From: Minisyncoccota bacterium
GTDB lineage: Bacteria; Patescibacteriota; Minisyncoccia; Phycocordibacterales; DATDWN01
Assembly (NCBI GenBank): GCA_036517395.1
Contig: DATDWN010000016.1
Coordinates: 11,262-75,261, forward strand
Direction of reading: 5' to 3'
DNA: 64,000 nucleotides
In this document: positions 1 to 64,000 of the stretch, piece by piece
Numbering within the stretch: position 1 is the stretch's first letter
Layout of the letters: each line of letters begins with the position of its first letter
Made by a program: the position numbers and the translations under genes
Notes under the pieces: model-generated
Databases searched by the model: none
Told to the model about the DNA's origin: nothing
Seen by the model: the letters and a program-made list of their open reading frames with translations, nothing else

Positions 1-653
1 TTTATTGTTTATATGTTATAGTTCAAAGAGACTGTCCAACCATCTCTGCTGAACTGCAGGGGCTTGGGTAAAAACCCAAGTAATCTTCCTGAACTGGAGA
101 GGATCATGTTCAATCGAAAAAAGCGTCCTGTGCTCACTGCGACAACTTGCAACGGAATGGAGAACCTGCGTCTAGCAATTGAGGTTCTCACGAGATAGAT
201 ACAAACATGTTTCTAAGCAACCAGCTTTCCTTCGACGATCCCCAGCAAGTTTTTCAAGGAATAGGTAGACCCTATTATTATCCAGAGTCTGCTTTGAAGA
301 AAGGTTATGCCAAGCCGAAGTCGAAAACTTATAGGATTGGGGTTTATAAAAACTATCCAAAATCTTTCGAGAAAGAAATAAAGTTAGTGGGGATAGAATA
401 ATCCTTAGGTAGTTGCATTTCTTGGTTTCTTTATGTATGCTGTCTCTACTTTTGACTTTATGACTTTATGAATTTTAACTAAATTTTTATGTCACAGGAT
501 AGATTAATACCACTAAGAAACAAGGAATCCGGAGACGTCTTCTGGACTTCGAAAAATAAGAAAAAAGTTGAGCGTAAAATTGAGCTCAAAAAATATAGTA
601 AGACGCTTCGAAAAAGAGTGATTTTTAAAGAGGAGAAGTCACCTCTGAAAGCC

Positions 654-2486
654 TTAAAGAAGTAGAACAAAAAATCGCCAAAAGGGTGTTTTTTTGTTAT
701 ATTGGTGATGTATTGGGGGATTAGTTAAGTGGTATAACAGCGCTCTCCAAAAGCACTGTCGGGAGTTCGATTCTTCCATCCCCCGCATTGTAGCGAATGA
801 AGTCTCAAAAGCTTCTTTTTGCCTTGTAGTATAGCCACGCTTTTTAGGTTCGAGCGAAGCAAAGAGGACTTTCTGAGACCGAAGTTCATTTTCAATGAGC
901 AAATACGGATGTATGCGTTCTATATTGAGCTTTTTATCTTTTAGAGTTAGGTTCGAGCCGATGGTAGAAAATATATTACGCTTCTTTTGAATGTCATCTG
1001 TAACAAAGTGTTTTAACGCAAATCTACAGAAATTAAATGTACGCTCTGTTGTCTCTATGGATTGGTCAAATTTTGTTTTTACTTCATTAAGTTCAGTTTC
1101 AATCGCTCCTCTCTCTTTTAACAACCCTCTTTTCTGTTCAAGATATTCGTCTGGTGTATATAACTCATGATTGATATTTTGAGGTGAAGTATATTCTCGA
1201 TGAAGATTTGCGATACGAGTTTGCACATTATCATAAGTGGCTTGCAGTGAGTCACGAATTCTTTTCTCTCCACTTGTAGAGTCATTTTGTTTTTCAGAAA
1301 GATAATCAAGAGCAACTCTTAGATATTCTTCGTCAATCGTTAGACCAGAAAGAACTTCGTTGAATTGTGTATCGAGGTCTTCAAGTTTTATGGACCTCTG
1401 AGTACAGGTTTTACATGGTCTCTTCGTGCAGTGAAAATAAGTGTAGTGAAGAATGGTGGGATTAATCATCTCTGATATATCTGTTTTACATTTTGCACAA
1501 GCAGTTCTGCCTTCATACGCAAATTTGTATTTACATTTTGTACAAATAATCTGATGTTTTTCTTCTGCTGTGATAGTTCCATTACATTCTCCGCACTTAA
1601 TAAGTCCTGTCGCATAGAAATTTCTAGTTTTTGGTTGAGGCTTACCTTGCCTTCCAAGAAGGACCTGTGCTCGCCAGAATTCTTTTTCCGTAATCATTGG
1701 CTGATGATTACCTTTGTATAATTCTTTTTCTCCGGTCTCATCATTCTTCCATTCAAAAGACCCATAGTAAAAAGGTTCTTTGAACATTTCATAAATCTGT
1801 GTACGACTTAATGGCTTACCACCAAGGCGTTTTCTTATTGTTGTTCTTAGCCCCCATTTGGTATTTGCTGTATCAAGGATTTTGGTCACTGAATATGTGC
1901 CTGTGAGAAACAGGTCCCACATTTTTCGGACAATTTCAAAATTTTTCTCATCGGGTACAATAATTTTTTCTCCTTTGTCGCCTTGATTTTTATAACCTAT
2001 TGGAGCAAGGCTTGGTCGCCAACCCTTTGCGACTCTTGAATTCAAGCCTCGCTTAACATTCTTAGAAAGTCTGACCACATAGTCGGTAGCACGACCACCT
2101 TCAATACTCATAAGAAGACCAGCATCTTCTGGATAGAATGAGCGACTTGGAGTTTTAATTACTTTTATGACAGATTTTTGGAGCATCCATTGTAACCGCC
2201 CATTATCAATCGGATTTCGAGATAAGCGGTCAATATCCCAACACAAAAGACCGTCTGCCTCGCCATTTTGAATACGATCTAGCATTTCATTAAAGACTTT
2301 TCGCCCAGGATCCTTTGCACTCTTTTCTTCAGTGAAAGGTGCTTTTGCTAGAAACAATTCTTCACGGTCTGCAATCTGTTTAAGAGCGTCTGTTTGGTCG
2401 CCAATAGATGCAACTTGCCGTTGAGAGTCTTCAGAACTTTTACGACAGTATACGAAGTATTTTATTTTAGTATTATCTTGGGTCAT
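654..2486 (-). CDS. large serine recombinase (resolvase catalytic domain + recombinase domain + zinc ribbon)
   Basis: N-terminus 'YFVYCRKSSEDSQRQVASIGDQ' is the serine-recombinase catalytic motif; downstream 'CGECNGTI...CTKCKYKF' is a Cys4 zinc ribbon; 610 aa. The ORF reads through tRNA-Trp on the opposite strand. Confidence 0.8.
   Translation of the reverse strand: MTQDNTKIKYFVYCRKSSEDSQRQVASIGDQTDALKQIADREELFLAKAPFTEEKSAKDPGRKVFNEMLDRIQNGEADGLLCWDIDRLSRNPIDNGRLQWMLQKSVIKVIKTPSRSFYPEDAGLLMSIEGGRATDYVVRLSKNVKRGLNSRVAKGWRPSLAPIGYKNQGDKGEKIIVPDEKNFEIVRKMWDLFLTGTYSVTKILDTANTKWGLRTTIRKRLGGKPLSRTQIYEMFKEPFYYGSFEWKNDETGEKELYKGNHQPMITEKEFWRAQVLLGRQGKPQPKTRNFYATGLIKCGECNGTITAEEKHQIICTKCKYKFAYEGRTACAKCKTDISEMINPTILHYTYFHCTKRPCKTCTQRSIKLEDLDTQFNEVLSGLTIDEEYLRVALDYLSEKQNDSTSGEKRIRDSLQATYDNVQTRIANLHREYTSPQNINHELYTPDEYLEQKRGLLKERGAIETELNEVKTKFDQSIETTERTFNFCRFALKHFVTDDIQKKRNIFSTIGSNLTLKDKKLNIERIHPYLLIENELRSQKVLFASLEPKKRGYTTRQKEAFETSFATMRGMEESNSRQCFWRALLYHLTNPPIHHQYNKKTPFWRFFVLLL
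715..785 (+). tRNA. tRNA-Trp (anticodon CCA)
   Basis: Hand-folded cloverleaf: acceptor GGGGGAT/ATCCCCC, D-stem GTTA/TAAC, anticodon loop CTCCAAA (CCA at 747-749), T-arm GGGAG-TTCGATT-CTTCC. One C-A mismatch in the anticodon stem; 3' CCA is not encoded. Confidence 0.75.
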
Positions 2487-2880
2487 AAAATATTTTACCT
2501 ATGTTCAGATTATTATTGTCGTCTTCGTACCCATGAATAATTACTTGTAGACCCGCTGTTTCACCTTTCAGGACTAGTCTCTTTATTTCCATGAGTTGAT
2601 TGAATTTATCCTTCCACATTTCTCCATATTGTTCACGCAAGACCCTTTTAACATTTTTTATATCGTCACTATCAACTACTGGTTTCCGACATTCAAAACA
2701 TTCAATTAATCCGCTTTCATTAATTTTGTAATAATGTGTATGTTTCTGACCCTCACAATTTTTTGAAACATACACATCCACATCTTCAACTGATTTTATT
2801 ATAGCTTTTTTCATATAATTTGTATTTAGTTTACTTGGTAATTTATCAATATAAGCAATATATGCTTGCCGAGTTACCAC
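2473..2880 (-). CDS. hypothetical protein (island)
   Basis: 135-aa ORF overlapping the recombinase start by 14 nt; no recognisable motif. Confidence 0.4.
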   Translation of the reverse strand: MVTRQAYIAYIDKLPSKLNTNYMKKAIIKSVEDVDVYVSKNCEGQKHTHYYKINESGLIECFECRKPVVDSDDIKNVKRVLREQYGEMWKDKFNQLMEIKRLVLKGETAGLQVIIHGYEDDNNNLNIGKIFYDPR

Positions 2881-2941
2881 CCTTTAGCCAAGAAGAAAGA
2901 AAGCCAATTCGGCAAAACGGCAACATATTTATTAACTACTA

Positions 2942-4051
2942 CTAAAATAATCCTTTTTCGTCTTCAACTAAGGGTTTTTCTTCTTCTCTTGGTAGAAAGT
3001 ACAGATTTTGCCTGCCTTGCTTAACACAATCAATCATTCCCTCGTTCACCAACTCTATAAGAGCCATCTGAACATTTTTTGTCCCTGCTGTCTTTTTTAA
3101 CATCTCAACCATCTCTCGTTTGGTTTTACTCCCATCAGGAAGAATGTCCAAAATCTTCTCTTTTGCTTCTTCTTTCTTATTCTCTTGGTCCTCAATCTCT
3201 CCACCATAAGTGAGTTCTGTTTTCACTATTTCGTCTTTAACATGGTCCCGTATAATCGTCTTAAAGGGGTTTATTTCCCTTGTGAGACGGTTTTTTCGCT
3301 GGTATACATCTATCTCTTCTCCTCCTGGTTCGCTCTTCAACATAAGCAGTATTTCCACAGAAGCAGTTTTATCTGTGCTTCCGAAGAGAAATTCTTTTTT
3401 TGGAACCTTGCCCTCAAAGTTGGATGGTTTTCTGAAATGGTCTAAGAAAACTACTGCAACACCCTTATCCTTTAAGATTTTAAGCCTATTAAAGAAGGTT
3501 CTAATTTCATCTGCTTTTTCTTCTTTTATTCCACCTGCAACTGCTCTGAATGTGTCTAGAAATACAACTTTAATATCATAGTAATCAATAACATTTAATA
3601 ACCAGTCAACCCCTCTATCTTCATTGAGGTCTAACTCTGTATCACTATAGACTAAAATCTTTTTGTTAGTTTCACTAAATCCTAATTGTTTTCCTCTTCG
3701 TTGTGCTTCACTTTGCGACATCTCCATGTCGACATAGAGAACATTTCCTGCTTCAGTTTTGAAATCTTTGTTACCAAGAAAATCAATTCCTAATGCGATA
3801 CAACGAGCCATCTCCATCGCAAACCAAGTTTTCTTTTCTCCTGTAACAGAAGCTAGTATGACAAAACCTTCATATGGAATGAGATTTTGGACCAACCATC
3901 TTTGTTTGGAAAATTCTTTATTATCTAGAGTTGTCCAATGCATAGGTTCAAAGAAATGTTTCTCAACTTTTCTTTCTGCTCTTTTATATCCTGCATCCAA
4001 ACCTCTTTCCATAGAAAAATCTTTGAATGTTTGGTTTCTATTTTCCTCCAT
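2942..4051 (-). CDS. RecA-like AAA_25 / RepA-type replication ATPase with C-terminal wHTH
   Basis: Walker-A-like 'SVTGEKKTW', 'YVDMEMSQSEAQRRGKQLGF' and 'VFLDTFR' motifs resemble plasmid/phage RepA-primase-associated ATPases; the C-terminus is wHTH-like. Confidence 0.55.
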   Translation of the reverse strand: MEENRNQTFKDFSMERGLDAGYKRAERKVEKHFFEPMHWTTLDNKEFSKQRWLVQNLIPYEGFVILASVTGEKKTWFAMEMARCIALGIDFLGNKDFKTEAGNVLYVDMEMSQSEAQRRGKQLGFSETNKKILVYSDTELDLNEDRGVDWLLNVIDYYDIKVVFLDTFRAVAGGIKEEKADEIRTFFNRLKILKDKGVAVVFLDHFRKPSNFEGKVPKKEFLFGSTDKTASVEILLMLKSEPGGEEIDVYQRKNRLTREINPFKTIIRDHVKDEIVKTELTYGGEIEDQENKKEEAKEKILDILPDGSKTKREMVEMLKKTAGTKNVQMALIELVNEGMIDCVKQGRQNLYFLPREEEKPLVEDEKGLF

Positions 4052-4220
4052 AATTTTTTGGGATTATTACCTCCTTTGGATTTAAGTGACTTGTTATTGT
4101 ACTAACGAGGCACACTAATTTTTCAAAATACTCAAGAGCCAACTCATCTGATAGAGTCGTTTTGTTTTTAAGCTCGTATAGCTTCCTTACCCTCTGGATG
4201 TACTTCGTTTTATCGACCAA
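4038..4220 (-). CDS. small hypothetical protein (possible excisionase/HTH-like)
   Basis: 60-aa ORF upstream of the ATPase gene. Confidence 0.25.
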   Translation of the reverse strand: MVDKTKYIQRVRKLYELKNKTTLSDELALEYFEKLVCLVSTITSHLNPKEVIIPKNYGGK

Positions 4221-4318
4221 AATAAAAACCCATTCCTAGTTTTGCGGACTACTTGGAGGTTATCCGCAAAACCCGAAATAGGTTAAAGGTTCTCCAAGTA
4301 CAAACACCTACAAAAACA

Positions 4319-4345
4319 ACCGCCTAAAGCGGTGTTTTCTTGCAC
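4319..4345. terminator. bidirectional hairpin (CCGCCTAAAGCGG) followed by a T-run on both strands
   Basis: Stem CCGC/GCGG with TGTTTTCTTG downstream on the + strand and TTGTTTTTG on the - strand. Confidence 0.35.
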
Positions 4346-4791
4346 ATTAATATCAAGTGACAAGAAGACAGTAGCTTTTTAGCTAAACTGAATTTGTCCC
4401 TAGTGAGGTGCCGGTAGCTAGTGCGATGGCGACTGGTATAGTCTTGGAGCCTGTGCTGATGCTGGTGGCTATGAGGGGTGTTTTCTAAACTGAAAATGAA
4501 TTAACCAAAGTATATATCTGTCAAAAAATAAGTCAATCCTATTATCCACCACCTTGAATAAAAGTAATTACTCTGACATGATTAAATTACAACTTAATAA
4601 AAAGTTGACCTAACCCCCATAGTTTTCTGTGGGATATGGTCAAAAACCGGTAAGAGACAAAGAACCCATCATATAGGGCTACTCTTACCGGTCCCTGCGG
4701 GAAACTGCAGGTGGAGGACCTCGGTCCTCACCTATGTGGTGGGCTTTTTGTGTCCAAAATACGAATTATTTTTATTATTAAATAAATTATT

Positions 4792-5013
4792 ATGTATAGT
4801 ATAAAACTACTTCTTGCTATGACTGTTTTTACTTTTTTAAGTTACATGGTTCTTCCTACACTTGTTAAAAAATTACGATTAAAAGACAGTGAAAAAATGA
4901 AGAATAGTTTACCAGTAACCGCAAATGCCAAAGCCGGGTTATTTATTTTAGCAGGAATTATTGGATTATTTTTTATTATTTATATCTTTGGCACAATACT
5001 AGGTTGGGACTAG
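4792..5013 (+). CDS. small membrane protein (2 TM)
   Basis: 73-aa hydrophobic ORF. Confidence 0.35.
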   Translation: MYSIKLLLAMTVFTFLSYMVLPTLVKKLRLKDSEKMKNSLPVTANAKAGLFILAGIIGLFFIIYIFGTILGWD

Positions 5014-5134
5014 TATTTAGTAGATCAAAAAATATTAAAATAATTGCTAGATAAATATTGACTTGTGTTTATATATATTGAGGAGTAACATATGAATACT
5101 TGATTATTAACAAATTACTAATAAAGATACACCT

Positions 5135-5635
5135 ATGTTTTGCGAACATTGTGGAACAAAAATAGAAGGAGGTGCTCAATTCTGCCAAAATTGTGGTAAG
5201 ACAACTTCGGGGACTACCAAAACCACTCCATCAACAAACCCAATTTCTGATCCAGCTGAGGTAAAAACTGAAGCAATAGTTAAATGTGGAAATTGTGATT
5301 ATGTCGGTCCTGGAGAACCAGCGAGATCACCAGGTGCGATTTTTCTAGCTTGGGTTTGTATTGTTATTGCATGGCCAATTACTGTCCTTTATTTTGCAAC
5401 AACTCATAAATATCGATGCCCAAAATGTAAATCAACATTTCTGGGAATTAAGGATAAAGAAGGAAAATTTACGGCTCCAAGTGGTGGTAATAAAAGTCCA
5501 GTAATGATACTTGTTTGGGTTCTTTTAGTAATAGCCATAATCGGCATTCTTTCGTCTGTTGTACTTGCTTCATTGAATACAGCTCGTGAAAAAGGAAGGC
5601 AAGCACAAGAACAAAGTTCAGGACAATATAAGTAA
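5135..5635 (+). CDS. zinc-ribbon domain membrane protein with pilin-like C-terminal helix
   Basis: N-terminal 'CEHCG...FCQNCG' double CxxCG ribbon; a second CxxC pair; C-terminal 'LLVIAIIGILSSVVLASLNTAREKGRQAQ' resembles a pilin/pseudopilin N-helix. Confidence 0.6.
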   Translation: MFCEHCGTKIEGGAQFCQNCGKTTSGTTKTTPSTNPISDPAEVKTEAIVKCGNCDYVGPGEPARSPGAIFLAWVCIVIAWPITVLYFATTHKYRCPKCKSTFLGIKDKEGKFTAPSGGNKSPVMILVWVLLVIAIIGILSSVVLASLNTAREKGRQAQEQSSGQYK

Positions 5636-5641
5636 AAGATT

Positions 5642-6547
5642 ATGTACTGTAAAAACTGTGGCACTAAATCAGATGGTATAAAAAAATTCTGCACTAAATG
5701 CGGTAAAGAATTCTCTAAATCTGACAACGCAAAAGAAAATACAAATTCAGCTCAATCAGCACCAAGCTTTTCACAGACTCCAAGCGAGTCCTCATGGAGT
5801 CCGGGGAGAATAATCGGCATAATTATTGTTCTAGCTTTTATTGGATGGAGTGTATATAGCTCTCAAGATGATGCTGTTGTTGAAAAGAATAACAATGCCA
5901 TAACAGCTTTCGACTCTGGAAATAGTGATCAAGCGATTACCCAATTCCAAGAAGCATCAAAAGATGCAGTGACAAATGATAATAAAATTAATACCTTAAA
6001 AAATCTTGCTTATGTATATTCTTCTAAGGGACAAAATGATTTAGCGATAAGTACATTCAAACAGGCTCTTGCGTTAACTTCAGGAGACTCCTTCGATTAC
6101 TATTTGATTGCTGGAGAAATTGCCATCCTTGAAAATAAGCCGAATTCAGCACAGATATCTTATAATAAAGCATACGAAAAAAACCCTAATGATTTTCAAA
6201 TCAACAATGCTCTCGCTCTTTTCTATCTTGATATAGAGGGTATTGCACCTCAATATGCTGATTATAAAAAAGCTGTTCAATATGCACTAAGAGCGACACA
6301 ACTTACTGATTTACAGTTAGCCAAGCAAAATCTTGGCTTAGCTTATTACTTTAATGAAAACTATCCTCAGGCAATATCGACTTTTAGTAATCTCACTTTG
6401 GACAAAGACTCAACTACTGCATATTGGTTAGGTTTGTCATATGCGAGAAATGGCGATCCGACAAATGCGAAATTTTATCTAAGGAAAGCTATCGCTAATG
6501 GGGTAGATGTACCTCAGGAGGTTTATGATTATATAAATTCAAATTAA
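5642..6547 (+). CDS. zinc-ribbon + TM + TPR-repeat protein
   Basis: N-terminal 'CKNCG...FCTKCG', one TM helix, then TPR-like repeats (LAYVYSSKGQ..., LGLSYARNGD...). Confidence 0.6.
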   Translation: MYCKNCGTKSDGIKKFCTKCGKEFSKSDNAKENTNSAQSAPSFSQTPSESSWSPGRIIGIIIVLAFIGWSVYSSQDDAVVEKNNNAITAFDSGNSDQAITQFQEASKDAVTNDNKINTLKNLAYVYSSKGQNDLAISTFKQALALTSGDSFDYYLIAGEIAILENKPNSAQISYNKAYEKNPNDFQINNALALFYLDIEGIAPQYADYKKAVQYALRATQLTDLQLAKQNLGLAYYFNENYPQAISTFSNLTLDKDSTTAYWLGLSYARNGDPTNAKFYLRKAIANGVDVPQEVYDYINSN

Positions 6548-6548
6548 T

Positions 6549-6941
6549 ATGTACTGCGAACATTGTGGAACAAAAATAGATAAGTCACATAAATTCTGTA
6601 CTAAATGTGGAAATGCAACTGACCCTGCACAAGTAAAGGCCACCGTGACACAACATCCTGTATTAGCACTTAATGACAAGTGGTGGCACCGACTCCTAAA
6701 AGTTTTATATATCATTGTATATTTTCCGTTGTTAGGTATTGTTCCAATGGTTTGGAGTTCAAATGTTCCATATTGCTATGCTTCTTATTCATGCTATGGC
6801 TCATATAGCGAGGCTTTTTGGTACTCAGTTCTCACTTTGGTTATTTATGTAGTGACAATTAGATTAATCAAGATTGCTGTTATATATGTGGCTTTTGGTC
6901 GAAAAGCTGAATGGAAAAAGGAGTTTAAGAAACCTTTCTAA
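6549..6941 (+). CDS. zinc-ribbon domain membrane protein
   Basis: N-terminal 'CEHCG...FCTKCG' followed by TM helices. Confidence 0.55.
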   Translation: MYCEHCGTKIDKSHKFCTKCGNATDPAQVKATVTQHPVLALNDKWWHRLLKVLYIIVYFPLLGIVPMVWSSNVPYCYASYSCYGSYSEAFWYSVLTLVIYVVTIRLIKIAVIYVAFGRKAEWKKEFKKPF

Positions 6942-6945
6942 ATTT

Positions 6946-7410
6946 ATGATCATTTTTGGTTGGGGATTTCAGACAATTAAAAACTTTGGTCCGGCTTTTA
7001 AGAACCTTTGTAGTCATTGTAATAATGAACAGTACTGGGTTCTGACGAGGATCATGACATGGTTTACATTATTTTTTATTCCGATATTTCCATATGAAAT
7101 TACATATCGCCTATCATGTCCTGTATGCAAATATGGACTTACATTAAACCAGAAGCAAGTCAGTGAGATAAAACCGCTTGCTGAGTTAAATCAACTACTT
7201 GTTGAAGGCCAAATCACTCAAGAAGAATATCAAGTTCGGCTAAATCGACTCAATGATGGACCTTCTGAACCAATTGAAGCAGAAATTGTAGAAACTAAGG
7301 CTTTAACTGAAAATGTATCCAGCCTGAGCTACTGTGCAAGCTGTGGGGGCAAGGTTACAGAAGAATTAAGGTTTTGTGGAAATTGTGGAACTCCTACTAC
7401 AACAAAATAA
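6946..7410 (+). CDS. membrane protein with C-terminal zinc ribbon
   Basis: ATG at 6946 directly after the previous stop (the track ORF starting at 6874 overlaps in another frame). C-terminal 'YCASCGG...FCGNCG'. Confidence 0.5.
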   Translation: MIIFGWGFQTIKNFGPAFKNLCSHCNNEQYWVLTRIMTWFTLFFIPIFPYEITYRLSCPVCKYGLTLNQKQVSEIKPLAELNQLLVEGQITQEEYQVRLNRLNDGPSEPIEAEIVETKALTENVSSLSYCASCGGKVTEELRFCGNCGTPTTTK

Positions 7411-7413
7411 TTT

Positions 7414-8361
7414 ATGTTTTGCAAAAATTGTGGCAATGAAATAAAACAAGGAATTAAATTTTGCACTAAATGTGGAAAAGAAAGTTTGCCTATCCAAATC
7501 CCTATTAAAACTAAGTATAAAATACTGTTAAAAAACAAACTGAAGAAATTTCATCAGTTTTTAACAAAGAAAAAATTGATTATTGGGTGGGTCACACTTA
7601 CCATCCTAGTTCTAGGTGCATACTTTATATATACAAAAGGAAAACATAAGATACCGACAGCTGATCAAATACAGAAAGATATTGCGTCTGTTGTTGTAAA
7701 TATCTATTGCGAAGGATCCAATGGGTGGGATGACGAAACTCAAATATCTGGTGGCTCAGGTACTATTATTACTACTGATGGTCTTGTACTTACAAATGCA
7801 CATATAATTCCGCAAGGTAAAGACGAAAGCCTTTACGATAAAAGTTGTTTAGTAAGCCTTCCCGATCCAACAACAGGAGCTTCAAAGGAAATATATTATG
7901 CGAGACCTATTGTGGTCCCAGATATAAGTGAGAAATATGACCTCGCTTTCCTACAAATAGATGATGTTTATTATGATGAAGCAGAAGATAAATTTTATGG
8001 TGAATACCCTAAAGTATTTCCTGCGTATGATGATGAAAAATATTGTAAGGCAGAGGATGTAAAGCTTGGTGAACCAGTTAGAATATATGGTTACCCTGCA
8101 ATAAGTGGTGGATATGCACTCACTATTACTGACGGTATAGTTAGTAGTCTACTCCCAAAATCTGGATACATTATAACTTCTGCAAAAATTAGTCATGGAA
8201 ATTCTGGTGGTCTTGCAGTTGATCAATATGGGTGCAGAATTGGAGTACCATCAATGGTTAGCGGTGATGATTATGAGAGTTTAGGGGTCATCATTTCAAA
8301 CAATCTTATATATGATTTCACGGAGGAAATAAGAACCATATTAAATACTACAGACAACTAA
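7414..8361 (+). CDS. zinc-ribbon + TM + trypsin-like (S1) serine protease domain protein
   Basis: N-terminal 'CKNCG...FCTKCG', TM, 'TDGLVLTNAHI' (His) and 'GNSGG' (Ser) S1 motifs. Confidence 0.65.
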   Translation: MFCKNCGNEIKQGIKFCTKCGKESLPIQIPIKTKYKILLKNKLKKFHQFLTKKKLIIGWVTLTILVLGAYFIYTKGKHKIPTADQIQKDIASVVVNIYCEGSNGWDDETQISGGSGTIITTDGLVLTNAHIIPQGKDESLYDKSCLVSLPDPTTGASKEIYYARPIVVPDISEKYDLAFLQIDDVYYDEAEDKFYGEYPKVFPAYDDEKYCKAEDVKLGEPVRIYGYPAISGGYALTITDGIVSSLLPKSGYIITSAKISHGNSGGLAVDQYGCRIGVPSMVSGDDYESLGVIISNNLIYDFTEEIRTILNTTDN

Positions 8362-9272
8362 TGAATAATTCTAATACTAAAGAACTTGTTATAGGAATAG
8401 TTATTTTAGTCATCTCAGCTTCAAGTCTGCTTATTAAAAGTATTCCTATTATATGGATCGGAGGTTTTATTTGGGGAGGTAGCATGATAGCTAAAGCATT
8501 AAATAACAAAAAACAATATTCTTTTCGGACCACAGAAATTGAAAAAGAAATAATAACATGTGATAACTGTAAACAAAAAATAAGAGTGCCAAAAGACAGA
8601 CAAAGATTTATCAATATTACTTGTCCCCATTGTAAAGAGAGTCCATTTTTGAGTTTATCTGATAGATTTCATAGAAGTCCTAGAAAAACAAAATTGCTTT
8701 GGATTGGAGGTCTAATTTTTGTAATCCTTGTATTTACATATGTGATATTCAAAAGTGGAAATTCTGTTACCACTCCACCTGTAACCCCAGTAGTCGCAAC
8801 CACAATAACACCTCAAAAGACTCAACAACCCTCAATAGTTCCAACCCCAACTAATATAGTTTCTTTTTCAAACGGAGAGTTTCTTACTAAAAATTCTTAC
8901 TATTTACAAGGATCAGGAAACTTAGAAATTAGAAATGGAACCAATAATAACGCAGTAGCGAAACTTGTGAGTACGGTTACAGACAAATCAGTGGCGACTG
9001 TCTATATTGGAGCAAATAACACTTACACCTTAAAAAATATTTCTAATGGAAGTTACAGATTGGTTTTTAACTTAGGTCACGATTGGGATACCATAAGTAA
9101 AAAGTTTACAAGAAATTCTAGCTACTCGGTTTTTGAGGAGAATTTCGACTATACAACAAGATCATCTAGCGATGGCTACTACTACCGAACATTTGAAGTT
9201 ACCCTAAACCCAGTTATTGGTGGGACAGCTGAAACTAATGATATAAACCAAGAAGAGTTTAGTGCTTACTAG
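8361..9272 (+). CDS. membrane protein with internal zinc ribbon (CDNC...CPHC) and Pro/Thr-rich linker
   Basis: TM helices, 'CDNCKQKIRVP...CPHCKE', PT-rich segment, C-terminal beta-rich domain. Confidence 0.5.
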   Translation: MNNSNTKELVIGIVILVISASSLLIKSIPIIWIGGFIWGGSMIAKALNNKKQYSFRTTEIEKEIITCDNCKQKIRVPKDRQRFINITCPHCKESPFLSLSDRFHRSPRKTKLLWIGGLIFVILVFTYVIFKSGNSVTTPPVTPVVATTITPQKTQQPSIVPTPTNIVSFSNGEFLTKNSYYLQGSGNLEIRNGTNNNAVAKLVSTVTDKSVATVYIGANNTYTLKNISNGSYRLVFNLGHDWDTISKKFTRNSSYSVFEENFDYTTRSSSDGYYYRTFEVTLNPVIGGTAETNDINQEEFSAY

Positions 9273-9339
9273 CCACACTCTCGGCCAGGACCATCCATTG
9301 GTCTAGGTAAGTCTTTAATGCTAAACTCAACTTATTACA

Positions 9340-10185
9340 ATGAAAAAATATTTCCTAATTATTATTTTAATAATACTAGTAATTCCATCCGTCACTTTTG
9401 CTTCTTGGTGGAACCCTTTCACTTGGAAAGTCCCTGTTAAAAATAAATCTTCCCAAACAGTACCAGCTCGGCTAGCCACTACGACTCAAGCTAAAAGTGA
9501 GATTGAAGAATTAAAAAATCAACTCAAATTAGAAAGTGAAAAACGCCAAGAATTAGAAAAGAAAATTCAAACTACAAAGGAAAGTCCAAAAACTAAGACC
9601 CAGACAGTTTCTCCGCAACCATCTACATCAGTCCAAAAACCAGTAGAACAAAAAACCTTCACTACACCCAGTGGTAGTGTTATAGACTCCAGTGGAAATG
9701 TAATATCAACACCTAAAATAGACCAGACACAAACAACCGTTCAGCCCACTAGCGACCCAACCATAGGTCCTCGCTATTATGACTCTAAAAAAACTTGTAT
9801 CGGTCTCTCAGGTAGTCAATACTCTGATTGTGTAAACTATGCATTTAGCCCTCAAGTGCAACAAAAAGAAACTCAGCAAAACACGCAACAAAGGACTACT
9901 CAAGGTGAGACGATGTCCTACACTGAGGGAGCTAGGGCGAGAGCACAACAGGATTTAGTTACAGAATATAATAATGCTAAAGCTTATATAGACCAACAAA
10001 TTATTGATATAAAAAATAAGTATTATTTAGACCTAGAACAGAATAACAACCGAGCAGTTCCAATGTCTTTTATAGAAGGAATGGCACAAAAATTACTTAC
10101 AGATGCAAATAATAAAATTAATAAACTTATACTTCAGCAACAACAATTACAGCTTGATTATCAAATAAAACTAAATAATTTATAG
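9340..10185 (+). CDS. secreted coiled-coil / Q-rich protein
   Basis: Signal peptide, 'EIEELKNQLKLESEKRQELEKK' coiled coil, Q/T-rich. Confidence 0.45.
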   Translation: MKKYFLIIILIILVIPSVTFASWWNPFTWKVPVKNKSSQTVPARLATTTQAKSEIEELKNQLKLESEKRQELEKKIQTTKESPKTKTQTVSPQPSTSVQKPVEQKTFTTPSGSVIDSSGNVISTPKIDQTQTTVQPTSDPTIGPRYYDSKKTCIGLSGSQYSDCVNYAFSPQVQQKETQQNTQQRTTQGETMSYTEGARARAQQDLVTEYNNAKAYIDQQIIDIKNKYYLDLEQNNNRAVPMSFIEGMAQKLLTDANNKINKLILQQQQLQLDYQIKLNNL

Positions 10186-10194
10186 ATACTGAAT

Positions 10195-10539
10195 ATGAAA
10201 AAATTAACTTTATTAATAGCATTATTCTGTTTCACTTTCTTTCCCTTAGTTTCTTTTGCTCACCCAGGAAGGACAGACTCATCAGGTTGCCACACCTGCA
10301 AGACTAATTGCCCTAATTGGGGGCTATCATATGGAGAGTATCATTGTCATAACTCCAAAGGCACTACCCAGCCCAAAGAGCCTATAAAGAGCACTTATGG
10401 GGCAAATGGGACCGGTTCCGTTTCTCCAGCTCCTGAGTATAAGACACCAAAGGTGGAGGCAGTTAAAACTAATACTCAAACAAGTGCGAAGACTGCAGAA
10501 AAAAGTAATTGGTTCACTCGATTATTTAGTTGGCTTTAA
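10195..10539 (+). CDS. small secreted Cys/His-rich protein
   Basis: Signal peptide; 'CHTCKTNCPNW...YHCH'. Confidence 0.45.
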   Translation: MKKLTLLIALFCFTFFPLVSFAHPGRTDSSGCHTCKTNCPNWGLSYGEYHCHNSKGTTQPKEPIKSTYGANGTGSVSPAPEYKTPKVEAVKTNTQTSAKTAEKSNWFTRLFSWL

Positions 10540-10796
10540 TAATTAATATGGAAAAGATAAAACAACAAAAATATGTAATTTTAATATCACTAATAATATT
10601 AGGGTTTGTTTTTTATTGGTTTGAATTAAGACCAAATAATATTAGAAAAGAGTGTATAAAAACTTATCCTGATGCTTTTAGAATACCGACTGATGATAAC
10701 GGTATTGGTCGTTTAATAAGTGTCGGTAACTATAAAGGTAGTATTGATAAAGCAGGTTATGAAAAATGTCTACGGGAAAATGGTTTAGATAGATAA
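10530..10796 (+). CDS. small membrane-anchored hypothetical protein
   Basis: 88-aa ORF with an N-terminal TM helix. Confidence 0.35.
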   Translation: MALIINMEKIKQQKYVILISLIILGFVFYWFELRPNNIRKECIKTYPDAFRIPTDDNGIGRLISVGNYKGSIDKAGYEKCLRENGLDR

Positions 10797-10802
10797 AATT
10801 AT

Positions 10803-11114
10803 ATGAGAATTAATAAAATATTATCAATAGTATCTGGAGTAATGCTTCTACTGGCAATTCCATCTATGTGGCCATATGGTTATTATCAATTACTTCGATG
10901 GGTAGTCTCAATAGTCGGAATTTCTAACGCTTATCAGACTTATAAATTAAATTCAAAAGGTTGGGCAATAACAATGGTAGTTATAGCTATTCTTTTTAAT
11001 CCCATAGAACCATTAATTTTCTCAAAAGGAACTTGGATTTTATTTGATTTAGCTACAGCTTTTATTATGTTTACGATGTCGTCTAAATTCAAAAATGAAG
11101 TAATAAAAAATTAA
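10803..11114 (+). CDS. small membrane protein
   Basis: 103 aa, 3 predicted TM helices. Confidence 0.4.
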   Translation: MRINKILSIVSGVMLLLAIPSMWPYGYYQLLRWVVSIVGISNAYQTYKLNSKGWAITMVVIAILFNPIEPLIFSKGTWILFDLATAFIMFTMSSKFKNEVIKN

Positions 11115-11119
11115 TTAAT

Positions 11120-11305
11120 ATGAGAAACTTAATAGCACTTATATCTACAGAAGGAAAGTCTCCGGAACAAATTAAAAAAGAGACAGTTTTGGCATTTCAA
11201 AAATATCAGGAAGTAAAAAGCCAAGTTGAAAAGCAATTAAAAGAAACCCAAAAGGAAGTGAGATCACAGATAGTCTTTATTCCGAAGTTTGTCCCAAAAA
11301 AATAG
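11120..11305 (+). CDS. small charged hypothetical protein
   Basis: 61-aa K/E-rich ORF. Confidence 0.3.
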   Translation: MRNLIALISTEGKSPEQIKKETVLAFQKYQEVKSQVEKQLKETQKEVRSQIVFIPKFVPKK

Positions 11306-11595
11306 GATTTTAGAAAGAGTCGTCATTCATAGATGTCTGTACATCAAAATGAACTTTTACCTCCTAAAAACTCTTCTAAAATGCTGTATTACTTCAAAAA
11401 TGTGGATAACTTGACCTTTTTATGTATGTGGAATAGTATAATGAACCTACACGAATGTACCGTGCTCTATAATTCCTTACGGTACACATACACAAATAAT
11501 TATGTTTTCTTGCCACTTTTTTCTGATAAAGAGAAAAAAGTCTGCGGTCTCCGTGAGGAGCTCTTTTTTATTATATAAAATTTCGGCGTAAGATG

Positions 11596-11698
11596 TGAGC
11601 TGGATAGGACTCGAACCTATATCATGACCTTAGAATGGTCAGCCCTGGGGAGGGTATAGTTTTCAAGACTACTGTTCTATCCATTGAACTACCAGCCC
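11596..11698 (-). tRNA. atypical tRNA, anticodon UGA (Ser-like) with extra hairpin; ~103 nt
   Basis: Reverse complement folds: acceptor GGGCTGG/CCAGCTC, D-arm GTTC-AATGGATA-GAAC, anticodon arm GTAGT-CTTGAAA-ACTAT, variable hairpin CCCT-CCCC-AGGG, an additional TGACC-ATTCTAA-GGTCA hairpin, T-arm ATAGG-TTCGAGT-CCTAT. Confidence 0.55.
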
Positions 11699-12757
11699 AC
11701 ATCCTACTCCAAAATTTGGAGTAGAGAAAAACCAATTAAAGTTTTTTCTTTTTATCAGAAGTGCCTTTCTTCTTTGCGGGAGGGGGCATTTTCTGTTTTT
11801 CCTCGTCAACTTCAAAACAAAACGCTCTCAGACCTTTTTCCCATGCATAAAGTATTTTTCCGTTACGCAAAGTAATAAAAGGTCTACATATGAGTGTAGC
11901 CACTTTATTTTATCTATCTGTATCCTAATAATGCCTTTGCTCTTTAGGCGAGCCGTTACGGCTGACACAATTTTCCGTTGGTATAGTTTAGATTACTTAT
12001 TATATAGCTAATCTTATAAACCCAACTCGGCTTTTTGCTTTAGGAACGATTTAGTGGACAGCACTCTGGGAGTTACCCCTCAAGTTTACACCTGGGAAAG
12101 TTTCCTTCCCCAAAATGCTTTCCACCAAATCTTTCAAAAAACATCTTGTCGAGTGCTGTCCACCAATGACTTATTCATCGGTACCATAATTATACTACAT
12201 ACAGTTTTCATTGCAAATAAAATTTCAATATAAAGTTGTGGACAGCCCAAAAAATCAGAAAAATAAAAAATAGATTTTGACTAATCTGTTTTTATAGAAA
12301 AGCTTGGGTAGGGTATGTACCCCCCCACCCCAAAAACACCCTTTATTGCATGGGATGACCTATTGGCGGTATTTCCTCACCACCCCCTGCCAAAGTCGGG
12401 GGTAGATGCACCTCCACCCCCTGGACCATATACGAAGCTTGGAGCGTGTTATGTTAAGATTGGTACATAAAACATTGTGTTTTGGCTCTCATACCAAGTT
12501 CTAACAGCCTCAACAGTGTTCCGCATATACGACGAACCCCACGCGCTCAGCTTACGCGTGGGGACAGGCTGGTAGCTCTCAGGAGAACAGTGATACTACC
12601 AACCATCGAAGAAGGAACGGGAAACCGAAGACGATCACTATGGTCATGATGACCATGCCAAGCAGTAGGGCTTGGCCGTCATGCTCAGTGCAAGACTCGG
12701 GACTGGTCACAATTACCCTCCACTATTCTTTTTACTACAAAACCAATTTTTAATCAA

Positions 12758-12788
12758 CCCTGTAGTGAGTTTCGCTCTACTACGGGGC
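12758..12788. repeat. family B (CCCTGTAGT...ACTACGGGG) element, short copy upstream of miaA
   Basis: CCCTGTAGTGAGTTTCGCTCTACTACGGGG. Confidence 0.6.
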
Positions 12789-12809
12789 AAGGAATCTCTT
12801 AATTTCTCT

Positions 12810-13694
12810 CTAAATCCTAGTTATTTCACCAGGTTTAAACCATTTTATTCTTTTGTCTCTCTTAAACCAGACCATTTGGCGTTTGGCATAGTGCCAGATT
12901 TCGGTTTCGAGTTTTTTGATAAAGTTTTCTTTCGTAATTTTCTTTTCCATAAAATCGGCGAGATATCTATACTCCAAACCAAGCTCTCTCATACGTTTCC
13001 AAGATAGGCCGTTTTTATGTAGATTTTTTGCCTCGGTTATCATGCCTGCTCTAATTCGCGCGAATAGGCGAACATGTATTCTCTTTTTTAATTCTTTATC
13101 AGGCAACCTCAATCCTATTTGTAAAAATTTGTAAGGATTTTCACCCATTTTTATTTCCGGAGTTCTGCCTAGTGCTGTTGCAATTTCAATGGCTCGTATT
13201 AGTCTCACAGGGTTTTTAATATCAATATTTGAAAATCGTCTTGGGTCTAATTTAACCAAGATTGTTTGTAATTCCGCCAAACCTTTTTTCTCTAATTTTT
13301 TTCGCAATACTTTATTTGGTGGTACTTCTGGTAGGATAACATTTTCAACTATTGATTGAATATAAAATCCAGTGCCCCCACAGATTATGGGCAGTTTGCC
13401 TCGAGAGATTATGTTTTTAATTATTTTTTCCGTTTTTTCCTTCCATTCGCTTACCGTAAAAACTTTTTTTGGCGATACTATGTCTAGCATATGGTGGGGA
13501 ACACCTCGCATCTCTTTTTTCGTAATTTTTCCCGTACCGATATCCAAATCTTTGTAAACCTGTCTCGAATCAGCAGAAATCACCTCGCCCTTATATTTTC
13601 GAGCGAGTTTTACAGCCAAACCGCTCTTGCCCGTGGCTGTTGGGCCAAGAATTACAAGAATTTTAGAACTATTTTTGCTTGATTTTTCTCTCAT
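12810..13694 (-). CDS. miaA: tRNA dimethylallyltransferase
   Basis: P-loop 'GPTATGKSGLAVKLA', 'ISADSRQVYKDLDIGTGK', 'VPHHMLD'. Confidence 0.9.
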   Translation of the reverse strand: MREKSSKNSSKILVILGPTATGKSGLAVKLARKYKGEVISADSRQVYKDLDIGTGKITKKEMRGVPHHMLDIVSPKKVFTVSEWKEKTEKIIKNIISRGKLPIICGGTGFYIQSIVENVILPEVPPNKVLRKKLEKKGLAELQTILVKLDPRRFSNIDIKNPVRLIRAIEIATALGRTPEIKMGENPYKFLQIGLRLPDKELKKRIHVRLFARIRAGMITEAKNLHKNGLSWKRMRELGLEYRYLADFMEKKITKENFIKKLETEIWHYAKRQMVWFKRDKRIKWFKPGEITRI

Positions 13695-13715
13695 TTCCGT
13701 TATTATACATTACAT

Positions 13716-13801
13716 GTCGGAGTGGCGGAACGGTAGACGCGATGGACTCAAAATCCATTGATGGCAACATCATGAGAGTTCAAGTCTCTCCTCCGACACC
13801 A
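13716..13801 (+). tRNA. tRNA-Leu (anticodon CAA), class II
   Basis: Acceptor GTCGGAG/CTCCGAC, anticodon arm ATGGA-CTCAAAA-TCCAT, long variable arm TGATGGCAACATCATGA, T-arm GAGAG-TTCAAGT-CTCTC, CCA encoded. Confidence 0.8.
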
Positions 13802-13807
13802 GTTTAA

Positions 13808-15160
13808 TTAATCCAAGACTTTTATATTTGCTCCAATAGCGTTTAGTCTTTCAGCTATATTTTCATATCCGCGTTTTATGGAATACACATTGCGCAAAGT
13901 GGATTCTCCCTTAGCACCGAGCATCGCAACCAAAATCATCGTTGCTGGGCGTAGAGCGGGGGGACACACAAGATCATTTCCCTTCAGATCTGTTGGCCCC
14001 TGGACAAAAACTCTATGTTGATCAGCTAAAACAATATTTGCGCCAAGGTGATTTAACTCGGTAAAATAAATTGCCCGATTTTCCCACATCCAATCATGAA
14101 TCAGTGTCGTGCCGTTAGTCGCTGTAGCAATAGGCACAAAAAACGGCAAATTATCACTGTTAATTCCAGGATATGCCGAGGCGTGGATTTTTTCGCCTAA
14201 AGCTTGGAGTAGGGAAGGGTGGATCGTGATGTCGCACAAACGAGTTCGGCCGTTTTGAGCGAAATATATTTCTGATTTTTCATAATTTAGTCCCATTTTC
14301 TCAAGTTTCAAAAGTTCAAGGGATAAAAAGTCAATCGGGCATCGTGTTATAGACAACGTGGAGCCTGTGACAATAGCGGCAGAAATAAACATCATTGATT
14401 CTGTCGGGTCTTCGCTGTTGAAATACTCTATGGGTTTGTTTATCTCCTTTATTCCATGGACTACAAGAGTCGATGTGCCAATTCCGTCAATTATTACTCC
14501 GCATTTTTCCAAGAAAAAACAAACCTCTTGGACTTGGTAGTTCGGTGGGGTAAATCGCAAAGTGGTTTGGCTGGGAATCAATGCTGAAGTCAAAAGAAGA
14601 TTTTCTGTAGCGGTGTCTGAGGCTTCGTAGAGGACAATGTCCGCTGGTTTCAATTTATTACAGGAAATTTCGTAATAGGATTCTTTTGTCAAAATTTTTA
14701 CACCCAATGATTCCAAACCATATTTGTGAGCGGCAATAGTTCGCTGTCCCATTTTACATCCGCCGGCGTGTGGTAGGCTAAATTTTTTCTCGAAATGTAT
14801 TAAAGCTCCGATTCCCATTATTATTGAACGGATTCTACTAGATGCCTTACTGTTTATTTTTTCAATATGAAACTTTTTGGGTGGAGTAATTCTAACAGAG
14901 TTTTTTCCAATCCATTCCACTTTTACTCCTATGCTTTCAAATATTTCTATAATACGAAATATTTCCTCTATGCGAGGAATACCATGCAGTATGGTCTCTG
15001 CTTTATTCAGAAGTGATGCACAAAACAGTCCCATGGCACCGTTTTTGGAAGTGTTTGTCTGTATCGTGCCAGAAAGTTTCCTCCCTCCGACTATCTTGAA
15101 ATTGTCAGTTTCGCTTGTTGTTTTTTCCATCAGGCGGATTATAGCATATCGATTATGCAT
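13808..15160 (-). CDS. murA: UDP-N-acetylglucosamine 1-carboxyvinyltransferase
   Basis: Whole-length similarity to MurA, e.g. 'RVFVQGPTDLKGNDLVCPPALRPATMILVAML...', 'IKRGYENIAERLNAIGANI'. Confidence 0.9.
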   Translation of the reverse strand: MHNRYAIIRLMEKTTSETDNFKIVGGRKLSGTIQTNTSKNGAMGLFCASLLNKAETILHGIPRIEEIFRIIEIFESIGVKVEWIGKNSVRITPPKKFHIEKINSKASSRIRSIIMGIGALIHFEKKFSLPHAGGCKMGQRTIAAHKYGLESLGVKILTKESYYEISCNKLKPADIVLYEASDTATENLLLTSALIPSQTTLRFTPPNYQVQEVCFFLEKCGVIIDGIGTSTLVVHGIKEINKPIEYFNSEDPTESMMFISAAIVTGSTLSITRCPIDFLSLELLKLEKMGLNYEKSEIYFAQNGRTRLCDITIHPSLLQALGEKIHASAYPGINSDNLPFFVPIATATNGTTLIHDWMWENRAIYFTELNHLGANIVLADQHRVFVQGPTDLKGNDLVCPPALRPATMILVAMLGAKGESTLRNVYSIKRGYENIAERLNAIGANIKVLD

Positions 15161-15241
15161 TAATCATTTGAGCTCATAGTTGTTCCGTGATATTATTATT
15201 GGACTTTCACACTTTATACTTTCAACTTTTAACTAATCATC

Positions 15242-16276
15242 ATGTCACAATTTTATAACGATTCTATTTTCTGGGTTGATGTGGACAAAATACATCCAAA
15301 CCCCTTTCAGCCAAGGCGGGAGTTTGACCCCGCTCAAATGCAAAGCCTTTCTGACTCCATAAGACAGTACGGTGTGTTGCAGGCCCTTGTCGTAACTCGT
15401 GTAGAAAAGCCAAAAGAGGACGGGGGACTGGCTGTGGAGTATGAACTCATAGCAGGTGAGCGCCGTCTTCGCGCCTCTAAACTGGCTGGACTTTCACAGG
15501 TGCCTGTTCTGATAAAAGTGGGAGATGAAGGCAACGACTTGATGAAACTTGAGCTGGCTATAATAGAAAACATTCAGCGCGAGGATCTCAATCCTGTTGA
15601 TCGTGCTCGTGCTTTCCAGCGTTTGATAGACGAGTTTGGTTTTACACACACGGCAATCGCCAAAAAAGTTGGAAAGAGTCGCGAGTATGTTTCCAACTCT
15701 GTCCGTCTTCTTGCTCTTCCTCCTGAAATTTTGGACGCACTATCTCAAGGTAAAATTTCCGAAGGGCACGCTAGACCTCTCATGATGCTCGGTGACAGAC
15801 CAGAAGAACAGAATACGTTGTTTAAAGAAATAATGTTCAGAAAGCTTACTGTTCGCGAGGCAGAAGCCATAAGTCGTCGTATCGCTTATGACAAAATCAG
15901 GAAGAAGGGTGCAACTCTTGACCCGGAAACACAGGAAATGGAAGAGAAACTAACCGAGACACTTGGTACGCGAGTTTCCATAGAAAAGCGTGAAAACGGT
16001 GGTAAGATTTTGATAGATTTTTTCTCAACTGAAGATCTGAAGGGGATATTGGAACTTTTGAAATCAAATAAAACAAAATCCCCAACAGAACTTCTAGACA
16101 AGCACATAGGAGCCAACCCGATCCCGCCAGTAAACGAATTTGTCCCAAACTATGTTCGCGACGAAAAACTAGCTGATATGACGCTGGCTGACTTGGATGA
16201 CAGAACTCCAGAGCAAAAGAAGCAAGAAGAGAATAGTGAGGATGAGATATACTCGATAAAAAATTTTAGTATATAA
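15242..16276 (+). CDS. parB: ParB/Spo0J-like partition protein
   Basis: 'LIAGERRLRASKLAGL' ParB box and 'IENIQREDLNPVDRA' HTH region; no adjacent parA. Confidence 0.8.
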   Translation: MSQFYNDSIFWVDVDKIHPNPFQPRREFDPAQMQSLSDSIRQYGVLQALVVTRVEKPKEDGGLAVEYELIAGERRLRASKLAGLSQVPVLIKVGDEGNDLMKLELAIIENIQREDLNPVDRARAFQRLIDEFGFTHTAIAKKVGKSREYVSNSVRLLALPPEILDALSQGKISEGHARPLMMLGDRPEEQNTLFKEIMFRKLTVREAEAISRRIAYDKIRKKGATLDPETQEMEEKLTETLGTRVSIEKRENGGKILIDFFSTEDLKGILELLKSNKTKSPTELLDKHIGANPIPPVNEFVPNYVRDEKLADMTLADLDDRTPEQKKQEENSEDEIYSIKNFSI

Positions 16277-16284
16277 ATGTAAAA

Positions 16285-16400
16285 AATAAACCTCGTCGAA
16301 CCAAATCTTTTGGAAGACTCCGCAGACGATTTGGAAATTAAGAAGGTAATCCGACTATAATTTCCTAGATCGTCGAGGCTAAGCAAAATCGTACCAACGA
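16285..16400. repeat. family E-related palindromic element between parB and relA
   Basis: AACCTCGTCGAACC...GATCGTCGAGGC arms; core GGAAATTAAGAAGGTAATCCGACTATAATTTCC resembles the 39750 core. Confidence 0.45.
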
Positions 16401-16438
16401 TTTATGCGGTCTGGAAAAAGGGTTGGTGAGTAAGAGAT

Positions 16439-17899
16439 TTATTTTTTACTGTCCAAGGCGTTATTGATTCGCCTCTTTGCCATTGTTGTCTTGCAAAACG
16501 GCAACCATTTTTGATTTGGTTTGGCACTTTTTTTGGTTTCTATCTCCACCCGATCACCACTAACCAGTGTGCTTGTTATGGCTACCATCTTTCCATTGAC
16601 CTTTGCTCCTGACATATGGTCACCGACGTCGGTGTGTATTGCATAGGCAAAGTCTATGGTCGAAGAACCCTTTGGCAGATCAATAACATCGCCGATGGGC
16701 GTGAAGACAAAAATACGTTCTTCAAAAAAGTCATGTTTGATTCCTTCTACGAATTCATCCCCAGCCTCTTTTTGATATTCGATCAGCTCTTTAATCCATC
16801 CCGCCACACCTTCTTCTTTATATGATAGATGCGAGGCTATTCCATGCTCGGCTTCTTTATGCATATCTTCCGTTCGTATCTGAACTTCGATAATACCTCC
16901 GTCACCGGTAAATATAGTGGTGTGGATAGATTTGTAACCATTTAACTTTGGTGAGGCAATATAGTCCTTGATCCTTCCCGGAAGAGGTCTCCATGAACCA
17001 TGTATTATGCCTAGTATTTTATAGCAATCAGAAAGTTTCGAAACAATTATTCTCAAAGCCGAGATATCATAAATGTTTTCTACATTTTCCTTGTACTTCT
17101 GCATTTTCTTGTAGAGGGAATATATGCTTTTGACACGGTGGTCCATGCTGAAATCGGTGATACCGTTTTTGGCCAACTCTTTCTTTAAGGATTTTTGAAA
17201 TTTGTCCAGATGCTTTTCCACTTCTCCTCTTTTCTCTTTCATTATTTTTTTTATCTCTTTTGATTTTTCCGGATAAAGATAAGCAAAAGACAAATCCTCC
17301 AACTCTCTTTGCAGTTTTTTGATTCCTAATCGGTATGCTAAAGGGGCGTATATTTCCAGAGTCTCTTGGGCGATGCTAAGTTGTTTCTCTTTTGGAAGAA
17401 ACTCCAAGGTTTGCATATTGTGTAAGCGATCACAGAGCTTTATGATTAATACTCTCAAGTCTTTTGAGACCGCTAAGAAAAATTTACGTAAACTTTCATT
17501 GTATCGGTTTGTACCCCCGTATTTTATTTTTCCAAGTTTTGTCACACCCTCCACAAGAAATAAAATCTCATCACCAAACTCCTTTTTTATATCCTCTGCT
17601 GTAGTTTTCCTATCTTCTATGCAGTCATGCAAAAAGCCAGCAGCAATAGTTGAGACTCCCATACCCAGTTCGGCGATATTTTTTGCTACTGCAAAGAGGT
17701 GATCAAAATATGGCCCACCGCTTTTTCGGAGATGACCCTCATGAGCTTTTTGGCTAAAAGCATAGGCTTTTTGGATTAAATCAAGATCTTTTGGGCTTGG
17801 ATTATCCAAAAAAGATGTAATTTCTTTTACATTGTTCATTCCCCAATTGTAGTCAAAATAGGATAGATTACAATTACTTTGATTTCTTTTTGAAACCAC
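16439..17899 (-). CDS. (p)ppGpp synthetase/hydrolase, short RelA/SpoT form (HD + synthetase + TGS)
   Basis: HD 'FLHDCIEDRKTTAEDI', synthetase 'YDISALRIIV', TGS 'GDVIDLPKGSSTIDFAYAIH'. No C-terminal ACT. Overlaps topA by 26 nt. Confidence 0.8.
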   Translation of the reverse strand: MVSKRNQSNCNLSYFDYNWGMNNVKEITSFLDNPSPKDLDLIQKAYAFSQKAHEGHLRKSGGPYFDHLFAVAKNIAELGMGVSTIAAGFLHDCIEDRKTTAEDIKKEFGDEILFLVEGVTKLGKIKYGGTNRYNESLRKFFLAVSKDLRVLIIKLCDRLHNMQTLEFLPKEKQLSIAQETLEIYAPLAYRLGIKKLQRELEDLSFAYLYPEKSKEIKKIMKEKRGEVEKHLDKFQKSLKKELAKNGITDFSMDHRVKSIYSLYKKMQKYKENVENIYDISALRIIVSKLSDCYKILGIIHGSWRPLPGRIKDYIASPKLNGYKSIHTTIFTGDGGIIEVQIRTEDMHKEAEHGIASHLSYKEEGVAGWIKELIEYQKEAGDEFVEGIKHDFFEERIFVFTPIGDVIDLPKGSSTIDFAYAIHTDVGDHMSGAKVNGKMVAITSTLVSGDRVEIETKKSAKPNQKWLPFCKTTMAKRRINNALDSKK

Positions 17900-20159
17900 G
17901 CCTTTTTTTCTCTTCCTGCAAAATTTCTAGTGCGCGGGGAAGTTCTATTGTGTACACATCATCTTCTTTCAGAGAGCGAAAATCTTTTTGATGTACTATG
18001 TATGGCCCGAAACGTCCAATGTTTGCCGTTATCTTTTCACCGGTATCAGGATGAACCCCCAAGACTTTCGGAAGCGACAAATATTTTAGTGCATCAGCCA
18101 ATGTCACCGTGCTCAAATCTTTCTCTCTCGGTATTGATGCCATTTTTGGCTTAATTGCTTTTTTCGAACCCTTGCCCTTCACCCTCTCTCCAACCTGAAC
18201 ATATGGCCCGTACTTTCCAATATTTACAAAAATCGGCAAACCAGATTCCGGATCAACTCCTACGGGTTCATCCTTTTTAATCTCCTCTCCCGCCATAGTC
18301 AAAGCACCTTCACAGTCAGGATAGTTAGAACAGGAAAGAAACTTGCCGTTTCGAGAAAGTTTTATAATCATATCTTTGCCACATTTTGGACATCGGAATT
18401 CGAGACCGGCGTCACCCAGGTTTGTGATCTTATCAATTTTTTCCTTGGCTTTTACATCGGCCAAAAATGGCTTATAAAAAGTAGCCAATGTTTTTACATA
18501 TTCTTCCTTACCCTCGGCTATGAGGTCGAGTTTATCTTCCATGTCAGCCGTGAAGCTGTCGCTTATGTACTCGGCAAAATTTGCTTCCAAAAAACTAGAT
18601 ACAACATCGCCCGTGTCAGTGGGTACCAGTGCCTTGCTCACTTTCTCCACGTAACCTCTATCCTCCAAAGTTTTTATGGTTGAAGCGTATGTACTAGGCC
18701 TTCCTATGCCTCTTTTCTCAAGTTCCTTAATCAATCCTGCTTCAGAGTATCTTCCTGGTGGTTCGGTCTGCTTTTCTTCTGTATTAATTTTTTTCAAATT
18801 AAGAGCCTCACCGATTTTGACTTTTGGCAATTCAACATCATCTCCTCGCGAAGCCGGATCTCCGAGGAGCCATCCAGCAAATTTAATTTGCGAACCAGTT
18901 ATAGAAAAATCCGGAATATGTGTGTCAAGGACAGTCCTTGACATTGACACATTTGCTGATATTTTGGTTCGAAGTGTCAGAGCATCTTTCATTTGCGATG
19001 ACACAGTTCGTCGCCATATGAGCTTATAAAGTTTTTTCTGTTCATCATTAAAACCGACATGCTCGGCTTCAAAATGTGTTGGGCGTATAGCCTCGTGCGC
19101 CTCCTGTGCGTTTTTGGATTTAGTTGCAAATTTTCGTATTTGTAAATATTCTTTACCAAACTTTTTCTCCACCACTGCCGCAATCTGTGCTATAGCAACA
19201 CCACTCAAGTTTGTCGAGTCCGTGCGCATGTATGTAATATGTCCACACTCATATAATTTCTGTGCAATACCCATTGTTCTTGATGGAGAAAATCCTAGCC
19301 GTGATGATGCTGTCTGTTGAAGTGTGGAGGTTATGAAAGGCGCACGAGGGGATTTTTTCACATCCGTCTCTTTTACATCTTTCACAAACCAGCTGTTTTC
19401 CTTTCCTCCCTTTTCTGCAATTTCCACAATCCGCTCCATTTCTTTTTTATCTGTTGGTTCTTCTTCGCAGACAACAGTAAAAATCTGTTTTCCCCTAGGC
19501 AACGCCTCGGGAGATTTATCTGAGGTATCCGAGGCGTTGCCTAGGGAAGAGATCTCTGCTGAAATAATCCAGAAAGCATGAGACTTAAAAGCCCGGATTT
19601 CTCTCTCGCACTCCATGATAATGCGCAGAGCGGGGGATTGGACGCGTCCGGCAGAGAGGCCATATCGTACTTTTTTCCATATCAAACCCGACAAGTCGTA
19701 TCCCACGAGCCTATCGAGGACTCGCCTTGCTTCCTGCGCTTGTCGCAAATTCTGATCGATATCCCGTGGATTTTTCAAAGCTTCCTCTATCGCTTCCTTA
19801 GTAATTTCCTGATATGAAACCCTCTTCACTTTTTTGTTATGTACTATATGTTCTGTGCCCTTATCATTAATAAGTTCTGCCAAGTGCCATGCTATCGCCT
19901 CACCCTCGCGGTCGGGGTCAGTTGCAAGCAGAACTTCACTGGACTTTTTGGCCAAAGCTTTTATACCATTGACCACTTTCTCCTTGCCTTTGGAAATTTC
20001 ATAGTGCGGCACGAAACCACCCTCGATGTCGATGGCCACTTTGTTCGACTTTGGCAAATCACGAACATGGCCGACAGAAGCAACCACTTCATATCCACTT
20101 CCAAGATATTTTGAAATAGTCTTGGCTTTGGCGGGGGACTCAACGATAAGTAACTTCAT
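17874..20159 (-). CDS. topA: DNA topoisomerase I
   Basis: Toprim 'LLIVESPAKAKTISKYLG', active-site region, C-terminal Zn ribbons 'CPKCGKDM', 'CSNYPDC'. Confidence 0.9.
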   Translation of the reverse strand: MKLLIVESPAKAKTISKYLGSGYEVVASVGHVRDLPKSNKVAIDIEGGFVPHYEISKGKEKVVNGIKALAKKSSEVLLATDPDREGEAIAWHLAELINDKGTEHIVHNKKVKRVSYQEITKEAIEEALKNPRDIDQNLRQAQEARRVLDRLVGYDLSGLIWKKVRYGLSAGRVQSPALRIIMECEREIRAFKSHAFWIISAEISSLGNASDTSDKSPEALPRGKQIFTVVCEEEPTDKKEMERIVEIAEKGGKENSWFVKDVKETDVKKSPRAPFITSTLQQTASSRLGFSPSRTMGIAQKLYECGHITYMRTDSTNLSGVAIAQIAAVVEKKFGKEYLQIRKFATKSKNAQEAHEAIRPTHFEAEHVGFNDEQKKLYKLIWRRTVSSQMKDALTLRTKISANVSMSRTVLDTHIPDFSITGSQIKFAGWLLGDPASRGDDVELPKVKIGEALNLKKINTEEKQTEPPGRYSEAGLIKELEKRGIGRPSTYASTIKTLEDRGYVEKVSKALVPTDTGDVVSSFLEANFAEYISDSFTADMEDKLDLIAEGKEEYVKTLATFYKPFLADVKAKEKIDKITNLGDAGLEFRCPKCGKDMIIKLSRNGKFLSCSNYPDCEGALTMAGEEIKKDEPVGVDPESGLPIFVNIGKYGPYVQVGERVKGKGSKKAIKPKMASIPREKDLSTVTLADALKYLSLPKVLGVHPDTGEKITANIGRFGPYIVHQKDFRSLKEDDVYTIELPRALEILQEEKKRRGFKKKSK

Positions 20160-20198
20160 AGCTATTGATTATTACCTCAAAAAAAATATTTGTCCAAT

Positions 20199-20350
20199 TT
20201 TATCTGCGACGAGAGAGGAGCGCGTGAATGTGTAATCACATTCACAGCGTCCGAACGAGGAGTAGCAATGGTAAAAACCCCGCCCCTCTGGGGCGGAACA
20301 GGGGTCCAGGGCTTGCCCTGGGGTTTCATACCATTGATTAAAAACAATTG
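20199..20350. repeat. 140-bp structured repeat (family C), copy 1, between topA and dprA
   Basis: Near-identical to 42403-42540; hairpins GTGAATGTG-TAAT-CACATTCAC, GCCCC-TCTG-GGGGC, CCAGGGC-TT-GCCCTGG; carries the SD and mini-ORF. Confidence 0.8.
20267..20350 (+). CDS. 27-aa mini-ORF (MVKTPPLWGGTGVQGLPWGFIPLIKNN) inside the 140-bp repeat, perfect SD
   Basis: GAGGAG 5 nt upstream of the ATG. A second copy at 42471 differs by a synonymous CCC/CCA change. Confidence 0.4.
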
Positions 20351-20570
20351 AGCCTCGTGATGGAATCACGAGGCTCTCAAGAACGACGGAGTGTCTTACG
20401 GAGTTGTCTCAACTCCAGTGGCCATTTGCCCGAGCGGACGAGGTGGTCTTCCTACCCACGAATCCTCGACTCGTTTCGACCAACATCTTTCACAGAATGC
20501 TGCTCTTGTTCCTGGTGGGACGAGTGGTCCCCAGTGGTGAATGCACACATTCCCCACTTGAACACAAATT

Positions 20571-21425
20571 CTATTTCAAATGTATCTCACCCATCATTTC
20601 CTCAATCAGTCCCTTTATCTCCATCGTAGCAATTATAGTCTGAGCCGCGTAAACTGGTTTCCCTAGGCGGCGGATTATTTCATCTCGGGAAAGCGGCTCG
20701 TGCAAAAGCTCAATCAGCTCGCGTTCGTCCGTCGAGCAGTCGGAGTAGTCACGCATTTGGACCAGCTCGTCGCGCGGGCGCAGGCCGAGAGCTGTGACTA
20801 TGTCACTTGACTGTGTTATGGGTGTTGCCCCAAGTCGCAGAAGCATGTGTGGCCCCTCGGAAGTTTTGGAAAAAATAGAGTTCGGTACGGTGAAAACATC
20901 ACGGTTGTATTCGGTGGCGTATTTTGAAGTGATGAGTGTGCCTGATTTCAATTCCGCTTCGACAACTAGTGTTGCCTGACTTATTCCCGCAATGATTCGA
21001 TTGCGTTGTGGAAAATTATATGGAAACGAGGGGTAGCTATCTTCAAATTCAGAAATGAGTGCGCCTCCACTTTCTACAATTTCTTCAGCAAGTTTTCTAT
21101 GGCTGTGAGGATATAAAACTTTTTCCGAAAGCCCAGATCCGGGAACCGCCACAGTTGGTAAACCAGTTTTCAGAGCCGCACGATGTCCGATTGAATCAAT
21201 ACCCAAAGCCAGACCGGACACTATGGTAATAGAATATCCACGCAAGCCTTCAATTAATTTCTCACAAACATTTCTCCCATACTCGCTATATTTTCTTGAA
21301 CCAACCACAGATAAATATTTCTCCGTCTTCGGCAACTCGCCCACGATTCGCATTTTTTCCGGCGGGTCGTGTATTTGAAGCAGGAGTGGAGGAAAATCTT
21401 TTTTCAATAAATCTCTAATTTCCAT
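20571..21425 (-). CDS. dprA: DNA processing protein DprA/Smf
   Basis: 'VVGSRKYSEYG...IVSGLALGIDSIGHRAAL' Rossmann-like DprA core. Confidence 0.85.
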   Translation of the reverse strand: MEIRDLLKKDFPPLLLQIHDPPEKMRIVGELPKTEKYLSVVGSRKYSEYGRNVCEKLIEGLRGYSITIVSGLALGIDSIGHRAALKTGLPTVAVPGSGLSEKVLYPHSHRKLAEEIVESGGALISEFEDSYPSFPYNFPQRNRIIAGISQATLVVEAELKSGTLITSKYATEYNRDVFTVPNSIFSKTSEGPHMLLRLGATPITQSSDIVTALGLRPRDELVQMRDYSDCSTDERELIELLHEPLSRDEIIRRLGKPVYAAQTIIATMEIKGLIEEMMGEIHLK

Positions 21426-21520
21426 AGCTTTATTATATTGGAAATTATAAATTAAGTCATTGAAAATTGACTGAAAATTGGAAATTGTAAATTGAAAATT
21501 CCAATAGTGTTTGGTACACT

Positions 21521-22810
21521 ATGGCTATGCTAGATATAAAATTCATAAGGGAAAACAAAGATCTTATTTCTGCTGGAGCTCTAAAAAAGCACATCCAGTT
21601 TGATGTGGAAGCACTTCTCAAACTTGATGACAAGCGTCGTGAGCTTATGACTTCTATCGAGCAGAAGAGGGCCGAACAAAATGAAGTTAGTGAGAAAATA
21701 GTCAAAATCTCTGACAAGGCTGAAAAAGAGCAAATGATAGCCGAGATGAAGTTGGTCAAGGACGAGTTGCAAAAAGAAGAAGAGGAGCTGAAAACGGTTA
21801 TGCACGACTGGCAGGTACTGATGGTAGCTGTGCCAAACATACCCGATATATCCGTGCCTGATGGTGTGGACGACAAAGACAATAAAGAGCTTAAACGATG
21901 GTCTCTTTTTGGGGGCGATATTCCAAAGTTCGATTTCACACCGAAAGACCATATCGAGCTTATGCAAAATCTCGGCATACTCGACATCGAGCGTGGGGTA
22001 AAAGTGGCGGGCTTTCGAGGGTACTTTCTCAGAGGCGATGGCGCAAGACTGCAGTTTGCCTTGTGGAGATTTGTCGAGGATTTCTTTTCCAAAAAGGAAG
22101 GCTTTGTGCCGATGATTGCTCCTACGCTTTTAAAAAGAGAAACTTTTATGGGTACTGGCTATATTCCGCAGGGCGAGGAGGATTTGTATAAAACTCAAGA
22201 TGGCGAATATCTGGCGGGTACGGCCGAAGTCGGAATGATGGGCTACTACATGGATGAAGTTTTGCAAAAAAAAGATTTGCCAATAAAAATGCTTGGATTC
22301 TCTTCTTCTTTTCGTCGTGAGGCCGGAAGTCATGGCAAGGACACTCGGGGTATTTTGCGTGTGCACGAGTTTTATAAATTTGAACAAGTTGTTTTGTGCG
22401 AAGCTTCACACGCCGAGTCAGTAAAATATCATGAGGAAATACAGCGCAATACAGAGGAGATTACGGAGGCTTTGGGTTTGCCATATCACGTCGTAGCGAA
22501 TTGTGGAGGGGATCTCGGGTTGGGACAGGTCAAAAAATATGATATCGAAGTCTGGCTTCCATCGGAAAATACGTATCGCGAGACAGGCTCGGCTTCTTAC
22601 TTTCACGATTTTCAGACTCGTCGCTTAAACATCCGCTACAAAGATGACGACGGCAAAATGAAGTTTGCTCACTCGCTAAACAATACCGCTCTTTCTGGTA
22701 GGCCACTTATTATGATTGTAGAAAACGGACAGCAGGCTGATGGTTCGATAAAAATTCCAAAAGTGCTTCAGCCGTACATGAACGGTCAAACAACTATTTC
22801 AAGGAAATAG
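21521..22810 (+). CDS. serS: seryl-tRNA synthetase
   Basis: N-terminal coiled coil and class II motifs ('FRREAGSHGKDTRGILRVHEF', 'GRPLIMIVENGQ'). Confidence 0.9.
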   Translation: MAMLDIKFIRENKDLISAGALKKHIQFDVEALLKLDDKRRELMTSIEQKRAEQNEVSEKIVKISDKAEKEQMIAEMKLVKDELQKEEEELKTVMHDWQVLMVAVPNIPDISVPDGVDDKDNKELKRWSLFGGDIPKFDFTPKDHIELMQNLGILDIERGVKVAGFRGYFLRGDGARLQFALWRFVEDFFSKKEGFVPMIAPTLLKRETFMGTGYIPQGEEDLYKTQDGEYLAGTAEVGMMGYYMDEVLQKKDLPIKMLGFSSSFRREAGSHGKDTRGILRVHEFYKFEQVVLCEASHAESVKYHEEIQRNTEEITEALGLPYHVVANCGGDLGLGQVKKYDIEVWLPSENTYRETGSASYFHDFQTRRLNIRYKDDDGKMKFAHSLNNTALSGRPLIMIVENGQQADGSIKIPKVLQPYMNGQTTISRK

Positions 22811-22888
22811 TTGTAATTTAGACTTTTTAATTTAGAATTTAAAAATTAAGTCTAAATTCTAAATTTTAAATTAAAAATTTACTACCTT
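22811..22888. repeat. AT-rich palindromic repeat (family D) 5' of the ftsQ-like gene
   Basis: AATTTAGACTTTTTAATTTAGAATTTAAAAATTAAGTCTAAATTCTAAATTTTAAATT; a similar copy lies at 23792-23875. Confidence 0.65.
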
Positions 22889-23791
22889 ATGATTTCCTCA
22901 ACTTCGTCATCACTCTCTCACGAGGTATACCTGAGAAAAAAGAGAAACAAAAAACTTTTTCGGTATGGGTTAATTATTTTTATCATCGTAGCTCTCGTCG
23001 CTCTTGTTTCTTATGTTTCTCACAGACCACAGATTCGTATATCAAAGGTTGAACTTTCTGGAGGTGTTTTGGTTACAGAGACCGATGTCGATGCCAAATC
23101 CCGAGAGTATTTGTCCGGCTCGTATCTCTGGCTTTTCCCAAAGAACAACACTTTTTGGTATTCCGAGGGAGGCCTAGCGGACTATCTCAAGGAAAGTTTT
23201 AAAAGAATTGACACCATAAGTATTCACAGAAAAGATCTGAAAACTTTGGTGGTGGAAATAAAAGAACGCAAACCAGTAGCCATGTGGTGCGAAGGTAATC
23301 CAGGAGAAGTGCGACCAAGCTTGAATGCTGGGTCAGAAGTGCAACCGAGCGGGAGCGAGGGCGTACTGAGCTCAGCAGAGCGAACGTGCTATTTCCTAGA
23401 CCAGAATTCAACCATTTTTGCCAAAGCCCCAAACTTCTCGGGTGATGCCTATTTCAAATTTTATGGTTCGATTTCCGGAAACAATCCAATCGGCACGGAA
23501 TATATAGCAAGTAGCACAGAGTTCGCCGAGCTTTCTGATTTTATAATAAAGACAAAACAACTTTCACTTCGGCCTCAATATATGATTGCAAAAGATGGCG
23601 GGGAATTTAGTCTAGTTATTGCCGGTGGCGGACAGATTATGTTTGATATGCGCTTGCCCTTAGCAACTGTTGCTCAAAATCTTGAAGCGCTTTTGCGTAC
23701 ACAAGTATTGGCTACTAGCACAAGCGGAGTTCTCCCTGTCGAGTATATTGATCTGAGATATGGAAATAAGCTATTTTACAAAATAAAATAG
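22889..23791 (+). CDS. FtsQ/DivIB-like cell division protein (TM + POTRA)
   Basis: N-terminal TM, POTRA-like 'IRISKVELSGGVLVTETDV', beta domain. Confidence 0.55.
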   Translation: MISSTSSSLSHEVYLRKKRNKKLFRYGLIIFIIVALVALVSYVSHRPQIRISKVELSGGVLVTETDVDAKSREYLSGSYLWLFPKNNTFWYSEGGLADYLKESFKRIDTISIHRKDLKTLVVEIKERKPVAMWCEGNPGEVRPSLNAGSEVQPSGSEGVLSSAERTCYFLDQNSTIFAKAPNFSGDAYFKFYGSISGNNPIGTEYIASSTEFAELSDFIIKTKQLSLRPQYMIAKDGGEFSLVIAGGGQIMFDMRLPLATVAQNLEALLRTQVLATSTSGVLPVEYIDLRYGNKLFYKIK

Positions 23792-23875
23792 CAATTTAAA
23801 ATTTAGACTTTAAAATTTAAAAATTAACTATAAATTCTAAAGTCTAAATTTTAAATTTATAATGTTGAACTTCTC
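23792..23875. repeat. AT-rich palindromic repeat (family D) 3' of the ftsQ-like gene / 5' of dus
   Basis: Direct near-repeat of 22811-22888. Confidence 0.65.
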
Positions 23876-23900
23876 GTCTAAGTTAAGATAATTTATAAAT

Positions 23901-24962
23901 ATGAACTTCTGGCATCAACTCAAACGCCCTATCATGGTTCTCGCGCCCATGGCTGACGTAACGGATGCGGCTTTTCGTCGCATCATTGCAAAATATGGTA
24001 AGCCGGACGTCATGTGGACAGAATTTGTTTCGGCTGACGGTCTGTTTATGGGAGGATATGAACATCTAATAAAAGATCTGGCTTTCACAGAAGCCGAGAG
24101 ACCTATCGTGGCCCAATTTTTCACAAGTAAACCGGAGATGATGGAGAAAGCGGCGGAGCTGGCGTGTGATCTAGGTTTTGATGGGATAGATATAAACATG
24201 GGATGTCCCGACAAATCAGTGGAAAAGCAGGGAAGTGGTTCAGCTCATATAAAAGATTATAAAAATGCTCAAAAAATTATTCGCGCGGCCATGAGAGGTG
24301 CGGAGAAAGCATTCCAAAGGTCCGACCTTAAAAACCCAAACTCCCAAGGTCGGACCTTGGGTCCCATACCCGTTAGTGTCAAAACGCGTATTGGTTACAA
24401 TAAAAATGAACTTGATACATGGCTACCGGCACTTCTTGAGACCAATCCCGCGGTGATAACAATCCATGCACGAACCAGAAAAGAAATGTCCTCTGTTCCT
24501 GCTCGTTGGGAGCATGTGAAGGAAGCTGTGGAGATAAGAAATAAATTTTTTGATTCTAGTGGCAAGAAAAGTCAGACGCTGATTTTTGGCAATGGAGATG
24601 TCGTAGGCACTGATGACGCTAGGAGAAAGTGTGAAGAAACCGGATGTGACGGTGTCATGCTCGGTCGCGCGATTTTCGGAAACCCGTGGCTTTTTAACAA
24701 ACCACTCCAGATGTCAAGGACAGTCCTTGACACGAAAGATAAGGAGGTCTCGATTCCAGAAAGGTTGAGAATAATGGTTGAGCACACGAAACTTTTTGAA
24801 GAAATATTGCCATACAAAAGTTTTGCAATAATGAAAAAACACTACAAAGCCTACGTGACGGGTTGGCCTGATGCAAAAGAACTAAGATTGAAACTGATGG
24901 AAGCCAAAGATGCTGGGGAAGTGGAGGCTGTTGTGGGAGAGTATCTAGCTAGTCTGACTTGA
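23901..24962 (+). CDS. dus: tRNA-dihydrouridine synthase
   Basis: 'MVLAPMADVTDAAFRRI', 'GFDGIDINMGCP', TIM-barrel Dus motifs; contains two palindromic in-frame segments. Confidence 0.85.
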   Translation: MNFWHQLKRPIMVLAPMADVTDAAFRRIIAKYGKPDVMWTEFVSADGLFMGGYEHLIKDLAFTEAERPIVAQFFTSKPEMMEKAAELACDLGFDGIDINMGCPDKSVEKQGSGSAHIKDYKNAQKIIRAAMRGAEKAFQRSDLKNPNSQGRTLGPIPVSVKTRIGYNKNELDTWLPALLETNPAVITIHARTRKEMSSVPARWEHVKEAVEIRNKFFDSSGKKSQTLIFGNGDVVGTDDARRKCEETGCDGVMLGRAIFGNPWLFNKPLQMSRTVLDTKDKEVSIPERLRIMVEHTKLFEEILPYKSFAIMKKHYKAYVTGWPDAKELRLKLMEAKDAGEVEAVVGEYLASLT

Positions 24963-25299
24963 CTTATTTTTCATATAAGCAGATTCTATAAGTAGAAATC
25001 ACAGGTATGGGGTAGCGGGATACTGCGGGATGTTTCCCGGCGACCCATAACTGGGTCTTAATGGCTCTCGCGTTTCTTACTGTGATTTTTAGGGCTTGAC
25101 GTGCTGGGGCGTCTTGGGGGCGTCGGTATGTGCATGAAGTGCACGCCGATTTACATAGCTCCGAGACGCAGCTGGTGTCTCCCCGCATTCTCTGAAAGGA
25201 GATTGCAATCGCTAGATCAGACTTTATACCTCGGGGTCGGGACGAGACCCCGAGGTATCCAACGCCGACTCGCATACGAGCGGTGTTTTTTGTTATACT

Positions 25300-25440
25300 A
25301 TATCCGCACACTAACTTTGCTCTCGTTGCATTCAGTCTCAAAATATAGATGTATATCTTAGATTTAGATATAATTTCTAACTTTTGCTTGATTGTTAATG
25401 TGGCAACAGGGAGACAAGAGCAAAGTTAGTGTGCGGATAA
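25300..25440. repeat. family A MITE-like element, copy 1 (TIR TATCCGCACACTAACTTTGCTCT), abuts dnaX ATG
   Basis: Terminal inverted repeats; right end GTGTGCGGATAAATATG includes the dnaX start codon. Confidence 0.8.
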
Positions 25441-25442
25441 AT

Positions 25443-26462
25443 ATGTCAGAAGCTCTCTATCGAAAATACAGGCCGAAAAAGTTTGGCGATGTCATCGGTC
25501 AGGATCACATCGTCAAGGTCCTAGAAGCCGAGGTCAAGTCGGGAGACATCTCTCATGCTTATCTTTTTTCTGGTACTCGAGGAACGGGCAAGACCTCTGT
25601 AGCTAGGATTTTTGCAAGCGGAATCGGAACATCACCAAACGATATTTATGAAATCGACGCGGCTTCAAATACTTCGGTTGAGGATGTTCGGGCGTTGAAC
25701 GAGTCAGTTTTCACGTTACCCTTTGAATCAAAATACAAAGTCTATATATTGGACGAGGTCCATATGCTTTCCAAGTCGGCTTCAAACGCTTTGCTTAAAA
25801 CTCTGGAGGAGCCACCAACTCATGTGGTTTTTATTCTTGCCACCACGGAAACCCACAAGATTTTGGAAACTATTTTTTCTCGATGTGAGGTTTACGCTTT
25901 CAAAAAGCCTTCTCAAGAAATTTTGAAGAAAGTTGCAATGGCAACGGCCAAAAAAGAAGGATATGGAATCGACGAGCCTTCAGCCGAGATCATCGCACTT
26001 CTCGGTGACGGCTCTTTCAGGGATACACTGGGGATTGTTCAGAAGATTTTAGCATACTCCCAAAGTAAGAAAATATCCGAAGAAGAGGTTCGTCTGGTTA
26101 CTGGTGCTCCGGCAATCGAACTGGTCCATGGCGTGGTCTCTGCCATTGCCGAAAAAGATTTACTCAGCGGTTTAACTGTTGTAAAAAAAGCAGTTAGTCA
26201 AAATATAGATATGTCCGTATTTCTAAAACTCATACTCCATACAACTCGCGCGGTTATGTTGGTGCGATTTGGCGCAGGAAACTCTGTCAAAGATGATTTG
26301 TCTGAAAAAGAGTTTGAGTTTGTTTCGGGTCTAGCCAAGACGGGCGATAATTTCTCGTCCCAAACCCTGGTCGAACTTTTGACGGCGTATGAACGCACGA
26401 CAGGTGCGTATATTTCACAACTTCCTCTTGAACTGGCGTTAGTAACCATTTGTTCTAAATAA
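25443..26462 (+). CDS. dnaX: DNA polymerase III gamma/tau subunit (short form)
   Basis: 'YRPKKFGDVIGQDHIV', 'GTRGTGKTSVARIFA', 'ILDEVHMLS', 'FILATTE'. The ATG is fused to the MITE terminal repeat. Confidence 0.85.
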   Translation: MSEALYRKYRPKKFGDVIGQDHIVKVLEAEVKSGDISHAYLFSGTRGTGKTSVARIFASGIGTSPNDIYEIDAASNTSVEDVRALNESVFTLPFESKYKVYILDEVHMLSKSASNALLKTLEEPPTHVVFILATTETHKILETIFSRCEVYAFKKPSQEILKKVAMATAKKEGYGIDEPSAEIIALLGDGSFRDTLGIVQKILAYSQSKKISEEEVRLVTGAPAIELVHGVVSAIAEKDLLSGLTVVKKAVSQNIDMSVFLKLILHTTRAVMLVRFGAGNSVKDDLSEKEFEFVSGLAKTGDNFSSQTLVELLTAYERTTGAYISQLPLELALVTICSK

Positions 26463-27629
26463 ATGAAACAACGGCAAAAGTTTAACAAATACAGACCATC
26501 CATATCATTTATTTTTGTTATGTGTGTTTTTATTGTCTCTATTATTTTATATAAAGTTGTTAAAGTTCCAAGGCAACTAGAATTTGTTAGTTTTGCAACA
26601 ACTCCATATCCAGTTCAATACTCGGATGAGCATATTACAGAAAACGCCATAGCTACGGCGCCAAAGTTTCGACAGATAACATTTGCTAATAACGTAAATC
26701 AGTTTGCAAATATCATAAGTTCCATAAATAAAAACAGTGATGTCATAAAATCCGAAGGTCCAGAAAACGGCACATGGTTGTGGACTCCGATTCTTTCTAT
26801 TACTCCACAATACAGAAAAACGATAATATCTAACGCAAAAAACAGGGGAATAAAAAACATTTATATTTCTATTGATTCTTATTTGGATATATATGTTATG
26901 CCTGATGGTTCAGAGAAAATTGCTAAGAAAAAAGCTTTTGATGCTGTGCTTGCGGCGTTTATACAACTTGCAAATAAAAACGGCATAAGTGTTGACGCCG
27001 AGGCTGGTTGGCGAAACTGGGCCGAGGATGGTAATACATACAAAGCTTTTGCTACCGTTAACTATGCTATTGAGTTCAATAAAAACCACCAAACCAAACT
27101 GCGAGGTTTTCAGTATGATGTCGAGCCGTATCTGCTAGATAGGTACAAAAAAGAAAAGGCAGATGTCCTTGTAAGTTTTATAAAACTTGTTGACCAGACG
27201 GTCTCTCAGCTTTCGGATAGCGATTTGCAGTTCATGGTAGTTATTCCAGAGTTTTATGATAAATCAAGTGGCTCACCAAAATTTGTCTACAAAAATGTCT
27301 CAGGGTTTGCCATTGATCACTTGCTTTCAGTGCTAGATCAGAGAGAGGGAAGTAAAATAATTATCATGTCGTATCGCAATTGGAGTCTTGGCGAGGACAG
27401 CTCGGTGGAAATTTCTCAAGACGAGATTAGGACGGCTGATTCTCACCAGACTAAAATAGTAGTGGCTCAGGAAACGGGCGATGTTATGCCATCATACGTC
27501 ACATTTCACAACACTTCTCGAGCTTATCTCAAAAGCCAGACCACCAATATCCAAAAAGCATTTGCAAAAAATAAAAGTTTTGGCGGCTTGGCTGTGCACT
27601 ACATAAATGCGTTCATGGAGCTGAAATGA
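26463..27629 (+). CDS. membrane-anchored hypothetical protein
   Basis: 388-aa ORF with an N-terminal TM helix; no motif recognised. Confidence 0.45.
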   Translation: MKQRQKFNKYRPSISFIFVMCVFIVSIILYKVVKVPRQLEFVSFATTPYPVQYSDEHITENAIATAPKFRQITFANNVNQFANIISSINKNSDVIKSEGPENGTWLWTPILSITPQYRKTIISNAKNRGIKNIYISIDSYLDIYVMPDGSEKIAKKKAFDAVLAAFIQLANKNGISVDAEAGWRNWAEDGNTYKAFATVNYAIEFNKNHQTKLRGFQYDVEPYLLDRYKKEKADVLVSFIKLVDQTVSQLSDSDLQFMVVIPEFYDKSSGSPKFVYKNVSGFAIDHLLSVLDQREGSKIIIMSYRNWSLGEDSSVEISQDEIRTADSHQTKIVVAQETGDVMPSYVTFHNTSRAYLKSQTTNIQKAFAKNKSFGGLAVHYINAFMELK

Positions 27630-27682
27630 TTAATGGAATTGAGTCAGGTGGAATTTACAAATAGGCAGATAGGGCGGTTCCT

Positions 27683-27714
27683 CTTGATACCCACTTAACT
27701 TACGCGGTCGCGAG
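27683..27714. repeat. 32-bp hairpin, left partner of inverted pair flanking the PaaX-like gene
   Basis: CACTTAA-CTTACGCGGTCGCGAGAT-TTAAGTG is the reverse complement of 28329-28360 (1-2 mismatches). Confidence 0.7.
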
Positions 27715-27743
27715 ATTTAAGTGGAGGTGATAATATTTCATAT

Positions 27744-28319
27744 ATGGGGAATATCGAAATTAAATCTCGCAAAAGAAAGTCAAGAAAGGATATTCAGAAA
27801 GCTATTCTCACTTCTGTCAAAATGGCGGGATTGTTAAGTATTGCGCTTGTCGCTCCAAATGCTGTTCAATGCTTAAAATCATTTGGTCTGCTTTCAGGAA
27901 GGAGACAAGAAGAAATCATGAATAGATCTAGAGAAAATCTTATTAGAGATGGTCTTTTGAAATATGAAAAAGGATTTCTCGAATTGACCAATAAAGGCCA
28001 AACTCGTCTAGACTTTTTGGAAATGAATGATTGGAAAATGAATAGACCTCGCAAATGGGATGGTAGGTGGCGGATGCTTATATTTGATATACCGGAAAGA
28101 AGAAAAGGCCTCAGGGATAAAATTCGAAACACTCTTTTAAGTATGGGATTTCTCAAACTTCAAAATAGTGCTTGGATATACCCTTATGATTGCGAAGATT
28201 TGATCAATTTACTGAAAGCGGATTTCAAAGTCGGCAAAGACCTTCTGTATCTTATTGTTGATTCCATAGAGAACGACAAGAGTTTTCGAAAATCGTTTGC
28301 TCTACCATTAGAAAAATAA
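27744..28319 (+). CDS. PaaX-like protein: N-terminal wHTH + C-terminal Cas2-like domain
   Basis: C-terminal 'WRMLIFDIPERRKGLRDKIRNTLLSMGFLKLQNSAWIY' resembles the Cas2 / PaaX central-domain fold (compare Cas2 'LVLVTYDV...RVQNSVF'); the N-terminus is wHTH-like. Confidence 0.55.
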   Translation: MGNIEIKSRKRKSRKDIQKAILTSVKMAGLLSIALVAPNAVQCLKSFGLLSGRRQEEIMNRSRENLIRDGLLKYEKGFLELTNKGQTRLDFLEMNDWKMNRPRKWDGRWRMLIFDIPERRKGLRDKIRNTLLSMGFLKLQNSAWIYPYDCEDLINLLKADFKVGKDLLYLIVDSIENDKSFRKSFALPLEK

Positions 28320-28328
28320 ATTCCAATT

Positions 28329-28360
28329 ACACTTAAATCTCGCGACCGCTAAAGTTAAGT
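28329..28360. repeat. 32-bp hairpin, right partner of the inverted pair
   Basis: CACTTAA-ATCTCGCGACCGCTAAAG-TTAAGTG; embedded in a longer palindrome CCAATTACACTTAA...TTAAGTGTAATTGG. Confidence 0.7.
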
Positions 28361-28452
28361 GTAATTGGTTATATTGATTATATACTTTATTTAAGAAAAT
28401 AAATGGAAAATAAAGTCTAAATGTGTTATAAATTAGAGCGTTGATCGAATAT

Positions 28453-28526
28453 TGCCCGATCGTCTAATGGTAGGACACTAGGTTTTGGTCCTAGGTATCG
28501 TGGTTCGAGTCCATGTCGGGCAGCCA
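28453..28526 (+). tRNA. tRNA-Gln (anticodon UUG)
   Basis: U1-A72 acceptor TGCCCGA/TCGGGCA, D-arm GTCT-AATGGTA-GGAC, anticodon arm CTAGG-TTTTGGT-CCTAG, T-arm CGTGG-TTCGAGT-CCATG, CCA encoded. Confidence 0.75.
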
Positions 28527-28636
28527 AAGTTTAGAGAGTTCACAACTCAGACATAATACAAATTATAAGTGATATACTTTAGGTATTATTCACTAACATA
28601 ATTACTACTATAGATGTATAGATATAGTAGAATGAT

Positions 28637-29029
28637 ATGAAAACATACGAGTGGTACCAAACTCTATCAAAGCCGATGTGGGCTCCGCCAACGTGGCTGT
28701 TTGCTCCAGTATGGACAGCTCTTTATACAATAATCGCAATATCATATGGATATGTCGGTTATCTATTTTTTGCCAAGAAGATTTCTTTTATCATAGTTTT
28801 GCCATTTGTTCTCAATCTAATATTCAACTTCGCTTTTACTCCGATACAATTTGGTTTGCAAAATAATTTTCTTGCGGCGCTTGATATTCTTCTAGTTCTT
28901 GGAACTTTGGTGTGGGCGCTGGTTGCTGTCTATCCACATGTAAAATGGGTTACATATGTAAACATTCCATATTTAGTTTGGGTTTTGTTTGCTACTGTAC
29001 TTCAGCTCACCATAACTTTTACCAATTAA
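28637..29029 (+). CDS. TspO/MBR-like tryptophan-rich membrane protein
   Basis: 'WYQTLSKPMWAPPTWLFAPVWTALY' matches the TspO signature; 4-5 TM. Confidence 0.6.
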   Translation: MKTYEWYQTLSKPMWAPPTWLFAPVWTALYTIIAISYGYVGYLFFAKKISFIIVLPFVLNLIFNFAFTPIQFGLQNNFLAALDILLVLGTLVWALVAVYPHVKWVTYVNIPYLVWVLFATVLQLTITFTN

Positions 29030-29317
29030 CTCACACAATATGAAAGGATATATTGCAAATATTGAAAAACTAATATGGCAAAACACTTAATTCAAAAGAG
29101 TTTTTAGAAAGTTGGTCAAATAGAAAATAAAATAATTGATTACTTGACTGTTTAAGGCTTTACTCATACCTCTTGCCGTGCCCCAGCCATGGCAAATGTT
29201 CTGTAAGTACGAATGAAGAAGCCCCGTCCGTTGCCTAGCGCGTCGTCCAGAGGCTTTTTTCATATAAAAGCCCAACTGATTTGAAAAAGGTTTTATAAAA
29301 TGTTAGATTAGTTTTAT

Positions 29318-29854
29318 ATGGGACTTGATGCTCCAAAAAGTAATGAAATGTTTGCTGGTAATAACTGGGAGTTGCCTACTGATATACATTTAGTTGATTC
29401 AGCCGCTGATGCATTTGTTGACAGGCTTGTTGAAGCAGGATGGGACAGAGAGTCTGACAATGTTTTTTATTTGCAAATTGCATTTCGAGAAGCTCTTGCA
29501 AATGCTATTGCTCATGGAAATTTAGGAGTTGCAATGCCCGAGAACAGTGATCAAACCATTAGCCAAATAGCAGAAGCGGAACAAGAAAGAAACCCTAGTG
29601 AAAAAAAAGTTCACGTTGATATTGAAGTTGATGATAGAAAGGTTTCTGTGACTATTACTGATGAGGGTACAGGGTTTGACTTTGAAAACCCACCAAATGT
29701 GGCGGAGGGAGAGAAAGCGCTACAGGCCAGTGGTAGAGGGATTATGGTCATGAAAGGATCATTTGATTCTGTTGCCTATAGTAAGGAGGCTGGAGGAGGA
29801 ACAAGAGTGACAATGACTAAAGAGAGACAGGAGGAATCAGCAATTTCTGCATAA
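29318..29854 (+). CDS. anti-sigma regulatory factor-like HATPase_c (RsbW/SpoIIAB family)
   Basis: 'EALANAIAHGN', 'DEGTGFD', 'GRGIMVMKGSFDSVAY' GHKL-ATPase motifs in a 178-aa protein. Confidence 0.6.
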   Translation: MGLDAPKSNEMFAGNNWELPTDIHLVDSAADAFVDRLVEAGWDRESDNVFYLQIAFREALANAIAHGNLGVAMPENSDQTISQIAEAEQERNPSEKKVHVDIEVDDRKVSVTITDEGTGFDFENPPNVAEGEKALQASGRGIMVMKGSFDSVAYSKEAGGGTRVTMTKERQEESAISA

Positions 29855-29858
29855 TGAC

Positions 29859-30311
29859 ATGAAGAAAAATATTATATATGTATTAACAGCCTGTGCTCTT
29901 CTTGTCCTGTTTTTGTTCGGTATGTATTCTATATTCTTAAATGGATTTTTTACTCCTCCTAAACACCCTATCACTTACACCAACGCAACGGCTGACAATA
30001 TAAAAGTCACATTTCCTATTCCGGATGCCGTCGTCGGTAAAGAATTTTTGGTAACAGGATCAGCTCGTGGAACATGGTTTTTCGAGGCATCTTTTCCAGT
30101 GGAGGTTTTGGATAAAGACGGAAAAGTACTGGTGGCAACTCCGGCTCAGGCAGAAGGCGAGTGGATGACTCCTGACTTTGTTCCTTTCAAAGCAGATATT
30201 AAAATACCGGACTCATACACAGGTCCAGCTACTCTGGTTTTGAATAGAGACAATCCATCTGATTTACCACAAAACGCCGCGTCTATTTCATTCCCTATAA
30301 CCATCAAATAA
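29859..30311 (+). CDS. secreted/membrane-anchored hypothetical protein
   Basis: Signal or TM helix plus a beta-rich domain. Confidence 0.4.
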   Translation: MKKNIIYVLTACALLVLFLFGMYSIFLNGFFTPPKHPITYTNATADNIKVTFPIPDAVVGKEFLVTGSARGTWFFEASFPVEVLDKDGKVLVATPAQAEGEWMTPDFVPFKADIKIPDSYTGPATLVLNRDNPSDLPQNAASISFPITIK

Positions 30312-30312
30312 T

Positions 30313-31440
30313 ATGAATGAGACCCGTACATATTATCGAAACAAAGTTGTTTCCAATTTGTACAGAAATCTTCTCAAACCAGTTTTTTTTCACAATGACC
30401 CGGAGTTTGTTCATGATTGCATGACAGGATTTGGTGCTTTTTTGGGTCGCTATACTTTGGGGCAGAGAATGACAAAAAGTTTTTTTGATTATGAAAATTC
30501 GGCTTTAATACAGGATGTGCTAGGTATTAGTTTCAGAAATCCCATTGGTCTCTCGGCGGGTTTTGATAAAAATGCAGAGCTTGTAGATATTTTGCCGTCT
30601 GTTGGGTTTGGTTTTGCTGAAATCGGCTCTATCACCGGAAACCCGTGTTTAGGAAATGCTAAACCTCGACTGTGGCGTTTGCCAAAATCCAAAAGTCTCC
30701 TCGTTTATTATGGTTTAAAAAATGACGGCTGTGTGGCTATCGCAGAAAAACTGCATGATAAGTTTTTTACCATCCCGATGGGCATGAGTATTGCCATGAC
30801 GAATTGCGAGGAGAATTTGGTTCTAGAAAATGCCATAAAAGATTACGCAAAAGCTTTTGCCACTATGGAGCCTTTTGGTAACTACATAACTATAAATATT
30901 AGTTGTCCGAATGCTCTCGGTGGTCAGCCCTTTATTGCTCCAGACAAACTTGAACACTTATTGGACACTTTAGACAAGATTCCTAGTCAAAAACCAATTT
31001 TTATTAAACTCTCCCCTGATCTCAGTAATGCAGAGTTAGACGCTCTTCTTGATGTTGCTCGTCGTCACAGGGTTCACGGTATTATTTGCACAAACTTGAG
31101 CAAAAAAAGAGACAATCCAAAAATCATCGACGCTGGTATACCTTCAAAGGGTGGTTTCAGTGGCAAAGTAGTTCAACAGCTTTCTGATGACATGCTCTCT
31201 TATATTTACAAAAAAGAGGGACAGAGATTTATTCTTGTTGGCTGTGGCGGAGTTTTCACGGCGGAAGATGCTTACAAAAAAATCCGGCTTGGAGCATCTC
31301 TTGTCCAGTTGATTACCGGAATGATTTTTGAAGGCCCACAGGTCATAAGCCAGATTAATCAAGGCCTTGCGGAACTGTTAAAACGAGATGGTTTTGCCAA
31401 TATTAAAGAGGCTGTTGGTGTGGATTCATCCACACACTAA
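30313..31440 (+). CDS. pyrD: dihydroorotate dehydrogenase (quinone, class 2)
   Basis: 'GLSAGFDKNAE', 'GFAEIGSIT', 'ITINISCPN', 'GCGGVFTAEDAYKKIRLGASLVQL'. The last 4 codons and stop lie in the MITE repeat. Confidence 0.9.
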   Translation: MNETRTYYRNKVVSNLYRNLLKPVFFHNDPEFVHDCMTGFGAFLGRYTLGQRMTKSFFDYENSALIQDVLGISFRNPIGLSAGFDKNAELVDILPSVGFGFAEIGSITGNPCLGNAKPRLWRLPKSKSLLVYYGLKNDGCVAIAEKLHDKFFTIPMGMSIAMTNCEENLVLENAIKDYAKAFATMEPFGNYITINISCPNALGGQPFIAPDKLEHLLDTLDKIPSQKPIFIKLSPDLSNAELDALLDVARRHRVHGIICTNLSKKRDNPKIIDAGIPSKGGFSGKVVQQLSDDMLSYIYKKEGQRFILVGCGGVFTAEDAYKKIRLGASLVQLITGMIFEGPQVISQINQGLAELLKRDGFANIKEAVGVDSSTH

Positions 31441-31500
31441 CTTTGGTATTGTGTATTTTCAAAACGTGGTGAAGTAATGTAAAAGTTAGTGTGTGGATAA
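31428..31500. repeat. family A element, copy 2 (short, ~73 bp)
   Basis: ATCCACACACTAA...TTAGTGTGTGGATAA; the left TIR provides the pyrD stop codon. Confidence 0.75.
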
Positions 31501-31553
31501 GTATGTCTAGACTCAGGTATATAATATAGCGGTTATTATCTAACTAAAATATT

Positions 31554-32348
31554 ATGAAACAAAAATCTCTTGCAGATTTGTTTAATCTCGTGGGCAAAAC
31601 AGCTATTGTCACGGGTGGGGCAATGGGTATAGGTTTGGGGATTGTCAGACGACTTGCAGAAGCTGGGGCAAATGTAGTAATCGCTGATATAAATGAAGAG
31701 GCGGGGAATGCCGCTGTCAAAGAAATCGAGAGTTCCGGTTTTAAGGCTGTGTTTGTAAAAACCGATGTTTCGGATGAAAAAAGTGTTGGTGATGCTACTG
31801 ATTTTGCTATGAAAACTCATGGTGGAGTTGACGTGCTGGTAAACAATGCCGGAATTTATCCGACTATTCCGGTTATGCAAATGAAGACCGCTGATTTTGA
31901 GAAAATAATTGCGGTTAATTTGAAAAGCGTCTTCCTCTTCACAAAAGCGGTGTCGGAGGTGATGATAAAACAGGGGCGAGGTGGCAAGATTATAAACATT
32001 ACTTCCATCGACGCTCTGCATCCGTCATCCGTTGGGCTTGCAGTTTATGATGCTTCTAAACACGGTCTGTGGGGATTTACAAAAAACACAGCTTTGGAAC
32101 TGGCGCCACACAACATATCTGTCAATGCTATTGCCCCAGGGGGAATTACCACTCCTGGAACTGGGGCGGATGGTCCGGTAAGCGCTGAGATGGAGGAGAT
32201 TTTGAAAAAATTTATGCTTAAAATCCCAATGAAGCGCATGGGTGAGCCGGATGATATAGGTATGGTGGCCTTGTTTCTGGCTTCTGGTCTCTCGAGCTAC
32301 ATGACCGGCTCACAAGTTGTTGTAGATGGTGGTGTGCTTCTGTCTTAA
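31554..32348 (+). CDS. SDR family oxidoreductase (FabG-like)
   Basis: 'TGGAMGIGLGI' Rossmann motif, 'NNAG', 'YDASKHG' catalytic YxxxK. Confidence 0.85.
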   Translation: MKQKSLADLFNLVGKTAIVTGGAMGIGLGIVRRLAEAGANVVIADINEEAGNAAVKEIESSGFKAVFVKTDVSDEKSVGDATDFAMKTHGGVDVLVNNAGIYPTIPVMQMKTADFEKIIAVNLKSVFLFTKAVSEVMIKQGRGGKIINITSIDALHPSSVGLAVYDASKHGLWGFTKNTALELAPHNISVNAIAPGGITTPGTGADGPVSAEMEEILKKFMLKIPMKRMGEPDDIGMVALFLASGLSSYMTGSQVVVDGGVLLS

Positions 32349-32379
32349 ATCCAAGTTTTTTGTTATACTCGTTTCTATT

Positions 32380-33246
32380 ATGAAGACATCAAATAAAGTC
32401 CTTGGGTTTTTTCTTTGTCTGGCTTTTTTCGTCCCGACTCTAATTTTTGCCGCTTCGGAGGTTCATATAACAAGCGACGGCAAAGCTACAGTCTCGCAGT
32501 TAAAAGTTATGCAAATATTTGGCAGTACTCTGGCCACTCGGATGTATTGGGGTAGTGCCTACGTCAGGCTGACTGTGAAAACTGGTGATAAAACCAAGTT
32601 TTACAGAGGTACAGGAGAGGTGACTACTCTCTCTGAAATAACCGAGGGGAATATTCTTGATATAACTGGAGAGTTGGAGTCGGGAAGTGACAGTCTTTCT
32701 CTGGTTGCCTCAACGGTTAAAAACTCTTCTGTTCAAAAACAACAGACAGTCATCTCTGGTGTGGTAACTGGCGTTGATTTAGGAAACAAAAGGTTTAGTA
32801 TGAAGAGTTCAAAATATGGCGTGGTGACTATAAATGCAAGCGGAGGGACGGTTTTTACAAAAGGCACACGAAGCCTCGATATCGAGCATGTTAAAGTAGG
32901 AGATATGGTGACAAAAGCCTCTGGTGATTATGACTTGAGCACAAAAACCATGACTGCTACATCTGTCACAACATTCATTGATCCAAAAACTTTTGTGGCC
33001 AAAAACTATGAGGGCTCTCTCGTCGAAGTGGGCTCTGCTACATTACCGACAACCCTGAAAGTAAAAATAGGCTCTCTCACATACATAGTAAACTTGAGTG
33101 CCAAAGCGTCAGTTTTGAGAAAAAACCGAAATGCTGTCGGACTGAATCGATTTGTTGCTGGTGACTCTGTGCGTTTGTATGGTGCCATCCGCGAAGTTGA
33201 TGACCCTATAATAGATGCGGAGATAATAAGGAATCTTAGTTTATAA
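32380..33246 (+). CDS. secreted hypothetical protein
   Basis: Signal peptide 'MKTSNKVLGFFLCLAFFVPTLIFA'. The track start at 32326 overlaps the SDR gene; the internal ATG at 32380 is preferred. Confidence 0.45.
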   Translation: MKTSNKVLGFFLCLAFFVPTLIFAASEVHITSDGKATVSQLKVMQIFGSTLATRMYWGSAYVRLTVKTGDKTKFYRGTGEVTTLSEITEGNILDITGELESGSDSLSLVASTVKNSSVQKQQTVISGVVTGVDLGNKRFSMKSSKYGVVTINASGGTVFTKGTRSLDIEHVKVGDMVTKASGDYDLSTKTMTATSVTTFIDPKTFVAKNYEGSLVEVGSATLPTTLKVKIGSLTYIVNLSAKASVLRKNRNAVGLNRFVAGDSVRLYGAIREVDDPIIDAEIIRNLSL

Positions 33247-33731
33247 TGGACAAAATGAATAATTATGCTTTTATAGACAGTAACAATGTGTATCTCTCAA
33301 TAAGATCGCAAGGATGGAGTATTGAATGGGAGAGATTTAGAGTTTATCTTAGAGAGCATTATCGTGTCGCTATTGCCTATCTCTTCATTGGCTATATTGA
33401 AGGTAATAATGATGTTTATGTTCGACTACAAAAAGCAGGATTTATTTGCATTTGGAAACCAGTTCTTACATACAAAGACGGAACAGTAAAAGGAAATGTG
33501 GATGCGGAACTAGTTCTTCATACGATGATACAACTACCTAATTTTGACAAAGCGGTGATTGTAACAGGAGATGGCGATTTTTATTGCCTTGTTCAATATT
33601 TGTTGGAGCAAAATAAATTACAAACCGTCCTTGTACCAAATCAACATAAATACTCAGCACTTTTGAAGAAATTTGCTAAAAAGAATATCGCTTTTATGAA
33701 TGACTTGAAAAATAAAATAGGCTTAAAATAG
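33246..33731 (+). CDS. NYN/LabA-like PIN-fold domain protein
   Basis: 'AFIDSNNVY', 'VDAELVLHTM', 'AVIVTGDGDF' acidic PIN-like residues. Confidence 0.55.
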   Translation: MDKMNNYAFIDSNNVYLSIRSQGWSIEWERFRVYLREHYRVAIAYLFIGYIEGNNDVYVRLQKAGFICIWKPVLTYKDGTVKGNVDAELVLHTMIQLPNFDKAVIVTGDGDFYCLVQYLLEQNKLQTVLVPNQHKYSALLKKFAKKNIAFMNDLKNKIGLK

Positions 33732-33862
33732 AATAGAAATAAAAAGGACCCTTGCGGGACGAACCTGCAAGGGGACTTTTCGTGGTGATGAGTATATCCT
33801 AGCAAATCACATATAAATGTCAAGTAAAGAATGAAAGTTAAGTTTTAGGTTATAATATATAG

Positions 33863-34426
33863 ATGAAAAGAGTAATTGTTGTGCATAAGTGGTCTGGTAG
33901 TCCGAGGGATGATTGGCGGCCATGGTTGAAATCTGAGTTGGAAAAACTGGGATACGAAGTCTCAGTTCCAGAAATGCCAGAGGCGGACGCTCCTGTTATA
34001 GAAAAATGGACTGCAAAGTTGGCAGAAGTTGTTGGTACTCCAGACTCCGAGACGTATTTTGTCGGTCATAGTATTGGATGTCAGACAATTCTTCGATACT
34101 TGGAAACCATAAATACACCAGTTGGAGGTGCTGTTTTTGTGGCTGGCTGGTTTAATTTAGAAAATCTTGAAGACGAAGAAACAAAAGAAATAGCGAAACC
34201 ATGGATTGAAACTCCTATCGATTTAAAAAAAGTAAGAGCAGTTCTTCCCAAATCAACCCTGATTATTTCGGACAATGATCCTTATGATTGTTTTGAAGAA
34301 AATAAAAAGAAGTTTGCTGAAGTAGGATCTAAAATAATTGTTCTGCCAAACGCAGGGCATATTACAAGCGAGGATGGATTTTTAGAGTTTCCGGAAGTAT
34401 TATTTGCCTTAAATACCATATCATGA
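33863..34426 (+). CDS. alpha/beta serine hydrolase, YdeN/RBBP9 family
   Basis: 'VVHKWSGSPRDDW...FVGHSIGC' nucleophile elbow; ~190-aa single domain. Confidence 0.6.
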   Translation: MKRVIVVHKWSGSPRDDWRPWLKSELEKLGYEVSVPEMPEADAPVIEKWTAKLAEVVGTPDSETYFVGHSIGCQTILRYLETINTPVGGAVFVAGWFNLENLEDEETKEIAKPWIETPIDLKKVRAVLPKSTLIISDNDPYDCFEENKKKFAEVGSKIIVLPNAGHITSEDGFLEFPEVLFALNTIS

Positions 34427-34764
34427 GTACTCGCATTCTTAGATTTAGAAAAGTTAATAAAGCAGACTTTGAAAGATTACGAAATGGAATTAAATCCGTG
34501 GAAACTCGTGCTGCTAGTCTCAAGTATAGATCACTTGAAGAAGGCGACATTCTGATTTTTGTTTGTGGCAAGGACAAGTTTTCTAAAATCATAAAAAAGA
34601 AATATCATTTCAAAAGTATTGACGCTATGTTCAAAAAAATACCATTTAAAAAAATCTGGCCTGAAGTAAAATCAGCAAAAGAGCCCGAGAAAATATACTA
34701 CTCCTACCCAAACTATGAGGAGAAAATAAAGAATTTTGGTATACTGGCTTTTAAGTTGAAATAA
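34423..34764 (+). CDS. ASCH/PUA-like domain protein
   Basis: 'KSVETRAASLKY...GDILIFV'. Confidence 0.45.
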   Translation: MSTRILRFRKVNKADFERLRNGIKSVETRAASLKYRSLEEGDILIFVCGKDKFSKIIKKKYHFKSIDAMFKKIPFKKIWPEVKSAKEPEKIYYSYPNYEEKIKNFGILAFKLK

Positions 34765-34805
34765 AACATCAAGACCGGCGGCTTATATTTTGAGTATAGG
34801 TAAAA

Positions 34806-35348
34806 ATGAAATATCTTTTAGTTACATTAGGAATAGTCCTCGTCGTGGGTGGAGGGGTTGCTCTGGCCTATCATTATAGGAGTCCAGCTCCGGACAACGG
34901 TGGAGTTGCCTGTACCATGGAGGCCAAGATTTGTCCTGATGGCAGTGTTGTTGGACGTACTGGGCCTAAATGTGAGTTTGCTGAGTGTCCTGCCTACTCT
35001 CCTCCAGCTTCCACAACTCCTCCAGTTTCAAAAAGCGAAGAGGGTAGCGTTTTGGGTAGAATCACTTTAGGTCCGACGTGTCCCATAGAACGCAATCCGC
35101 CCGACCCAAACTGTGCTCCAAGGCCGTACCAGACATATGTCAACATAATAAATCTTTCAAACAGTAAAGTCGTAAAAACCATCAAATCAGATTCAAACGG
35201 TCAATTTAGTACAAATCTTTCGGTTGGTTCGTACAGACTGGACGCCTTGGGAGCACAGGTCTACCCAAGGTGTAGCCCTGTGGAGGTAAAAATAATCGCC
35301 AATAAAAATACTGTGTCTGACATATCATGTGACACTGGTATTCGGTAA
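34806..35348 (+). CDS. secreted Cys-containing hypothetical protein
   Basis: Signal peptide; paired Cys residues; beta-sandwich-like C-terminus. Confidence 0.4.
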   Translation: MKYLLVTLGIVLVVGGGVALAYHYRSPAPDNGGVACTMEAKICPDGSVVGRTGPKCEFAECPAYSPPASTTPPVSKSEEGSVLGRITLGPTCPIERNPPDPNCAPRPYQTYVNIINLSNSKVVKTIKSDSNGQFSTNLSVGSYRLDALGAQVYPRCSPVEVKIIANKNTVSDISCDTGIR

Positions 35349-35378
35349 TAAAATCCATAGACCTACGGCTTCCATAGT

Positions 35379-35744
35379 ATGATTATACTTCTTATTCTCG
35401 GTATACTCTTGGGTGGAGCGGCTGTTGTATTTGCACTACAGAACACTACAGCTATAACGGTGACCTTTTTCGCTTGGCAACTCGGTGGGTCGCTCTCCAC
35501 CATAATCATATTGGCGATTCTCTCAGGAGTTGTTGCCTCGCTTCTTATTGTCTTACCTGAAAGTGTAAGTAATTATTTCAGATATCGTAAATTGAAAAAA
35601 GAAAATGTAAAGCTTGAAGAACTATTGCGCAAACAAAAGGAACTGACAGTTTTCGCTAAAGACACCCCGCCTGATATTAAAACTATAGAAAAAATCGAAA
35701 ATGGGGCAATACATCATGAGTTGTTAGACGATCGTTCTCTATAA
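35379..35744 (+). CDS. small membrane protein (LapA/DUF1049-like, TM + coiled coil)
   Basis: Two TM helices, then 'KLKKENVKLEELLRKQKE'. Confidence 0.4.
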   Translation: MIILLILGILLGGAAVVFALQNTTAITVTFFAWQLGGSLSTIIILAILSGVVASLLIVLPESVSNYFRYRKLKKENVKLEELLRKQKELTVFAKDTPPDIKTIEKIENGAIHHELLDDRSL

Positions 35745-35766
35745 CTGTCTGTGTTATTATGGGTGA

Positions 35767-36312
35767 ATGACATTACTAGCAAAAATCGAGGTGCAAAAAC
35801 TTTTGGAAGAACACGTACAGGACCAGTACCAGCGTTATCATGCCCTGATGGTGGCTACAGCTATGGAAGGCTACGCAAAGACGCTGGGTGAGGACGAGGG
35901 TCTCTGGTATATCACAGGGCTTTTACATGATATTGATTTTGAAAAATACCCAGAGGCTCATCCTCGGGAGTCTCTGGGCTGGTTTAAGGAGTGGGGATAT
36001 CCGGAAGACTTGTCACACGCTATTGAGGCGCACGCCTATGGTTTCAATGGATTTACGACCTTACCTCAAAGCAAACTGGCGGCGGGTTTGATGGCTTGTG
36101 ACGAAATCAGCGGAATTTTTTACGCATACAAAAAACTCAATCCTATTTCATATGGCGAAATGAAGGTTAGTTCCATAAAAAAGCGTCTCGCCGAAAAATC
36201 CTTTGCCGCCAAAATAGACCGCCAAACCGTCTATCGTGGTTGTGAATCTTTGGGTGTTTCTGTCGACGAACACATTGCTAACCTCATCAAATTTTTCGCT
36301 GTTTTAGTTTGA
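35767..36312 (+). CDS. HD-domain phosphohydrolase
   Basis: 'HALMVATAM...LLHDIDF' HD motif. Confidence 0.6.
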   Translation: MTLLAKIEVQKLLEEHVQDQYQRYHALMVATAMEGYAKTLGEDEGLWYITGLLHDIDFEKYPEAHPRESLGWFKEWGYPEDLSHAIEAHAYGFNGFTTLPQSKLAAGLMACDEISGIFYAYKKLNPISYGEMKVSSIKKRLAEKSFAAKIDRQTVYRGCESLGVSVDEHIANLIKFFAVLV

Positions 36313-36396
36313 AATTAAACTCTTTTTAATGAGAAAGAGATTTGGATCCCTGAAATATCTCCTAGCGAAAAGTTGTATTAGTTGTATAGTAGATAA

Positions 36397-36969
36397 ATGA
36401 ACATTCATGGCTCAGATTTTTCTGACGAAGAGTTGGCACAAAAAGTCCAAGGAGGGGACTCTGAGCTTTTTGGTATTCTAATGGAACGTTACCAAGCAAA
36501 AATATTTCGTTACGGCAAAAAATTTCTTTCCAGCGAAGAAAATATAGAAGATGTTGTCCAAGAAGTTTTTATAAAAACATATCAAAATATTCAAAGTTTT
36601 GATGTTTCTCAAAAGTTTTCCCCGTGGATTTATCGGATTGCCCACAACACATTTATAAACACCCTTAAAAAATATTCACGAGGCCCGCTTTATCTTTTTG
36701 ACTTTGACACATTCCTCTCCTATACCGTCACCGATGACCCGATAGCAAAAGAGCGTGAAAATGAAGAAATGAAAGCTGTAGTGGACAAGGGTCTTAAAGA
36801 ACTAGAACCGAAATACAGAGAAATATTGGTTCTATATTATCTCGAGGAACTGAGCTATAAAGAAATTGCCGATGTCTTGCATATTCCTATAGGTACTGTG
36901 GGAATACGCATCTTGCGGGCCAAAGAGGCATTGAGGAAGACATATAAAAAATTAGGAATTGAAATATAA
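36397..36969 (+). CDS. RNA polymerase sigma-70 ECF-type sigma factor
   Basis: Region 2 'VQEVFIKTYQNI...WIYRIAHNTFIN', region 4 'LSYKEIADVLHIPIGTVGIRILRAKEALRK'. Confidence 0.85.
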   Translation: MNIHGSDFSDEELAQKVQGGDSELFGILMERYQAKIFRYGKKFLSSEENIEDVVQEVFIKTYQNIQSFDVSQKFSPWIYRIAHNTFINTLKKYSRGPLYLFDFDTFLSYTVTDDPIAKERENEEMKAVVDKGLKELEPKYREILVLYYLEELSYKEIADVLHIPIGTVGIRILRAKEALRKTYKKLGIEI

Positions 36970-37702
36970 AAGTATGGACAACAACACACAACAAAATAAT
37001 ATTAAGCAGGATGTTCTAGAAAAAATAAAAACCGGACAAATCCAGATGAAGTCGCGGGCTCGCTTCATTTCCGGTGTGACCGTATTAGTTTGCGTTACGA
37101 TATTGGTTTTTATAATCTCAGCTTTACTCATAAGTTATATTTTCTTTAGTATTTATACGAGTGGTCATTTATTTCTTCTTGGTTTTGGGACAAGAGGTTT
37201 TTACCAGTTTATCTTATATTTTCCATGGCTTCTTCTTGCTTTAGATGCTCTCCTTCTTTTACTTCTTGATTTCTTGTTAAAGCGGTTCAAGTTTGTTTAT
37301 CACCGCCCCGTTCTCATCATATTTTTAGGAACATTATTTCTAATTGCCTTCATAGGTTTTCTAGTTGACTTAACCTCTCTTCATAGAGCTATGATGTATC
37401 GTGCCGAAGAAAGAAATCTTCCGGTTTTTGGAGGTTTTTATGATGGTTTAAGAAAATCACACAGAGAAAGGGGAATTGTTCACGGGGAAGTTATTTCTAT
37501 AAATGGCAGTGAGCTTGTTCTGAGGCGTGACGATTATGATGACTATGGTTTTGCCACTGCCAGTTCTACACTGAGAGTGGTCGCCCCCATTAGCCTAAAA
37601 GTCGGTACATTTTTACAGGTGGGAGATGAAGTCTTTGTGGCTGGAGATATAATAAATGGCGAGATTCATGCTTATGGAATAAGAAAAATAAATACTAACT
37701 GA
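36959..37702 (+). CDS. membrane protein, putative anti-sigma factor partner
   Basis: Overlaps the sigma gene stop; multi-TM. Confidence 0.4.
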   Translation: MKYKSMDNNTQQNNIKQDVLEKIKTGQIQMKSRARFISGVTVLVCVTILVFIISALLISYIFFSIYTSGHLFLLGFGTRGFYQFILYFPWLLLALDALLLLLLDFLLKRFKFVYHRPVLIIFLGTLFLIAFIGFLVDLTSLHRAMMYRAEERNLPVFGGFYDGLRKSHRERGIVHGEVISINGSELVLRRDDYDDYGFATASSTLRVVAPISLKVGTFLQVGDEVFVAGDIINGEIHAYGIRKINTN

Positions 37703-37741
37703 TAAACGAAATAAACTTCTATCCTCTATTGTATATAAGGT

Positions 37742-38119
37742 ATGGCAAACAAAAAATATAGAAAAATGAAGAAGGTTTTATTGGCTAGTGCTAGTACGGG
37801 TATAGTGGCGGGTATGTTTCTACTCGGTTCTGCGCCGGTTTTGGCCGAGAATGTGGATTCTTTTGTGCCAGCTTACACCCAGAATACGCTCAACACGGGT
37901 ATGCATATGATGCATCGTTGGAATTCCACCACAAAAGTAAACGCCTTGGCAAATCGCCTAGGTCTTGATCCGGTAGCTGTAAATTCGGAGCTTAAATCCG
38001 GTAAAACATTGAAGCAGATCTTGCAGGAAAACGGTATAGTGCCAGATCAGTTGCATAAAGTTATCACTACTAAAAAAGCTAGTAATAAAATGTGGAAGAA
38101 TCACAGAAGCTCCTTGTAA
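37742..38119 (+). CDS. small secreted protein
   Basis: Signal peptide. Confidence 0.4.
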   Translation: MANKKYRKMKKVLLASASTGIVAGMFLLGSAPVLAENVDSFVPAYTQNTLNTGMHMMHRWNSTTKVNALANRLGLDPVAVNSELKSGKTLKQILQENGIVPDQLHKVITTKKASNKMWKNHRSSL

Positions 38120-38173
38120 ACCAATTTCAAATCAAATATAATCATCTGGATTAATACTAATTAAATAATATTC

Positions 38174-38713
38174 ATGGATGGAAAAAGAGGGAGCAGTTCT
38201 GTTCTCGTGTGGTCGGTTGTTGTGATTGTTGTAGTTGCAGGTGTTTATGGGATTTTTCGATATACACAAAAAAGCTCTAAAAGCGTAGCTCAAGTGCCAA
38301 TCGATACTTCCCTAGATACTGCTACACAGACTCCACCGATAGAAAATACAGCGACCCAAACTCTGCCAGTAGTTCCGCCTGTCACACCGCCAAAACCAAA
38401 ACCAACTACATTTGTATACAAAAATGCTACATACTCTGCCGACGGAAACTATTTCTCACCAGGAGGTTCAGAGCAGATTGCTGTTAGTGTTACTATAAAA
38501 GACGATGTTGTAACAGCTGCATCTGTAAATGCCAATGCTCCGTCTGGACCAACAGCAGCTAAATATCAAAGTATATTTGTAGATAATTTCAAGCAATATG
38601 TCGTTGGCAAGAAAATAGATGAGATAAATCTGACAAAAGTTTCCGGATCATCTCTCACTCCAAAGGGTTTTAATGATGCTTTAGCCAAAATAAAAGTTGA
38701 GGCCAAAGCCTAG
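38174..38713 (+). CDS. membrane-anchored FMN-binding domain protein
   Basis: 'YKNATYSADGNYFSPGGSEQIAVSVTIKDDVVTAASV' FMN_bind-like (Thr flavinylation context); N-terminal TM. Confidence 0.5.
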   Translation: MDGKRGSSSVLVWSVVVIVVVAGVYGIFRYTQKSSKSVAQVPIDTSLDTATQTPPIENTATQTLPVVPPVTPPKPKPTTFVYKNATYSADGNYFSPGGSEQIAVSVTIKDDVVTAASVNANAPSGPTAAKYQSIFVDNFKQYVVGKKIDEINLTKVSGSSLTPKGFNDALAKIKVEAKA

Positions 38714-38716
38714 GGT

Positions 38717-38804
38717 AATTTACAATTATCAATTTACAATTTCCAATCAATTCTCAATGTTCCAATGATTCAATTTGAAAATTGAGAACTGAAAATTGAA
38801 AATT
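38717..38804. repeat. ~88-bp AT-rich repeat (family D) abutting the apbE ATG
   Basis: ...CAATTCTCAATGTTCCAATGATTCAATTTGAAAATTGAGAACTGAAAATTGAAAATT-ATG; ~95% identical to 41342-41430. Confidence 0.75.
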
Positions 38805-39671
38805 ATGCAATTCGATGCTATTGGTACTCACTGGCAGATAGATATAAATGAAGAGGTGGAGGAGTCAAAAGTCCATAAAGTCAGAAAGTCTATAAAGGAG
38901 AGAATAGATATTTTTGACAAAGACTACTCGCGTTTTCGTGATGACTCGCTGGTGACGAAGATGTCACATGAGTCCGGTGGTTTTGTCTTGCCAAGTGATG
39001 CGGATAAAATGGTTTCTCTTTATAAAAAAATGTACGATATCACGGGTGGGCTTGTCACGCCTCTCATAGGTCAAGCCATATCAGACGCTGGATATGATGC
39101 AAAATATTCTCTCTCACCAAAACCTATGACCAAAGCACCCAAGTGGGAGGATGTTTTAATTTGGCATAACCCCAAACTTATGCTTTCAAAACCTGTCCTT
39201 CTTGATTTTGGTGCTTGTGGCAAGGGTTATCTAGTAGATATAGTTTCTGAAATATTAGAAGGTATTGGAATCAAATCCTACTGCGTTGATGCTGGGGGTG
39301 ACATGAGATGTAGAAGCGCAAAAGTTAAAAGTGAAAAGTTAAAAGTAGGGTTGGAGAATCCAAATAATAAAGAAGAGGTGATTGGTGTCATAAATCTAGG
39401 GAATCAAAGCTTATGTGGTTCCAGCGGCAACAGGAGGACGTGGGCAAATTTTCACCACATCATAAACCCAGAAACACTTACTTCACCTCGTGAAATTTCA
39501 GCTGTCTGGGTAGTGGCAGACGAAACTATCAAAGCCGACATCCTAACCACAGGACTTTTCTTTGTTTCTCCCGAAACTCTCTTAAAACATTTTGATTTTC
39601 AGTATCTTATTCTATATCCCGACTTTTCCATCAAAAAATCCGATGGATTTGATGCGAAAATATTTACGTAA
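38805..39671 (+). CDS. apbE: FAD:protein FMN transferase (ApbE family)
   Basis: 'FDKDYSRFRDDS', 'LDFGACGKGYLVD', 'DAGGDM' ApbE motifs; ATG at 38805 (the track start at 38796 is TTG). Confidence 0.75.
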   Translation: MQFDAIGTHWQIDINEEVEESKVHKVRKSIKERIDIFDKDYSRFRDDSLVTKMSHESGGFVLPSDADKMVSLYKKMYDITGGLVTPLIGQAISDAGYDAKYSLSPKPMTKAPKWEDVLIWHNPKLMLSKPVLLDFGACGKGYLVDIVSEILEGIGIKSYCVDAGGDMRCRSAKVKSEKLKVGLENPNNKEEVIGVINLGNQSLCGSSGNRRTWANFHHIINPETLTSPREISAVWVVADETIKADILTTGLFFVSPETLLKHFDFQYLILYPDFSIKKSDGFDAKIFT

Positions 39672-39715
39672 AAACAAACTGAAAGTGATACCAACAAAAT
39701 CTCCCCTCCTCATGT

Positions 39716-39850
39716 TTCGAGAAAGGCCTTTCGCAGGAGCTTAGAAAATAACGAGGTAATCCGAGATTATTTTCTTGAGCGACGAGAAGTTCGCTGGGCG
39801 AGCTCGCCCAGACAGATTGCCTTTCGAGGAATATGAGGAGGGGAGATTTT
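39716..39850. repeat. long palindromic element (family E): 19-bp perfect arms CAAAATCTCCCCTCCTCAT / ATGAGGAGGGGAGATTTTG around a ~100-bp structured core
   Basis: Seen directly; the core shares GAAAATAACGAGGTAATCCGAGATTATTTTC with 16330-16380. Confidence 0.6.
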
Positions 39851-39871
39851 GTACTGTGATATAATTTTCAT

Positions 39872-41341
39872 ATGAAATTCATGGATAACTTTCTCAATAA
39901 GATAACAATGTACAGGCTGGTTTTGTACGGTCTTTTTGTGCTAGCTGGATTGGCAATTATTTTCGGATTTACGGGAATACTCTCATACTCGGGCCTTAGC
40001 CTTATTTATTCTCTGCTCGTTATTATCGCAGTTTGTGGTGTGGCAAACTATATCTTGGCAAAACTCTTCAAAGTTCAAACAAACGTCGAGTCGGTCTGGA
40101 TTACATCTCTTATTTTATTTCTTATACTTTTTCCCATAGCATCTTGGACCGACTTCGGAACCTTTATTCTCGCCGGTGTCTTGGCAATGGGGTCAAAATA
40201 TATTCTGGCTATAAATAAAAAGCACATATTTAACCCCACAGCTATATCAGTTTTCATACTCGGGCTTTTTGGTTTCGGAATATCTTGGTGGGTAGGGAGC
40301 TCGGTTATGTTTATTCCGGTCGCTGTTCTCGGTTTGCTAGTCCTTCGTAAGATTCGCCGGTTTAGTTTATTTTTCTCATTTCTTTTGGCCAGTGTGGCAA
40401 GTATTTTTGCCGTAGGTTTTTCTCAAGGGATTGGATTTTATGAAATTCTCGGCTCGACACTTATATCAGGCCCAATTATTTTTTTCGGTACGATAATGCT
40501 GACCGAGCCATCGACTACTCCGCCAACAAGAAAGTTACAGATTGTGTACGGTTTGATAGTCGGCGGAATTTTCGGATTACAGTTCCATTTTGGACCAATA
40601 TACTCGTCGCCAGAGCTTGCTTTGATTCTCGGTAACTTGTTCTCATACTTTGTAAGTCCGAAAATTCGCTCGGTGTTGACACTAGTCAGAAAAGATAAAT
40701 TAACGGCAGATGTTTATGACTATGTTTGGCAACCAGACAGAAAGGTATCATTTAATGCGGGACAATATTTGGAGTGGACATTGGGACACTGGCCATCCGA
40801 CAGCAGGGGAAACAGGAGGTATTTTACTATTGCTTCATCTCCAACAGAGGAAAATATTCATCTAGGTGTAAAGTTTTATCCAAACGGGAGTAGTTTCAAA
40901 AATAAATTATCGCAACTTAACGCAGGGGATACTATCGTCGCCTCACAACTCTCTGGCGACTTTGTCCTGCCAGAAAACAAAAACCAAAAACTTGTTTTTA
41001 TTGCTGGGGGTATTGGTGTCACGCCTTTCCGAAGCATGGTCAAATATCTTGTTGATGCCAACGAAAAAAGAGATGTCGTACTTTTTTACTCAAACAGAAC
41101 TCCGGAAGATGTTGCCTACAAAGACCTGTTTGACTCGGCAGGGCAGAGTATAGGATTCAAAGTGATTTACGCTGGGCTGATAGATAAGAATATGATTATA
41201 AAAGAAGTGCCGGATTATACGCAAAGAAAGTTTTATATTTCCGGACCGCATGGCATGGTTGATGTTTTTGAAGGCGTTTTGAAGGATATTGGGGTGAAAA
41301 ATAGCAATATAAAAGTGGATTTCTTCCCGGGATATGTTTAG
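39872..41341 (+). CDS. membrane oxidoreductase: polytopic N-domain + C-terminal FNR-like FAD/NAD(P)-binding domain
   Basis: 8+ TM helices; 'RRYFTIASSP' (RxYS FAD motif) and 'GGIGVTPFRSM' (NAD-binding) motifs. Confidence 0.6.
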   Translation: MKFMDNFLNKITMYRLVLYGLFVLAGLAIIFGFTGILSYSGLSLIYSLLVIIAVCGVANYILAKLFKVQTNVESVWITSLILFLILFPIASWTDFGTFILAGVLAMGSKYILAINKKHIFNPTAISVFILGLFGFGISWWVGSSVMFIPVAVLGLLVLRKIRRFSLFFSFLLASVASIFAVGFSQGIGFYEILGSTLISGPIIFFGTIMLTEPSTTPPTRKLQIVYGLIVGGIFGLQFHFGPIYSSPELALILGNLFSYFVSPKIRSVLTLVRKDKLTADVYDYVWQPDRKVSFNAGQYLEWTLGHWPSDSRGNRRYFTIASSPTEENIHLGVKFYPNGSSFKNKLSQLNAGDTIVASQLSGDFVLPENKNQKLVFIAGGIGVTPFRSMVKYLVDANEKRDVVLFYSNRTPEDVAYKDLFDSAGQSIGFKVIYAGLIDKNMIIKEVPDYTQRKFYISGPHGMVDVFEGVLKDIGVKNSNIKVDFFPGYV

Positions 41342-41430
41342 GAATTTTCAATTATCAATTTACAATTTTCAATCAATTCTCAATGTTCCAATGATTCAAT
41401 TTGAAAATTGAGAACTGAAAATTGAAAATT
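41342..41430. repeat. ~88-bp AT-rich repeat (family D) abutting the msrA ATG
   Basis: Near-identical to 38717-38804. Confidence 0.75.
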
Positions 41431-41433
41431 ATC

Positions 41434-41982
41434 ATGCATACTAAAATAGAAACAGCAATCTTGGGTGGAGGTTGCTTCTGGTGTACGGAGGCAGTTTTTC
41501 AGATGTTGAAGAGCGTGAAATCTGTCGAGCCGGGTTATGCAGGTGGAAATGTATCAAACCCAATATATGAACAAGTTTGCGGGGGAAACACTGGTCATGT
41601 TGAGTGCATAAAAATAGAGTTTAACCCAGAAGAAATTTCATATCGAGATTTATTGACCGTCTTTTTTGGAAGCCATGATCCAACAACACTAAATATGCAG
41701 GGAAATGATATTGGCACTCAATACCGCTCTGTTATTTTTTATACAACGCCAAAGCAGAAAGAAACAGCCGAAAGTTTTATACAAGAATTAAATGACTCCA
41801 GCCCAGACGGTCGACCTATTGTCACAGCGGTTGAACCGCTGGAGAGTTTTTACGTTGCTGAAAACTATCACAAGGATTATTATGAGAGAAATAAAGAAGC
41901 CCCCTATTGCCAGGTCATTATCAATCCAAAATTAGAAAAAGTACAAAAACAATTTGCAAGTCTTTTAAAAACTAATAAATAG
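41434..41982 (+). CDS. msrA: peptide methionine sulfoxide reductase A
   Basis: 'GGGCFWCTEAVF' active site; ATG at 41434. Confidence 0.9.
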   Translation: MHTKIETAILGGGCFWCTEAVFQMLKSVKSVEPGYAGGNVSNPIYEQVCGGNTGHVECIKIEFNPEEISYRDLLTVFFGSHDPTTLNMQGNDIGTQYRSVIFYTTPKQKETAESFIQELNDSSPDGRPIVTAVEPLESFYVAENYHKDYYERNKEAPYCQVIINPKLEKVQKQFASLLKTNK

Positions 41983-42030
41983 AATAAAATCATTCCGACA
42001 TTCTCAAGAATGTCGGAATGATTTACTAAA

Positions 42031-42438
42031 ATGGATATGGATATAGACGAGGAAGAATTAAAAAATAAACTTACGCCAGAGGAGTATGCGGTTTTGAGAG
42101 AAAAGGGAACAGAAACTCCATTTAGCGGAAAGCTTTTACACGATGATAGAAATGGAATGTATAAATGCAAAGTCTGCGGCGCTTCACTTTTTTCATCCGA
42201 TGCCAAGTTTGATTCTGGTACCGGTTGGCCAAGTTTTGATCAGGCCATTCCCGGAAGTGTCAAAGAAGTGAAGGATGACACCCTCGGAATGAGTCGTATA
42301 GAAGTGGTTTGCGCAAAATGTAACTCTCATCTCGGTCACTTATTTGATGACGGTCCAACTAAAACTGGAAAAAGATATTGCTTGAACTCCGTCTGCCTTG
42401 ATTTATCTGCGACGAGAGAGGAGCGCGTGAATGTGTAA
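42031..42438 (+). CDS. msrB: peptide methionine sulfoxide reductase B
   Basis: 'CKVCGASLF', 'CAKCNSHLGHLFDDGP', 'RYCLNS'. The last ~10 codons extend into the 140-bp repeat. Confidence 0.9.
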   Translation: MDMDIDEEELKNKLTPEEYAVLREKGTETPFSGKLLHDDRNGMYKCKVCGASLFSSDAKFDSGTGWPSFDQAIPGSVKEVKDDTLGMSRIEVVCAKCNSHLGHLFDDGPTKTGKRYCLNSVCLDLSATREERVNV

Positions 42439-42590
42439 TCACATTCACAGCGTCCGAACGAGGAGTAACAATGGTAAAAACCCCGCCCCTCTGGGGCGGA
42501 ACAGGGGTCCAGGGCTTGCCATGGGGTTTCATACCATTGATCCGCACACTAATTCTGCCATGGTCCTGTTTTGAAATAATCCTAAAATAA
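42403..42590. repeat. 140-bp structured repeat (family C), copy 2, after msrB; mini-ORF 42471-42590
   Basis: Two substitutions versus copy 1; the one inside the mini-ORF is synonymous (CCC to CCA). Confidence 0.8.
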
Positions 42591-42677
42591 ATATCCATAA
42601 AATTTATTACAGTATATTGTTACAAATTCTGAAATTTAGTCAGGACAAAAAACAATGGCAGATTTAGTGTGCGGATG
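42541..42677. repeat. family A element, copy 3
   Basis: TCCGCACACTAATTCTGCCATGGTCCTG ... CAGGACAAAAAACAATGGCAGATTTAGTGTGCGGATG. Confidence 0.8.
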
Positions 42678-42766
42678 TAGGAGAGTAAATAATTCTTTGT
42701 GCATAACTCCTACCAGTCTCTCGCTTGTTTGATATAATTAAGGATATAAACTAACCCTTAATTATT

Positions 42767-43261
42767 ATGCAATCAATAAACAATTTTCTTTTTTCAAACC
42801 CAAAACTTTCTTGGTTCTGGCTTATTGTTAGAGTTTATGTAGGATATGAATGGATTATGGCTGGATATGAAAAAATAATAAATCCGGCATGGGTAGGGAG
42901 TTCCGCTGGGGGAGCGATAACCGGTTTTGTAAATGGGGCTTTGGCAAAAACTGCGGGAGCTCATCCGGACGTCTCAGAGTGGTATGCTTGGTTTCTAACT
43001 CACGCTGTTTTGCCCAATGCAAACCTCTGGTCTCATGCTGTTGCATACGGCGAGCTCGCGGTTGGTTTGGGTTTGATTTTTGGAGTGCTCACATTCTGGG
43101 CCGCTTTCTTTGGTTTCTTTATGAACTTAAATTACCTTCTGGCCGGAACCGTAAGCACGAATCCAGTTTTGCTCGTTCTCGCTCTTCTCATAATGCTGGC
43201 ACATCGCGTAGCTGGACGTATTGGATTTGATTACTATATATTTAAAAATAGATTTAGTTAG
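42767..43261 (+). CDS. DoxX-family membrane protein
   Basis: 'WLIVRVYVGYEWIMAGYEKI' DoxX-like; 4 TM; flanked by two direct MITE copies. Confidence 0.5.
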   Translation: MQSINNFLFSNPKLSWFWLIVRVYVGYEWIMAGYEKIINPAWVGSSAGGAITGFVNGALAKTAGAHPDVSEWYAWFLTHAVLPNANLWSHAVAYGELAVGLGLIFGVLTFWAAFFGFFMNLNYLLAGTVSTNPVLLVLALLIMLAHRVAGRIGFDYYIFKNRFS

Positions 43262-43262
43262 T

Positions 43263-43401
43263 TTATCCGCACACTAAATATGCCATCGTCCTGTTTTTAA
43301 ATAATATAAAAATAAATATCTTCTAATTTATCACAGTATATTGTTACAAATTATAAAACTAAGTCAGGACAAAAAACAATGGCAGAATTAGTGTTCGGAT
43401 G
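43263..43401. repeat. family A element, copy 4 (same orientation as copy 3, ~85% identical)
   Basis: TTATCCGCACACTAAATATGCCATCGTCCTG ... GGCAGAATTAGTGTTCGGATG. Confidence 0.8.
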
Positions 43402-43483
43402 AATACGAAGAATGGCAGGTCGCGTTGACCTGCCATCTAGGGGATTGACCCTATCTCGGTTTTGTCCCGCCGAGTTGCGGGTG

Positions 43484-44710
43484 TTACTTGTCGGTGCCGG
43501 TCCGAGCCGTCAGCGCCTTGGAACGGCGCTGACGCTTCGGAGTGACCGACATGTTGAACGAGGAGCCCGTCATCGTGATCATACCGGTCGCTTCGTCCAC
43601 CGTGAAGTGGGCGCCGCGATCGAACGTGATGACCCGATCGCCGATGGTGACCGTGGACCGACCCTCCGTCTCCGCTCCCGCACGAATGCGGGCGACGGCG
43701 ATTGAGGGGTGGGGAAGCGCCTGAGGTGCGGGTTGAACCGGTTCCGGTGCGGGCACCGCGACGGCGCGGGCCGTGAACGTGAATCCACTGAGACCCCCGC
43801 CGTAGAAGACGGGGTTCATGCATCCCTGAAGCGACATGAGCTCAGGCTCGCTGCCGTCGGGGAAGTGGAATCGTGCCCTGTACCCGGGTTGCGGTGGGTT
43901 GATCCGGCGCGGACGGGCGCGGTCGGCGTAACCGACCATGCCCTCCCCCGAGATCATACCTTCCTCGACTGGTCCGATGCGTCGGATGTTCTGGCGAACC
44001 GTGGCGGCTTCTGCACCGGGTGTCGCGCGAATGTACTGCGCGACCGCCTGGTCCTGGAAGTGGTTCGTCAAACGCTCCGTCTCCGTCGGCGTGATGCCGC
44101 CGACAACGATTGGAGGACCAGACGTGACCGGATTCTGCTCCAGCTCACGACCCCAGTGTTCACGGGCGTTCTCCTCGCGCTCCCTCGCCATCGCCGCATC
44201 ATGTCGTCTTGCGATGTAATCGCGAAGGAACCAGAGTGCGATGAATGTGACGGCGCCCAGCAGAAGCAGTAGGGAGAACCACAGATAGTTATCGTACCTG
44301 CTCGCCGATGCAGTCGCCGTGGTGCTTTCGGGCTTCTTCTCCTCGGCCGCCTTGACCACGTGGGTCTCGGGCGGGGGAGGTGTCGCCGCCTCGTTCGTGA
44401 TGAACTCGTTCACCGCCATGCCGGCGGGAACACACAACACGTCACCACGCGAATCGTACAGCCATGCGATGGTGTCCTTGCCCTTGCCTGACACCCGGGC
44501 TTGAAGCCCCGGGTTCGTGGCGAGTAGCATATTCCACTTGGGTCCGTATTTCTGGTACAACACGTCGCCGTGCTGGACCGTATAGACGGTTCCGTTGTAG
44601 ATCGCTTTGCAGTTGGTCGCGGTGAGCGGCGTGATGCGGTTGATCGTCTGCGCCGCGGCCGTGACGGCCGAGAGCGCGAGAACGATCGCGAGAGACGTGA
44701 TACGTTTCAT
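43484..44710 (-). CDS. high-GC LysM domain protein with signal peptide and central TM (foreign origin)
   Basis: ~65% GC versus an AT-rich flank; LysM 'YTVQHGDVLYQKYGPKWNMLLATNPGL'; signal 'MKRITSLAIVLALSAVTAAAQ'; TM 'LWFSLLLLLGAVTFIALWF'. Confidence 0.7.
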   Translation of the reverse strand: MKRITSLAIVLALSAVTAAAQTINRITPLTATNCKAIYNGTVYTVQHGDVLYQKYGPKWNMLLATNPGLQARVSGKGKDTIAWLYDSRGDVLCVPAGMAVNEFITNEAATPPPPETHVVKAAEEKKPESTTATASASRYDNYLWFSLLLLLGAVTFIALWFLRDYIARRHDAAMAREREENAREHWGRELEQNPVTSGPPIVVGGITPTETERLTNHFQDQAVAQYIRATPGAEAATVRQNIRRIGPVEEGMISGEGMVGYADRARPRRINPPQPGYRARFHFPDGSEPELMSLQGCMNPVFYGGGLSGFTFTARAVAVPAPEPVQPAPQALPHPSIAVARIRAGAETEGRSTVTIGDRVITFDRGAHFTVDEATGMITMTGSSFNMSVTPKRQRRSKALTARTGTDK

Positions 44711-44824
44711 CGACTGGTCCTTTCAAGTAACATCGCAGGTATCTAGTCCCTAGGGGACGAGCTATACCGCGATTCTGGCGAGTACCATAGCATAGTCTAT
44801 ATATACTGTCAAGCACTTTATTGA

Positions 44825-44893
44825 CCCCAGTAGTAAAGTACCCCGTAGTACAGCAGAGCTGACTACGGGGCAAAGAAGCTCACTACGGGGTAG
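44825..44893. repeat. family B element copy between the LysM island and the DEAD-box gene
   Basis: CCCCAGTAGTAAAGTACCCCGTAGTACAGCAGAGCTGACTACGGGGCAAAGAAGCTCACTACGGGGTAG. Confidence 0.65.
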
Positions 44894-44948
44894 ACATCAA
44901 AGTAGATTTACTGTATAGTGGCCTTATTGAGCCTTCTCATTAAAACAT

Positions 44949-45081
44949 GCATCCCGTTAGAAATCATTCAGTTTGTTAATGAGAATAATGTATTTTAATA
45001 AGGGTCATATTTACTAACACAATATAAATAATAACTACGGAAAGGCTTTAGCAAAAGGCTTTCCTATTTCTAACGGGATGC
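44949..45081 (+). promoter_or_regulatory. 16-bp inverted repeat pair (GCATCCCGTTAGAAAT / ATTTCTAACGGGATGC) whose downstream arm contains the DEAD-box helicase start codon
   Basis: Arms at 44949-44964 and 45066-45081; the ATG is at 45078-45080. Confidence 0.4.
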
Positions 45082-46301
45082 AAACAAGAACATTTAGAAA
45101 ACCTAGCTTTGGGGGTGGGCGGAATCGACCACGATTTTCTGGAGGAGGAAGACCTGTCCGCCGTAGCTTTAGCGGAGGTGGAGGCCATGGACCTAGCAAA
45201 TACATAGACCCCAACAAGTTTATAAACAAAGCGGTCATAACAGAGCAGGCGTCGCATTTTGTGCCCGAGCACAATTTTATTGATTTTGAGGTTGACGCAA
45301 AACTGAAAGCAAATATTATTTCAAAAGGATATTCAACACCGACGCCGATTCAGGATAAAGCAATTCCACATGTTTTAAAAGGACAGGATGTGGTAGGTAT
45401 CGCAAACACAGGTACTGGCAAGACCGCGGCATTTCTCATACCCCTCATACACAAAGTTCTAACTGAGCACAAAGAAAATATTTTGATTGTCGTACCAACC
45501 CGAGAGCTTGCTCTACAGATCGAGGAGGAGCTGACAGGTTTTATCATGGGCATGAAATTGTATTCTACGGTTTGTGTTGGTGGTACTCCTATCGGTTCGC
45601 AAATTCGCGCTCTACGATATAGAAACGAGTTTGTCATTGGAACTCCGGGAAGGATCAAAGATTTGGTTGAAAGAAAGTGCCTTCACCTGGGGCACTTTAA
45701 AACAGTGGTTCTAGATGAAGCGGACAGAATGCTGGACATGGGTTTCATAAACGACATGCGATTTTTTATGAACCTGATGTCGAAAAATCGTCACACACTT
45801 TTCTTTTCAGCTACATGGTCACCAGAAATTGAAAAATTAGTCAAAGAGTTTCTGAAGGATCCGGTTATGATTTCAGTTAAAACACAGGACACGGCCAAAA
45901 ATGTTGACCAAGATGTTGTGCGTGTGGGCAGGGGCGACAACAAGCTTGATATTCTCCACAGCATGCTTATAAAACCCGACTTCAACAAAGTTCTGATTTT
46001 CGGAAGGACAAAACATGGGGTGGAGAAACTAACCTCCCTACTAGTTGCTCGCGGTTTCAAAGCCGAATCGATTCACGGAAATAAAAATCAGTCCGGCCGA
46101 CAGCGCTCTCTCAAACTTTTCAAAGAAGGCAAGGTTCAAGTGCTTGTGGCGACAGATGTAGCTGCAAGGGGTCTCGACATAAGCGATGTCTCGCATGTAA
46201 TAAATTTTGATATTCCCGCAACGTACGAGGACTATGTACACAGAATAGGCCGAACGGGTCGGGCAGGTAAAAAGGGGAAGGCACTGACTTTTGTTGAATA
46301 A
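45078..46301 (+). CDS. DEAD-box ATP-dependent RNA helicase with N-terminal RGG-rich tail
   Basis: Q-motif, 'ANTGTGKT', 'PTRELA', 'DEAD', 'SAT', 'HRIGRTGRAG'; N-terminal 'GGGRNRPRFSGGGRPVRR'. Confidence 0.9.
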   Translation: MQTRTFRKPSFGGGRNRPRFSGGGRPVRRSFSGGGGHGPSKYIDPNKFINKAVITEQASHFVPEHNFIDFEVDAKLKANIISKGYSTPTPIQDKAIPHVLKGQDVVGIANTGTGKTAAFLIPLIHKVLTEHKENILIVVPTRELALQIEEELTGFIMGMKLYSTVCVGGTPIGSQIRALRYRNEFVIGTPGRIKDLVERKCLHLGHFKTVVLDEADRMLDMGFINDMRFFMNLMSKNRHTLFFSATWSPEIEKLVKEFLKDPVMISVKTQDTAKNVDQDVVRVGRGDNKLDILHSMLIKPDFNKVLIFGRTKHGVEKLTSLLVARGFKAESIHGNKNQSGRQRSLKLFKEGKVQVLVATDVAARGLDISDVSHVINFDIPATYEDYVHRIGRTGRAGKKGKALTFVE

Positions 46302-46317
46302 GAACTCAGACTCTTCG

Positions 46318-46472
46318 AATAATACTTTTCAAAACATTCGCAGACCCCGAGCTTGGCGTTGTCAACGACCCTGAGCGAAGCGAAGGGCTCTTGACAACGA
46401 GGGGTCGAGGACCCGAACGAGGCTTCCGCAGGAAGAAGCCGAGTGTTTTTGAAAAGTATTATTCGAAGAGTC
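46318..46472. repeat. long palindromic element (family E-like): 27-bp perfect arms ACTCTTCGAATAATACTTTTCAAAACA / complement around a GC-rich palindromic core
   Basis: Seen directly; located 3' of the DEAD-box helicase gene. Confidence 0.6.
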
Positions 46473-46493
46473 TTGTGATACAATAGTCGGATG

Positions 46494-46640
46494 CCCTAGT
46501 AGTAGAGCAGAGCTCACTACAGGGCTATCCCGTAGTGAAAATGAAATTATGCACAAAAACACAAACTGGTCGGCATTATTAACATATAATCTTGAAATGA
46601 TACTAGGATCATAAGGCAATTTCATTTTCTACTACTGGGA
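46494..46640. repeat. family B element copy with TIRs (CCCGTAGTGAAAATGAAATT / AATTTCATTTTCTACTACTGGG), abuts dedA ATG
   Basis: Left CCCTAGTAGTAGAGCAGAGCTCACTACAGGG; right end ...CTACTACTGGG-ATG. Confidence 0.65.
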
Positions 46641-47254
46641 TGCACTATCTGATTGATCTAATTACTACTGTCGGGTATTTCGGCTACGCAATTGTTTTTG
46701 TCATTATTTTACTTGAATCTTTTCCACCGACATTTTTTCTACCCGGAGACAGTCTGCTTTTCACGACGGGGTTTTTGGCTTCACAGGGTTATTTTAATTT
46801 TGCTTTGCTGGTGGGTGTTTTGTATATCGGCAGTGTCTTGGGTTATATGTTCAGTTATGCTATGGGTCAAAAAATTCGCGACGTCATTTTGCGAAATCCA
46901 GATAAATATTGGTTCAAGAAAAAGCATTTAGACTATACAGAGGAGTTTTTTGGCAAGTATGGTGATAAAACAGTAGTTATAGGACGGTTTATTCCCATAG
47001 TCAGGTCTTTTGCACCAACTCTGGCTGGTTCTGTCAGGATGCCATATCGTAAATTTATTCGTGATGTGCTTATCGGCGGATTTTTGTGGACAGGAGGTTT
47101 AACCAGCATAGGATTTTATCTTGGACGCATAATTCCTCACGCTGATAGATTTCTGACACCGATTATTATATGTATAATATTTGTTTCACTTTTGCCAGCT
47201 ATAATTGAATACATTAATAGGTTGAGGAAGAGAAATAAAATTTCCAATGACTAA
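46640..47254 (+). CDS. DedA/TVP38 family membrane protein
   Basis: 'LLESFPPTFFLPGDSLLFTTGFLASQG' DedA signature. Confidence 0.7.
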   Translation: MHYLIDLITTVGYFGYAIVFVIILLESFPPTFFLPGDSLLFTTGFLASQGYFNFALLVGVLYIGSVLGYMFSYAMGQKIRDVILRNPDKYWFKKKHLDYTEEFFGKYGDKTVVIGRFIPIVRSFAPTLAGSVRMPYRKFIRDVLIGGFLWTGGLTSIGFYLGRIIPHADRFLTPIIICIIFVSLLPAIIEYINRLRKRNKISND

Positions 47255-48350
47255 TAAAGTTGTCTCTATCAGTGATTATCTCAATAAGCTAAATAGTACT
47301 CTGAGAGGGGAGAAAGCTAAAATCGTCGGTGAAGTTTCTGAGCTGAAAATGTATGAGGGCAAGAGCTATTTGTTTTTCTCTCTTCGTGATAAAAAAGATC
47401 AGAGTGTCATAAACTGTATAATGTGGAAGAGAGATTTTGTTATTTCTGGTGTGGAATTGCGAGACGGTTTGGAAGTTATCATCAGCGCCTATCCTGAGGT
47501 GTACAAACCGAGCGGTCGCATGACTTTCAAGGTGGAGGCAGTTGAGCTTGTGGGCGAAGGAGCTCTGCAGATCGCATATGAGAAACTAAAAAAGAAACTG
47601 GAAATAGAGGGACTTTTTGCTGAGGAGAGAAAAAGATTACTGCCACAATACCCGCATAAGATAGGAGTGATAACATCGAAAAGCGGAGCGGTCATAAACG
47701 ATTTTCTCTCAAACATAGGCAAATTTGGCTACGAGATTTTATTTGTGGATTCTCGTGTAGAAGGCGTTGAGGCAATAAAAGATTTGTTGTCGGCGGTTGA
47801 AACTCTGAAAAAAAGTGATATAGATGTTCTGGTTATAATGCGGGGAGGCGGCTCTCTGGAATCTTTTCTTTCTTTCAACAACGAGACTCTAGTGCGGGCC
47901 GTGGCGGATTTCCCCGTACCAGTTTTAACAGGCATTGGCCATGACAAAGACATACCGCTAGTCTCTCTGGTTTCAGATAAAAATGTTTCTACGCCCACGG
48001 CCGTAGCCAATCTTTTGAACTCTAGCTGGATTGAAGCCGTGGTTGAGGTCAGGATCTCAGAAGAAAAGATCATGAGACATTTTAGTGCGCTATTGGATGT
48101 GTTCCATCGCGCCGAAGAGACCATGCTCCGGGCGATGGACAGAATAGAGTCAGGAATAAAAGGAGTTTCTGATCTTTTAAAACATTCAGAAAGAGTTATC
48201 CTCTTAGGCAGTCCAGAGCGGATTATCTCCAGTGGTTATAGTATTGTGCGTCTGGGTGGAAAAATATTGAGGAGCATAAAAAAAGTGAGAGAGGGGGACA
48301 ATCTTGATATTCTGGTTTCAGACGGTATAATCAAATCACAAGTAACATGA
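47247..48350 (+). CDS. xseA: exodeoxyribonuclease VII large subunit (short form)
   Basis: N-terminal OB fold 'ISDYLNKLNSTL...KIVGEVSE', catalytic 'VITSKSGAVINDF', 'RGGGSLE'. Confidence 0.8.
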   Translation: MTNKVVSISDYLNKLNSTLRGEKAKIVGEVSELKMYEGKSYLFFSLRDKKDQSVINCIMWKRDFVISGVELRDGLEVIISAYPEVYKPSGRMTFKVEAVELVGEGALQIAYEKLKKKLEIEGLFAEERKRLLPQYPHKIGVITSKSGAVINDFLSNIGKFGYEILFVDSRVEGVEAIKDLLSAVETLKKSDIDVLVIMRGGGSLESFLSFNNETLVRAVADFPVPVLTGIGHDKDIPLVSLVSDKNVSTPTAVANLLNSSWIEAVVEVRISEEKIMRHFSALLDVFHRAEETMLRAMDRIESGIKGVSDLLKHSERVILLGSPERIISSGYSIVRLGGKILRSIKKVREGDNLDILVSDGIIKSQVT

Positions 48351-48373
48351 CTAAATCAAAGCCATCTCAAACA

Positions 48374-48450
48374 AACCCGCACACTAAAATTGGCATCGTC
48401 GGGATTACCGACAGTACAAAACATAATGCCAATATTAGTGTGCGGGTAAA
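48374..48450. repeat. family A element, copy 5 (short) in the xseA-xseB junction
   Basis: AACCCGCACACTAAAATTGGCAT...ATGCCAATATTAGTGTGCGGGTAAAC. Confidence 0.75.
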
Positions 48451-48628
48451 CATAAACGACACTTTAAAGAAACTAGCTAAAATAGTGGACTGGTTTGAAT
48501 CCCAAAACGAACTGGATGTGGAAAAAGGTTTGGAATATGTAAAAGAAGGAGCCACTCTCATAAAAGCCTCACGCCAAAGACTTTCCGAAATAGAAAACGA
48601 ATTCAAGGAGATAAAGAAAACGATTTAG
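48440..48628 (+). CDS. xseB: exodeoxyribonuclease VII small subunit
   Basis: 'LKKLAKIVDWFESQNELDVEKGLEYVKEGATLIKASRQRLSEIENE' XseB helix pair. The preferred start is GTG at 48440 inside the MITE repeat (the track ORF from 48347 includes the repeat). Confidence 0.65.
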   Translation: MRVNINDTLKKLAKIVDWFESQNELDVEKGLEYVKEGATLIKASRQRLSEIENEFKEIKKTI

Positions 48629-48634
48629 CCTTTT

Positions 48635-49426
48635 TTAGTCGTACTTGATTATTCTGCCGTCTCCTGGTTCTATTACGATGCCGTGTTTTTCTAGGTCGTT
48701 ATGTGAGTATGAAAACCCGATTCCGTTTCGCACAGGCGTGTTGCGGATTATTTTTAAAATTTCATCTTCATCATCTATTATTGTGTAAAGGGTTAAGTCT
48801 TCGGCGTCTATCATTCCACGGCTGAGCATCTCTTTTCTCATTAGTTCGTCTAGATGCTTCCAAAATTCCTTACCCACCAGTATGATTGGCACTTTTTCTA
48901 TTTTACCGGTTTGGACTAGTGTGATAATCTCAAAAAATTCGTCAAATGTTCCAAAACCTCCTGGAAAAAATATATATGATTCGGCCGAGAAACCCAGACA
49001 GACTTTCCGGCTAAAAAAATAGTGAAAGTTCAAGTATCGGTTTATATATGGATTTTGGACTTGATGATGGGGCAGTTCAACATTGAGACCGACAGATTCT
49101 CCACCAGCCTCGAAGGCTCCACGATTTGCCGCTTCCATAATTCCCGGACCTCCACCTGTAAATATGGCATATTTTAGTTCTGTTGCTATTCGGTGCCCAA
49201 GGTTGCGGGCTTTTATATAGTAGGGATTATCTTCTTTTATTAAGTTTCCGCCAAAAATAGTAACCGATTTTGGATAATTTCGTAAAAAATTAAAACCATC
49301 CGTGAACTCTTTAGATATGAGGTGTACTCTCTCCACGGCCGTGTCGTGAATCTCCTGTTTTGTAAGAGGTTGTATTCCAAGGTCTTTTGTCGGTAGATTT
49401 ATTTTTGGTTTTTCTGATTCTAGCAT
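48635..49426 (-). CDS. LOG family protein (Rossmann-fold nucleotide-binding / cytokinin riboside 5'-monophosphate phosphoribohydrolase-like)
   Basis: 'IFTGGGPGIMEAANRGA', 'PGGFGTFDE' LOG motifs. The ATG abuts the MITE repeat. Confidence 0.8.
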   Translation of the reverse strand: MLESEKPKINLPTKDLGIQPLTKQEIHDTAVERVHLISKEFTDGFNFLRNYPKSVTIFGGNLIKEDNPYYIKARNLGHRIATELKYAIFTGGGPGIMEAANRGAFEAGGESVGLNVELPHHQVQNPYINRYLNFHYFFSRKVCLGFSAESYIFFPGGFGTFDEFFEIITLVQTGKIEKVPIILVGKEFWKHLDELMRKEMLSRGMIDAEDLTLYTIIDDEDEILKIIRNTPVRNGIGFSYSHNDLEKHGIVIEPGDGRIIKYD

Positions 49427-49428
49427 AA

Positions 49429-49571
49429 TTTATCCGCACACTAACTTCTGTCTCGTTACCTGTGCAATGTATTAAAAGTTTATATAATTCTATTCCGCTA
49501 ATAATTATTATACCATGACAAATCTATAACAGGTAACAAAATGCACAAGATAGAAGTTAGTGTGCGGACAG
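49429..49571. repeat. family A element, copy 6, abuts LOG start (minus strand)
   Basis: Reverse complement of the left end reads GTGTGCGGATAAATTATG, which is the LOG start. Confidence 0.8.
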
Positions 49572-49603
49572 GTTATACTTTTTTGACCGAGTGTTTGCAA
49601 TTT

Positions 49604-50353
49604 TTACAACCCAACACTTTTCAAAAATACATTCAACTCCTCTCCAACTATTTCTCGGTAAGTGTTTTGAGCGATTTTTCCCAGTTCTATATTTTGAACA
49701 CGAACTCTTCGAAGATCTCGAACAGTGTACCCAAGCTTCTCGGTCATTCTTCTCAACTGGCGATTCTTGCCTTCAGTTAGCACAATGCTGAAAAAATTTT
49801 CCGACAGCTTTTTCACTATTGCCGGTTTAGTCACCCCATCTCCAATGTTCACCCCATCTTGCATGTGTTTCAGAAATGCCGGTGTAAATTTTCTATCAAC
49901 TTCTACAATATATTCTTTCTCATGATCATGCGCGGGGTTGAGAAGTCGGTCGGTTATCCTACCGTCGTTTGTCATAATCAATAGCCCGTAAGACTCCTTG
50001 TCCAGTCTCCCAACAGGGAACACCCCTGCGGGGAACTTTGCGCTCTGCATTATTCCTTTCTCTTTTTCTTGAGGGTTTGTACTGACTACCCCTCTCGGTT
50101 TGTTGTAGGCCAGATAAATGAGCTTCTTTTTTGTATGCACTCCTCTGATTTCCACATTGTCGCTTTCCATAACTTTATCACCGAGGATTGCCACTCGTCC
50201 GTTTATTAGAACCTTCTTACTTTTTATAAGCTCATCCACTCCCGTGCGAGTGGCTACGCCTTTGTGGGCGAGGTATTTATTTATCCGCACACCAACTCTG
50301 GCATCGCTTTTTGTGTTCTGGCTTAGTTTTGTAGCGTATTTTTTATTTTTCAT
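49604..50353 (-). CDS. rluB: rRNA pseudouridine synthase (RsuA/RluB family, S4 + catalytic domain)
   Basis: S4 'RINKYLAHKGVATRTGVDELI', catalytic 'PVGRLDKESYGLLIMTNDG'. The N-terminal ~24 codons lie inside a MITE copy, so the true start is uncertain. Confidence 0.8.
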   Translation of the reverse strand: MKNKKYATKLSQNTKSDARVGVRINKYLAHKGVATRTGVDELIKSKKVLINGRVAILGDKVMESDNVEIRGVHTKKKLIYLAYNKPRGVVSTNPQEKEKGIMQSAKFPAGVFPVGRLDKESYGLLIMTNDGRITDRLLNPAHDHEKEYIVEVDRKFTPAFLKHMQDGVNIGDGVTKPAIVKKLSENFFSIVLTEGKNRQLRRMTEKLGYTVRDLRRVRVQNIELGKIAQNTYREIVGEELNVFLKSVGL

Positions 50354-50424
50354 AAATTGATTTCAAGGGATAATTTTAGTTAAAAAGCAGAACAATGCTA
50401 GAGTTGGTGTGCGGGTTTATCCTC
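50281..50424. repeat. family A element, copy 7, contains the rluB 5' end
   Basis: TTATCCGCACACCAACTCTGGCATCGC ... GCTAGAGTTGGTGTGCGGGTTTATCC. Confidence 0.75.
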
Positions 50425-50443
50425 ATGGGATATGCATCCATAT

Positions 50444-50577
50444 TTACCCACACACTAAATCTGCCATTGTTTTGTCCTGGTTCTGTCTATAATCTGCTAT
50501 TATACATTATAGTAGATTTGTAAGTGTTGTATAATATTATAAAAAAAGGACGATGGCAGAATTAGTGTGTGGGTTTA
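50444..50577. repeat. family A element, copy 8 (tandem with copy 7, upstream of the FKBP gene)
   Basis: TTTACCCACACACTAAATCTGCCATTGTTTTGTCCTGG ... GACGATGGCAGAATTAGTGTGTGGGTTTAC. Confidence 0.75.
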
Positions 50578-50608
50578 CAATATATATTACCCATAATATA
50601 ATACAAGG

Positions 50609-51067
50609 ATGAAAACACTAAAAAAAGAAGAGTGGGTGGCGGTTATTATCGCTGTTTTTGTCGTCGGTTTTGTATTTATATTTGGTCAGGGTTTAATGTC
50701 GATATTTAATAATAAAAAATTAGGAACTAGCATGACCCAAGCACCAAAAGTTTTGATACAAGATGAGGTATTTGGCACAGGGGAAATGGCGGCAGTGGGT
50801 GATCGTGTCATTGTGAACTATGTTGGACATTTTGTTGATGGTAGAGTTTTCGATAGCTCCCTCGCTCGTAACGAGCCATTCCAGTTTGTTCTGGGTGTAG
50901 GTCAGGTCATAAAGGGATGGGATGAGGGTATAGTCGGTATGCGAGTTGGTGGAAAGAGGCTTCTCCAAATACCTTCGAGCCTTGGTTATGGGGTTAATGA
51001 TTACGGTCCGATTCCGGGCGGCTCGACATTGATTTTTGAAGTGGAGCTTTTGAAAGTGGAGAAGTAA
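50609..51067 (+). CDS. FKBP-type peptidyl-prolyl cis-trans isomerase (membrane-anchored)
   Basis: 'VNYVGHFVDGRVFDSS...FVLGVGQVIKGWDEGIVGM...GSTLIFEVELLKV'. Confidence 0.85.
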   Translation: MKTLKKEEWVAVIIAVFVVGFVFIFGQGLMSIFNNKKLGTSMTQAPKVLIQDEVFGTGEMAAVGDRVIVNYVGHFVDGRVFDSSLARNEPFQFVLGVGQVIKGWDEGIVGMRVGGKRLLQIPSSLGYGVNDYGPIPGGSTLIFEVELLKVEK

Positions 51068-51134
51068 ACTCTACCTGACTCTTTAAACAAAAAAGTCTTA
51101 AAATAAGGGCTTTTTTGTTGTCCACAAAATCTGC

Positions 51135-51163
51135 TTGACAGCATAGACATAGTATGCTAAGCT
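51135..51163 (+). promoter_or_regulatory. near-consensus sigma-70 promoter (TTGACA-17-TGcTAAGCT, extended -10)
   Basis: TTGACA at 51135-51140, 17-nt spacer, TG at -15/-14, TAAGCT at 51158-51163. Confidence 0.55.
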
Positions 51164-51169
51164 ATACAT

Positions 51170-51576
51170 CAGGAAGGGTGCCTGATCAATAGAGCATCCG
51201 AGGGGACAACGTTGCAGGGGCGAAAAAAAAGAAAGGTCCATTTTTTCAGCGTCAGTCCCGAGGAGGCCAGATTGGCTTGATGTTTCTAGGGCATCAAACG
51301 GGTGAGAAGAGCTAGACTTCTGCCCGGAGCCAGTCTGATGGTTGTGTGGCCGCCTCAATGTTTCACACTCGGCGGGGGGTTATCCCGCTTAAATACATCC
51401 AGGCAGTTACGTTCATGTTGCCTAAGTGCCATGTATGTAACACCCGTCAGAGCGGAAGCGTTTATTGCTTTCGCCGAGGACAACCTGTTTAGTTAGAGGG
51501 GTAGAGGGCCGACGAAAAACTAGCCGCCGACTCTCTCACCCAATCACGCGCCGATCCCTCTGGGCTCGGCGTTTTG
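51170..51576 (+). ncRNA. candidate structured RNA (~400 nt) or long cis-regulatory leader of tgt; class undetermined
   Basis: GC-enriched relative to flanks; starts downstream of the promoter; ends in hairpin GCCGATCCCTCTGGGCTCGGC plus a T-run, 47 nt before the tgt ATG; no convincing ORF. Confidence 0.4.
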
Positions 51577-51622
51577 CATTATAAAAATTTCTTTTTTTAT
51601 GCATAAATGCTAATCTGGTTTA

Positions 51623-52909
51623 GTGAAATCTTTTTCTTTTGATATACATTCTGAACTTCCAAATTCTCTCGGACGAGTTGGTACAATACACACTCCACAT
51701 GGTGACATACAAACACCGGCATTTGTCGCAGTTGGAACAAAAGGCACGGTAAAAAGTTTGACGCCGGAACAGGTCGCAGATACTGGCACACAAGTCATAA
51801 TCGCAAATACATATCATTTATATTTAGAGCCCGGAGACGAAAAGATAAAAAATATTGGAGGGTTGCACAAAGCGATGAACTGGTCTGATCCTCTTATGAC
51901 CGACTCTGGCGGCTTCCAAGTTTTTTCTCTAGGTGTCGCATATGGCAAAAAGATTAGCAAAGTTTCAAAAAAAGATGAACTAATACTATCCAAGCCTCTC
52001 CCTATGTCCGACATAGGGAGATTTGCGGAAACAAGACTTCAACAAGATGAGGCAGTACCAAAGATTGCTCGAATTGATTCCAATGGGGTAATGTTCCGCG
52101 ATCATATATCGGGCAGCGCTCACTATTTTACTCCGGAAAAATCGATAGAGATTCAGCACAATCTCGGCGCAGATATTATTTTTGCCTTTGACGAATGCAC
52201 CTCACCTCATGAGTCGCTTCATTATCAGAAAGAAGCGCTTGAGAGAACTCACCGCTGGGCTCGACGTTCTCTTGAACATCATTCCGACATTCTCAAGAAT
52301 GTCGGAATGAATGGCCCTGCGATTTTTGGCATTGTGCAGGGCGGGCGAGATGAAACCTTGCGTAAAGAAAGTGCAAAATATATGGCAGATTTAAGGGCCG
52401 GAGGTCCTGAACGAAGCGAAGGATTCGACGGTTTCGGAATAGGCGGATCATTTGAAAAAGAAGATATGAGCAAGGCAGTAGAATGGTGCAATCAGATTTT
52501 GCCAAGAGAGAAGCCAAGGCATCTGCTTGGTATCGGCGAGCCAACCGATTTATTTATGGCGGTTGAGTTCGGGTGTGATTTGTTTGACTGTGTTTCACCC
52601 ACTCGTATCGCTCGAAACGGCGGAGTTTATACAAAAGAAGGAAGAGTCAATTTACTGAATCAAGAATTTCGAGAAGATTCAAAACCTCTCGACCAAGGTT
52701 GTCTCTGCTACACATGCAAAAACTTTTCGTGCGCTTATGTTGCACATCTCTTTCATGCAAAAGAAATTTTGGCTTATACGCTGGCATCAATACACAACCT
52801 TTATTTTATAACTCACATGGTGGATGGTATGCGCGAGACTATGCAAAGCGGGGATTTTGAAAGCTACAAAAAAGATTTTTTAAGTAAATACTACAGGACT
52901 AATTTGTGA
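51623..52909 (+). CDS. tgt: queuine tRNA-ribosyltransferase
   Basis: 'LMTDSGGFQVFSL', 'DCVSPTRIARNGG', Zn site 'CLCYTCKNF...H'; carries a 30-bp palindromic segment at 52290-52319. Confidence 0.9.
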   Translation: MKSFSFDIHSELPNSLGRVGTIHTPHGDIQTPAFVAVGTKGTVKSLTPEQVADTGTQVIIANTYHLYLEPGDEKIKNIGGLHKAMNWSDPLMTDSGGFQVFSLGVAYGKKISKVSKKDELILSKPLPMSDIGRFAETRLQQDEAVPKIARIDSNGVMFRDHISGSAHYFTPEKSIEIQHNLGADIIFAFDECTSPHESLHYQKEALERTHRWARRSLEHHSDILKNVGMNGPAIFGIVQGGRDETLRKESAKYMADLRAGGPERSEGFDGFGIGGSFEKEDMSKAVEWCNQILPREKPRHLLGIGEPTDLFMAVEFGCDLFDCVSPTRIARNGGVYTKEGRVNLLNQEFREDSKPLDQGCLCYTCKNFSCAYVAHLFHAKEILAYTLASIHNLYFITHMVDGMRETMQSGDFESYKKDFLSKYYRTNL

Positions 52910-52921
52910 TATATTAGGCGA

Positions 52922-55021
52922 ATGCAGTTTAAAATACACAGGGAGTTCGAGCCCGCGGGGGATCAGCCCAAAGCTATTGAAGCATTAGTTGATGGAGTAA
53001 AAAAAGGTCTGAAACATCAGACACTTTTTGGTGTGACTGGATCCGGTAAAACTTTCACGGTAGCAAACGTCATACAAGAAATCCAAAAACCAACTCTGGT
53101 CATCGCCCACAACAAAACTCTAGCCGCTCAGCTGGCTCAGGAATATCGCGAATTTTTCCCGAACAACGCCGTGCATTATTTTGTTTCTTATTACGACTAC
53201 TACCAACCCGAGGCCTACATGCCCGTCTCTGACACATATATAGAGAAGGAAGCAATGATAAATGAGGAGATTGAGAGACTTCGTCACGCTTCGACGCAGG
53301 CTCTTCTCACACGAAAGGATGTTATCATCGTCGCCTCAGTTTCTTGCATCTATGGCCTCGGTTCTCCCGTCGAATATGAAAAAGTAAATATGAAAATAGC
53401 CGTGGGACAGGAAATTTCTCGGGCGGAATTTATCAGAAGTTTAGTTGATGTCCATTTTGAGAGGACTAGCGCAGATCTTTCGTCGGGACAATTTCGAGCC
53501 ATAGGGAACATGTTAGAAATTATGCCGATTTCAGAAAAAAATATTTACCGTATTGAAATCGAGGCCGGCAACCACAGTACCAGAGCAAAGCTCGGTACGG
53601 GGCATAGAATAAAACAAATATTGGAAATTGACTCGATTACTCGAAGTATAGTAAGAGAAGTCAGCGCATTTTTTCTTTTTCCCGCCAAACATTTCATTTC
53701 CACGAAAGAGCAAAACGAAAGAGCCTTCAAATCTATCAAAGCGGAACTGACCGAGCGACTAAAAGAATTAGAAAAAGAAGGCAAGTTGCTCGAAGCGGAA
53801 AGGCTGAAGAGACGCACGACTTATGACTTGGCTCTTATCCGCGAGATGGGATATTGCAACGGCATAGAAAACTACTCTCGGCATTTTTCTGGGAAGATGG
53901 CGGGAGAAGCGCCTGACACTTTGCTTTCATATTTTCCCCACAAGGCCGACGGTTCGGCAGATTTTTTGACGATTATCGATGAGTCTCACGTTACGGTTCC
54001 GCAAATAGGTGCTATGTATGGAGGGGATTCATCTCGAAAACAGTCGCTTGTTGATTTCGGATTTCGATTACCAAGCGCAAAAGACAACAGGCCTTTGAAA
54101 TTTAAAGAGTTTGAAGAGAGGATGGGACAGTGTATATATACGAGCGCCACCCCGAATGATTATGAAAGAGAACACTCACAGCAGACCGTGGAGCAGGTTA
54201 TACGACCGACGGGTCTTATTGATCCAGTTGTTGAGGTTCGACCAATAGTATCCTCCCCGAGGTCTGACCTTGGGAAATTAGATGTTAAAGGTCAGACCTC
54301 TGGAATTCCGTATCCGGGTCAAATAAAAGATTTCATACAAGAATCCGAGAAAGCCATAAAAAAAGGTGGGAGGGTTATAGCCACAACTCTAACTAAAAAG
54401 ATGGCAGAAGATTTAAGCGAATATTTGAAAGAGGGGAATATTAAAGCGGAATATTTGCACAGTGATATAAAAACAATACAGCGCATTGAGATACTGACAG
54501 CTTTTCGTCGCGGTGAATTTGATATTTTAGTCGGAGTGAATTTGCTTCGAGAAGGTTTGGATTTGCCGGAGGTGACGCTTATTGGTATTTTGGAAGCGGA
54601 TAAAGAAGGATTTCTACGAAGCGAAACTTCTCTTATACAAATTATAGGTCGTGCGGCGCGAAATGTAGATGGAAAAGTCATTTTGTACGCCGATCACATG
54701 ACCGGTTCGATGGAGTATGCCATAAACGAGACAAACCGCAGACGCGCTCTGCAAGTGGACTACAACACAAAACACGGTATCACTCCGAAAACTATAATAA
54801 AAAAGATTCAGGACATAACCGACCAGATGAAGACAGAACATGCGAAAACTGTGAGCGATTTACTCGAAATTGATAAAAAACTATTTGAAAAAGATCCACA
54901 GAAATTGATAAAGCAAAAAGAAAAACAAATGGAGGGAGCTGTGAAAATCTTGGACTTTGAGACGGCCGCTATCTTGCGTGACGAGGTTTTGGAATTACAG
55001 AGGTTACTTGGAAAAAAATGA
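52922..55021 (+). CDS. uvrB: excinuclease ABC subunit B
   Basis: 'GDQPKAI', 'GVTGSGKTFT', helicase motifs, C-terminal UvrB/C interaction 'AAILRDEVLELQ'. Confidence 0.95.
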   Translation: MQFKIHREFEPAGDQPKAIEALVDGVKKGLKHQTLFGVTGSGKTFTVANVIQEIQKPTLVIAHNKTLAAQLAQEYREFFPNNAVHYFVSYYDYYQPEAYMPVSDTYIEKEAMINEEIERLRHASTQALLTRKDVIIVASVSCIYGLGSPVEYEKVNMKIAVGQEISRAEFIRSLVDVHFERTSADLSSGQFRAIGNMLEIMPISEKNIYRIEIEAGNHSTRAKLGTGHRIKQILEIDSITRSIVREVSAFFLFPAKHFISTKEQNERAFKSIKAELTERLKELEKEGKLLEAERLKRRTTYDLALIREMGYCNGIENYSRHFSGKMAGEAPDTLLSYFPHKADGSADFLTIIDESHVTVPQIGAMYGGDSSRKQSLVDFGFRLPSAKDNRPLKFKEFEERMGQCIYTSATPNDYEREHSQQTVEQVIRPTGLIDPVVEVRPIVSSPRSDLGKLDVKGQTSGIPYPGQIKDFIQESEKAIKKGGRVIATTLTKKMAEDLSEYLKEGNIKAEYLHSDIKTIQRIEILTAFRRGEFDILVGVNLLREGLDLPEVTLIGILEADKEGFLRSETSLIQIIGRAARNVDGKVILYADHMTGSMEYAINETNRRRALQVDYNTKHGITPKTIIKKIQDITDQMKTEHAKTVSDLLEIDKKLFEKDPQKLIKQKEKQMEGAVKILDFETAAILRDEVLELQRLLGKK

Positions 55022-55050
55022 TTTTATGATATTCTGTGTGAGGAGGGGTT

Positions 55051-55152
55051 ATGATGCACATTCTCGCCTGGGCATTTGTGCCGGTGCTTGTGATTCTGGT
55101 TTTCGGGTCTGTGCTGAATCTCAGCACAACCAAGATCACCAAGCGCTGAATA
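55051..55152 (+). CDS. 33-aa GC-rich hydrophobic mini-ORF with strong SD (MMHILAWAFVPVLVILVFGSVLNLSTTKITSAE)
   Basis: AGGAGG 4-5 nt upstream; single TM helix; followed by hairpin GGCGGGTC-GACCA-GACCCGCC and a T-rich tail. Confidence 0.4.
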
Positions 55153-55162
55153 GGTTTTGAGG

Positions 55163-55200
55163 CGGCGGGTCGACCAGACCCGCCGTTCGTCGTATTTGTG
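55163..55200 (+). terminator. intrinsic terminator-like hairpin after the mini-ORF
   Basis: 8-bp GC stem followed by TTCGTCGTATTTGTGTG. Confidence 0.45.
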
Positions 55201-55252
55201 TGTTTGTGGTAAGATATTGTCCTCACCCAATAGGCAGTCGGGGAGTTTATTT

Positions 55253-55394
55253 GCATGTCCGCACACCAACTTTGGCATTGTCTCTTTGTTGCTAGGTTAG
55301 GAATTACATCAAATTTTAGATGTATATCTATATATGGATGTATGTATAAACTCTGAGACAGGGCAATGATGCCAAAGTTGGTGTGCGGATAAAT
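55253..55394. repeat. family A element, copy 9, abuts uvrA ATG
   Basis: CATGTCCGCACACCAACTTTGGCATTGTCTC ... GATGCCAAAGTTGGTGTGCGGATAAATATG. Confidence 0.8.
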
Positions 55395-58013
55395 ATGAAA
55401 AATGAAGGTTTAATCATCGTTAAAGGGGCGCGGACCCATAACTTGAAAAATATCACAGTCGAAATGCCACGGAACAAAATGATGGTTTTTACCGGTTTGT
55501 CTGGCTCGGGCAAATCCTCTCTGGCTTTTGATACTATATTTGCCGAGGGACAGAGACGATACGTTGAGTCTTTGTCCTCATACGCTCGACAATTTTTGCG
55601 TCAGATGCAAAAGCCGGATGTGGACGAAATATCCGGCCTCTCCCCTGCCATTTCCATTGATCAGAAATCTCGTTCAAACAACCCACGATCGACCGTGGCC
55701 ACTATCACAGAAATTTACGACTACTTGCGTATTTTGTATTCACGCATCGGCCATCCGCATTGTTTGGTTTGTGGCGATGAAATCACAAAGCTCTCGAACG
55801 AAGAAATTAAGAATTTTGTCTTGGAGAAAATTTCTAATTATCTTACACCAACACGAAGTGTTGGCACAGAAAGGTATAAGGCGTCAGCTACGACAGAAAT
55901 ATACGCTCCGGTGGTTAAGGGTCGCAAGGGTGAATATTATCAAATGCTTTATGACTTGCTAGGCAAAGGCTACTCGCATGTCCTTATAGACGGTGAGAAA
56001 AAATCACTTCGAGAGAAAATTGAACTTTCGAAAACAAAAAGACATGTTATAGATGTGCTTGTGGATAGTATTTCTCTATTAGATTTTAGGATAGATAAAA
56101 AAAGCGCAGAAGAGAGGCTGTCGGAAGATTTGGAAAAGGCGCTTGGTGAGTCGGATGGTCAGGTCAAAGTGGTTTTCCGAGATATGGCCCTTGAAAAAAA
56201 CAAGGACTATAAGCCCGAAAAAGTTTTCATGTCCTCCAAGCTGTCGTGTCCCAAAGATGGCTACTCCTATCCTGAAGTCGAACCACGGCTTTTTTCTTTC
56301 AACTCTCCTTATGGTGCCTGTCAAGAATGTAATGGTTTGGGCACACGACATTTTTTCGGCAAGGAAGCTTGTCCCAAGTGTAAGGGCGCTCGTCTGCGCG
56401 AGGAAGCGCTTCACGTTTTGATTGGAAAGCGCAATATCGTCGAGCTGACTGCGATGTCCATAAAAGATGCTTATGATTTCGTAACAAATTTAAAACTGAC
56501 AGAACGAGAGAAAAATATTTCCAAAGTTGTTATGCGAGAAATCGAGTCACGACTTCTTTTTATGATTAATGTCGGTATTGAATATCTTTCTCTGGACAGG
56601 CGTGCTCACACTCTTTCTGGCGGAGAAGCTCAGAGAATTCGCCTAGCATCCCAACTTGGTTCCGGACTTGTTGGCGCTCTGTATGTTCTTGACGAGCCCA
56701 CTATCGGACTACACTCTCGCGATAACGATCGGCTAGTTAAAACACTTCTTAACCTGCGAGATCTAGGAAACACTATTATTGTGGTCGAGCACGATGAAGA
56801 CACTATTTTCGCCTCGGATTATATTGTTGATATCGGGCCTCGTGCCGGAGTTCACGGTGGCCATGTTGTTGTGGCGGATTATCTAGACAAACTAATCACG
56901 GCAAAAACTAATCCTTCTGGATCTCTGACGCTCGACTATTTGCGCGGAGATAAAGTTCTGGAAGTGCCAGAAGAGAGACGAACATATCCAAAAGGCGATC
57001 TACAAATCCGTGGTGGAAAGATTTTTAATATAAAAAATATGAACGTCGATATTCCGCTCGGCAGATTTATTGCCGTCACAGGCGTTTCTGGCTCGGGCAA
57101 GTCTTCTTTTGTTTACGAAATTCTGCACAAAAACCTCCAAGCGCGTTTTGAGAGAAAATATCGCTCGGCAGAAATTTTTAACTGCAAATCTTTCACTGGC
57201 ACAGAATATCTAGGCAGGGCGATTTTGATAGATCAATCCCCAATAGGTCGAACGCCTCGATCGAACCCAGCGACATACACAGGTTCGTGGACATTTATTC
57301 GGGATTTATTCGCCGAATCAGCCGAAGCTCGAGCTCGTGGTTGGAAAGCCAATAGATTTTCTTTCAATGTGAAGGGTGGTCGATGCGAAACATGTCAGGG
57401 TAACGGTATGATAGAAGTGGAGATGCATTTCTTGCCGACTGTTTATGTGCCGTGCGATGTCTGCAAAGGTAAAAGATTTATGAAAGAGACCTTGGAAGTG
57501 CATTATAAGAAAAAAAATATTTATGATGTGTTGAAAATGACCGTGGAGGAGGCGTTAAAGTTTTTTGAAGATATCCCGTCGATATACGATCGTCTGAAAT
57601 CAATGGATGATGTTGGTCTTGGCTATCTCGAGCTCGGGCAGAGCGCCACAACTCTTTCTGGTGGCGAAGCTCAGAGAGTGAAAATATCCTCAGAGCTTTA
57701 TCGTCCGCATTTACAAAAAACTATTTATCTTTTGGACGAGCCAACTATCGGTTTGCACTATGAAGATGTCAAAAAATTAATCGAGATTTTGCAAAAGCTT
57801 GTGAACAAAGGAAACACCGTTCTTGTCATCGAGCACAATATGGATATTATAAAGTCGTGTGACTATGTTTTGGACATAGGCCCAGAGGGTGGAGATGGTG
57901 GGGGGCAACTGGTGGCCAAAGGTACACCTGAGGAAGTAGCGGAGAATGAGAAGTCGTACACTGGTAAGTATTTAAAGAAAGCACTTAAACAATATAAGGC
58001 GTATAGGAAATAA
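55395..58013 (+). CDS. uvrA: excinuclease ABC subunit A
   Basis: '[10 protein letters not shown]', two ABC modules '[14 protein letters not shown]' / 'GVSGSGKSS', 'LSGGEAQR' x2, Zn fingers. ATG at 55395 is fused to the MITE repeat (alternative GTG at 55383). Confidence 0.95.
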
Positions 58014-58020
58014 ACAAAAC

Positions 58021-58044
58021 GGCGCCGAGGTTGTCCTCGGCGCC
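58021..58044 (+). terminator. perfect 10-bp GC hairpin after uvrA (GGCGCCGAGG-TTGT-CCTCGGCGCC)
   Basis: Seen directly; lacks a U-tract. Confidence 0.4.
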
Positions 58045-58062
58045 TACCAGACTCATCCAGGC

Positions 58063-58236
58063 TTATCGTCGCCGAAGCCGAATCGTGTCACAGATCTCGT
58101 CGATGATGCAACCAAGCATGGTCAGCCCTGCTCCCAAAGCGAGAGTATGACGAATCGTCATCATGTCCGCTGTGAGCAACACTATCGCCATCTCGAGAAG
58201 TGCAAACCACAGGTTGTTTCGTTGCCTCTCAGTCAT
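58063..58236 (-). CDS. 57-aa GC-rich small membrane protein with strong SD (MTERQRNNLWFALLEMAIVLLTADMM...)
   Basis: AGGAGGG 4 nt upstream of the ATG on the minus strand; two hydrophobic helices; GC-rich versus flanks. Confidence 0.4.
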   Translation of the reverse strand: MTERQRNNLWFALLEMAIVLLTADMMTIRHTLALGAGLTMLGCIIDEICDTIRLRRR

Positions 58237-58270
58237 GAGCCCTCCTACTTCGTATAATATCATATTTATA

Positions 58271-59668
58271 ATGAATAATCGAAATATTAAAAAAGTAATA
58301 TCTAAATTCCCGGATTCTCCTGGGGTGTATATTTTCCTTGGCTCGCCGAAACGTAGTGGAGGCGGCAAGTCCAAAAGTGAAATTCTTTACATAGGCAAAG
58401 CCACATCCCTCCGTGACCGAGTTAGAACTTACATGTCAAGGACAGTCCTTGACACTCGAAGTCCACTCATAGCTAAGATGCTGGAGGAGTTTGAAGATAT
58501 CGAATACATAAAAACAGATTCTGTTTTGGAAGCACTTGTTTTGGAAGCCAATCTCATAAAAAAACACCAGCCGGAAGCAAATATAAAAGAAAAAGATAAT
58601 AAAAGTTTTAACTTTGTTGTGATTACCAAAGAAGATTTTCCTCGTGTTTTAGTTATCCGCGGTCGTGAACTGCTGCAATCGCGCATTATGTCAAGGACGC
58701 CCCTTGCCAAAAATTCAAAAATGGCAAAGGGCGTCTTTGACATTAAAAATCAGTTCGGTCCATTTCCAAACGGCGGACAGCTGAAGGAAGCACTGAAAAT
58801 AATTCGCAAGATGTTTCCGTATCGGGATAAGTGTAATTCTGCGGAAGTCCGACTTCCGCAGAAAACGTATTCAGGGAAGCGACCGAGCGGGAACGATGGG
58901 AGTACTGAGGCCAACAGGCCGAATGTAGCCTGTTTTAATCGTCAGATAGGTTTGTGTCCAGGAGTTTGTACAGGAGAAATTACAAAAGAGGATTATCAGA
59001 AACAAATCCAAAATATTATTTTGTTTTTTCGGGGTAATAAAAAGCGATTGCTGAAAAACCTTGAGAAACAAATGCGAGGTTTCGCAAAAAATCGAGAGTT
59101 TGAGAAAGCCGGCGAAGCTAAAAAAACAATTTTTCTTCTAAAACATATTCAGGATATATCGCTTATAAAAGAAGATTGCAAAGGTTCGACCTTAAAGAAT
59201 GGTGCCCAAGGTCGAACCTTGGATTCAGAGACATTCCGAATCGAATCTTATGATGTCGCACACATGTCTGGACAAAATGTTGTTGGGGTTATGATTGTTG
59301 TCGAGGATGGTGAAGTGAAGAAGTCTGATTATAGGAAGTTCAAAATAAAAAACAATCCAAGTGTAAACGATACTAAAGCCTTGACAGAAGTACTGTCGAG
59401 AAGGTTGGCACATATAGAATGGCGATTTCCTGATTTGATTGTTGTCGATGGAGGGACGGCGCAAAAGAGAGTGATGGAAAAGATTTTGCGGGAGAATAAA
59501 GTGAATATTCCCGTTGTTTCTGTTGTCAAAGATGAGAGACATAAACCGAAGAATATACTAGGTGACAGACAGTGGTTAAAATATGAGAGAGAAATAATTC
59601 TAGCAAACAGCGAATCACATAGATTTGCTATTGGATATCATAGAAAGCTCAGAGGGAAGTTTGGATAA
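58271..59668 (+). CDS. uvrC: excinuclease ABC subunit C (short form, lacks C-terminal HhH)
   Basis: GIY-YIG 'GVYIF...ILYIGKATSLRDRV', UvrBC-binding 'LLKNLEKQMRGFAKNREFEKAGEAKK', RNaseH-like endonuclease domain. ATG at 58271 preferred over the track start. Confidence 0.85.
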   Translation: MNNRNIKKVISKFPDSPGVYIFLGSPKRSGGGKSKSEILYIGKATSLRDRVRTYMSRTVLDTRSPLIAKMLEEFEDIEYIKTDSVLEALVLEANLIKKHQPEANIKEKDNKSFNFVVITKEDFPRVLVIRGRELLQSRIMSRTPLAKNSKMAKGVFDIKNQFGPFPNGGQLKEALKIIRKMFPYRDKCNSAEVRLPQKTYSGKRPSGNDGSTEANRPNVACFNRQIGLCPGVCTGEITKEDYQKQIQNIILFFRGNKKRLLKNLEKQMRGFAKNREFEKAGEAKKTIFLLKHIQDISLIKEDCKGSTLKNGAQGRTLDSETFRIESYDVAHMSGQNVVGVMIVVEDGEVKKSDYRKFKIKNNPSVNDTKALTEVLSRRLAHIEWRFPDLIVVDGGTAQKRVMEKILRENKVNIPVVSVVKDERHKPKNILGDRQWLKYEREIILANSESHRFAIGYHRKLRGKFG

Positions 59669-59771
59669 TTTCAAATTTCAAAATCCAAATTTCCAATCAG
59701 TATCAAAGAATCAAATGTCAAAGTTTTGGATTTCGATATTTGGATTTGGTTTGACATTGGAAGTTTAGGTT

Positions 59772-60770
59772 TTGATATTATACAATATATCTATGCCAAC
59801 TCTTTCTCCATCACTTCACATAGGCGTACTTCGTGGGGGACCGTCGTCGGAGTATGATGTCTCACTAAAAAGTGGTGCTAATGTCCTACGGCATCTTTCG
59901 GAAACTCACAGGCCGCTGGATATTTTTATTTCTCGTGATGGCAAATGGCATATAGCGGGTGTGGAGAGATCACCGGAAAGAATTTTGCAAAATGTCGATG
60001 TTGTTTTCAATGCTTTGCACGGTGCCTATGGTGAGGATGGTGGAGTACAGGAAGTTCTCGGCTACCTCGGCGTTCCGTATACCGGCTCCGGGCGGTATGA
60101 GTCCGCTATCGCCATGAATAAATGGATGACAAAGGAAAGGGCGACGGCGGCCGGAATAAAAACACCAGTTTTTGCCATTGTGAGAGAGACTGACAATTTG
60201 GCGCAAAAAGCCAAAGAGATTTTCAACTCCATACCGCATCCGCTCATAGTTAAACCAGCATGTGGAGGCTCGTCCCTAGGGCTTTATAAAGTGTCCTCCT
60301 ATAGCGAACTCTTGTCCGCTCTGGAAAGTGTCTTGTCTGAGCATGGTTCGGCGATCGTGGAGGAGTGTATTATTGGTAAAGAAGCTACATGTGGTGTTAT
60401 AAATAATTTTCGTGAGCGAGATGTGTATGCACTACCTCCTATCGAGATTATTCCGCCAAAAGGCAAACTGTTTGACTATGATTCAAAATATAATGGAGAG
60501 AGTAGGGAAATCTGCCCTGGGAATTTTAGTCAATTGGAGAAAAAAGAAATAGAAAGATTATCGGCTCTCATTCACCAAACTCTGGGCTTATCGCATTATT
60601 CTCGATCAGATTTTATTGTTTCACCACGTCGTGGGATTTATTTTCTGGAGGTCAATACTCTTCCCAGATTAACTCCAGAGTCTCTTCTACCAAAGTCTCT
60701 CAAAGCTATTGGTTCTAGTGTTCAGGAGTTTTTGCATCATGTTATCGGCCTTGCATTAAATAAAAAATAG
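59772..60770 (+). CDS. ddl: D-alanine--D-alanine ligase
   Basis: 'GVLRGGPSSEYDVSLKSG', ATP-grasp 'VKPACGGSSLGL', 'EVNTLP'. Confidence 0.85.
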   Translation: MILYNISMPTLSPSLHIGVLRGGPSSEYDVSLKSGANVLRHLSETHRPLDIFISRDGKWHIAGVERSPERILQNVDVVFNALHGAYGEDGGVQEVLGYLGVPYTGSGRYESAIAMNKWMTKERATAAGIKTPVFAIVRETDNLAQKAKEIFNSIPHPLIVKPACGGSSLGLYKVSSYSELLSALESVLSEHGSAIVEECIIGKEATCGVINNFRERDVYALPPIEIIPPKGKLFDYDSKYNGESREICPGNFSQLEKKEIERLSALIHQTLGLSHYSRSDFIVSPRRGIYFLEVNTLPRLTPESLLPKSLKAIGSSVQEFLHHVIGLALNKK

Positions 60771-60782
60771 AAGGATAGGTTA

Positions 60783-60937
60783 CCCCAGTAGTAGAGCGTA
60801 GCTCACTACAGGGTAAACCCCGTAGTGAAAATGACATAAAATTTTATGCAAAGTTATTACTTTGCCATGTCATTTTCTACTACGGGGTTATCCACAGCGC
60901 ACTTGACTTGTGATACCCCGTAGGGGTATAGTGAGTT
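60783..60937. repeat. family B element copy containing the csoR promoter/operator
   Basis: CCCCAGTAGTAGAGCGTAGCTCACTACAGGG...CCCCGTAGTGAAAATGACAT...ATGTCATTTTCTACTACGGGG...ATACCCCGTAGGGGTAT. Confidence 0.65.
60903..60932 (+). promoter_or_regulatory. csoR-copA promoter (TTGACT-18-TATAGT) with embedded CsoR-type operator palindrome ATACCCCGTAGGGGTAT
   Basis: Perfect 7-3-7 palindrome at 60913-60929, like known CsoR operators (B. subtilis copZA type). The -10 box ends 6 nt before the csoR ATG, implying a leaderless mRNA. Confidence 0.55.
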
Positions 60938-60938
60938 T

Positions 60939-61202
60939 ATGAATACAAACAAGCAAAAACTTATTCGTCGGTTGAAGATAGTGGAAGGTCAGGTTCGTGG
61001 ATTGCAGGACATGCTTTCCAAAGACGCATACTGTATTGATGTTATTACTCAAACATCCGCTGTAAAACAGGCGCTCTCTGGTATTGAAGACGCTATAATG
61101 GAAAGTCACTTGAGTACATGTGTTGTGCCTCAAATAAAAAAAGGCAAAGGCGAGGCATCAGTCAAGGAAATATTAAAAGTTTATCGGCTAAAACGAAAAT
61201 AG
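60939..61202 (+). CDS. csoR: CsoR/RcnR-family copper-sensing transcriptional repressor
   Basis: '[16 protein letters not shown]...[16 protein letters not shown]' with Cys/His ligands. Confidence 0.85.
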
Positions 61203-61203
61203 T

Positions 61204-63489
61204 ATGGCATTCACTTCAGTATATAAAATAAATGGCATGCACTGCGCTTCGTGCGCTGGTATCATAGAAAAGATTTTTAGAAAAACAGATGGTGTCGTGT
61301 CAGTAGATGTGAATTATGGAACTGAGAGCGCCAGACTGTCATTTGATAACACAAAAACTAATCCGGCAGAACTTTCAAGGCAAATCGAAAAACTTGGCTA
61401 CTCCTTGGTTTTGCCCAACAAAGAATCAAAACGGGAAAAATTATCTGAATTGAAATCTATGCGAAACAAGGTTTTTTCCGCTATGCCTCTGGCTGTTATA
61501 AGCGTTGTTATCATGGGTTGGGATATTTTTTCTAGGTTTGGTCTTGTTCCAGAGATGTCATATTTTTGGCAAAACATTTTTCAATATCTGCTTCCACTGA
61601 TGGCCATCGCTACATTTGTTATCCTCGGTAAACCATATTTGCTCGGAGTATATCGTTTTCTACGTTATGGCAGGGCGAACATGGACACGCTCATAGGCAT
61701 AGGCACATCCGTCGCTTTTCTCTACAGTTCTGTCGTCACGGTTTTTGGAGAAAGTCTAAAAGCATTTATAAATACTCAAAGCACATATTTTGATGTTACC
61801 ATTATCGTTATTACTTTCATTGCTCTTGGAAAGTATCTTGAGGCACGGTCAAAATTGAAAACAGGAGATGCTATAGAAAAACTTTTGAACCTTCAAGCCA
61901 AAACAGCGCTAGTGGTCCGTGATGGCAAAGAAATTGAAATCTCAGTTGACCAAGTGGTGCATGGTGATTTGATTGTGGTAAAACCTGGGAGCGCTATTCC
62001 TGTTGATGGTATTTTGACCAAAGGGTCTTCGTATATAGATGAATCAATGATTACAGGTGAGCCGATGCCAGTGGCTAAAAAAGTTGGTGATGCTGTGGTT
62101 TCTGGCACGATAAATACGACGGGTTCATTTATTTTTGAAGCTACAAAAATCGGTTCGGAAACTATACTGTCTCGAATTATAAAAATGGTAGAAGAGGCGC
62201 AAGGGAGCAAGGCGCCTATCCAAGCACTGGCTGATAAAATCTCTAGTATTTTTGTGCCGGTGGTTTTAGTTTTGTCTTTTGTGGCTCTGGGATTGTGGCT
62301 TGTTATTGGCACGCAGTATCTCGGTTTTTCTCAAGCACTCTCTTTCGGTCTGGTTTCTTTTGTCGGTATTCTCGTCATCGCCTGTCCATGCGCATTGGGA
62401 CTTGCAACTCCCACGGCTATTATTGTCGGTGTTGGTAAGGGAGCAAGAGAAGGTATACTAATAAAAGATGCGGGGACTCTAGAAAAACTTGGCAAAGTAA
62501 ATGTGGTTGTGGTGGACAAGACGGGAACGCTAACACGAGGAAAACCCGAACTTGTCTCTATTAAAAATTTTTCTAACAAAAAAGACGCAGAATTAATTTC
62601 AATCCTTGCTTCACTTGAAAATAAATCAGAACACCCCATCGCTCACGCAGTTGTCTCTTATGCAATTGAAAATAAAATCGGTTTAACTGCTCTGGATACT
62701 TTTGAGGCGATTAAAGGCAAGGGTGTCAAAGGGGTTGTTGAAAATACGGAATATTATGCGGGCAACACTAAACTTGTAAAAGATCTCAGACTTCATTTTG
62801 ATAGCACGGGGAATGAGAAAGAAACGCTAGAAGGGAAAACTCCTGTTATTTTGACAACAAAAGAAAAAGTTCTCGGGGTTTTTATGATAGCAGATAGCAT
62901 TAAACCGGAGGCTGTAGAAGCGGTAAAAAATCTGCATAAACTGGGCATAAAAGTTGTCATGCTTACTGGGGATGATAGAAATACTGCCACATTTATTGCA
63001 AGGCAGGTTGATATAGACGAAGTTGTTGCGGAGGTCATGCCAGAGGACAAACTTAGGATAATAAAGGAATTACAGGAAGGAAGATTTGAAAATTGGAAAT
63101 TGGAAATTGGAAATTCCAACCGAAGGTTGGTGGTGGCCATGGCTGGGGATGGAGTGAACGATGCACCAGCTCTGGCACAGGCCGATGTCGGTATTGCTAT
63201 GGCTACGGGGACAGATGTGGCTATTGAGAGCGCCGGCATTACTCTGCTTCATGGTGATATTTCTAAACTAGTCAAGGCTATAAATCTGTCAAAAATAACA
63301 ATGCGAGGCATAAGACAAAATCTGTTCTGGGCTTTCTTTTACAATATTATTGGTATCCCACTTGCTGGTGGCTTGTTTTATCCAATTTTTGGCTGGATGC
63401 TCTCACCCGTGTTTGCTGGGTTTGCCATGGCCATGTCTAGCGTCTCGGTGGTTAGCAATTCATTAAGGTTAAAAACTAAAAAATTATAA
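61204..63489 (+). CDS. copA: copper-translocating P-type ATPase
   Basis: N-terminal HMA 'GMHCASCAG', 'CPC' ([11 protein letters not shown]), 'DKTGTLT', '[10 protein letters not shown]'. Contains an in-frame (GAAATTG)n insertion at 63088-63117. Confidence 0.9.
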
Positions 63490-63493
63490 AACT

Positions 63494-64000
63494 ATGAAAA
63501 CATATACATTTCATGTCCAAGGTATGCATTGTCACGCTTGTATTTTATTGACGGAAAGTGAACTCGAGGAAGTATCCTATGTCACAAAGGCAAAATCTAG
63601 TTTGAGTAATCACACTGTCGAGATTCTGGGTGAGTTTGGTGACAAATCACAAGATATGATTGCAGAGGAACTGTCGCAAGTCCTTATTAAGCATGGATAT
63701 TCTCTGTCGGTTGAGCGGGAGGAGAAAATAAAAAATTGGTCTGATTTTAAAATCGCTATACCTATAGCACTAGGCTTTGCGGTTTTGTTTGTAGTTTTGC
63801 AGAAAATCGGTTTAGTTAATCTGGTTGGCACAAACAGCGTCTCGTACGGCACAGCATTTGTTATTGGTATCATCGCATCGCTTTCTACATGTATGGCTGT
63901 GGTGGGAGGACTTTTGCTTTCTATGTCGGCAACATTTGCCAGAGAAGGGGATAAAGTTAAACCACAAATTCTTTTTCATGTTGGTCGTATCATTTCTTTC
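63494..64000 (+). CDS. HMA-domain membrane protein (partial, runs off window); CcdA/DsbD-like permease core likely
   Basis: 'GMHCHAC' HMA motif, then TM helices with 'SLSTCMAVVGG'. Confidence 0.45.
   Translation, partial: MKTYTFHVQGMHCHACILLTESELEEVSYVTKAKSSLSNHTVEILGEFGDKSQDMIAEELSQVLIKHGYSLSVEREEKIKNWSDFKIAIPIALGFAVLFVVLQKIGLVNLVGTNSVSYGTAFVIGIIASLSTCMAVVGGLLLSMSATFAREGDKVKPQILFHVGRIISF

What the first reader, a model, noticed from the sequence alone, without database searches (positions are those of the whole stretch)
654..12800. Accessory island at tRNA-Trp: serine recombinase ORF reads through the tRNA, RepA-like ATPase, then a cargo of zinc-ribbon membrane proteins
The large serine recombinase ORF overlaps tRNA-Trp on the opposite strand, implying integration at or in the tRNA 3' end. 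It is followed by an AAA_25/RepA-type ATPase and small ORFs, then ~7 kb of lineage-specific secreted and membrane proteins. A ~1.1 kb gene-free stretch and an atypical tRNA precede the return to core genes (miaA). The whole 0.7-12.8 kb looks like a genomic island.
Basis: partly seen in the sequence, partly recalled or inferred. Interest (0 to 1): 0.6.

Follow-up and report, generated by a model that had tools for sequence, protein, structure and literature searches.

The report
Serine-integrase island splitting its own gene
This is a real 11.7-kb mobile element inserted at the end of a tRNA-Trp gene in a tiny CPR bacterium; its serine integrase gene is cut in two by the insertion and restored by excision, and the orphan LOOT RNA belongs to the same element family.

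Summary
The island is real and I mapped it to the base. Two independent metagenome contigs are 100% identical to window 1-788 joined directly to 12521-14201. The insert is therefore 11,738 bp (789-12526), flanked by a 6-bp core, CCGCAT, at the extreme 3' end of tRNA-Trp. The host is a Patescibacteria (CPR) bacterium.

The element has three parts:
- A conserved module of ORF60, an AAA_25 helicase, ORF135 and a large serine recombinase.
- A LOOT RNA gene (RF03000).
- A variable cargo of 13 mostly membrane or zinc-ribbon proteins.

The read-through of the tRNA is a consequence of integration. The recombinase's last 23 codons lie 11.7 kb away at the other junction, in frame across the core. They match a tail conserved in homologues. 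The same split restores an in-frame ORF in 9 of 9 other integrated relatives, which sit at tRNA-Asn, Ser and Lys. A 9,957-bp circular relative carries the intact gene.

Serine integrases that target tRNAs, an attP site inside a serine integrase gene, and an element context for LOOT RNA were not described in the literature I could search. What the tail swap and LOOT do is inferred, not shown.

The parts
715..786 (+). Target gene tRNA-Trp(CCA). It is intact in both the filled and the empty alleles.
   Evidence: ARAGORN. Rfam tRNA model 56.8 bits, full length. Sequence identical through position 788 in the empty-site contigs.
783..788 (.). attL core CCGCAT. It covers the last two acceptor-stem bases, the discriminator G and 3 trailer bases. 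The crossover must lie within it.
   Evidence: 6-bp overlap of the two alignments of L061/L062 to the window. Sequences printed.
789..2486 (-). Large serine recombinase body, codons 1-566. Codons 567-568 (Met-Arg) are encoded by the core itself.
   Evidence: Pfam Resolvase 1.1e-19, Recombinase 2.4e-9, Zn_ribbon_recom 0.0056. 2160 homologues, modal length 567-570 aa. An AF2 model of homologue P0054 gives full-length Foldseek matches to SPbeta, phiC31, Bxb1 and A118 integrases.
654..782 (-). Non-native C-terminal extension of the integrated recombinase ORF (codons 569-610 plus stop). It is antisense to tRNA-Trp, the spacer and the 3' end of rpmG.
   Evidence: Homologues stop aligning at about residue 565. 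The extension translates the antisense T-loop (EESNSR), as in 32 of 120 homologues.
2473..2880 (-). ORF135, function unknown. It overlaps the recombinase start and is poorly conserved in the family.
   Evidence: No Pfam match. Found in 2 of 12 related elements.
2942..4051 (-). AAA_25 (RepA/DnaB-like) ATPase with a weak C-terminal winged-helix match. Presumed replicative helicase of the element.
   Evidence: Pfam AAA_25 1.5e-29. PHROG helicase and primase-helicase families, 2.9e-27 to 3e-6. Found by BLASTP in 9 of 12 related elements; the circular episome carries a 639-aa AAA_25 protein by Pfam. Fused to Prim-Pol in L012.
4038..4220 (-). ORF60, a conserved small protein at the head of the ORF60-helicase-recombinase gene string. 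Function unknown; candidate regulator or directionality factor.
   Evidence: Present in 10 of 12 related elements, including the circular episome. No Pfam or PHROG match.
4221..4606 (.). Control region between the replication/integration module and LOOT. It contains a 22-nt inverted repeat at 4227-4284.
   Evidence: Inverted repeat. Positions 4198-4336 are 72% identical to the equivalent region of L010.
4607..4729 (+). LOOT RNA gene (Rfam RF03000), followed by a terminator-like hairpin at 4727-4743 and then CTTTTTG.
   Evidence: 71.8 bits against a gathering score of 46.4. Terminator-like site. Same relative position in 8 of 8 loci by Rfam. 23 hits with my own model across, almost all 0.3-1.1 kb upstream of an element's replication genes; the genes around the L027 copy were not identified.
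4792..11578 (+). Cargo of 13 co-directional ORFs. They include zinc-ribbon/TM proteins (5135, 5642 with TPR, 6549, 6874, 7414 with a trypsin-like protease), secreted or membrane proteins, and DUF6804.
   Evidence: Pfam. TM and CxxC scan. Paralogous 71-nt 5' ends (family D1). Only sporadically shared with related elements. No phage structural, relaxase or T4SS family.
11596..11698 (-). Element-borne atypical tRNA-like gene. Acceptor, D and T arms are canonical, but the centre holds about 51 nt with two anticodon-arm-like hairpins (loops CUUGAAA and AUUCUAA). Its identity is unresolved.
   Evidence: Rfam tRNA 61.2 bits with a 32-nt insertion. ARAGORN finds it only in intron mode, with an unconvincing Phe model. 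Fold.
12041..12170 (-). Candidate structured RNA: a 16-bp closing stem around three or four hairpins. It lies about 285 nt 3' of the tail-exon stop.
   Evidence: 90% identical to L022 5911-6030. MFE -55.2 kcal/mol, z = -6.1 on the - strand against -2.9 on the + strand. One compensatory pair change. No third copy and no Rfam family.
12311..12420 (.). Three degenerate 21-nt direct repeats (GGGTAKRTRCMCCYCCACCCC-like), 100-210 bp from the crossover. Function unknown.
   Evidence: the repeat finder family D1.
12449..12520 (-). Detached 3' exon of the recombinase gene: 23 codons, NTVEAVRTWYESQNTMFYVPILT, plus stop. It is in frame with the body across the core.
   Evidence: Reconstruction gives a 591-aa ORF. 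A tail HMM built from 15 other proteins finds this segment as the best hit in the six-frame translation of the whole window, E = 0.004 against 0.3 for the next hit.
12521..12526 (.). attR core CCGCAT.
12537..12563 (+). Host hairpin (CCCCACGCG...CGCGTGGGG). It follows tRNA-Trp directly in the empty site and is displaced 11.7 kb by the insertion.
   Evidence: Sequence. Its position next to the tRNA in L061/L062 follows.

Best explanation
Window 789-12526 is one 11,738-bp integrative element of a Patescibacteria (CPR) bacterium.

Shown:
- The element was inserted, or can be removed, precisely at a 6-bp core at the very 3' end of tRNA-Trp, leaving the tRNA sequence unchanged.
- It belongs to a large family of 6-12 kb elements. 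The conserved parts are a large serine recombinase, an ORF60-helicase (or other replication protein) module just upstream, and a LOOT RNA gene 0.3-1.1 kb upstream of that module. The rest is variable cargo.
- In this family the recombination site on the element (attP) lies inside the recombinase gene, 23 codons before the stop. Integration therefore leaves codons 1-568 at the tRNA junction. There they read on into antisense tRNA until a chance stop. The conserved tail exon is carried to the far junction. Rejoining the ends restores an in-frame full-length gene.
- A relative exists as a 9,957-bp circle with the intact gene.

Inferred:
- The serine recombinase itself catalyses attP x attB recombination, with the 2-bp crossover inside the core.
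- The excised circle replicates using the helicase module.
- The exchange of the C-terminal helix changes the enzyme's activity, direction or stability between the free and the integrated state, as in phage Mx8.
- In the integrated state, tRNA transcription runs antisense into the recombinase gene.
- LOOT RNA acts in replication or its control.
- The membrane-protein cargo alters the host cell surface.
For: Empty site:
- L061 and L062 equal window 1-788 plus 12521-14201 at 100% identity.
- Filled-allele contigs L057, L058 and L064 are identical to the window.
- Contigs L059, L063 and L065 break at 786-788. L059 comes from the same JGI sample as the empty-site contig L061.

Serine integrase:
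- Pfam domains.
- AF2 model plus full-length Foldseek hits to SPbeta, phiC31, Bxb1 and A118.

Family-wide tRNA targeting:
- An antisense tRNA or tmRNA overlaps the ORF's 3' end in about 30 loci. The targets are Asn, Ser, Gln, Lys, Pro, Arg, Glu, Val, Leu and tmRNA.
- Homologue C-termini encode the antisense T-loop (DSN) or CCA (W).

Split gene:
- Reconstructed 591-aa ORF.
- The tail HMM's top hit falls exactly at the junction.
- Orphan tail exons are found in 11 other integrated loci, all intact.
- Nine of 9 reconstructions are in frame across 5-10-bp cores that contain 4-8 nt of the tRNA 3' end.
- The predicted helix 550-578 spans the crossover.

Circular form: L066 and L067 are circular permutations with 55-bp and 30-bp terminal repeats, 9,957 bp, with a tailed recombinase, AAA_25 and LOOT.

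Tandem arrays also regenerate tailed ORFs (L010, L011, L072).

LOOT. It also lies upstream of an HUH Rep in the second element of L010.

Core versus cargo. Composition. Host.
Against: - No attP junction of this particular element was found. There were 0 hits in JGI contigs, and the exact 591-aa protein is absent from the 15-billion-protein collection. Excision of this copy is therefore inferred from the allele polymorphism only.
- No clear dyad symmetry was seen in attB or attP.
- No directionality factor was identified.
- More distant tail-bearing relatives (55-57% identity; L069, L070) sit in chromosome-size contigs with no tRNA within 10 kb. The split is therefore not universal in the wider clade.
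- Functions for the tail swap, LOOT and ORF60 rest on position and conservation alone.
- No transfer machinery was found, so how the element moves between cells is unknown.
Confidence: 0.85

Rival explanations
1. It is a prophage or phage satellite, for example a capsid-less, membrane-enveloped virus of about 12 kb, rather than a plasmid-like integrative element. On this reading the membrane-protein cargo would be virion or entry proteins.
For: - The size (6-12 kb) and make-up (integrase, replication protein and many small membrane proteins) resemble pleomorphic membrane viruses. This comparison is from my own knowledge.
- A free circular form exists.
- No conjugation genes were found.
Against: - No PHROG structural, packaging or lysis family was hit by the 7 cargo ORFs scanned.
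- Only one distant relative (35% identity) was found in IMG/VR.
- The cargo is not conserved between family members. That is unexpected for virion genes.
- In relatives the cargo includes R-M genes, a zeta toxin and a GIY-YIG nuclease.
Confidence: 0.12
2. The island is a fixed, decaying remnant. On this reading the empty-site contigs reflect a chance deletion or an assembly artefact, and the tail exon is a coincidence.
For: - No attP junction was recovered.
- The integrated ORF carries a junk tail.
Against: - Two independent assemblies (JGI and Logan) give the same precise junction at a 6-bp core, with 100% identical flanks.
- All ORFs of the conserved module are intact.
- The tail exon is the top HMM hit in 64 kb, in frame, and the pattern is reproduced in 9 of 9 other loci.
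- A circular relative exists.
Confidence: 0.03
3. The element is real, but the C-terminal swap is functionally neutral. attP merely happens to overlap the 3' end of the gene, and LOOT is simply a passenger or a leader for cargo genes.
For: - Tail identity to the window (26-65%) is lower than body identity (55-69%).
- The junk tails vary in length without apparent constraint.
- LOOT orientation varies: it is divergent in most loci and on the same strand in L012, L027 and L066.
Against: - The tail motif TVEA[VI]RTW...[FY]VP is kept without stops or frameshifts in every orphan exon. It is also kept in 27-30%-identical Bacteroidota relatives.
- The tail is part of a confidently predicted helix.
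- LOOT keeps its place next to three different kinds of replication gene.
Confidence: 0.25

Closest known systems
Phage and ICE large serine recombinases (serine integrases: phiC31, Bxb1, SPbeta, A118, TP901-1)
   Same: - Same domain order: catalytic domain, alpha-E helix, recombinase domain, zinc ribbon with inserted coiled coil.
- Full-length Foldseek matches from 1.7e-19 to 1.9e-11.
- The integrase sits at one end of the element.
- Only a few bp are shared between attB and attP.
   Different: - At most 26% identity to any recombinase in 50,697 phage and 72,556 plasmid records.
- The target is the 3' end of a tRNA or tmRNA gene. Islander 2015 says serine integrases are not known to do this. 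Mageeney 2020 reports it only as 14 unproven TIGER calls.
- attP lies inside the enzyme's own ORF.
- There is an extra C-terminal helix after the zinc-ribbon domain.
Myxophage Mx8 IntP/IntX and fusellovirus SSV1 integrase (int genes that span attP)
   Same: - attP lies within the integrase coding sequence.
- SSV1 integrates into a tRNA gene; for Mx8 the tRNA-Asp target is from my own knowledge, not from the papers read.
- Integration gives the prophage int gene a new 3' end, and excision restores it (PMC6070905, PMC4383910, PMC8371274).
   Different: - Both are tyrosine recombinases of viruses.
- SSV1 splits int into two large halves.
- Here a serine recombinase loses only a 23-residue conserved tail, and the element has no virion genes.
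Tycheposons of Prochlorococcus
   Same: - Small tRNA-integrating elements that combine a site-specific integrase, replication genes (primase or helicase) and niche-related cargo.
- 27 of 937 carry a large serine recombinase (preprint 10.1101/2020.12.28.424599).
   Different: - Cyanobacterial hosts.
- 97% use tyrosine recombinases.
- No split integrase or LOOT RNA is reported there.
- Relatedness of their serine recombinases to this family was not tested.
Integrative plasmids (actinomycete AICEs such as pSAM2; archaeal pT26-2 and pSSVi types)
   Same: - An integrase plus replication-initiator module that lives either integrated at a tRNA gene or as a free circle.
- The second element of L010 even has a pSAM2-like HUH Rep.
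   Different: - Those use tyrosine integrases and, for AICEs, FtsK-like transfer genes. This is from my own knowledge.
- No transfer gene was found here.
LOOT RNA motif (Rfam RF03000; Weinberg et al. 2017)
   Same: The window copy passes the curated threshold, 71.8 against 46.4 bits, over the full-length model.
   Different: - I found no published function or genomic context. The main text of PMC5737381 does not discuss it and the supplement is not held.
- Here it is a fixed component of a mobile-element family.

Membership tests
Large serine recombinase / serine integrase | N-terminal resolvase-type catalytic domain with the nucleophilic serine motif | tested here: met
   PF00239 1.1e-19, residues 11-155. 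R15, K16 and S17 are invariant in 31 homologues. PDB 3g13 catalytic domain 6e-7.
Large serine recombinase / serine integrase | Recombinase domain followed by a zinc-ribbon domain with an embedded coiled coil | tested here: met
   PF07508 2.4e-9. PF13408 scores only 0.0056 in the window protein but is precomputed in most homologues. Cysteines are invariant. The AF2 model shows coiled-coil helices 384-430 and 443-492, with full-length Foldseek hits.
Large serine recombinase / serine integrase | attP x attB recombination with a 2-bp crossover and no long homology | tested here: inconclusive
   Only 6 bp are shared by the junctions here, and 5-10 bp in relatives. This is compatible, but the crossover dinucleotide and catalysis were not determined.
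Large serine recombinase / serine integrase | Separate recombination directionality factor for excision | not testable with these tools
   ORF60 (conserved) and ORF135 are candidates without any family match.
tRNA-gene genomic island (Islander type) | Insert absent from an otherwise identical site, with the integrase gene at the tRNA-proximal end and the tRNA left intact | tested here: met
tRNA-gene genomic island (Islander type) | Displaced tRNA fragment (tens of bp) as a direct repeat at the distal end, and a tyrosine integrase | tested here: not met
   There is no repeat of the tRNA 3' end beyond 6 bp. The integrase is a serine recombinase.
Int-spans-attP elements (Mx8, SSV type) | Crossover lies inside the integrase ORF, so that integration changes its C-terminus | tested here: met
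Int-spans-attP elements (Mx8, SSV type) | Tyrosine recombinase; viral genome | tested here: not met
   Serine recombinase. No viral hallmark genes.
LOOT RNA (RF03000) | Score at or above Rfam's gathering threshold over the full model | tested here: met
   71.8 against 46.4 bits, model positions 1-121.
Prophage | Capsid, terminase, tail or lysis genes | tested here: not met
   No such Pfam hit in any island ORF and no such PHROG hit among the 10 ORFs scanned. The family is almost absent from IMG/VR.
ICE / IME | Relaxase, coupling protein or T4SS genes, or an oriT | tested here: not met
   None among the 17 island ORFs by Pfam. oriT is not testable.
Tycheposon | Homology of the integrase and replication modules to Prochlorococcus elements | not tested
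   The architecture is similar only by description.

The most novel reading that the evidence does not exclude
Cutting its own gene may be this serine integrase family's built-in switch of state. On this reading, only the free circle can make the full-length, tail-bearing enzyme that integrates. The integrated copy makes a tail-less enzyme with a random tRNA-antisense tail, and this enzyme has different activity, direction or stability. Directionality would then be set by gene topology rather than, or in addition to, a separate directionality factor. LOOT RNA would be the replicon's control or priming RNA. This would be a new way of controlling a serine integrase, and the first function for LOOT.
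Probability: 0.25. Interest if true: 0.85.

Novelty: new variant of a known kind. Interest (0 to 1): 0.72.

Why it matters
- Serine integrases are workhorses of genome engineering. They were long thought not to use tRNA genes. This family has more than 2,000 database relatives (E <= 0.001), and nearly all of the 120 closest are caught at tRNA or tmRNA 3' ends. It offers many natural attB/attP pairs in conserved targets.
- An attP inside the enzyme's own gene gives a directly testable hypothesis for state-dependent control of a serine integrase.
- The result gives the orphan LOOT RNA a genomic home, next to the replication genes of these elements. That makes its function experimentally approachable.
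- It identifies a common, small, episome-capable vehicle of surface-protein genes in CPR bacteria. Mobile elements in these organisms, and genetic tools for them, are poorly known.

Tried and rejected
- **Direct repeat of the tRNA 3' end.** The repeat finder with a 10-nt seed and a 25-mer search with 3 mismatches found none beyond 6 bp.
- **Dyad symmetry of attB and attP.** At most 13 of 25 positions matched, so this was uninformative.
- **Evidence for this element's own circle.** The exact 591-aa protein is not in the protein collection. An attP 23-mer had 0 hits in JGI contigs.
- **Virus hypothesis.** The IMG/VR scan gave one distant locus. PHROGs gave only helicase hits.
- **Close characterised relatives.** tblastn against phage and plasmid collections found nothing above 26% identity.
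- **Small ORFs.** ORF60, ORF135 and the 55-aa ORF at 11736-11903 had no Pfam match even at E <= 5.
- **Atypical tRNA.** ARAGORN's intron mode gives an unconvincing tRNA-Phe with a 19-nt intron. The identity is left open.
- **Structured RNA at 12041-12170.** My own covariance model found only the two known copies in 932 kb. A metagenome pattern scan found none.
- **More circular relatives.** L071, L072 and L073 have no terminal repeats.
- **Tail-bearing homologues in very long contigs (L069, L070).** They have no tRNA nearby, so they do not fit the split model and were set aside as a more distant state.
- **Literature.** No paper in the searchable library combines large serine recombinases, tRNA and CPR.

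Full report
**Observation**

- rpmG lies at 489-665 (+).
- tRNA-Trp(CCA) lies at 715-786 (+).
- A 610-aa ORF at 654-2486 (-) has Resolvase, Recombinase and zinc-ribbon domains. Its last 42 codons run antisense through the tRNA.
- ORF135, an AAA_25 ATPase (2942-4051) and ORF60 lie on the same strand.
- Thirteen + strand ORFs lie at 4792-11578. Six have CxxC...CxxC zinc ribbons and ten have TM-like segments.
- A tRNA-like gene lies at 11596-11698 (-). Only Rfam detects it.
- A stretch with no convincing protein-coding gene (only short unsupported ORFs) runs from there up to miaA at 12810-13694 (-).

**Boundaries**

I looked up the exact rpmG protein in public assemblies and found both alleles.
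- Contigs L057, L058 and L064 are 100% identical to the filled window.
- Contigs L061 (JGI 3300002502) and L062 (Logan SRR2090155) are 100% identical to window 1-788 joined directly to 12521-14201. The two alignments overlap by 6 bp, CCGCAT (783-788 = 12521-12526).

The insert is therefore 11,738 bp (789-12526). The core covers the last two acceptor bases, the discriminator G and three trailer bases, so the tRNA sequence itself is unchanged.

Contigs L059, L063 and L065 end at 786-788. This is what assemblers do when two alleles coexist. L059 comes from the same JGI sample as the empty-site contig L061.

Island GC is 0.355 against 0.416 for the rest of the window. No equal-sized window elsewhere is below 0.390.

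There is no longer repeat of the tRNA end. A serine recombinase needs only a 2-bp overlap, which is established knowledge for this enzyme family.

The host is a Patescibacteria (CPR) bacterium. The flanking MurA is 79-81% identical to proteins of Minisyncoccia, Zambryskibacteria and Parcubacteria MAGs.

**The recombinase and its family**

The protein has 2160 relatives (E <= 0.001) among the 8000 candidates scored. The top 120 are 52-98% identical. Those with a source name come almost all from Parcubacteria-type MAGs (one is labelled Deltaproteobacteria). Their modal length is 567-570 aa, and they stop aligning at about residue 565 of the query, exactly where the tRNA begins.

Their C-termini are telling.
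- About 65 end ...WLRG, ...MRRR or similar.
- Thirty-two run on into ...DSNL, ...DSNSR or ...GSNL. This is the antisense translation of a tRNA T-loop (GATTCGAAC), and the W is TGG, antisense to CCA.
- About 12 instead carry a conserved tail, for example ...WLR-TVEAVRTWIADYKGDYYVPELV.

I retrieved 56 loci from GTDB genomes. In these an antisense tRNA or tmRNA overlaps the ORF's 3' end in about 30 cases. The targets are Asn (most), Ser, Gln, Lys, Pro, Arg, Glu, Val, Leu and tmRNA. The cases include 30-42%-identical relatives in Verrucomicrobiota and Melainabacteria.

An AlphaFold2 model of the tailed homologue P0054 (mean pLDDT 83) has the full serine-integrase layout. Foldseek matches it over its full length to SPbeta, phiC31, Bxb1 and A118 integrases.

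No phage or plasmid record holds a relative above 26% identity.

**The split gene**

I joined the two ends of the island as excision would. The recombinase frame then continues from ...SFATMR (MR is encoded by the core) into the - strand of 12520-12452. It reads NTVEAVRTWYESQNTMFYVPILT and then stops, giving a 591-aa protein.

I built an HMM from the tails of 15 other proteins. Its best hit in the six-frame translation of the whole 64-kb window is exactly this segment, E = 0.004 against 0.3 for the runner-up.

The same HMM finds orphan tail exons at the far end of 11 other integrated elements. All are on the recombinase strand and none is interrupted.

In 9 of 9 loci tested, joining the body to the tail across a shared 5-10-bp core restores an in-frame ORF. 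Each core contains 4-8 nt of the tRNA 3' end. Chance would give one in three per locus.

In the model the crossover falls in the middle of a confidently predicted C-terminal helix, residues 550-578.

So attP lies inside the recombinase gene across this subfamily. The 42-residue read-through in the window is junk created by integration.

**Free and tandem forms**

P0054 is encoded on two contigs from one sample, made by different assemblers.
- They are 100% identical circular permutations of each other.
- They have 55-bp and 30-bp terminal repeats.
- Both give a 9,957-bp circle.
- The circle carries the intact tailed recombinase, a 639-aa AAA_25 protein and LOOT.

Tailed ORFs also arise where two elements sit in tandem at one tRNA (L010, L011, L072).

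More distant tailed relatives (L069, L070) lie in very long contigs with no tRNA nearby. The split is therefore a property of the CPR subfamily rather than of the whole clade.

For the window's own element I found no attP junction.

**Architecture and LOOT**

I compared the island's proteins with 12 delimited relatives.
- Conserved: the recombinase (12 of 12), ORF60 (10 of 12) and the AAA_25 protein (9 of 12 by BLASTP; the circular episome also carries one by Pfam).
- ORF135 is found in 2 of 12.
- Cargo genes are shared only sporadically.

The AAA_25 protein matches phage helicase and primase-helicase families. In L012 it is fused to Prim-Pol. The second element in L010 has an HUH rolling-circle Rep instead.

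Rfam finds a LOOT RNA (RF03000) at 4607-4729 (+), scoring 71.8 bits against a threshold of 46.4. A terminator-like hairpin follows it.

LOOT is present at the same relative place in 8 of 8 loci scanned with Rfam. A model I built from those copies gives 23 hits in about 1.0 Mb of loci.
- Almost all hits lie 0.3-1.1 kb upstream of an element's replication genes.
- Most are divergent from those genes. In L012, L027 and L066 they are on the same strand.
- The circular episome has one.
- The genes around the L027 copy were not identified.
- No hit was found far from such an element.

LOOT is thus a component of this element family, placed in the control region of the replication module.

**How it probably works**

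Shown:
- Precise insertion at the tRNA-Trp 3' end.
- A family-wide split of the recombinase gene.
- A circular relative.
- The conserved module and LOOT.

Inferred from the biology of serine integrases and integrative plasmids:
- The recombinase pairs attP (inside its own gene) with attB at the tRNA end and exchanges strands within CCGCAT.
- The excised circle is replicated with the helicase module.
- ORF60, helicase, ORF135 and recombinase overlap or abut, and are probably one operon starting in 4221-4606.
- In the integrated state the tRNA's own downstream hairpin (12537-12563) is moved 11.7 kb away. tRNA transcription may therefore run antisense into the recombinase gene.
- Replacing half of the C-terminal helix by junk changes the enzyme. 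The precedent is phage Mx8, where integration creates a new 3' end of int and alters its properties (PMC6070905).
- The cargo of membrane and secreted proteins presumably changes the host surface.

How the element moves between cells is unknown. I found no relaxase, T4SS or virion genes.

**Comparison with what is known**

It is a bona fide large serine recombinase element, but with three unusual traits.

1. It targets tRNA or tmRNA genes. [quoted passage not shown] Mageeney et al. 2020 found 14 of 297 such cases and wrote that this had not been reported before and needs proof (PMC7192596). The tycheposon preprint lists 27 of 937 elements with a large serine recombinase.
2. attP lies inside the integrase ORF. 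This is known for the tyrosine integrases of Mx8 and SSV. I found no report for a serine integrase.
3. It is linked to LOOT RNA, for which I found no published context.

No paper in the searchable library combines these elements with CPR bacteria. That library misses most subscription journals, so prior description cannot be excluded.

**Verdict**

The finding is confirmed and sharpened. It is a new variant of a known kind: a serine-integrase integrative element. The mechanistic meaning of the tail swap and of LOOT remains hypothesis.

Noticed in passing
window 12041-12170 (- strand); L022 5902-6033: A 120-bp block is 90% identical between two elements whose recombinases are only 58% identical. 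On the - strand it folds into a 16-bp closing stem around 3-4 hairpins (MFE -55.2 kcal/mol, z = -6.1), with one compensatory pair change. There is no Rfam family. No third copy was found in 932 kb of loci or in a JGI pattern scan. A further GTGGACAGC word lies at 12238-12246.
   Followed up: partly
window 11596-11698 (- strand): An element-borne tRNA-like gene has perfect acceptor, D and T arms. Between them lie about 51 nt with two anticodon-arm-like hairpins (loops CUUGAAA and AUUCUAA) and a small CCCU/AGGG hairpin. Rfam scores it 61 bits with a 32-nt insertion. ARAGORN finds it only in intron mode. No counterpart was reported inside the related elements in the 8 loci scanned with Rfam.
   Followed up: partly
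window 12311-12420: Three degenerate 21-nt direct repeats (GGGTATGTACCCCCCCACCCC-like; spacings 56 and 33 nt) lie 100-210 bp inside the tail-exon end of the island. They could be protein-binding sites or iterons.
   Followed up: no
window 5134-5204, 5641-5711, 6548-6618, 7413-7483: Four consecutive cargo genes start with 70-72% identical 71-nt segments encoding the same N-terminal zinc ribbon (MxCxxCG...FCxxCG). This looks like a tandemly expanded paralogue family with different extracellular parts: TPR, a trypsin-like protease and others.
   Followed up: no
window 11736-11903 (- strand): A 55-aa ORF (MATLICRPFITLRNGKILYAWEKGLRAFCFEV... with a lysine-rich tail) lies inside the stretch otherwise free of convincing genes. 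It has no Pfam match even at E <= 5. Whether it is a real gene is unknown.
   Followed up: partly
L057 1-908 (about 9 kb upstream of window position 1, outside the window): The same genome carries a second serine recombinase gene (Resolvase, Recombinase and Zn ribbon domains; at least 430 aa) next to a GIY-YIG gene, upstream of rbfA-infB.
   Followed up: no
L010 11735-18081; L011 541-2253; L072: Tandem arrays of two different elements sit at one tRNA. In L010 the second element has R-M-like genes, its own LOOT, an HUH (pSAM2-like) Rep and a shorter 486-aa serine recombinase that overlaps tRNA-Gln. L011's target tRNA is not detected by ARAGORN, and an HNH-like ORF (by its C-terminal motif; no domain search run) follows. 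This would fit the group I introns reported in Patescibacteria tRNA-Asn genes (PMC13011429).
   Followed up: partly
window 20199-20338 = 42402-42541; 38717-38806 = 41343-41432; 42537-42677 ~ 43262-43401; 46494-46547 ~ 60783-60837: Short dispersed repeats (90-140 bp, 85-99% identical) lie in the host chromosome outside the island. Some also occur upstream of the window in L057. Rfam finds nothing there at its gathering thresholds.
   Followed up: no
L041 (Tenacibaculum xiamenense isolate), L043 (Polaribacter), L047: Relatives in Bacteroidota that are 27-30% identical keep the C-terminal tail motif (...LRT[FSY][IL]...IIP) with the gene intact and no tRNA at its end. The tail is therefore older than the tRNA-splitting arrangement.
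   Followed up: no

Follow-up and report, generated by a model that had tools for sequence, protein, structure and literature searches.

In L. lactis, experiments have shown Llmg_0524 and Llmg_0526 to be located in the membrane and to bind zinc through an N-terminal CX2CX10CX2C motif; they affect cell-wall integrity, and their genes form an operon with that of a small hydrophobic protein, llmg_0524-0525-0526 (Roussel et al. 2015, PMC4628341). Together with S. aureus TcaA, they are the closest characterised analogues of the operon described here, which lies in a 64 kb window, i.e. the whole stretch of DNA that was analysed. The N-terminal CX2CX10CX2C spacing is identical, and it is likewise followed by a transmembrane (TM) segment and an extracellular part. 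As in L. lactis, several ribbon proteins are encoded in one operon along with a small hydrophobic protein. There are, however, five to six ribbon proteins here instead of two, and in contrast to both analogues the accompanying parts are defined ones (HtrA-like protease, TPR, pilin stub, Zn_ribbon_15), and the operon is carried by a Patescibacteria integrative element with a structured RNA at its head.

Other parts of the operon recall other systems. Pairs of a TPR adaptor and a protease, such as NlpI-Prc and LbcA-CtpA, carry out targeted proteolysis in the envelope, and pneumococcal HtrA degrades DNA-uptake proteins. Integrative elements that target tRNA genes and have attP inside the integrase gene are known from Myxococcus phage Mx8 (intP) and the SSV-type integrases. 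The LOOT motif is listed in Rfam as an sRNA of unknown role. The locus described here, conserved in dozens of CPR genomes, combines features of all of these, and its copy in the window sits on a mobile island of an ultrasmall bacterium. We give roughly an even chance to the reading that it is a cargo operon of large serine recombinase elements, whose ribbon membrane proteins would act together at the envelope.

Zinc ribbons of five adjacent genes

The strict motif C..CG-x(8-12)-[FYW]C..CG was searched in all six frames of the window. Exactly five matches were found, all confined to five adjacent, nearly abutting genes of the + strand between 5135 and 8361 (Table 1), as had been claimed from a first reading of the letters. 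The ribbon occupies residues 3-21 in g1, g2, g3, and g5, and is C-terminal in g4. Homology of the ribbons, for which the first-pass annotation had proposed a profile search, was borne out by Pfam: g1, g3, and g5 matched PF13240 Zn_Ribbon_1 with 27.5, 27.4, and 28.8 bits (gathering threshold 25 bits), and g4 matched DZR (PF12773) with 28.1 bits (threshold 27.3 bits). The g2 ribbon remained sub-threshold at 17.0 bits, yet has the identical CX2CX10CX2C spacing.

Table 1. Position of the ribbon genes and of neighbouring features in the window
Feature	Position	Strand	Description	Basis
Large serine recombinase, 610-aa ORF	654-2486	-	Resolvase 1.1e-19, Recombinase 2.4e-9, weak Zn_ribbon_recom	
tRNA-Trp(CCA)	715-786	+	left island junction	ARAGORN, Rfam
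AAA_25 (RepA/DnaB-like) replication protein	2942-4051	-	AAA_25 1.5e-29; PHROG helicase/primase families	
LOOT RNA (RF03000)	4607-4729	+	head of the membrane-protein block; 71.8 bits (gathering threshold 46.4)	Rfam
Terminator-like hairpin and T-run	4727-4753	+	directly after LOOT RNA	
g0	4792-5013	+	73-aa protein, two hydrophobic segments, first ORF after LOOT RNA	
g1	5135-5635	+	ribbon 5141-5197; split Zn module (residues 51-98, 5285-5428); headless pilin alpha-1 helix (residues ~120-160, 5492-5614)	Pfam, homology
g2	5642-6547	+	ribbon 5648-5704; one TM (residues 57-75); extracytoplasmic TPR domain	Pfam, hydropathy
g3	6549-6941	+	ribbon 6555-6611; two TM segments; Cys/Tyr-rich loop	Pfam, hydropathy
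g4	6946-7410	+	Zn_ribbon_15 family; C-terminal ribbon 7333-7389	Pfam, AF2, orthologue starts
g5	7414-8361	+	ribbon 7420-7476, then a Lys-rich linker and a TM at residues 55-73; PDZ-less serine protease, triad H130 (7801-7803), D176 (7939-7941), S264 (8203-8205)	
g6	8361-9272	+	internal ribbon at 8559-8633 (residues 67-91) behind a hydrophobic N-terminus; TM (residues 112-130)	
g7	9340-10185	+	secreted coiled-coil/Q,T-rich protein	
g8	10195-10539	+	secreted Cys/His-rich protein	
g9	10548-10796	+		
g10	10803-11114	+	DUF6804 membrane protein	
g11	11120-11305	+		

The genes had been described as a tandem array of paralogues. The tandem arrangement was confirmed, but not recent paralogy, because only the ribbon of ~20 residues is common to the cassette proteins and the ribbons track orthology. 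Ribbon identity was 51% between orthologues of different genomes and 30% between paralogues of the same genome; the nearest neighbour of a ribbon was the same orthologue in 54 of 59 cases, and each ribbon has an orthologue-specific signature. Recent tandem duplication was ruled out, since every gene is a distinct family that is orthologously conserved.

Sequence and hydropathy revealed the layout of TcaA and Llmg_0524/0526 in g2, g3, and g5. The order of ribbon, TM, and ectodomain that had been assigned to the whole set does not extend to g4, for which no TM helix was predicted by hydropathy and whose ribbon is C-terminal, and g3 lacks an effector domain. Ectodomains of extracytoplasmic type were indeed found: the HtrA-like protease with four conserved Cys, the TPR domain, and the pilin. 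A clear positive-inside bias was seen only in g5 (7 vs 4 K/R) and in g3, with g2 being neutral; together with the Cys4 motif, this partial bias suggests that the ribbon proteins bind zinc and have a cytoplasmic N-terminus.

The protease g5 and its putative TPR partner g2

Both C-terminal modules that had been named for these genes were recovered with Pfam, TPR_2 in g2 (2e-17) and Trypsin_2 in g5 (63 bits, 6.6e-17). The best PDB and NCBIfam matches of g5 were HtrA/DegS, with an NCBIfam score of 47 bits against an equivalog cut-off of 416 bits. In 31 diverse homologues the His-Asp-Ser triad was invariant, as was MFCxxCG...FCxxCG, and four Cys of the ectodomain were conserved. No PDZ domain was matched by Pfam, and the protein ends ~30 residues past the protease domain, which is predicted to be extracytoplasmic. 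By its sequence, g5 appears to be a catalytically intact, PDZ-less protease of HtrA/DegS type. It shares with HtrA/DegS (S1C) the Trypsin_2 fold and the triad, and with DegS an N-terminal anchor with the protease predicted outside, but it differs in the missing PDZ domain, the putatively cytoplasmic zinc ribbon before the anchor, the four conserved Cys, and scores far below equivalog cut-offs.

Orthologues of g2 were found in many loci with 45-70% identity and 100% coverage. Residues 3-67 of g2 also matched the NCBIfam TcaA model weakly (E=5e-4), with 18.9 bits against an equivalog cut-off of 550 bits and over the N-terminal 65 residues only. As in NlpI-Prc and LbcA-CtpA, a serine protease is encoded together with a TPR protein, and both would be located outside the cytoplasmic membrane, which suggests adaptor-directed proteolysis of envelope proteins. 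The pairs differ in the protease (S41 there, S1 here) and in the anchors (lipoprotein there, ribbon-TM here), and only the generic TPR fold is common to them.

The resemblance of g5 to DegS/HtrA would also fit transmembrane signalling by regulated proteolysis, in which g5 as site-1 protease cleaves sensors or anti-sigma-like proteins that bear ribbons, and these, once freed, act in the cytoplasm. A Sigma70_r2 gene is present in one related element (L011), an ECF sigma gene lies near another cassette (L095), and architectures of zinc finger and TM are known in ECF52 sigma factors. However, the window island and most cassettes lack sigma factors, kinases, and response regulators, the ribbon differs from the HxxxCxxC motif of anti-sigma factors (ZAS), and its 20 residues come without an evident output domain. 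We consider this mode of action improbable.

The cassette is carried by mobile islands, and the protease domain of g5 weakly matched the protease part of RT-Protease_XI (3.9e-10) and LmuA (2e-4) in PADLOC, as would suit an abortive-infection system with a protease effector. Those matches cover the generic trypsin fold only and were obtained for g5 alone, while the remaining genes had no PADLOC match. Moreover, the protease, which has conserved Cys pairs and, in relatives, Cys-rich repeat extensions, lies outside the cytoplasm by prediction, whereas known protease effectors of defence are cytoplasmic. A defence function is therefore very unlikely.

A pilin derivative in g1

Behind its ribbon, g1 has another Zn module, which is split (C51xxC54 ... 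C95xxC98) and flanks a hydrophobic hairpin, and then the helix that had been called pilin-like. The likeness is real: residues 126-162 of g1 aligned with residues 11-47 of a bona fide CPR prepilin with 54% identity over 37 residues (E=3e-9), and a relative of g1 (P0191) matched the pseudopilin GspG (5wda) with E=3e-7. The g1 family comprises short forms and long, pilin-headed forms, the latter with a full pilin head and a C-terminal Cys pair. The gene of one long form (P0147) immediately follows that of a canonical prepilin within a PilM-PilB-PilC operon, and the two proteins share 50% identity (E=5e-50). The AF2 model of P0147 consists of a 56-residue helix and a low-confidence head, for which Foldseek found no match.

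The g1 protein of the window stops 6 residues past the helix, and the head domain is absent. In the alignment to the prepilin, it lacks the class III signal peptide, Gly-1, Phe+1, and Glu+5, with Trp128 at the Glu5 position, and N_methyl (PF07963) of Pfam had no match in g1 or any relative. The place of the pilin leader and Glu5 is taken by an N-terminal module of ~115 residues, made up of the zinc ribbon and the Zn-hairpin. These alignments identify g1 as derived from a type IV pilin, with zinc modules in place of the leader and Glu5 and, in the window copy, without a head. Like PilA and GspG, it has a helix homologous to pilin alpha-1, and its long relatives have a head; unlike them, it lacks the signal peptide, the three conserved residues, and, in the window copy, the head. 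With the leader missing and Glu5 replaced by Trp, g1 would be neither processed nor polymerised.

What fills the g1 slot varies, and it resembles a pilin in some of the cassettes only, so a link to the pilus cannot be their universal function. Cassettes were also not enriched beside T4P genes (3 of 61 loci).

Conservation and operon structure

Of 61 non-redundant loci from Patescibacteria, about a third had the order of a variable or pilin-like gene, TPR, 2TM, Zn_ribbon_15, and PDZ-less HtrA-like protease (L007, L014, L015, L016, L021, L023, L024, L053, L095, L096, and others). A g5 homologue was present in 56 non-redundant CPR loci; 51 of these had at least one further ribbon gene adjoining it and 31 had at least four contiguous cassette genes. 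Thus the genes are tandem in related genomes and not scattered; scattering had been named in the first-pass annotation as a refutation. The core cassette genes also co-diverge (r = 0.63-0.80).

From g1 to g6 the genes are separated by 6, 1, 4, 3, and -1 nt, and no terminator-like site was found on the + strand between 4743 and 11642. The genes g7-g11 (9340-11305) form the rest of the transcription unit. We therefore read 5135-9272 as the core part of a single operon of ~4.75-11.3 kb with LOOT RNA at its head.

LOOT RNA was found at the operon head in the window and in 10 other loci, where its position marks the 5' edge of the block. Across the 11 loci, 30 of 37 pairs showed compensatory changes, and 91% were paired compared with 64% in shuffles. 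The conserved element GGTGGGCTTTTTG followed LOOT in 11 of 11 loci. The RNA here is a full-length match to the known motif with strong covariation; it differs in being consistently on the coding strand and heading the ribbon operon, an arrangement of which we found no mention in the searchable literature.

Mobile element context

The genes had been said to be carried by an island, and several observations agree. GC content is 0.35 compared with 0.40-0.45, a large serine recombinase gene and a tRNA junction mark the left end, and contig breaks in two other loci (L002, L003) coincide with 734 and 12575/12617; the independent contig L002 begins at 734, inside tRNA-Trp. The element is ~11.9 kb long and consists of two divergent blocks, and the protein with Resolvase and Recombinase domains is encoded at its end beside the integration target. 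No 3' remnant of tRNA-Trp was found at the right end. The 3' end of the recombinase gene traverses tRNA-Trp and reaches the end of rpmG, so that integration would change the 3' end of the ORF. The ORF spans the tRNA junction as in Mx8 intP and the SSV-type integrases; in contrast to these, the enzyme belongs to the large serine recombinases and not to the tyrosine integrases, and the crossover site is putative.

A large serine recombinase gene was found within 10 kb on either side of the cassette in 14 of 61 CPR loci, many of which are short contigs. Its 3' end overlapped a tRNA gene in all 10 loci having both, and its orientation placed the cassette inside the element in 12 of 14; in the other two (L009, L064), the cassette lies outside the segment bounded by the recombinase. 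Replication modules differed: AAA_25 in the window and L052, DnaG-type in L007, and Phage_rep_O in L095. Usually, the cassette is within small elements in which the gene of the large serine recombinase has its end inside a tRNA gene.

This recurrence with unrelated replication modules, like the low-GC island with its contig breakpoints, argues against an ordinary chromosomal quality-control operon of the envelope (HtrA-type protease and helpers) that merely lies near integration hot spots, with the ribbons as functionally neutral anchors that are common in membrane proteins of CPR and Firmicutes. So do the patchy distribution, with ~112 matches among 185,579 species genomes, and the identity of 57-72% across distant CPR classes. 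Such an operon, which we regard as rather unlikely, would agree with the wide occurrence of membrane proteins with N-terminal CX2CX10CX2C (TcaA, Llmg_0524/0526, '4Cys prefix' domains), with some cassettes beside housekeeping genes and no recombinase in view (L022, L096), and with g1 relatives in chromosomal contexts (L094, L099).

In pleolipoviruses the membrane-protein block is conserved and the replication modules are swapped. An element of ~11.9 kb in which the membrane-protein block alone is conserved could likewise be an unrecognised membrane-enveloped virus (plasmavirus- or pleolipovirus-like) or a vesicle-borne element, the block serving morphogenesis, egress, or entry with ribbons that tether nucleic acid and ectodomains as spikes or entry factors. 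Binding of nucleic acids is typical of zinc ribbons, and in several loci the first gene of the block is a Cro/XRE-type HTH gene, or an HTH_3 gene diverges from the block. The conserved block, however, contains no ATPase, capsid-like gene, or Zot/pI, AAA_25 being the only ATPase; it would be unusual for virions to contain a TPR protein and an active protease of HtrA type, and cassettes occur without visible element genes too. INPHARED phages gave no match and IMG/VR a single weak one (28% identity). We assign this possibility a low probability; an inovirus or other recognised virus was rejected, as there are no Zot/pI or capsid genes and no INPHARED match. In plasmid collections, nothing similar to the cassette was found.

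Proposed role at the envelope

The signalling or surface-remodelling role that had been suggested for the ribbon set was itself a conjecture, and of the two we favour remodelling. Returning to the cargo operon proposed at the outset, the core at 5135-9272 would be a conserved cargo module of small Patescibacteria integrative elements. Its function would most likely be that of an element-borne complex for envelope proteolysis and remodelling, possibly aimed at type IV pili. The ribbons may be a common cytoplasmic handle, by which the subunits co-assemble or dock to one partner. In such a complex, g3 and g4 would be small zinc-ribbon subunits, g2 the TPR scaffold or adaptor, g5 the protease, and the g1 slot the variable first subunit. 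Outside the membrane, g2 and g5 may proteolyse or remodel surface structures in a targeted way, and the pilin stub of g1, unprocessable and unpolymerisable, could direct this complex towards, or couple it to, the type IV pilus or the pilin pool. Adhesion, DNA uptake, or entry of phages and elements might thereby be altered in the element's favour.

The other genes of the operon

The start of g4 is ATG 6946 (MIIFGWG...), where 16 orthologues also begin, and not TTG 6874, so that g4 does not overlap g3. It matched PF17032 Zn_ribbon_15 with 51.6 bits (threshold 28.9) over profile positions 2-73 of 73; it has 182 homologues of ~154 aa, and PF17032 was present in all of the best 120 of these. At its N-terminus g4 has a beta-rich CxxC...CxxC domain, which includes a very hydrophobic hairpin; SHOCT-like helices, a disordered linker, and the C-terminal ribbon follow. 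Residues 5-66 form beta strands in the AF2 model, suggesting that g4 may not be membrane-integral. Fold searches with this model and that of the long g1 relative, both of moderate confidence, gave no matches. The C-terminal tail of g3 is basic (GRKxEWKKEFKKxF).

The internal ribbon noted earlier in the sixth gene is present in g6, with the spacing CxxC-x17-CxxC. Its orthologues in 7 loci have an N-terminal ribbon in addition to this second, internal one. The TM of g6 is followed by a Thr/Pro linker and then by a beta-rich ectodomain, which is conserved and ends with ...GGTAETN..FxAY. No homologues of g0 were detectable apart from identical contigs. Homologues of g10 were found alongside the cassette in 11 loci.

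Gene block and zinc-ribbon motif

The six genes g1 to g6 of the ORF listing follow each other on the + strand with gaps of 6, 1, 4, 3, and -1 nt. In the same listing, g1, g2, g3, and g5 begin with M-[FY]-C-x-x-C-G-x10-F-C-x-x-C-G, and the same ribbon motif forms the C-terminus of g4. When all six frames of the 64 kb window were scanned, the strict motif occurred exactly five times, always in the g1-g5 block, which excludes a chance occurrence. In the Pfam search, Zn_Ribbon_1 was above threshold in g1, g3, and g5, g4 matched DZR and Zn_ribbon_15, g2 matched TPR, and g5 matched Trypsin_2. Hydropathy predicted a single TM segment after the ribbon in g2 and g5, two TM segments in g3, a hydrophobic hairpin with a C-terminal TM segment in g1, and no TM helix in g4. 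Comparison with orthologues placed the start codon of g4 at ATG 6946, not at TTG 6874. Because the genes are tightly spaced and no terminator-like site was found on the + strand within 4743-11642, the g1-g6 block, extended by g7-g11, looks like one transcription unit.

Features of the window and of the compared loci (L numbers)
Feature	Locus	Coordinates	Strand	Remark
Large serine recombinase	window	654-2486	-	left side of island
tRNA-Trp	window	715-786		read through by recombinase ORF
135-aa ORF	window	listed between recombinase and AAA_25 gene	-	left side of island
AAA_25 RepA-like protein	window	2942-4051	-	left side of island
60-aa ORF	window		-	left side of island, listed after AAA_25
LOOT RNA	window	4607-4729	+	full-length, 71.8 bits, Rfam
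LOOT with terminator-like element	window	4607-4753	+	
g1	window	5135-5635	+	166 aa
g2	window	5642-6547	+	301 aa
g3	window	6549-6941	+	130 aa
g4	window	6946-7410	+	154 aa
g5	window	7414-8361	+	315 aa
g6	window	8361-9272	+	303 aa
Recombinase/tRNA overlap	window	654-786		
Recombinase/tRNA overlap	L007	814-887		
Recombinase/tRNA overlap	L009	1819-1891		
Recombinase/tRNA overlap	L019	1803-1878		
Recombinase/tRNA overlap	L023	5432-5504		
Recombinase/tRNA overlap	L027	214-299		
Recombinase/tRNA overlap	L048	1076-1148		
Recombinase/tRNA overlap	L050	8936-9010		
Recombinase/tRNA overlap	L052	1294-1369		
Recombinase/tRNA overlap	L054	10431-10505		
LOOT	L007	7477-7593	coding	
LOOT	L016	8263-8381	coding	
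LOOT	L019	5456-5578	coding	
LOOT	L024	6653-6760	coding	
LOOT	L041	514-624	coding	
LOOT	L046	560-678	coding	
LOOT	L052	5148-5262	coding	
LOOT	L053	2312-2445	coding	
LOOT	L060	9063-9183	coding	
LOOT	L069	550-666	coding	
HTH-like first gene	L014	51-272		68-73 aa
HTH-like first gene	L016	3350-3571		68-73 aa
HTH-like first gene	L023	7444-7665		68-73 aa
HTH-like first gene	L064	3379-3600		68-73 aa
HTH-like first gene	L028	256-462		68-73 aa
HTH-like first gene	L029	105-311		68-73 aa

The block is a probable ancient operon

Loci around homologues were fetched, and the window proteins were mapped onto the fetched ORFs. One order recurred in many genomes: a variable ribbon protein, the ribbon-TPR protein, the ribbon-2TM protein, the Zn_ribbon_15 protein with its C-terminal ribbon, and the ribbon-protease (for example in L007, L014, L015, L016, L021, L023, L024, L053, L095, and L096), at 45-72% identity. 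A g5 homologue was present in 56 non-redundant CPR loci; a further ribbon gene lay adjacent in 51 of these, and 31 had at least four contiguous genes of this cassette.

The first-pass annotation had described the genes as a tandem array of paralogues. They were indeed tandem, with no scattering seen in related genomes, and profile search did not refute homology of the ribbons, but they are not recent paralogues: the cassette is an ancient, co-inherited operon of different families that carry one tag. Recent tandem duplication and concerted evolution of the ribbons were both rejected, as the ribbons are only about 65-80% alike in DNA, differ at third positions, and cluster by orthologue. All five ribbons have a common Cys/Gly scaffold and also orthologue-specific signatures, such as FCQxCG (g1) and FCGNCG (g4). 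Identity at the 15 variable positions was 51% between orthologues across genomes versus 30% between paralogues within a genome, and 54 of 59 ribbons had the same orthologue as nearest neighbour. Across g2, g3, g4, and g5, pairwise divergences were correlated (r = 0.63-0.80).

Two genes downstream of the block deserve mention. The DUF6804 membrane protein g10 (10803-11114, +) is a recurrent companion, before or after the cassette, in 11 other loci, and may be part of an extended module. The gene g8 (10195-10539, +), predicted to be co-transcribed with the cassette, encodes a small secreted protein without a Pfam match; it has a His/Cys-rich motif (HPGRTDSSGCHTCKTNCPNWG...YHCH) and may be a metal-binding surface protein.

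Subunits of the cassette

Nearly all of the more than 770 homologues of g5 have the ribbon + Trypsin_2 architecture. An alignment of 31 diverse members showed invariant MFCxxCG...FCxxCG, the triad H130/D176/S264, and four cysteines in the ectodomain. The nearest solved and curated relatives are HtrA, DegS, and DegQ, from which g5 differs in having no PDZ domain. Relatives of g5 carry added Cys-rich repeats, SH3/Ig-like tails, or extra TM modules, additions that fit an extracytoplasmic location. Examples are a four-TM module inserted between ribbon and protease (L036, L039, L067), C-terminal Cys-rich CxCxxGYxW repeats (L053, L058, L060), and an SH3/Ig-like, adhesin-like tail (L072); by its predicted architectures, the ribbon-protease family is itself modular.

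The ribbon-TM-TPR protein g2 shows a weak match to S. aureus TcaA in its N-terminal 65 residues. When the bare ribbon was compared with PDB sequences, only non-significant matches to ribosomal and RNAP zinc ribbons were obtained.

g1 is related to pilins

The g1 family consists of short forms of about 165 aa, among them g1 of the window, and long forms of 240-286 aa. Past the helix, the long forms have the pilin-typical sequence AR.KARDAKRISD..Q...ELY... and then a C-terminal Cys pair. PDB matches to the pilin part of the relative P0191, with alignments starting at mature residue 3-4, were GspG (5wda, E=3e-7), geopilin, and PilA. The long form P0147 closes a PilM...PilB-PilC operon in L094, directly after a canonical prepilin (KG|FTLVE; N_methyl score of 38 bits), to which it is 50% identical (E=5e-50). 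This chromosomal type IV pilus (T4P) operon (L094 2914-10807) consists of PilM, three unknown genes, PilB, PilC, the prepilin, and P0147. The fusion of zinc ribbon, Zn-hairpin, and pilin in P0147 seems to be an as yet undescribed T4P-associated component of Patescibacteria; nothing specific on a ribbon-pilin fusion was found in the searchable literature.

The pilin-like helix claimed for g1 of the window was borne out, as residues 126-162 are 54% identical to prepilin residues 11-47, with Glu5 replaced by Trp128. From the PDB matches, the identity of P0147 to the prepilin, and this alignment, g1 is, at the sequence level, a modified pilin, in which the ribbon and a second, split zinc module stand in place of the leader and the first residues. 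In an AF2 model, the second module of the family forms two short beta hairpins around a helical hairpin (pLDDT 83-93). The g1 of the island lacks the pilin head. This protein should insert like a pilin. From the established roles of Gly-1 and Glu5, it should be neither cleavable by PilD nor extractable into a filament.

Clustering of cassettes with T4P genes was ruled out, since only 3 of 61 loci had such neighbours, without enrichment, and the pilus link is confined to the g1 family. Because the first slot of the cassette also varies between loci, this link is a lead for g1 and not proof for the operon.

A structured RNA at the operon head

The orphan structured RNA LOOT (Rfam RF03000) is encoded between the divergent replication and membrane blocks, on the coding strand and 62 nt before g0. 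With covariance models built for this analysis, 11 copies were detected among about 61 non-redundant CPR loci, one per locus, and the Chloroflexi control loci had none. LOOT shared the strand of the cassette in every case and, in 9 of the 11 loci, lay at the 5' edge of the block, with 49-72 nt to the first ribbon gene in L007 and L053. Compensatory changes were found in 30 of its 37 base pairs. Since a conserved G-rich segment and a T-run, resembling a terminator, follow every copy, LOOT is either a terminator-bearing leader or an sRNA transcribed in front of the operon. It may serve the cassette as leader or regulator, or be an sRNA of the element. In six loci, a gene judged by eye to be of Cro/XRE-type HTH stands in this position. 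As these elements have the HTH-like gene first and no LOOT there, the operon head may be a regulatory slot filled by an RNA or an HTH protein. An association of LOOT with the cassette was not found in the searchable literature.

The cassette is probably carried on integrative elements

GC content is about 0.35 at 1-12000, versus 0.40-0.45 elsewhere in the window. The recombinase ORF of the window, at 610 aa, passes through tRNA-Trp into the end of rpmG, whereas it is about 510-530 aa elsewhere. In all ten fetched loci with both a homologous recombinase and a tRNA call, the recombinase gene and a tRNA gene converge and overlap at the 3' end of the former (tRNAs for Gln, Glu, Asp, Leu, and Asn among the fetched loci). 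This arrangement suggests a crossover site inside the recombinase gene, so that integration would change the recombinase C-terminus. By recombinase orientation, the cassette is inside the element in 12 of 14 loci. Independent assemblies end at window positions 734 and 12575/12617, which suggests an element of about 11.9 kb; a duplicated 3' fragment of tRNA-Trp was looked for at the right end of the island, and no convincing copy was found.

Near that end, inside the island, Rfam detected a tRNA-like gene missed by ARAGORN (11596-11698, -; 61 bits, anticodon UGA, 32-nt insertion in the variable region). It could be a tRNA-Ser with an unusually long arm, a tRNA that has been interrupted, or a relic related to att. 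Between it and miaA, about 1.1 kb (11700-12800) has no plausible ORF, no Rfam match, a GC content above that of the island, and poly-C/G tracts at about 12300-12420; folding z-scores for 12290-12720 were -1.6 (+ strand) and -2.6 (- strand). The contig ends at 12575 and 12617 fall in this stretch and belong to two independent contigs.

The same cassette is paired with differing replication modules: AAA_25 in the window and L052, a DnaG-type zinc-ribbon protein in L007, and, in L095, Phage_rep_O with a tyrosine integrase. Archaeal pleolipoviruses show a similar pattern, in which the membrane-protein block is conserved and the replication modules are exchanged. The cassette might be the hallmark of unrecognised membrane-bound, virus-like or vesicle-transmitted Patescibacteria elements of about 12 kb that integrate at tRNA genes by serine recombinase. 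The shared cytoplasmic ribbons would hold the element genome, or LOOT RNA, beneath the membrane, and the protease, TPR, and pilin-mimic ectodomains would serve exit from the donor and entry through the T4P or competence machinery of the recipient. We regard this as very improbable. The cassette was not found among INPHARED phages or PLSDB plasmids and was in effect absent from IMG/VR; a prophage or inovirus was ruled out by this absence and by the lack of structural or Zot genes.

Proposed function and significance

On the best-supported reading, the cassette would be an element-borne envelope module in which a membrane-tethered HtrA-like protease is joined by a TPR adaptor, two small subunits with zinc ribbons, and a variable targeting subunit, all united by one cytoplasmic CX2CX10CX2C handle. 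TPR adaptors pair with proteases in NlpI-Prc and LbcA-CtpA, and HtrA removes DNA-uptake proteins in pneumococci. By analogy with these systems, the module could carry out targeted proteolysis or remodelling of surface structures, and we give this general statement an even chance. Rival readings are a housekeeping operon for quality control, a module for virus-like morphogenesis, a signalling cascade based on regulated proteolysis, and a defence system; a known defence system was ruled out, as PADLOC gave only generic protease hits. Through the pilin stub, the targets of the envelope module could also take in the pilus or the competence apparatus, which would favour the element; we consider this part unlikely.

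None of the domains is new, and a few experimental studies deal with the N-terminal zinc 'prefix' of membrane proteins. In the L. lactis operon llmg_0524-0525-0526, two membrane proteins carry the N-terminal motif of the cassette in identical form, bind zinc, share a transcript with a small hydrophobic protein, and affect lysozyme and peroxide sensitivity, and Llmg_0526 resembles TcaA (PMC4628341). This operon is the only experimental anchor for the cassette of the window, whose function is inferred. The searchable literature yielded neither the conserved five-to-six-gene cassette nor its presence on LSR/tRNA elements across Patescibacteria, nor anything specific on Zn_ribbon_15.

Patescibacteria account for a large part of bacterial diversity; attached to other cells, they need T4P for attachment, motility, and DNA uptake; to our knowledge, almost nothing is known about the cargo of their mobile elements. 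The cassette is a recurrent element-borne gene set, with envelope proteins throughout, that raises three testable questions. The first is the purpose of the CX2CX10CX2C 'prefix', a feature of thousands of membrane proteins in Gram-positive and CPR bacteria, TcaA among them; that five proteins of one operon share it argues for a common role in docking or assembly. The second is whether mobile elements of epibionts manipulate pili or competence through an uncleavable pilin stub and a tethered protease. The third is the role of LOOT, an orphan RNA that gains a defined genomic context at the operon head. As genetic tools exist for some Saccharibacteria, these questions are open to experiment.

Organism labels of the loci

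Several TPA_asm MAG records with a CPR-type cassette (L014, L024, L029, L036-L038, L042, and others) are titled 'uncultured Gammaproteobacteria', 'Bdellovibrionales', or 'archaeon'. They are probably mis-binned or mislabelled contigs with unreliable organism names. The g5 homologues with a source name are mostly labelled Patescibacteria, and the exact g5 protein is annotated as Candidatus Paceibacterota.

What the first reader, a model, noticed from the sequence alone, without database searches (positions are those of the whole stretch)
11700..12810. 1.1-kb gene-free, hairpin-dense region between the atypical tRNA and miaA
No credible ORF lies in this stretch. It has multiple long inverted repeats (GTGGACAGCACTC...GAGTGCTGTCCAC at 12053/12150; CCCCACGCG-loop-CGCGTGGGG; GGTCATGATGACC; GCCAAGC-AGTAGG-GCTTGGC), C-rich tracts (CCCCCCCACCCC), HindIII-bounded segments and a family B repeat. 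It could hold one or more ncRNA genes, the decayed island boundary (attR), or an origin-like region (parB is 2.5 kb away).
Basis: seen in the sequence. Interest (0 to 1): 0.5.

Follow-up and report, generated by a model that had tools for sequence, protein, structure and literature searches.

The report
Mobile-element junction beside miaA
The "gene-free, hairpin-rich" kilobase is the right-hand end of an 11.7-kb mobile element inserted at a tRNA-Trp gene; it includes the cut-off last 25 codons of the element's own recombinase gene and an unexplained, possibly RNA-coding stretch.

Summary
The hairpins and repeats are real, but the stretch is a composite, not one feature. Contigs from the same groundwater population carry the empty site: window 1-788 is joined directly to 12521-14201 at 100% identity, sharing the 6-bp core CCGCAT. 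Window 789-12526 is therefore an 11,738-bp integrative element inserted at the 3' end of tRNA-Trp, with a large serine recombinase at its far end.

- **Host DNA (12527-12810):** the miaA terminator repeat, a doubtful 43-codon ORF and a terminator hairpin.
- **attR and detached gene end (12449-12526, minus strand):** this holds the last 25 codons of the recombinase. A related element differs at 9 codons, 7 synonymously. The same tail ends intact 589-600-aa homologues, one on a circular ~10-kb element. So attP lies inside the recombinase ORF, and integration swaps its C-terminus.
- **Element non-coding DNA (11699-12448):** G-rich hairpins, an AT-rich promoter-like spacer, three GTGGACAGC copies, a 116-nt strongly folding minus-strand RNA candidate with no homologue found, and the leader of an odd tRNA-like gene.

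There are no Rfam hits, no DnaA boxes and no GC-skew switch here. The attR idea is right, but the junction is precise, not decayed. The origin idea is rejected. The ncRNA idea is unproven.

The parts
12757..12786 (-). Hairpin directly after the miaA stop codon. Host DNA.
   Evidence: Self-BLAST finds copies at about 60784-60814, 46499-46524 and 44841-44870. Similar copies occur in L011 and L043. The hairpin is present in the empty-site contig L045.
12579..12710 (-). Candidate 43-codon ORF with a GTG start, preceded by GGAGGG at 12716-12721 with a 5-nt spacer. It would encode a hydrophobic peptide. Host DNA, low confidence.
   Evidence: The sequence is. The 44-nt leader is 84% identical to the stretch after miaA in L012 (alignment), where a 62-codon hydrophobic ORF with AGGAGGG follows. 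No homologue was found for either peptide, and the window ORF was never called as a gene.
12537..12563 (.). A 9-bp G+C-rich hairpin. In the empty site it lies 13 nt after tRNA-Trp, so it probably serves as a two-way terminator for tRNA-Trp and for the miaA side. Host DNA.
   Evidence: Sequence. The empty-site sequence in L045 reads ...CCATCCCCCGCATATACGACGAACCCCACGCGCTCAGCTTACGCGTGGGG.
12521..12526 (.). Core CCGCAT of attR. The second copy is at 783-788, in attL at the 3' end of tRNA-Trp. The crossover lies somewhere within it.
   Evidence: L045 and L046 align at 100% to window 1-788 and to 12521-14201, with a 6-nt overlap. Three miaA-side contigs end exactly at 12521 and a fourth at 12525. 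A related element in L051 has the core TCCGCAT at both of its ends.
12449..12526 (-). Detached 3' end of the large serine recombinase gene: MRNTVEAVRTWYESQNTMFYVPILT plus the stop codon. It is also the P arm of attR.
   Evidence: Joining 789..2486 to ..12526 on the minus strand keeps the frame and adds this tail (corrected; sequence). The tail is conserved in L051, where 9 codons differ: 7 synonymous and 2 conservative. The same motif ends the full-length homologues P0185, P0228, P0242 and P0245-P0247. P0185 is encoded uninterrupted on a circular element of about 9.96 kb.
12296..12448 (-). Run of hairpins that is G-rich on the minus strand, with three imperfect 21-nt repeats (12311-12331, 12367-12387, 12400-12420). 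It ends in a terminator-like site at 12306-12322 plus a T-rich tail. Inferred to be the terminator region behind the recombinase ORF in the excised form and a barrier to read-through from miaA in the integrated form.
   Evidence: Repeats and the terminator-like site. The copy nearest the core is conserved in position and partly in sequence in L051. The circular element L052 also has a G+C hairpin plus T-run just after the stop codon. Folding z-scores here are only -1.3 to -2.0.
12167..12295 (-). AT-rich spacer holding a sigma-70-like promoter (TTGCAA-16-TATAAT, 12216..12189, minus strand) and the third GTGGACAGC copy (12238-12246).
   Evidence: The promoter scan gives a 10 of 12 match, but the number of such sites in the region is not above chance (5 found against 3.9 expected).
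12051..12166 (-). Candidate 116-nt structured RNA: a 16-bp closing stem around four small hairpins, one with a GAAA loop. Alternatively, the two arms are DNA binding sites.
   Evidence: MFE is -57.1 kcal/mol with z = -5.6 on the minus strand, against -36.7 and z = -2.3 on the plus strand. No Rfam match. No hit with covariance model R1 in 310 kb of related loci. No hit in phages, plasmids or IMG/VR. A SNP at 12077 in L005 and L007 breaks a predicted pair.
11699..12050 (-). Spacer or leader between the RNA candidate and the tRNA-like gene. It contains the palindrome 11704-11724 and the arm 11742-11760, which pairs with 11521-11539 beyond the tRNA-like gene.
   Evidence: Inverted repeats I2 and I22. 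The minus strand of 11510-11800 folds at -86.7 kcal/mol, z = -5.2, with leader-trailer pairing around the tRNA-like gene. There is no convincing ORF.
11596..11698 (-). Element-borne tRNA-like gene with about 32 extra nucleotides. It lies outside the finding and is given as context.
   Evidence: Rfam tRNA model, 61.2 bits. ARAGORN does not call it.
654..2486 (-). Large serine recombinase ORF in its integrated form (610 codons). Codons after the junction at 789 are read from the antisense of tRNA-Trp. Given as context: this is the other end of the element.
   Evidence: Pfam Resolvase, Recombinase and Zn_ribbon_recom domains. Translations of both forms are. tRNA-Trp is at 715-786.

Best explanation
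The 1.1-kb stretch is a composite made by a site-specific insertion.

**The insertion.** An 11,738-bp integrative element (window 789-12526) sits between the 3' end of tRNA-Trp(CCA) and the terminator downstream of miaA. It has lower G+C than the host DNA, 35.5% against 41.6%. It carries a large serine recombinase, an AAA_25 ATPase, a LOOT RNA and cargo genes.

**The three parts of the stretch.**
- 12527-12810 is ordinary host intergenic DNA: terminator hairpins and perhaps a small ORF.
- 12449-12526 is attR. It holds the CCGCAT core and the element's P arm.
- 11699-12448 is non-coding DNA of the element.

**The split gene.** The P arm is also coding sequence. The recombinase ORF runs across attP, so integration cuts off its last 23 codons. 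They are left at this end of the element, and the gene body instead reads on into the antisense of tRNA-Trp. Excision to a circle restores the full ORF.

**What is shown and what is inferred.**
- Shown: the precise junction, the polymorphic occupied and empty alleles, the conservation of the tail as coding sequence, and an intact ORF on a circular relative.
- Inferred: that the swap changes recombinase activity or stability, making a switch that depends on the integration state.
- Inferred: that the G-rich hairpins behind the tail act as terminators.
- Inferred: that the promoter-like site at 12216-12189 drives a minus-strand transcript holding the 116-nt hairpin RNA and the tRNA-like gene.
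For: - **Synteny.** Relatives place tRNA-Trp and rpmG directly after miaA, 22 nt after it in L011.
- **Empty site.** L045 and L046 equal window 1-788 plus 12521-14201 at 100% identity, with a 6-nt overlap. The occupied allele (L003, L024, L044) and the empty allele (L045) come from the same JGI sample, 3300002502.
- **Contig ends.** Contig ends at 12521 and 788 match that branch point.
- **Recombinase.** The Pfam domains of a large serine recombinase are present.
- **Related element.** In L051 the recombinase is 79% identical and the element sits at another tRNA. It shares the 72-nt end block and the core, and 7 of 9 differing codons in the tail are synonymous.
- **Tail motif.** The tail motif ends 589-600-aa homologues. 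About 100 of the 120 closest homologues instead end at the junction or in antisense-tRNA 'DSN' tails.
- **Circular form.** L052 and L053 are permutations of a circle of about 9.96 kb with the intact ORF.
- **Family marker.** LOOT RNA is present in all 7 family elements examined.
- **Composition.** The element's G+C is 0.355 against 0.416 for the host DNA.
Against: - No circular or attP-junction sequence of this particular element was found. IMG/VR gave nothing, and the metagenome collection I could scan lacks these samples.
- No dyad symmetry was detectable around the core in the predicted attP or attB.
- Some full-length-tail homologues lie on long chromosomal contigs. Not every family member need have attP inside the ORF.
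- Nothing shows that the integrated-form protein differs in activity.
- The non-coding part of the element (11699-12448) is absent from the related elements examined (L033, L035, L050, L051, L052). Its function rests on folding energy and consensus matches only.
Confidence: 0.85

Rival explanations
1. The segment at 12040-12250 works at the DNA level, not as an RNA gene. The three GTGGACAGC copies (two inverted, one upstream) around a 70-nt AT-rich spacer would be binding sites for an element-encoded protein. That could be an operator for the promoter-like site, or the element's own replication origin served by the AAA_25 protein.
For: - The motif occurs 3 times in 64 kb, all here, against 0.21 expected.
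- The closing 'stem' of the RNA candidate is made of two of these copies.
- The natural SNP at 12077 breaks an inner predicted pair with no compensating change.
- The family includes a circular, probably replicating, form.
Against: - The minus strand folds far better than the plus strand, through G-U pairs in the inner hairpins. A pure DNA site would not need that.
- The spacing and mixed orientation of the copies do not look like regular iterons.
- Related elements, including the circular one, lack this segment. It cannot be the family's essential origin.
Confidence: 0.25
2. The element's terminal non-coding DNA (about 11699-12448, outside the conserved att arm) is decaying or neutral cargo: remnants of earlier rearrangements with no present function. 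On this view its hairpins are incidental.
For: - It is absent from all related elements examined.
- No homologue was found in phages, plasmids or IMG/VR.
- There is no Rfam hit.
- SNPs hit predicted pairs in both the RNA candidate and the tRNA-like gene.
- Most windows have unremarkable folding z-scores.
Against: - Two sub-segments fold far better than shuffles, with z = -5.6 and -5.2.
- A near-consensus promoter sits at the right distance upstream.
- The tRNA-like gene still scores 61 bits against the tRNA model.
- The segment is essentially identical across the contigs from different samples that cover it, with a single SNP, although these are all very close strains.
Confidence: 0.3
3. The G+C-rich host part (12579-12756) is a real small-protein gene. 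It could be a single-pass membrane peptide of the type I toxin kind, expressed from its own leader downstream of miaA.
For: - A strong GGAGGG site lies 5 nt before the GTG start, and the ORF encodes 43 hydrophobic codons followed by a G+C hairpin.
- L012 has the same 44-nt leader (84% identity) followed by a different 62-codon hydrophobic ORF and a hairpin.
Against: - Neither peptide has any homologue in 5.8 billion or 1.84 billion proteins.
- The ORF was never called in any contig.
- The two peptides are not alignable.
- L012 is the only one of 11 Patescibacteria relatives with such an ORF.
Confidence: 0.25
4. The stretch is, or contains, the chromosomal replication origin, because parB is nearby.
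For: parB lies about 2.4 kb away at 15242-16276.
Against: - There is no DnaA-box-like site in 11700-12810.
- The cumulative GC-skew minimum and the switch in gene orientation are at about 20-22 kb.
- About 820 bp of the stretch is absent from the empty-site allele of the same population. It cannot be essential chromosomal DNA.
Confidence: 0.02

Closest known systems
attL/attR junctions of elements integrated by large serine recombinases (phiC31, Bxb1 and SPbeta-type integrases)
   Same: - The recombinase has Resolvase, Recombinase and zinc-ribbon domains and sits at one end of the element.
- The insertion is precise.
- Only a very short identity (6 bp) is shared between the element and target sites, with no long direct repeats.
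- Occupied and empty alleles both exist.
   Different: - The target is the extreme 3' end of a tRNA gene. From my own knowledge, that is the usual habit of tyrosine integrases rather than serine ones.
- The attP core lies inside the recombinase ORF.
- No half-site dyad symmetry could be seen.
SSV-type 'suicidal' tyrosine integrases of archaeal viruses and plasmids, whose attP lies within the integrase ORF (PMC7253208; review PMC8371274)
   Same: - The recombination site lies inside the recombinase's own reading frame.
- Integration, into a tRNA gene, separates the gene into two parts at the two ends of the element.
- Excision restores the gene.
   Different: - The enzyme chemistry here is serine, not tyrosine, and the host is bacterial (Patescibacteria).
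- Only the last 23 of about 591 codons are detached, and they are replaced by a host-encoded tail.
- The catalytic and DNA-binding domains stay in one piece, so the integrated copy is probably not dead.
Integration-dependent immunity of mycobacteriophages such as BPs (PMC4557955, PMC3694055)
   Same: attP sits within the 3' part of a phage gene. Integration therefore changes the C-terminus of its product, and the change acts as a genetic switch.
   Different: - There the gene is the repressor and the integrase is a tyrosine enzyme with a degradation tag.
- Here the altered gene is the serine recombinase itself.
- Any switch function here is only inferred.
LOOT RNA (Rfam RF03000) and other orphan structured RNAs of candidate phyla
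   Same: Like LOOT, the candidate is a small multi-hairpin RNA of unknown function, carried by the same element, which has a LOOT copy at 4607-4729.
   Different: - The 12051-12166 candidate does not match LOOT or any other Rfam model.
- It has no known homologue, whereas LOOT is found in all 7 related elements examined.

Membership tests
attR of an element integrated by a large serine recombinase | A recombinase with Resolvase catalytic, Recombinase and zinc-ribbon domains is encoded by the element. | tested here: met
   Pfam PF00239 (E = 1.1e-19) and PF07508 (E = 2.4e-9), with a weak PF13408 match, on ORF 654-2486.
attR of an element integrated by a large serine recombinase | The insertion is precise relative to an unoccupied target site. 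| tested here: met
   L045 and L046 equal window 1-788 plus 12521-14201 at 100% identity.
attR of an element integrated by a large serine recombinase | attP and attB share only a short core, and the P arm is conserved among elements with related recombinases. | tested here: met
   The core is the 6-bp CCGCAT. In L051 the 39 nt next to the core differ at 1 position, although the target tRNA and the host differ.
attR of an element integrated by a large serine recombinase | Imperfect inverted half-sites lie around a central dinucleotide. | tested here: inconclusive
   The best match is 8-9 of 22 positions, close to chance.
attR of an element integrated by a large serine recombinase | The recombinase catalyses attP x attB recombination. 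| not testable with these tools
   This needs an in vitro or in vivo recombination assay.
Recombinase gene that spans its own attP (SSV-type arrangement) | The ORF is continuous across attP in the excised form and is interrupted at the core in the integrated form. | tested here: met
   The join is in frame and the tail is conserved as coding sequence. The ORF is intact on the circular element L052/L053. Most homologues are truncated at the junction.
Recombinase gene that spans its own attP (SSV-type arrangement) | The enzyme is a tyrosine recombinase of the SSV family. | tested here: not met
   The enzyme has the serine-recombinase Resolvase domain.
Any described RNA family (Rfam 15) | A covariance-model match reaches the family threshold within 11700-12810. 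| tested here: not met
   No gathering-level hit was found. The best sub-threshold hits are implausible eukaryotic microRNA and snoRNA models.
Chromosomal origin of replication | A cluster of DnaA boxes and a GC-skew switch are present. | tested here: not met
   There are 0 DnaA-box-like sites in the stretch, and the skew minimum is at about 20-22 kb.
Type I toxin-like small membrane protein (for ORF 12579-12710) | The ORF encodes a short hydrophobic peptide and has a ribosome-binding site. | tested here: met
   GGAGGG precedes the GTG start by 5 nt, and the ORF has 43 mostly hydrophobic codons.
Type I toxin-like small membrane protein (for ORF 12579-12710) | A conserved peptide family and a partner antisense RNA exist. 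| tested here: not met
   No homologue was found. The antisense RNA was not tested.

The most novel reading that the evidence does not exclude
A widespread family of Patescibacteria integrative elements uses a tRNA-targeting large serine recombinase whose attP lies inside its own ORF. More than 2,000 recombinase homologues were found, and all 7 elements examined carry LOOT RNA. On this reading, integration replaces the conserved C-terminal tail (T-V-E-x-V-R-T-W...Y-V-P) with a peptide read from the antisense of the target tRNA, and this swap is a built-in switch of recombinase activity or stability that depends on the integration state. This copy of the element would also carry a private RNA module: a 116-nt multi-hairpin RNA plus a tRNA-like RNA held in a long stem. 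That module would be a new RNA class.
Probability: 0.3. Interest if true: 0.65.

Novelty: new variant of a known kind. Interest (0 to 1): 0.45.

Why it matters
Most of the stretch is now explained by something ordinary: the junction of a mobile element with host DNA, plus terminators. That is useful in itself, because it fixes the element's ends to the base and shows that the element is still polymorphic in a natural groundwater population.

The part worth attention is the recombinase gene that crosses its own attachment site. That arrangement is known for archaeal SSV-type tyrosine integrases and, in another form, for mycobacteriophage repressors. I found no description of it for large serine recombinases or for candidate-phyla bacteria. 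This is a limited literature search, not proof of absence.

If the C-terminal swap changes activity, it would give serine integrases a way to control direction that needs no separate factor. These enzymes are widely used as genome-engineering tools. It would also give a simple sequence signature for telling integrated copies of these elements from free ones in metagenomes.

The orphan RNA candidate and the tRNA-like gene remain leads only.

Tried and rejected
- **Rfam.** Searches at the gathering threshold over the whole window, and at E up to 10 over 11500-13000, gave only the tRNA-like gene and noise.
- **tRNA and tmRNA.** ARAGORN found none inside the stretch.
- **attR as a tRNA-Trp fragment.** There is no copy longer than 13 nt. 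The core is only 6 bp.
- **Exact-protein look-ups.** The 43-aa ORF is not on record, and the 81-aa ORF is on one contig only. The nearest MiaA variant (P0002) sits on a contig that ends 82 nt after miaA.
- **Metagenome DNA scans.** Scans for the RNA stem and for the host-side hairpin each gave 0 hits. The collection evidently lacks these samples, because JGI contigs I already held contain the patterns.
- **IMG/VR.**
  - Scans with the DUF6804 protein, the recombinase, the RNA stem, the predicted attP junction and the P arm found nothing.
  - The tRNA-arm pattern found only unrelated phage tRNA-Ser genes.
- **Phages and plasmids.** BLAST of 11560-12530 against both collections gave no match.
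- **Covariance model.** A model of the RNA candidate searched over 310 kb of related loci hit only itself.
- **Homologues of the two small peptides.** None were found.
- **Recombinase remnants next to the tRNA-like gene.** I looked for signs of a second, decayed element there. Only weak matches appeared (best E = 0.009 at 11272-11331), and I treat them as chance.
- **Dyad symmetry at the att sites.** None was found.
- **The 136-nt segment flanked by AAGCTTGG as a small insertion.** Rejected, because the similarity to L051 runs across its right edge.
- **Chromosomal origin.** Rejected.
Full report
**1. What is in the stretch**

Gene callers placed no gene between the 61-aa gene ending at 11305 and miaA at 12810 in most contigs that carry this DNA.

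G+C rises to 50-54% at 12300-12700 against about 35% around it. In sliding 120-nt windows, only the minus strand at about 12020-12180 folds clearly better than shuffled sequence. As a 146-nt piece it gives -57.1 kcal/mol, z = -5.6, with 0 of 200 shuffles as good. The plus strand gives -36.7 kcal/mol and z = -2.3.

Rfam finds nothing in the stretch, either at the curated thresholds or at E up to 10. It does find the neighbouring tRNA-like gene (11596-11698, minus strand, with about 32 extra bases) and a LOOT RNA at 4607-4729.

**2. The stretch straddles an insertion junction**

The window comes from a Paceibacterota-type (Patescibacteria) genome seen in aquifer metagenomes. In the nearest species-level relatives, miaA is followed at once by tRNA-Trp and rpmG. 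In L011 the gap is 22 nt. In the window, tRNA-Trp and rpmG lie 12 kb away, at 489-786.

Looking up the exact RpmG protein gave two contigs in which window 1-788 is joined directly to window 12521-14201. They are L045 from JGI sample 3300002502 and L046 from SRR2090155. Both parts match at 100% identity and share the six bases CCGCAT.

The same JGI sample also yields the occupied allele (L003, L024, L044). Three miaA-side contigs from different assemblies stop exactly at 12521 and a fourth at 12525. The rpmG-side contigs stop at 786-788. That is what a branch in the assembly graph would give.

So window 789-12526 is an 11,738-bp element. It is inserted at the extreme 3' end of tRNA-Trp, is flanked by CCGCAT, and is polymorphic in the population. 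Its G+C is 35.5% against 41.6% for the rest of the window.

At its tRNA end it encodes a large serine recombinase with Resolvase, Recombinase and zinc-ribbon domains. An AAA_25 ATPase gene lies beside it.

**3. The host part, 12527-12810**

This part is present in the empty-site contigs. It holds three features.
- The hairpin after miaA (12757-12786) is a copy of a dispersed repeat.
- The 9-bp hairpin at 12537-12563 lies 13 nt after tRNA-Trp in the empty site. It probably terminates transcription from both sides.
- Between them lies a G+C-rich piece with a possible 43-codon ORF (12710 to 12579, GTG start, GGAGGG five bases upstream) for a hydrophobic peptide.

L012 has an 84%-identical 44-nt leader, followed by a different 62-codon hydrophobic ORF and a hairpin. 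However, neither peptide has any homologue, the window ORF was never called as a gene, and L012 is the only one of 11 Patescibacteria relatives with such an ORF. I rate it a weak candidate.

**4. attR is also the cut-off end of the recombinase gene**

A related element (L051) has a recombinase 79% identical in protein. It is inserted at the 3' end of a different tRNA in a different host. Its far end, next to metK, carries a 72-nt block that is 87.5% identical to window 12459-12530. The 39 nt next to the core differ at one position, and the core there is TCCGCAT.

Read on the minus strand, window 12526 to 12449 is ATG CGG followed by 23 codons and a stop: MRNTVEAVRTWYESQNTMFYVPILT*. When the element's two ends are joined as a circle, this is in frame with the recombinase gene body (...ETSFAT-MR-NTVEAV...). 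My first join, left out the six core bases. Adding them back inserts two codons, keeps the frame, and gives about 591 codons.

Between the window and L051, nine of these 25 codons differ. Seven differences are synonymous and two are conservative (M/L and V/I). That is the pattern of a translated sequence, not merely of a protein-binding site.

The same tail motif (T-[VLF]-[ED]-x-[VI]-R-[TNK]-W ... [FY]-x-[VI]-P) ends the 589-600-aa members of the family. Of the 120 closest homologues, 9 have a clear tail of this kind. A further 33 end in peptides such as ...RDSNS and ...DQGSNL, which are the antisense translation of a tRNA T-arm. Another 67 stop within a few codons after the junction.

One full-length member, P0185, is encoded on two contigs that are circular permutations of one molecule of about 9.96 kb. 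L052 has a 55-nt terminal overlap. The ORF there is uninterrupted across the site that corresponds to the core.

The attachment site of this family therefore lies inside the recombinase ORF, about 25 codons before the stop. In the integrated state seen in the window, the ORF instead reads through the antisense of tRNA-Trp to a stop at 654, giving 610 codons. Whether this changes the protein's activity or stability is inference.

**5. The element's non-coding end, 11699-12448**

Behind the tail's stop codon lie G-rich (minus-strand) hairpins with three imperfect 21-nt repeats. They end in a terminator-like site at 12306-12322 followed by a T-rich run. The repeat nearest the core has a counterpart at the same distance from the core in L051. 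The circular element has a G+C hairpin plus T-run just after its stop codon. I read this region as the terminator of the recombinase operon in the excised form and as a block to read-through from miaA in the integrated form. Its folding z-scores are modest.

Next comes an AT-rich spacer with a near-consensus promoter on the minus strand (TTGCAA-16-TATAAT, 12216..12189). The number of such sites in the region is not above chance. About 15 nt downstream of the expected start lies the 116-nt hairpin RNA candidate, and about 350 nt further on the tRNA-like gene. The flanks of that gene pair with each other, through a 19-nt arm at 11742-11760 and its partner at 11521-11539. The fold of 11510-11800 gives z = -5.2.

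Several observations argue against a functional RNA.
- This whole module is missing from the related elements examined (L033, L035, L050, L051, L052).
- A covariance model of the candidate finds nothing in 310 kb of related loci.
- No similar DNA exists in the phage, plasmid or IMG/VR collections.
- The only natural variant inside the candidate, at 12077 in L005 and L007, breaks a predicted G-C pair with no compensating change.
- The candidate's closing stem is made of two copies of GTGGACAGC. A third copy sits 72 nt upstream, and these are the only three in the 64-kb window, against 0.21 expected. That points equally well to a DNA-binding motif.

I therefore keep "RNA gene", "protein-binding sites" and "neutral cargo" as live alternatives for this sub-segment.

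**6. Origin hypothesis**

No DnaA-box-like site (up to 1 mismatch) falls in 11700-12810. The cumulative GC-skew minimum and the change of gene orientation lie at about 20-22 kb. About 820 bp of the stretch is dispensable, because it is absent from the empty-site allele. The origin idea is rejected.

**7. Comparison with known systems**

The junction is an ordinary attR of an element moved by a large serine recombinase, with two unusual traits. The target is the 3' end of a tRNA gene, and attP lies inside the recombinase ORF.

The second trait is the hallmark of the archaeal SSV-type "suicidal" tyrosine integrases (PMC7253208, PMC8371274). It also recalls integration-dependent immunity in mycobacteriophages, where attP lies in the repressor gene (PMC4557955, PMC3694055). 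Here the enzyme is a serine recombinase, so the element is not a member of those families. Only a short tail is exchanged, so the integrated copy is probably still active.

Literature searches found no description of this arrangement for serine recombinases, or of this element family in Patescibacteria. The library is incomplete, so this is weak evidence of novelty.

**8. Verdict**

The attR idea is right, and sharper than proposed. The origin idea is wrong. The ncRNA idea is unproven.

Most of the stretch is ordinary. The split recombinase gene is a new variant of a known arrangement and is worth a follow-up. The orphan RNA module is a lead only.

Noticed in passing
window 4607-4729 (+); L033 5134-5252; L035 3259-3380; L038 6481-6610; L050 4035-4151; L051 6838-6957; L052 6859-6979: LOOT RNA (Rfam RF03000, function unknown) is present in all 7 elements of this serine-recombinase family that I examined, including the circular one. 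It lies in the gap between the AAA_25/recombinase module and the cargo operon. It looks like a hallmark of this mobile-element family, possibly tied to its replication or regulation.
   Followed up: partly
window 11596-11698 (-), flanks 11521-11539 and 11742-11760: The element-borne tRNA-like gene has two hairpins shaped like anticodon arms, with loops CUUGAAA and AUUCUAA. Its acceptor stem is lengthened by leader-trailer pairing (about 7 bp, then a 19-bp arm), so the best fold has no free ends (z = -5.2). ARAGORN does not call it. A SNP at 11688 in L028 breaks D-stem pair 11-24. It may be a tRNA mimic held in a long stem rather than a decoding tRNA.
   Followed up: partly
window 654-788 (-): In the integrated state the recombinase ORF reads through the antisense of tRNA-Trp and ends 60 nt beyond it, giving 610 codons. 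Many database homologues end in 'DSN'-type peptides that are antisense translations of tRNA T-arms. This could serve as an annotation signature of integrated copies.
   Followed up: yes
L051 2835-5638; L035 554-1675: Related elements carry different cargo. L051 has an AAA_21/DUF4276 pair and a HEPN AbiU2 protein, which look like defence genes. L035 has an extra tyrosine integrase. The window's element carries zinc-ribbon, TPR, trypsin-like and DUF6804 proteins.
   Followed up: no
L043 3513-5185 (JGI 3300025317): Another strain has an 84%-identical version of window 1-1673 (rpmG, tRNA-Trp and the 3' part of the recombinase). A diverged copy of the element therefore sits at the same tRNA-Trp site in a related population.
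   Followed up: no
window about 20000-22000: The cumulative GC-skew minimum and the switch of gene orientation fall here (minus-strand genes up to about 21.4 kb, plus-strand genes after it), between dprA/topA and serS. This is a better candidate for a replication origin or terminus than the stretch under study.
   Followed up: no
L011 6908-6979 (-), L012 5475-5546 (+), L013 6927-6998 (+): The orientation of tRNA-Trp relative to miaA differs among close relatives. This suggests repeated rearrangement at this integration hotspot.
   Followed up: no
window 12757-12787, about 60784-60814, 46499-46524, 44841-44870; also L011 7629-7657 and L043 374-405: A hairpin repeat of about 30 nt recurs after genes in this genome and in relatives. 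It is a dispersed terminator-like element comparable to REP sequences.
   Followed up: partly
window 11272-11331 (+): There is a weak translated similarity (E = 0.009) to the recombinase segment just before the att junction ('LYSxLEPxKxGF.K'). It is out of frame with the 61-aa gene. It could be a trace of an older element end, or chance.
   Followed up: partly
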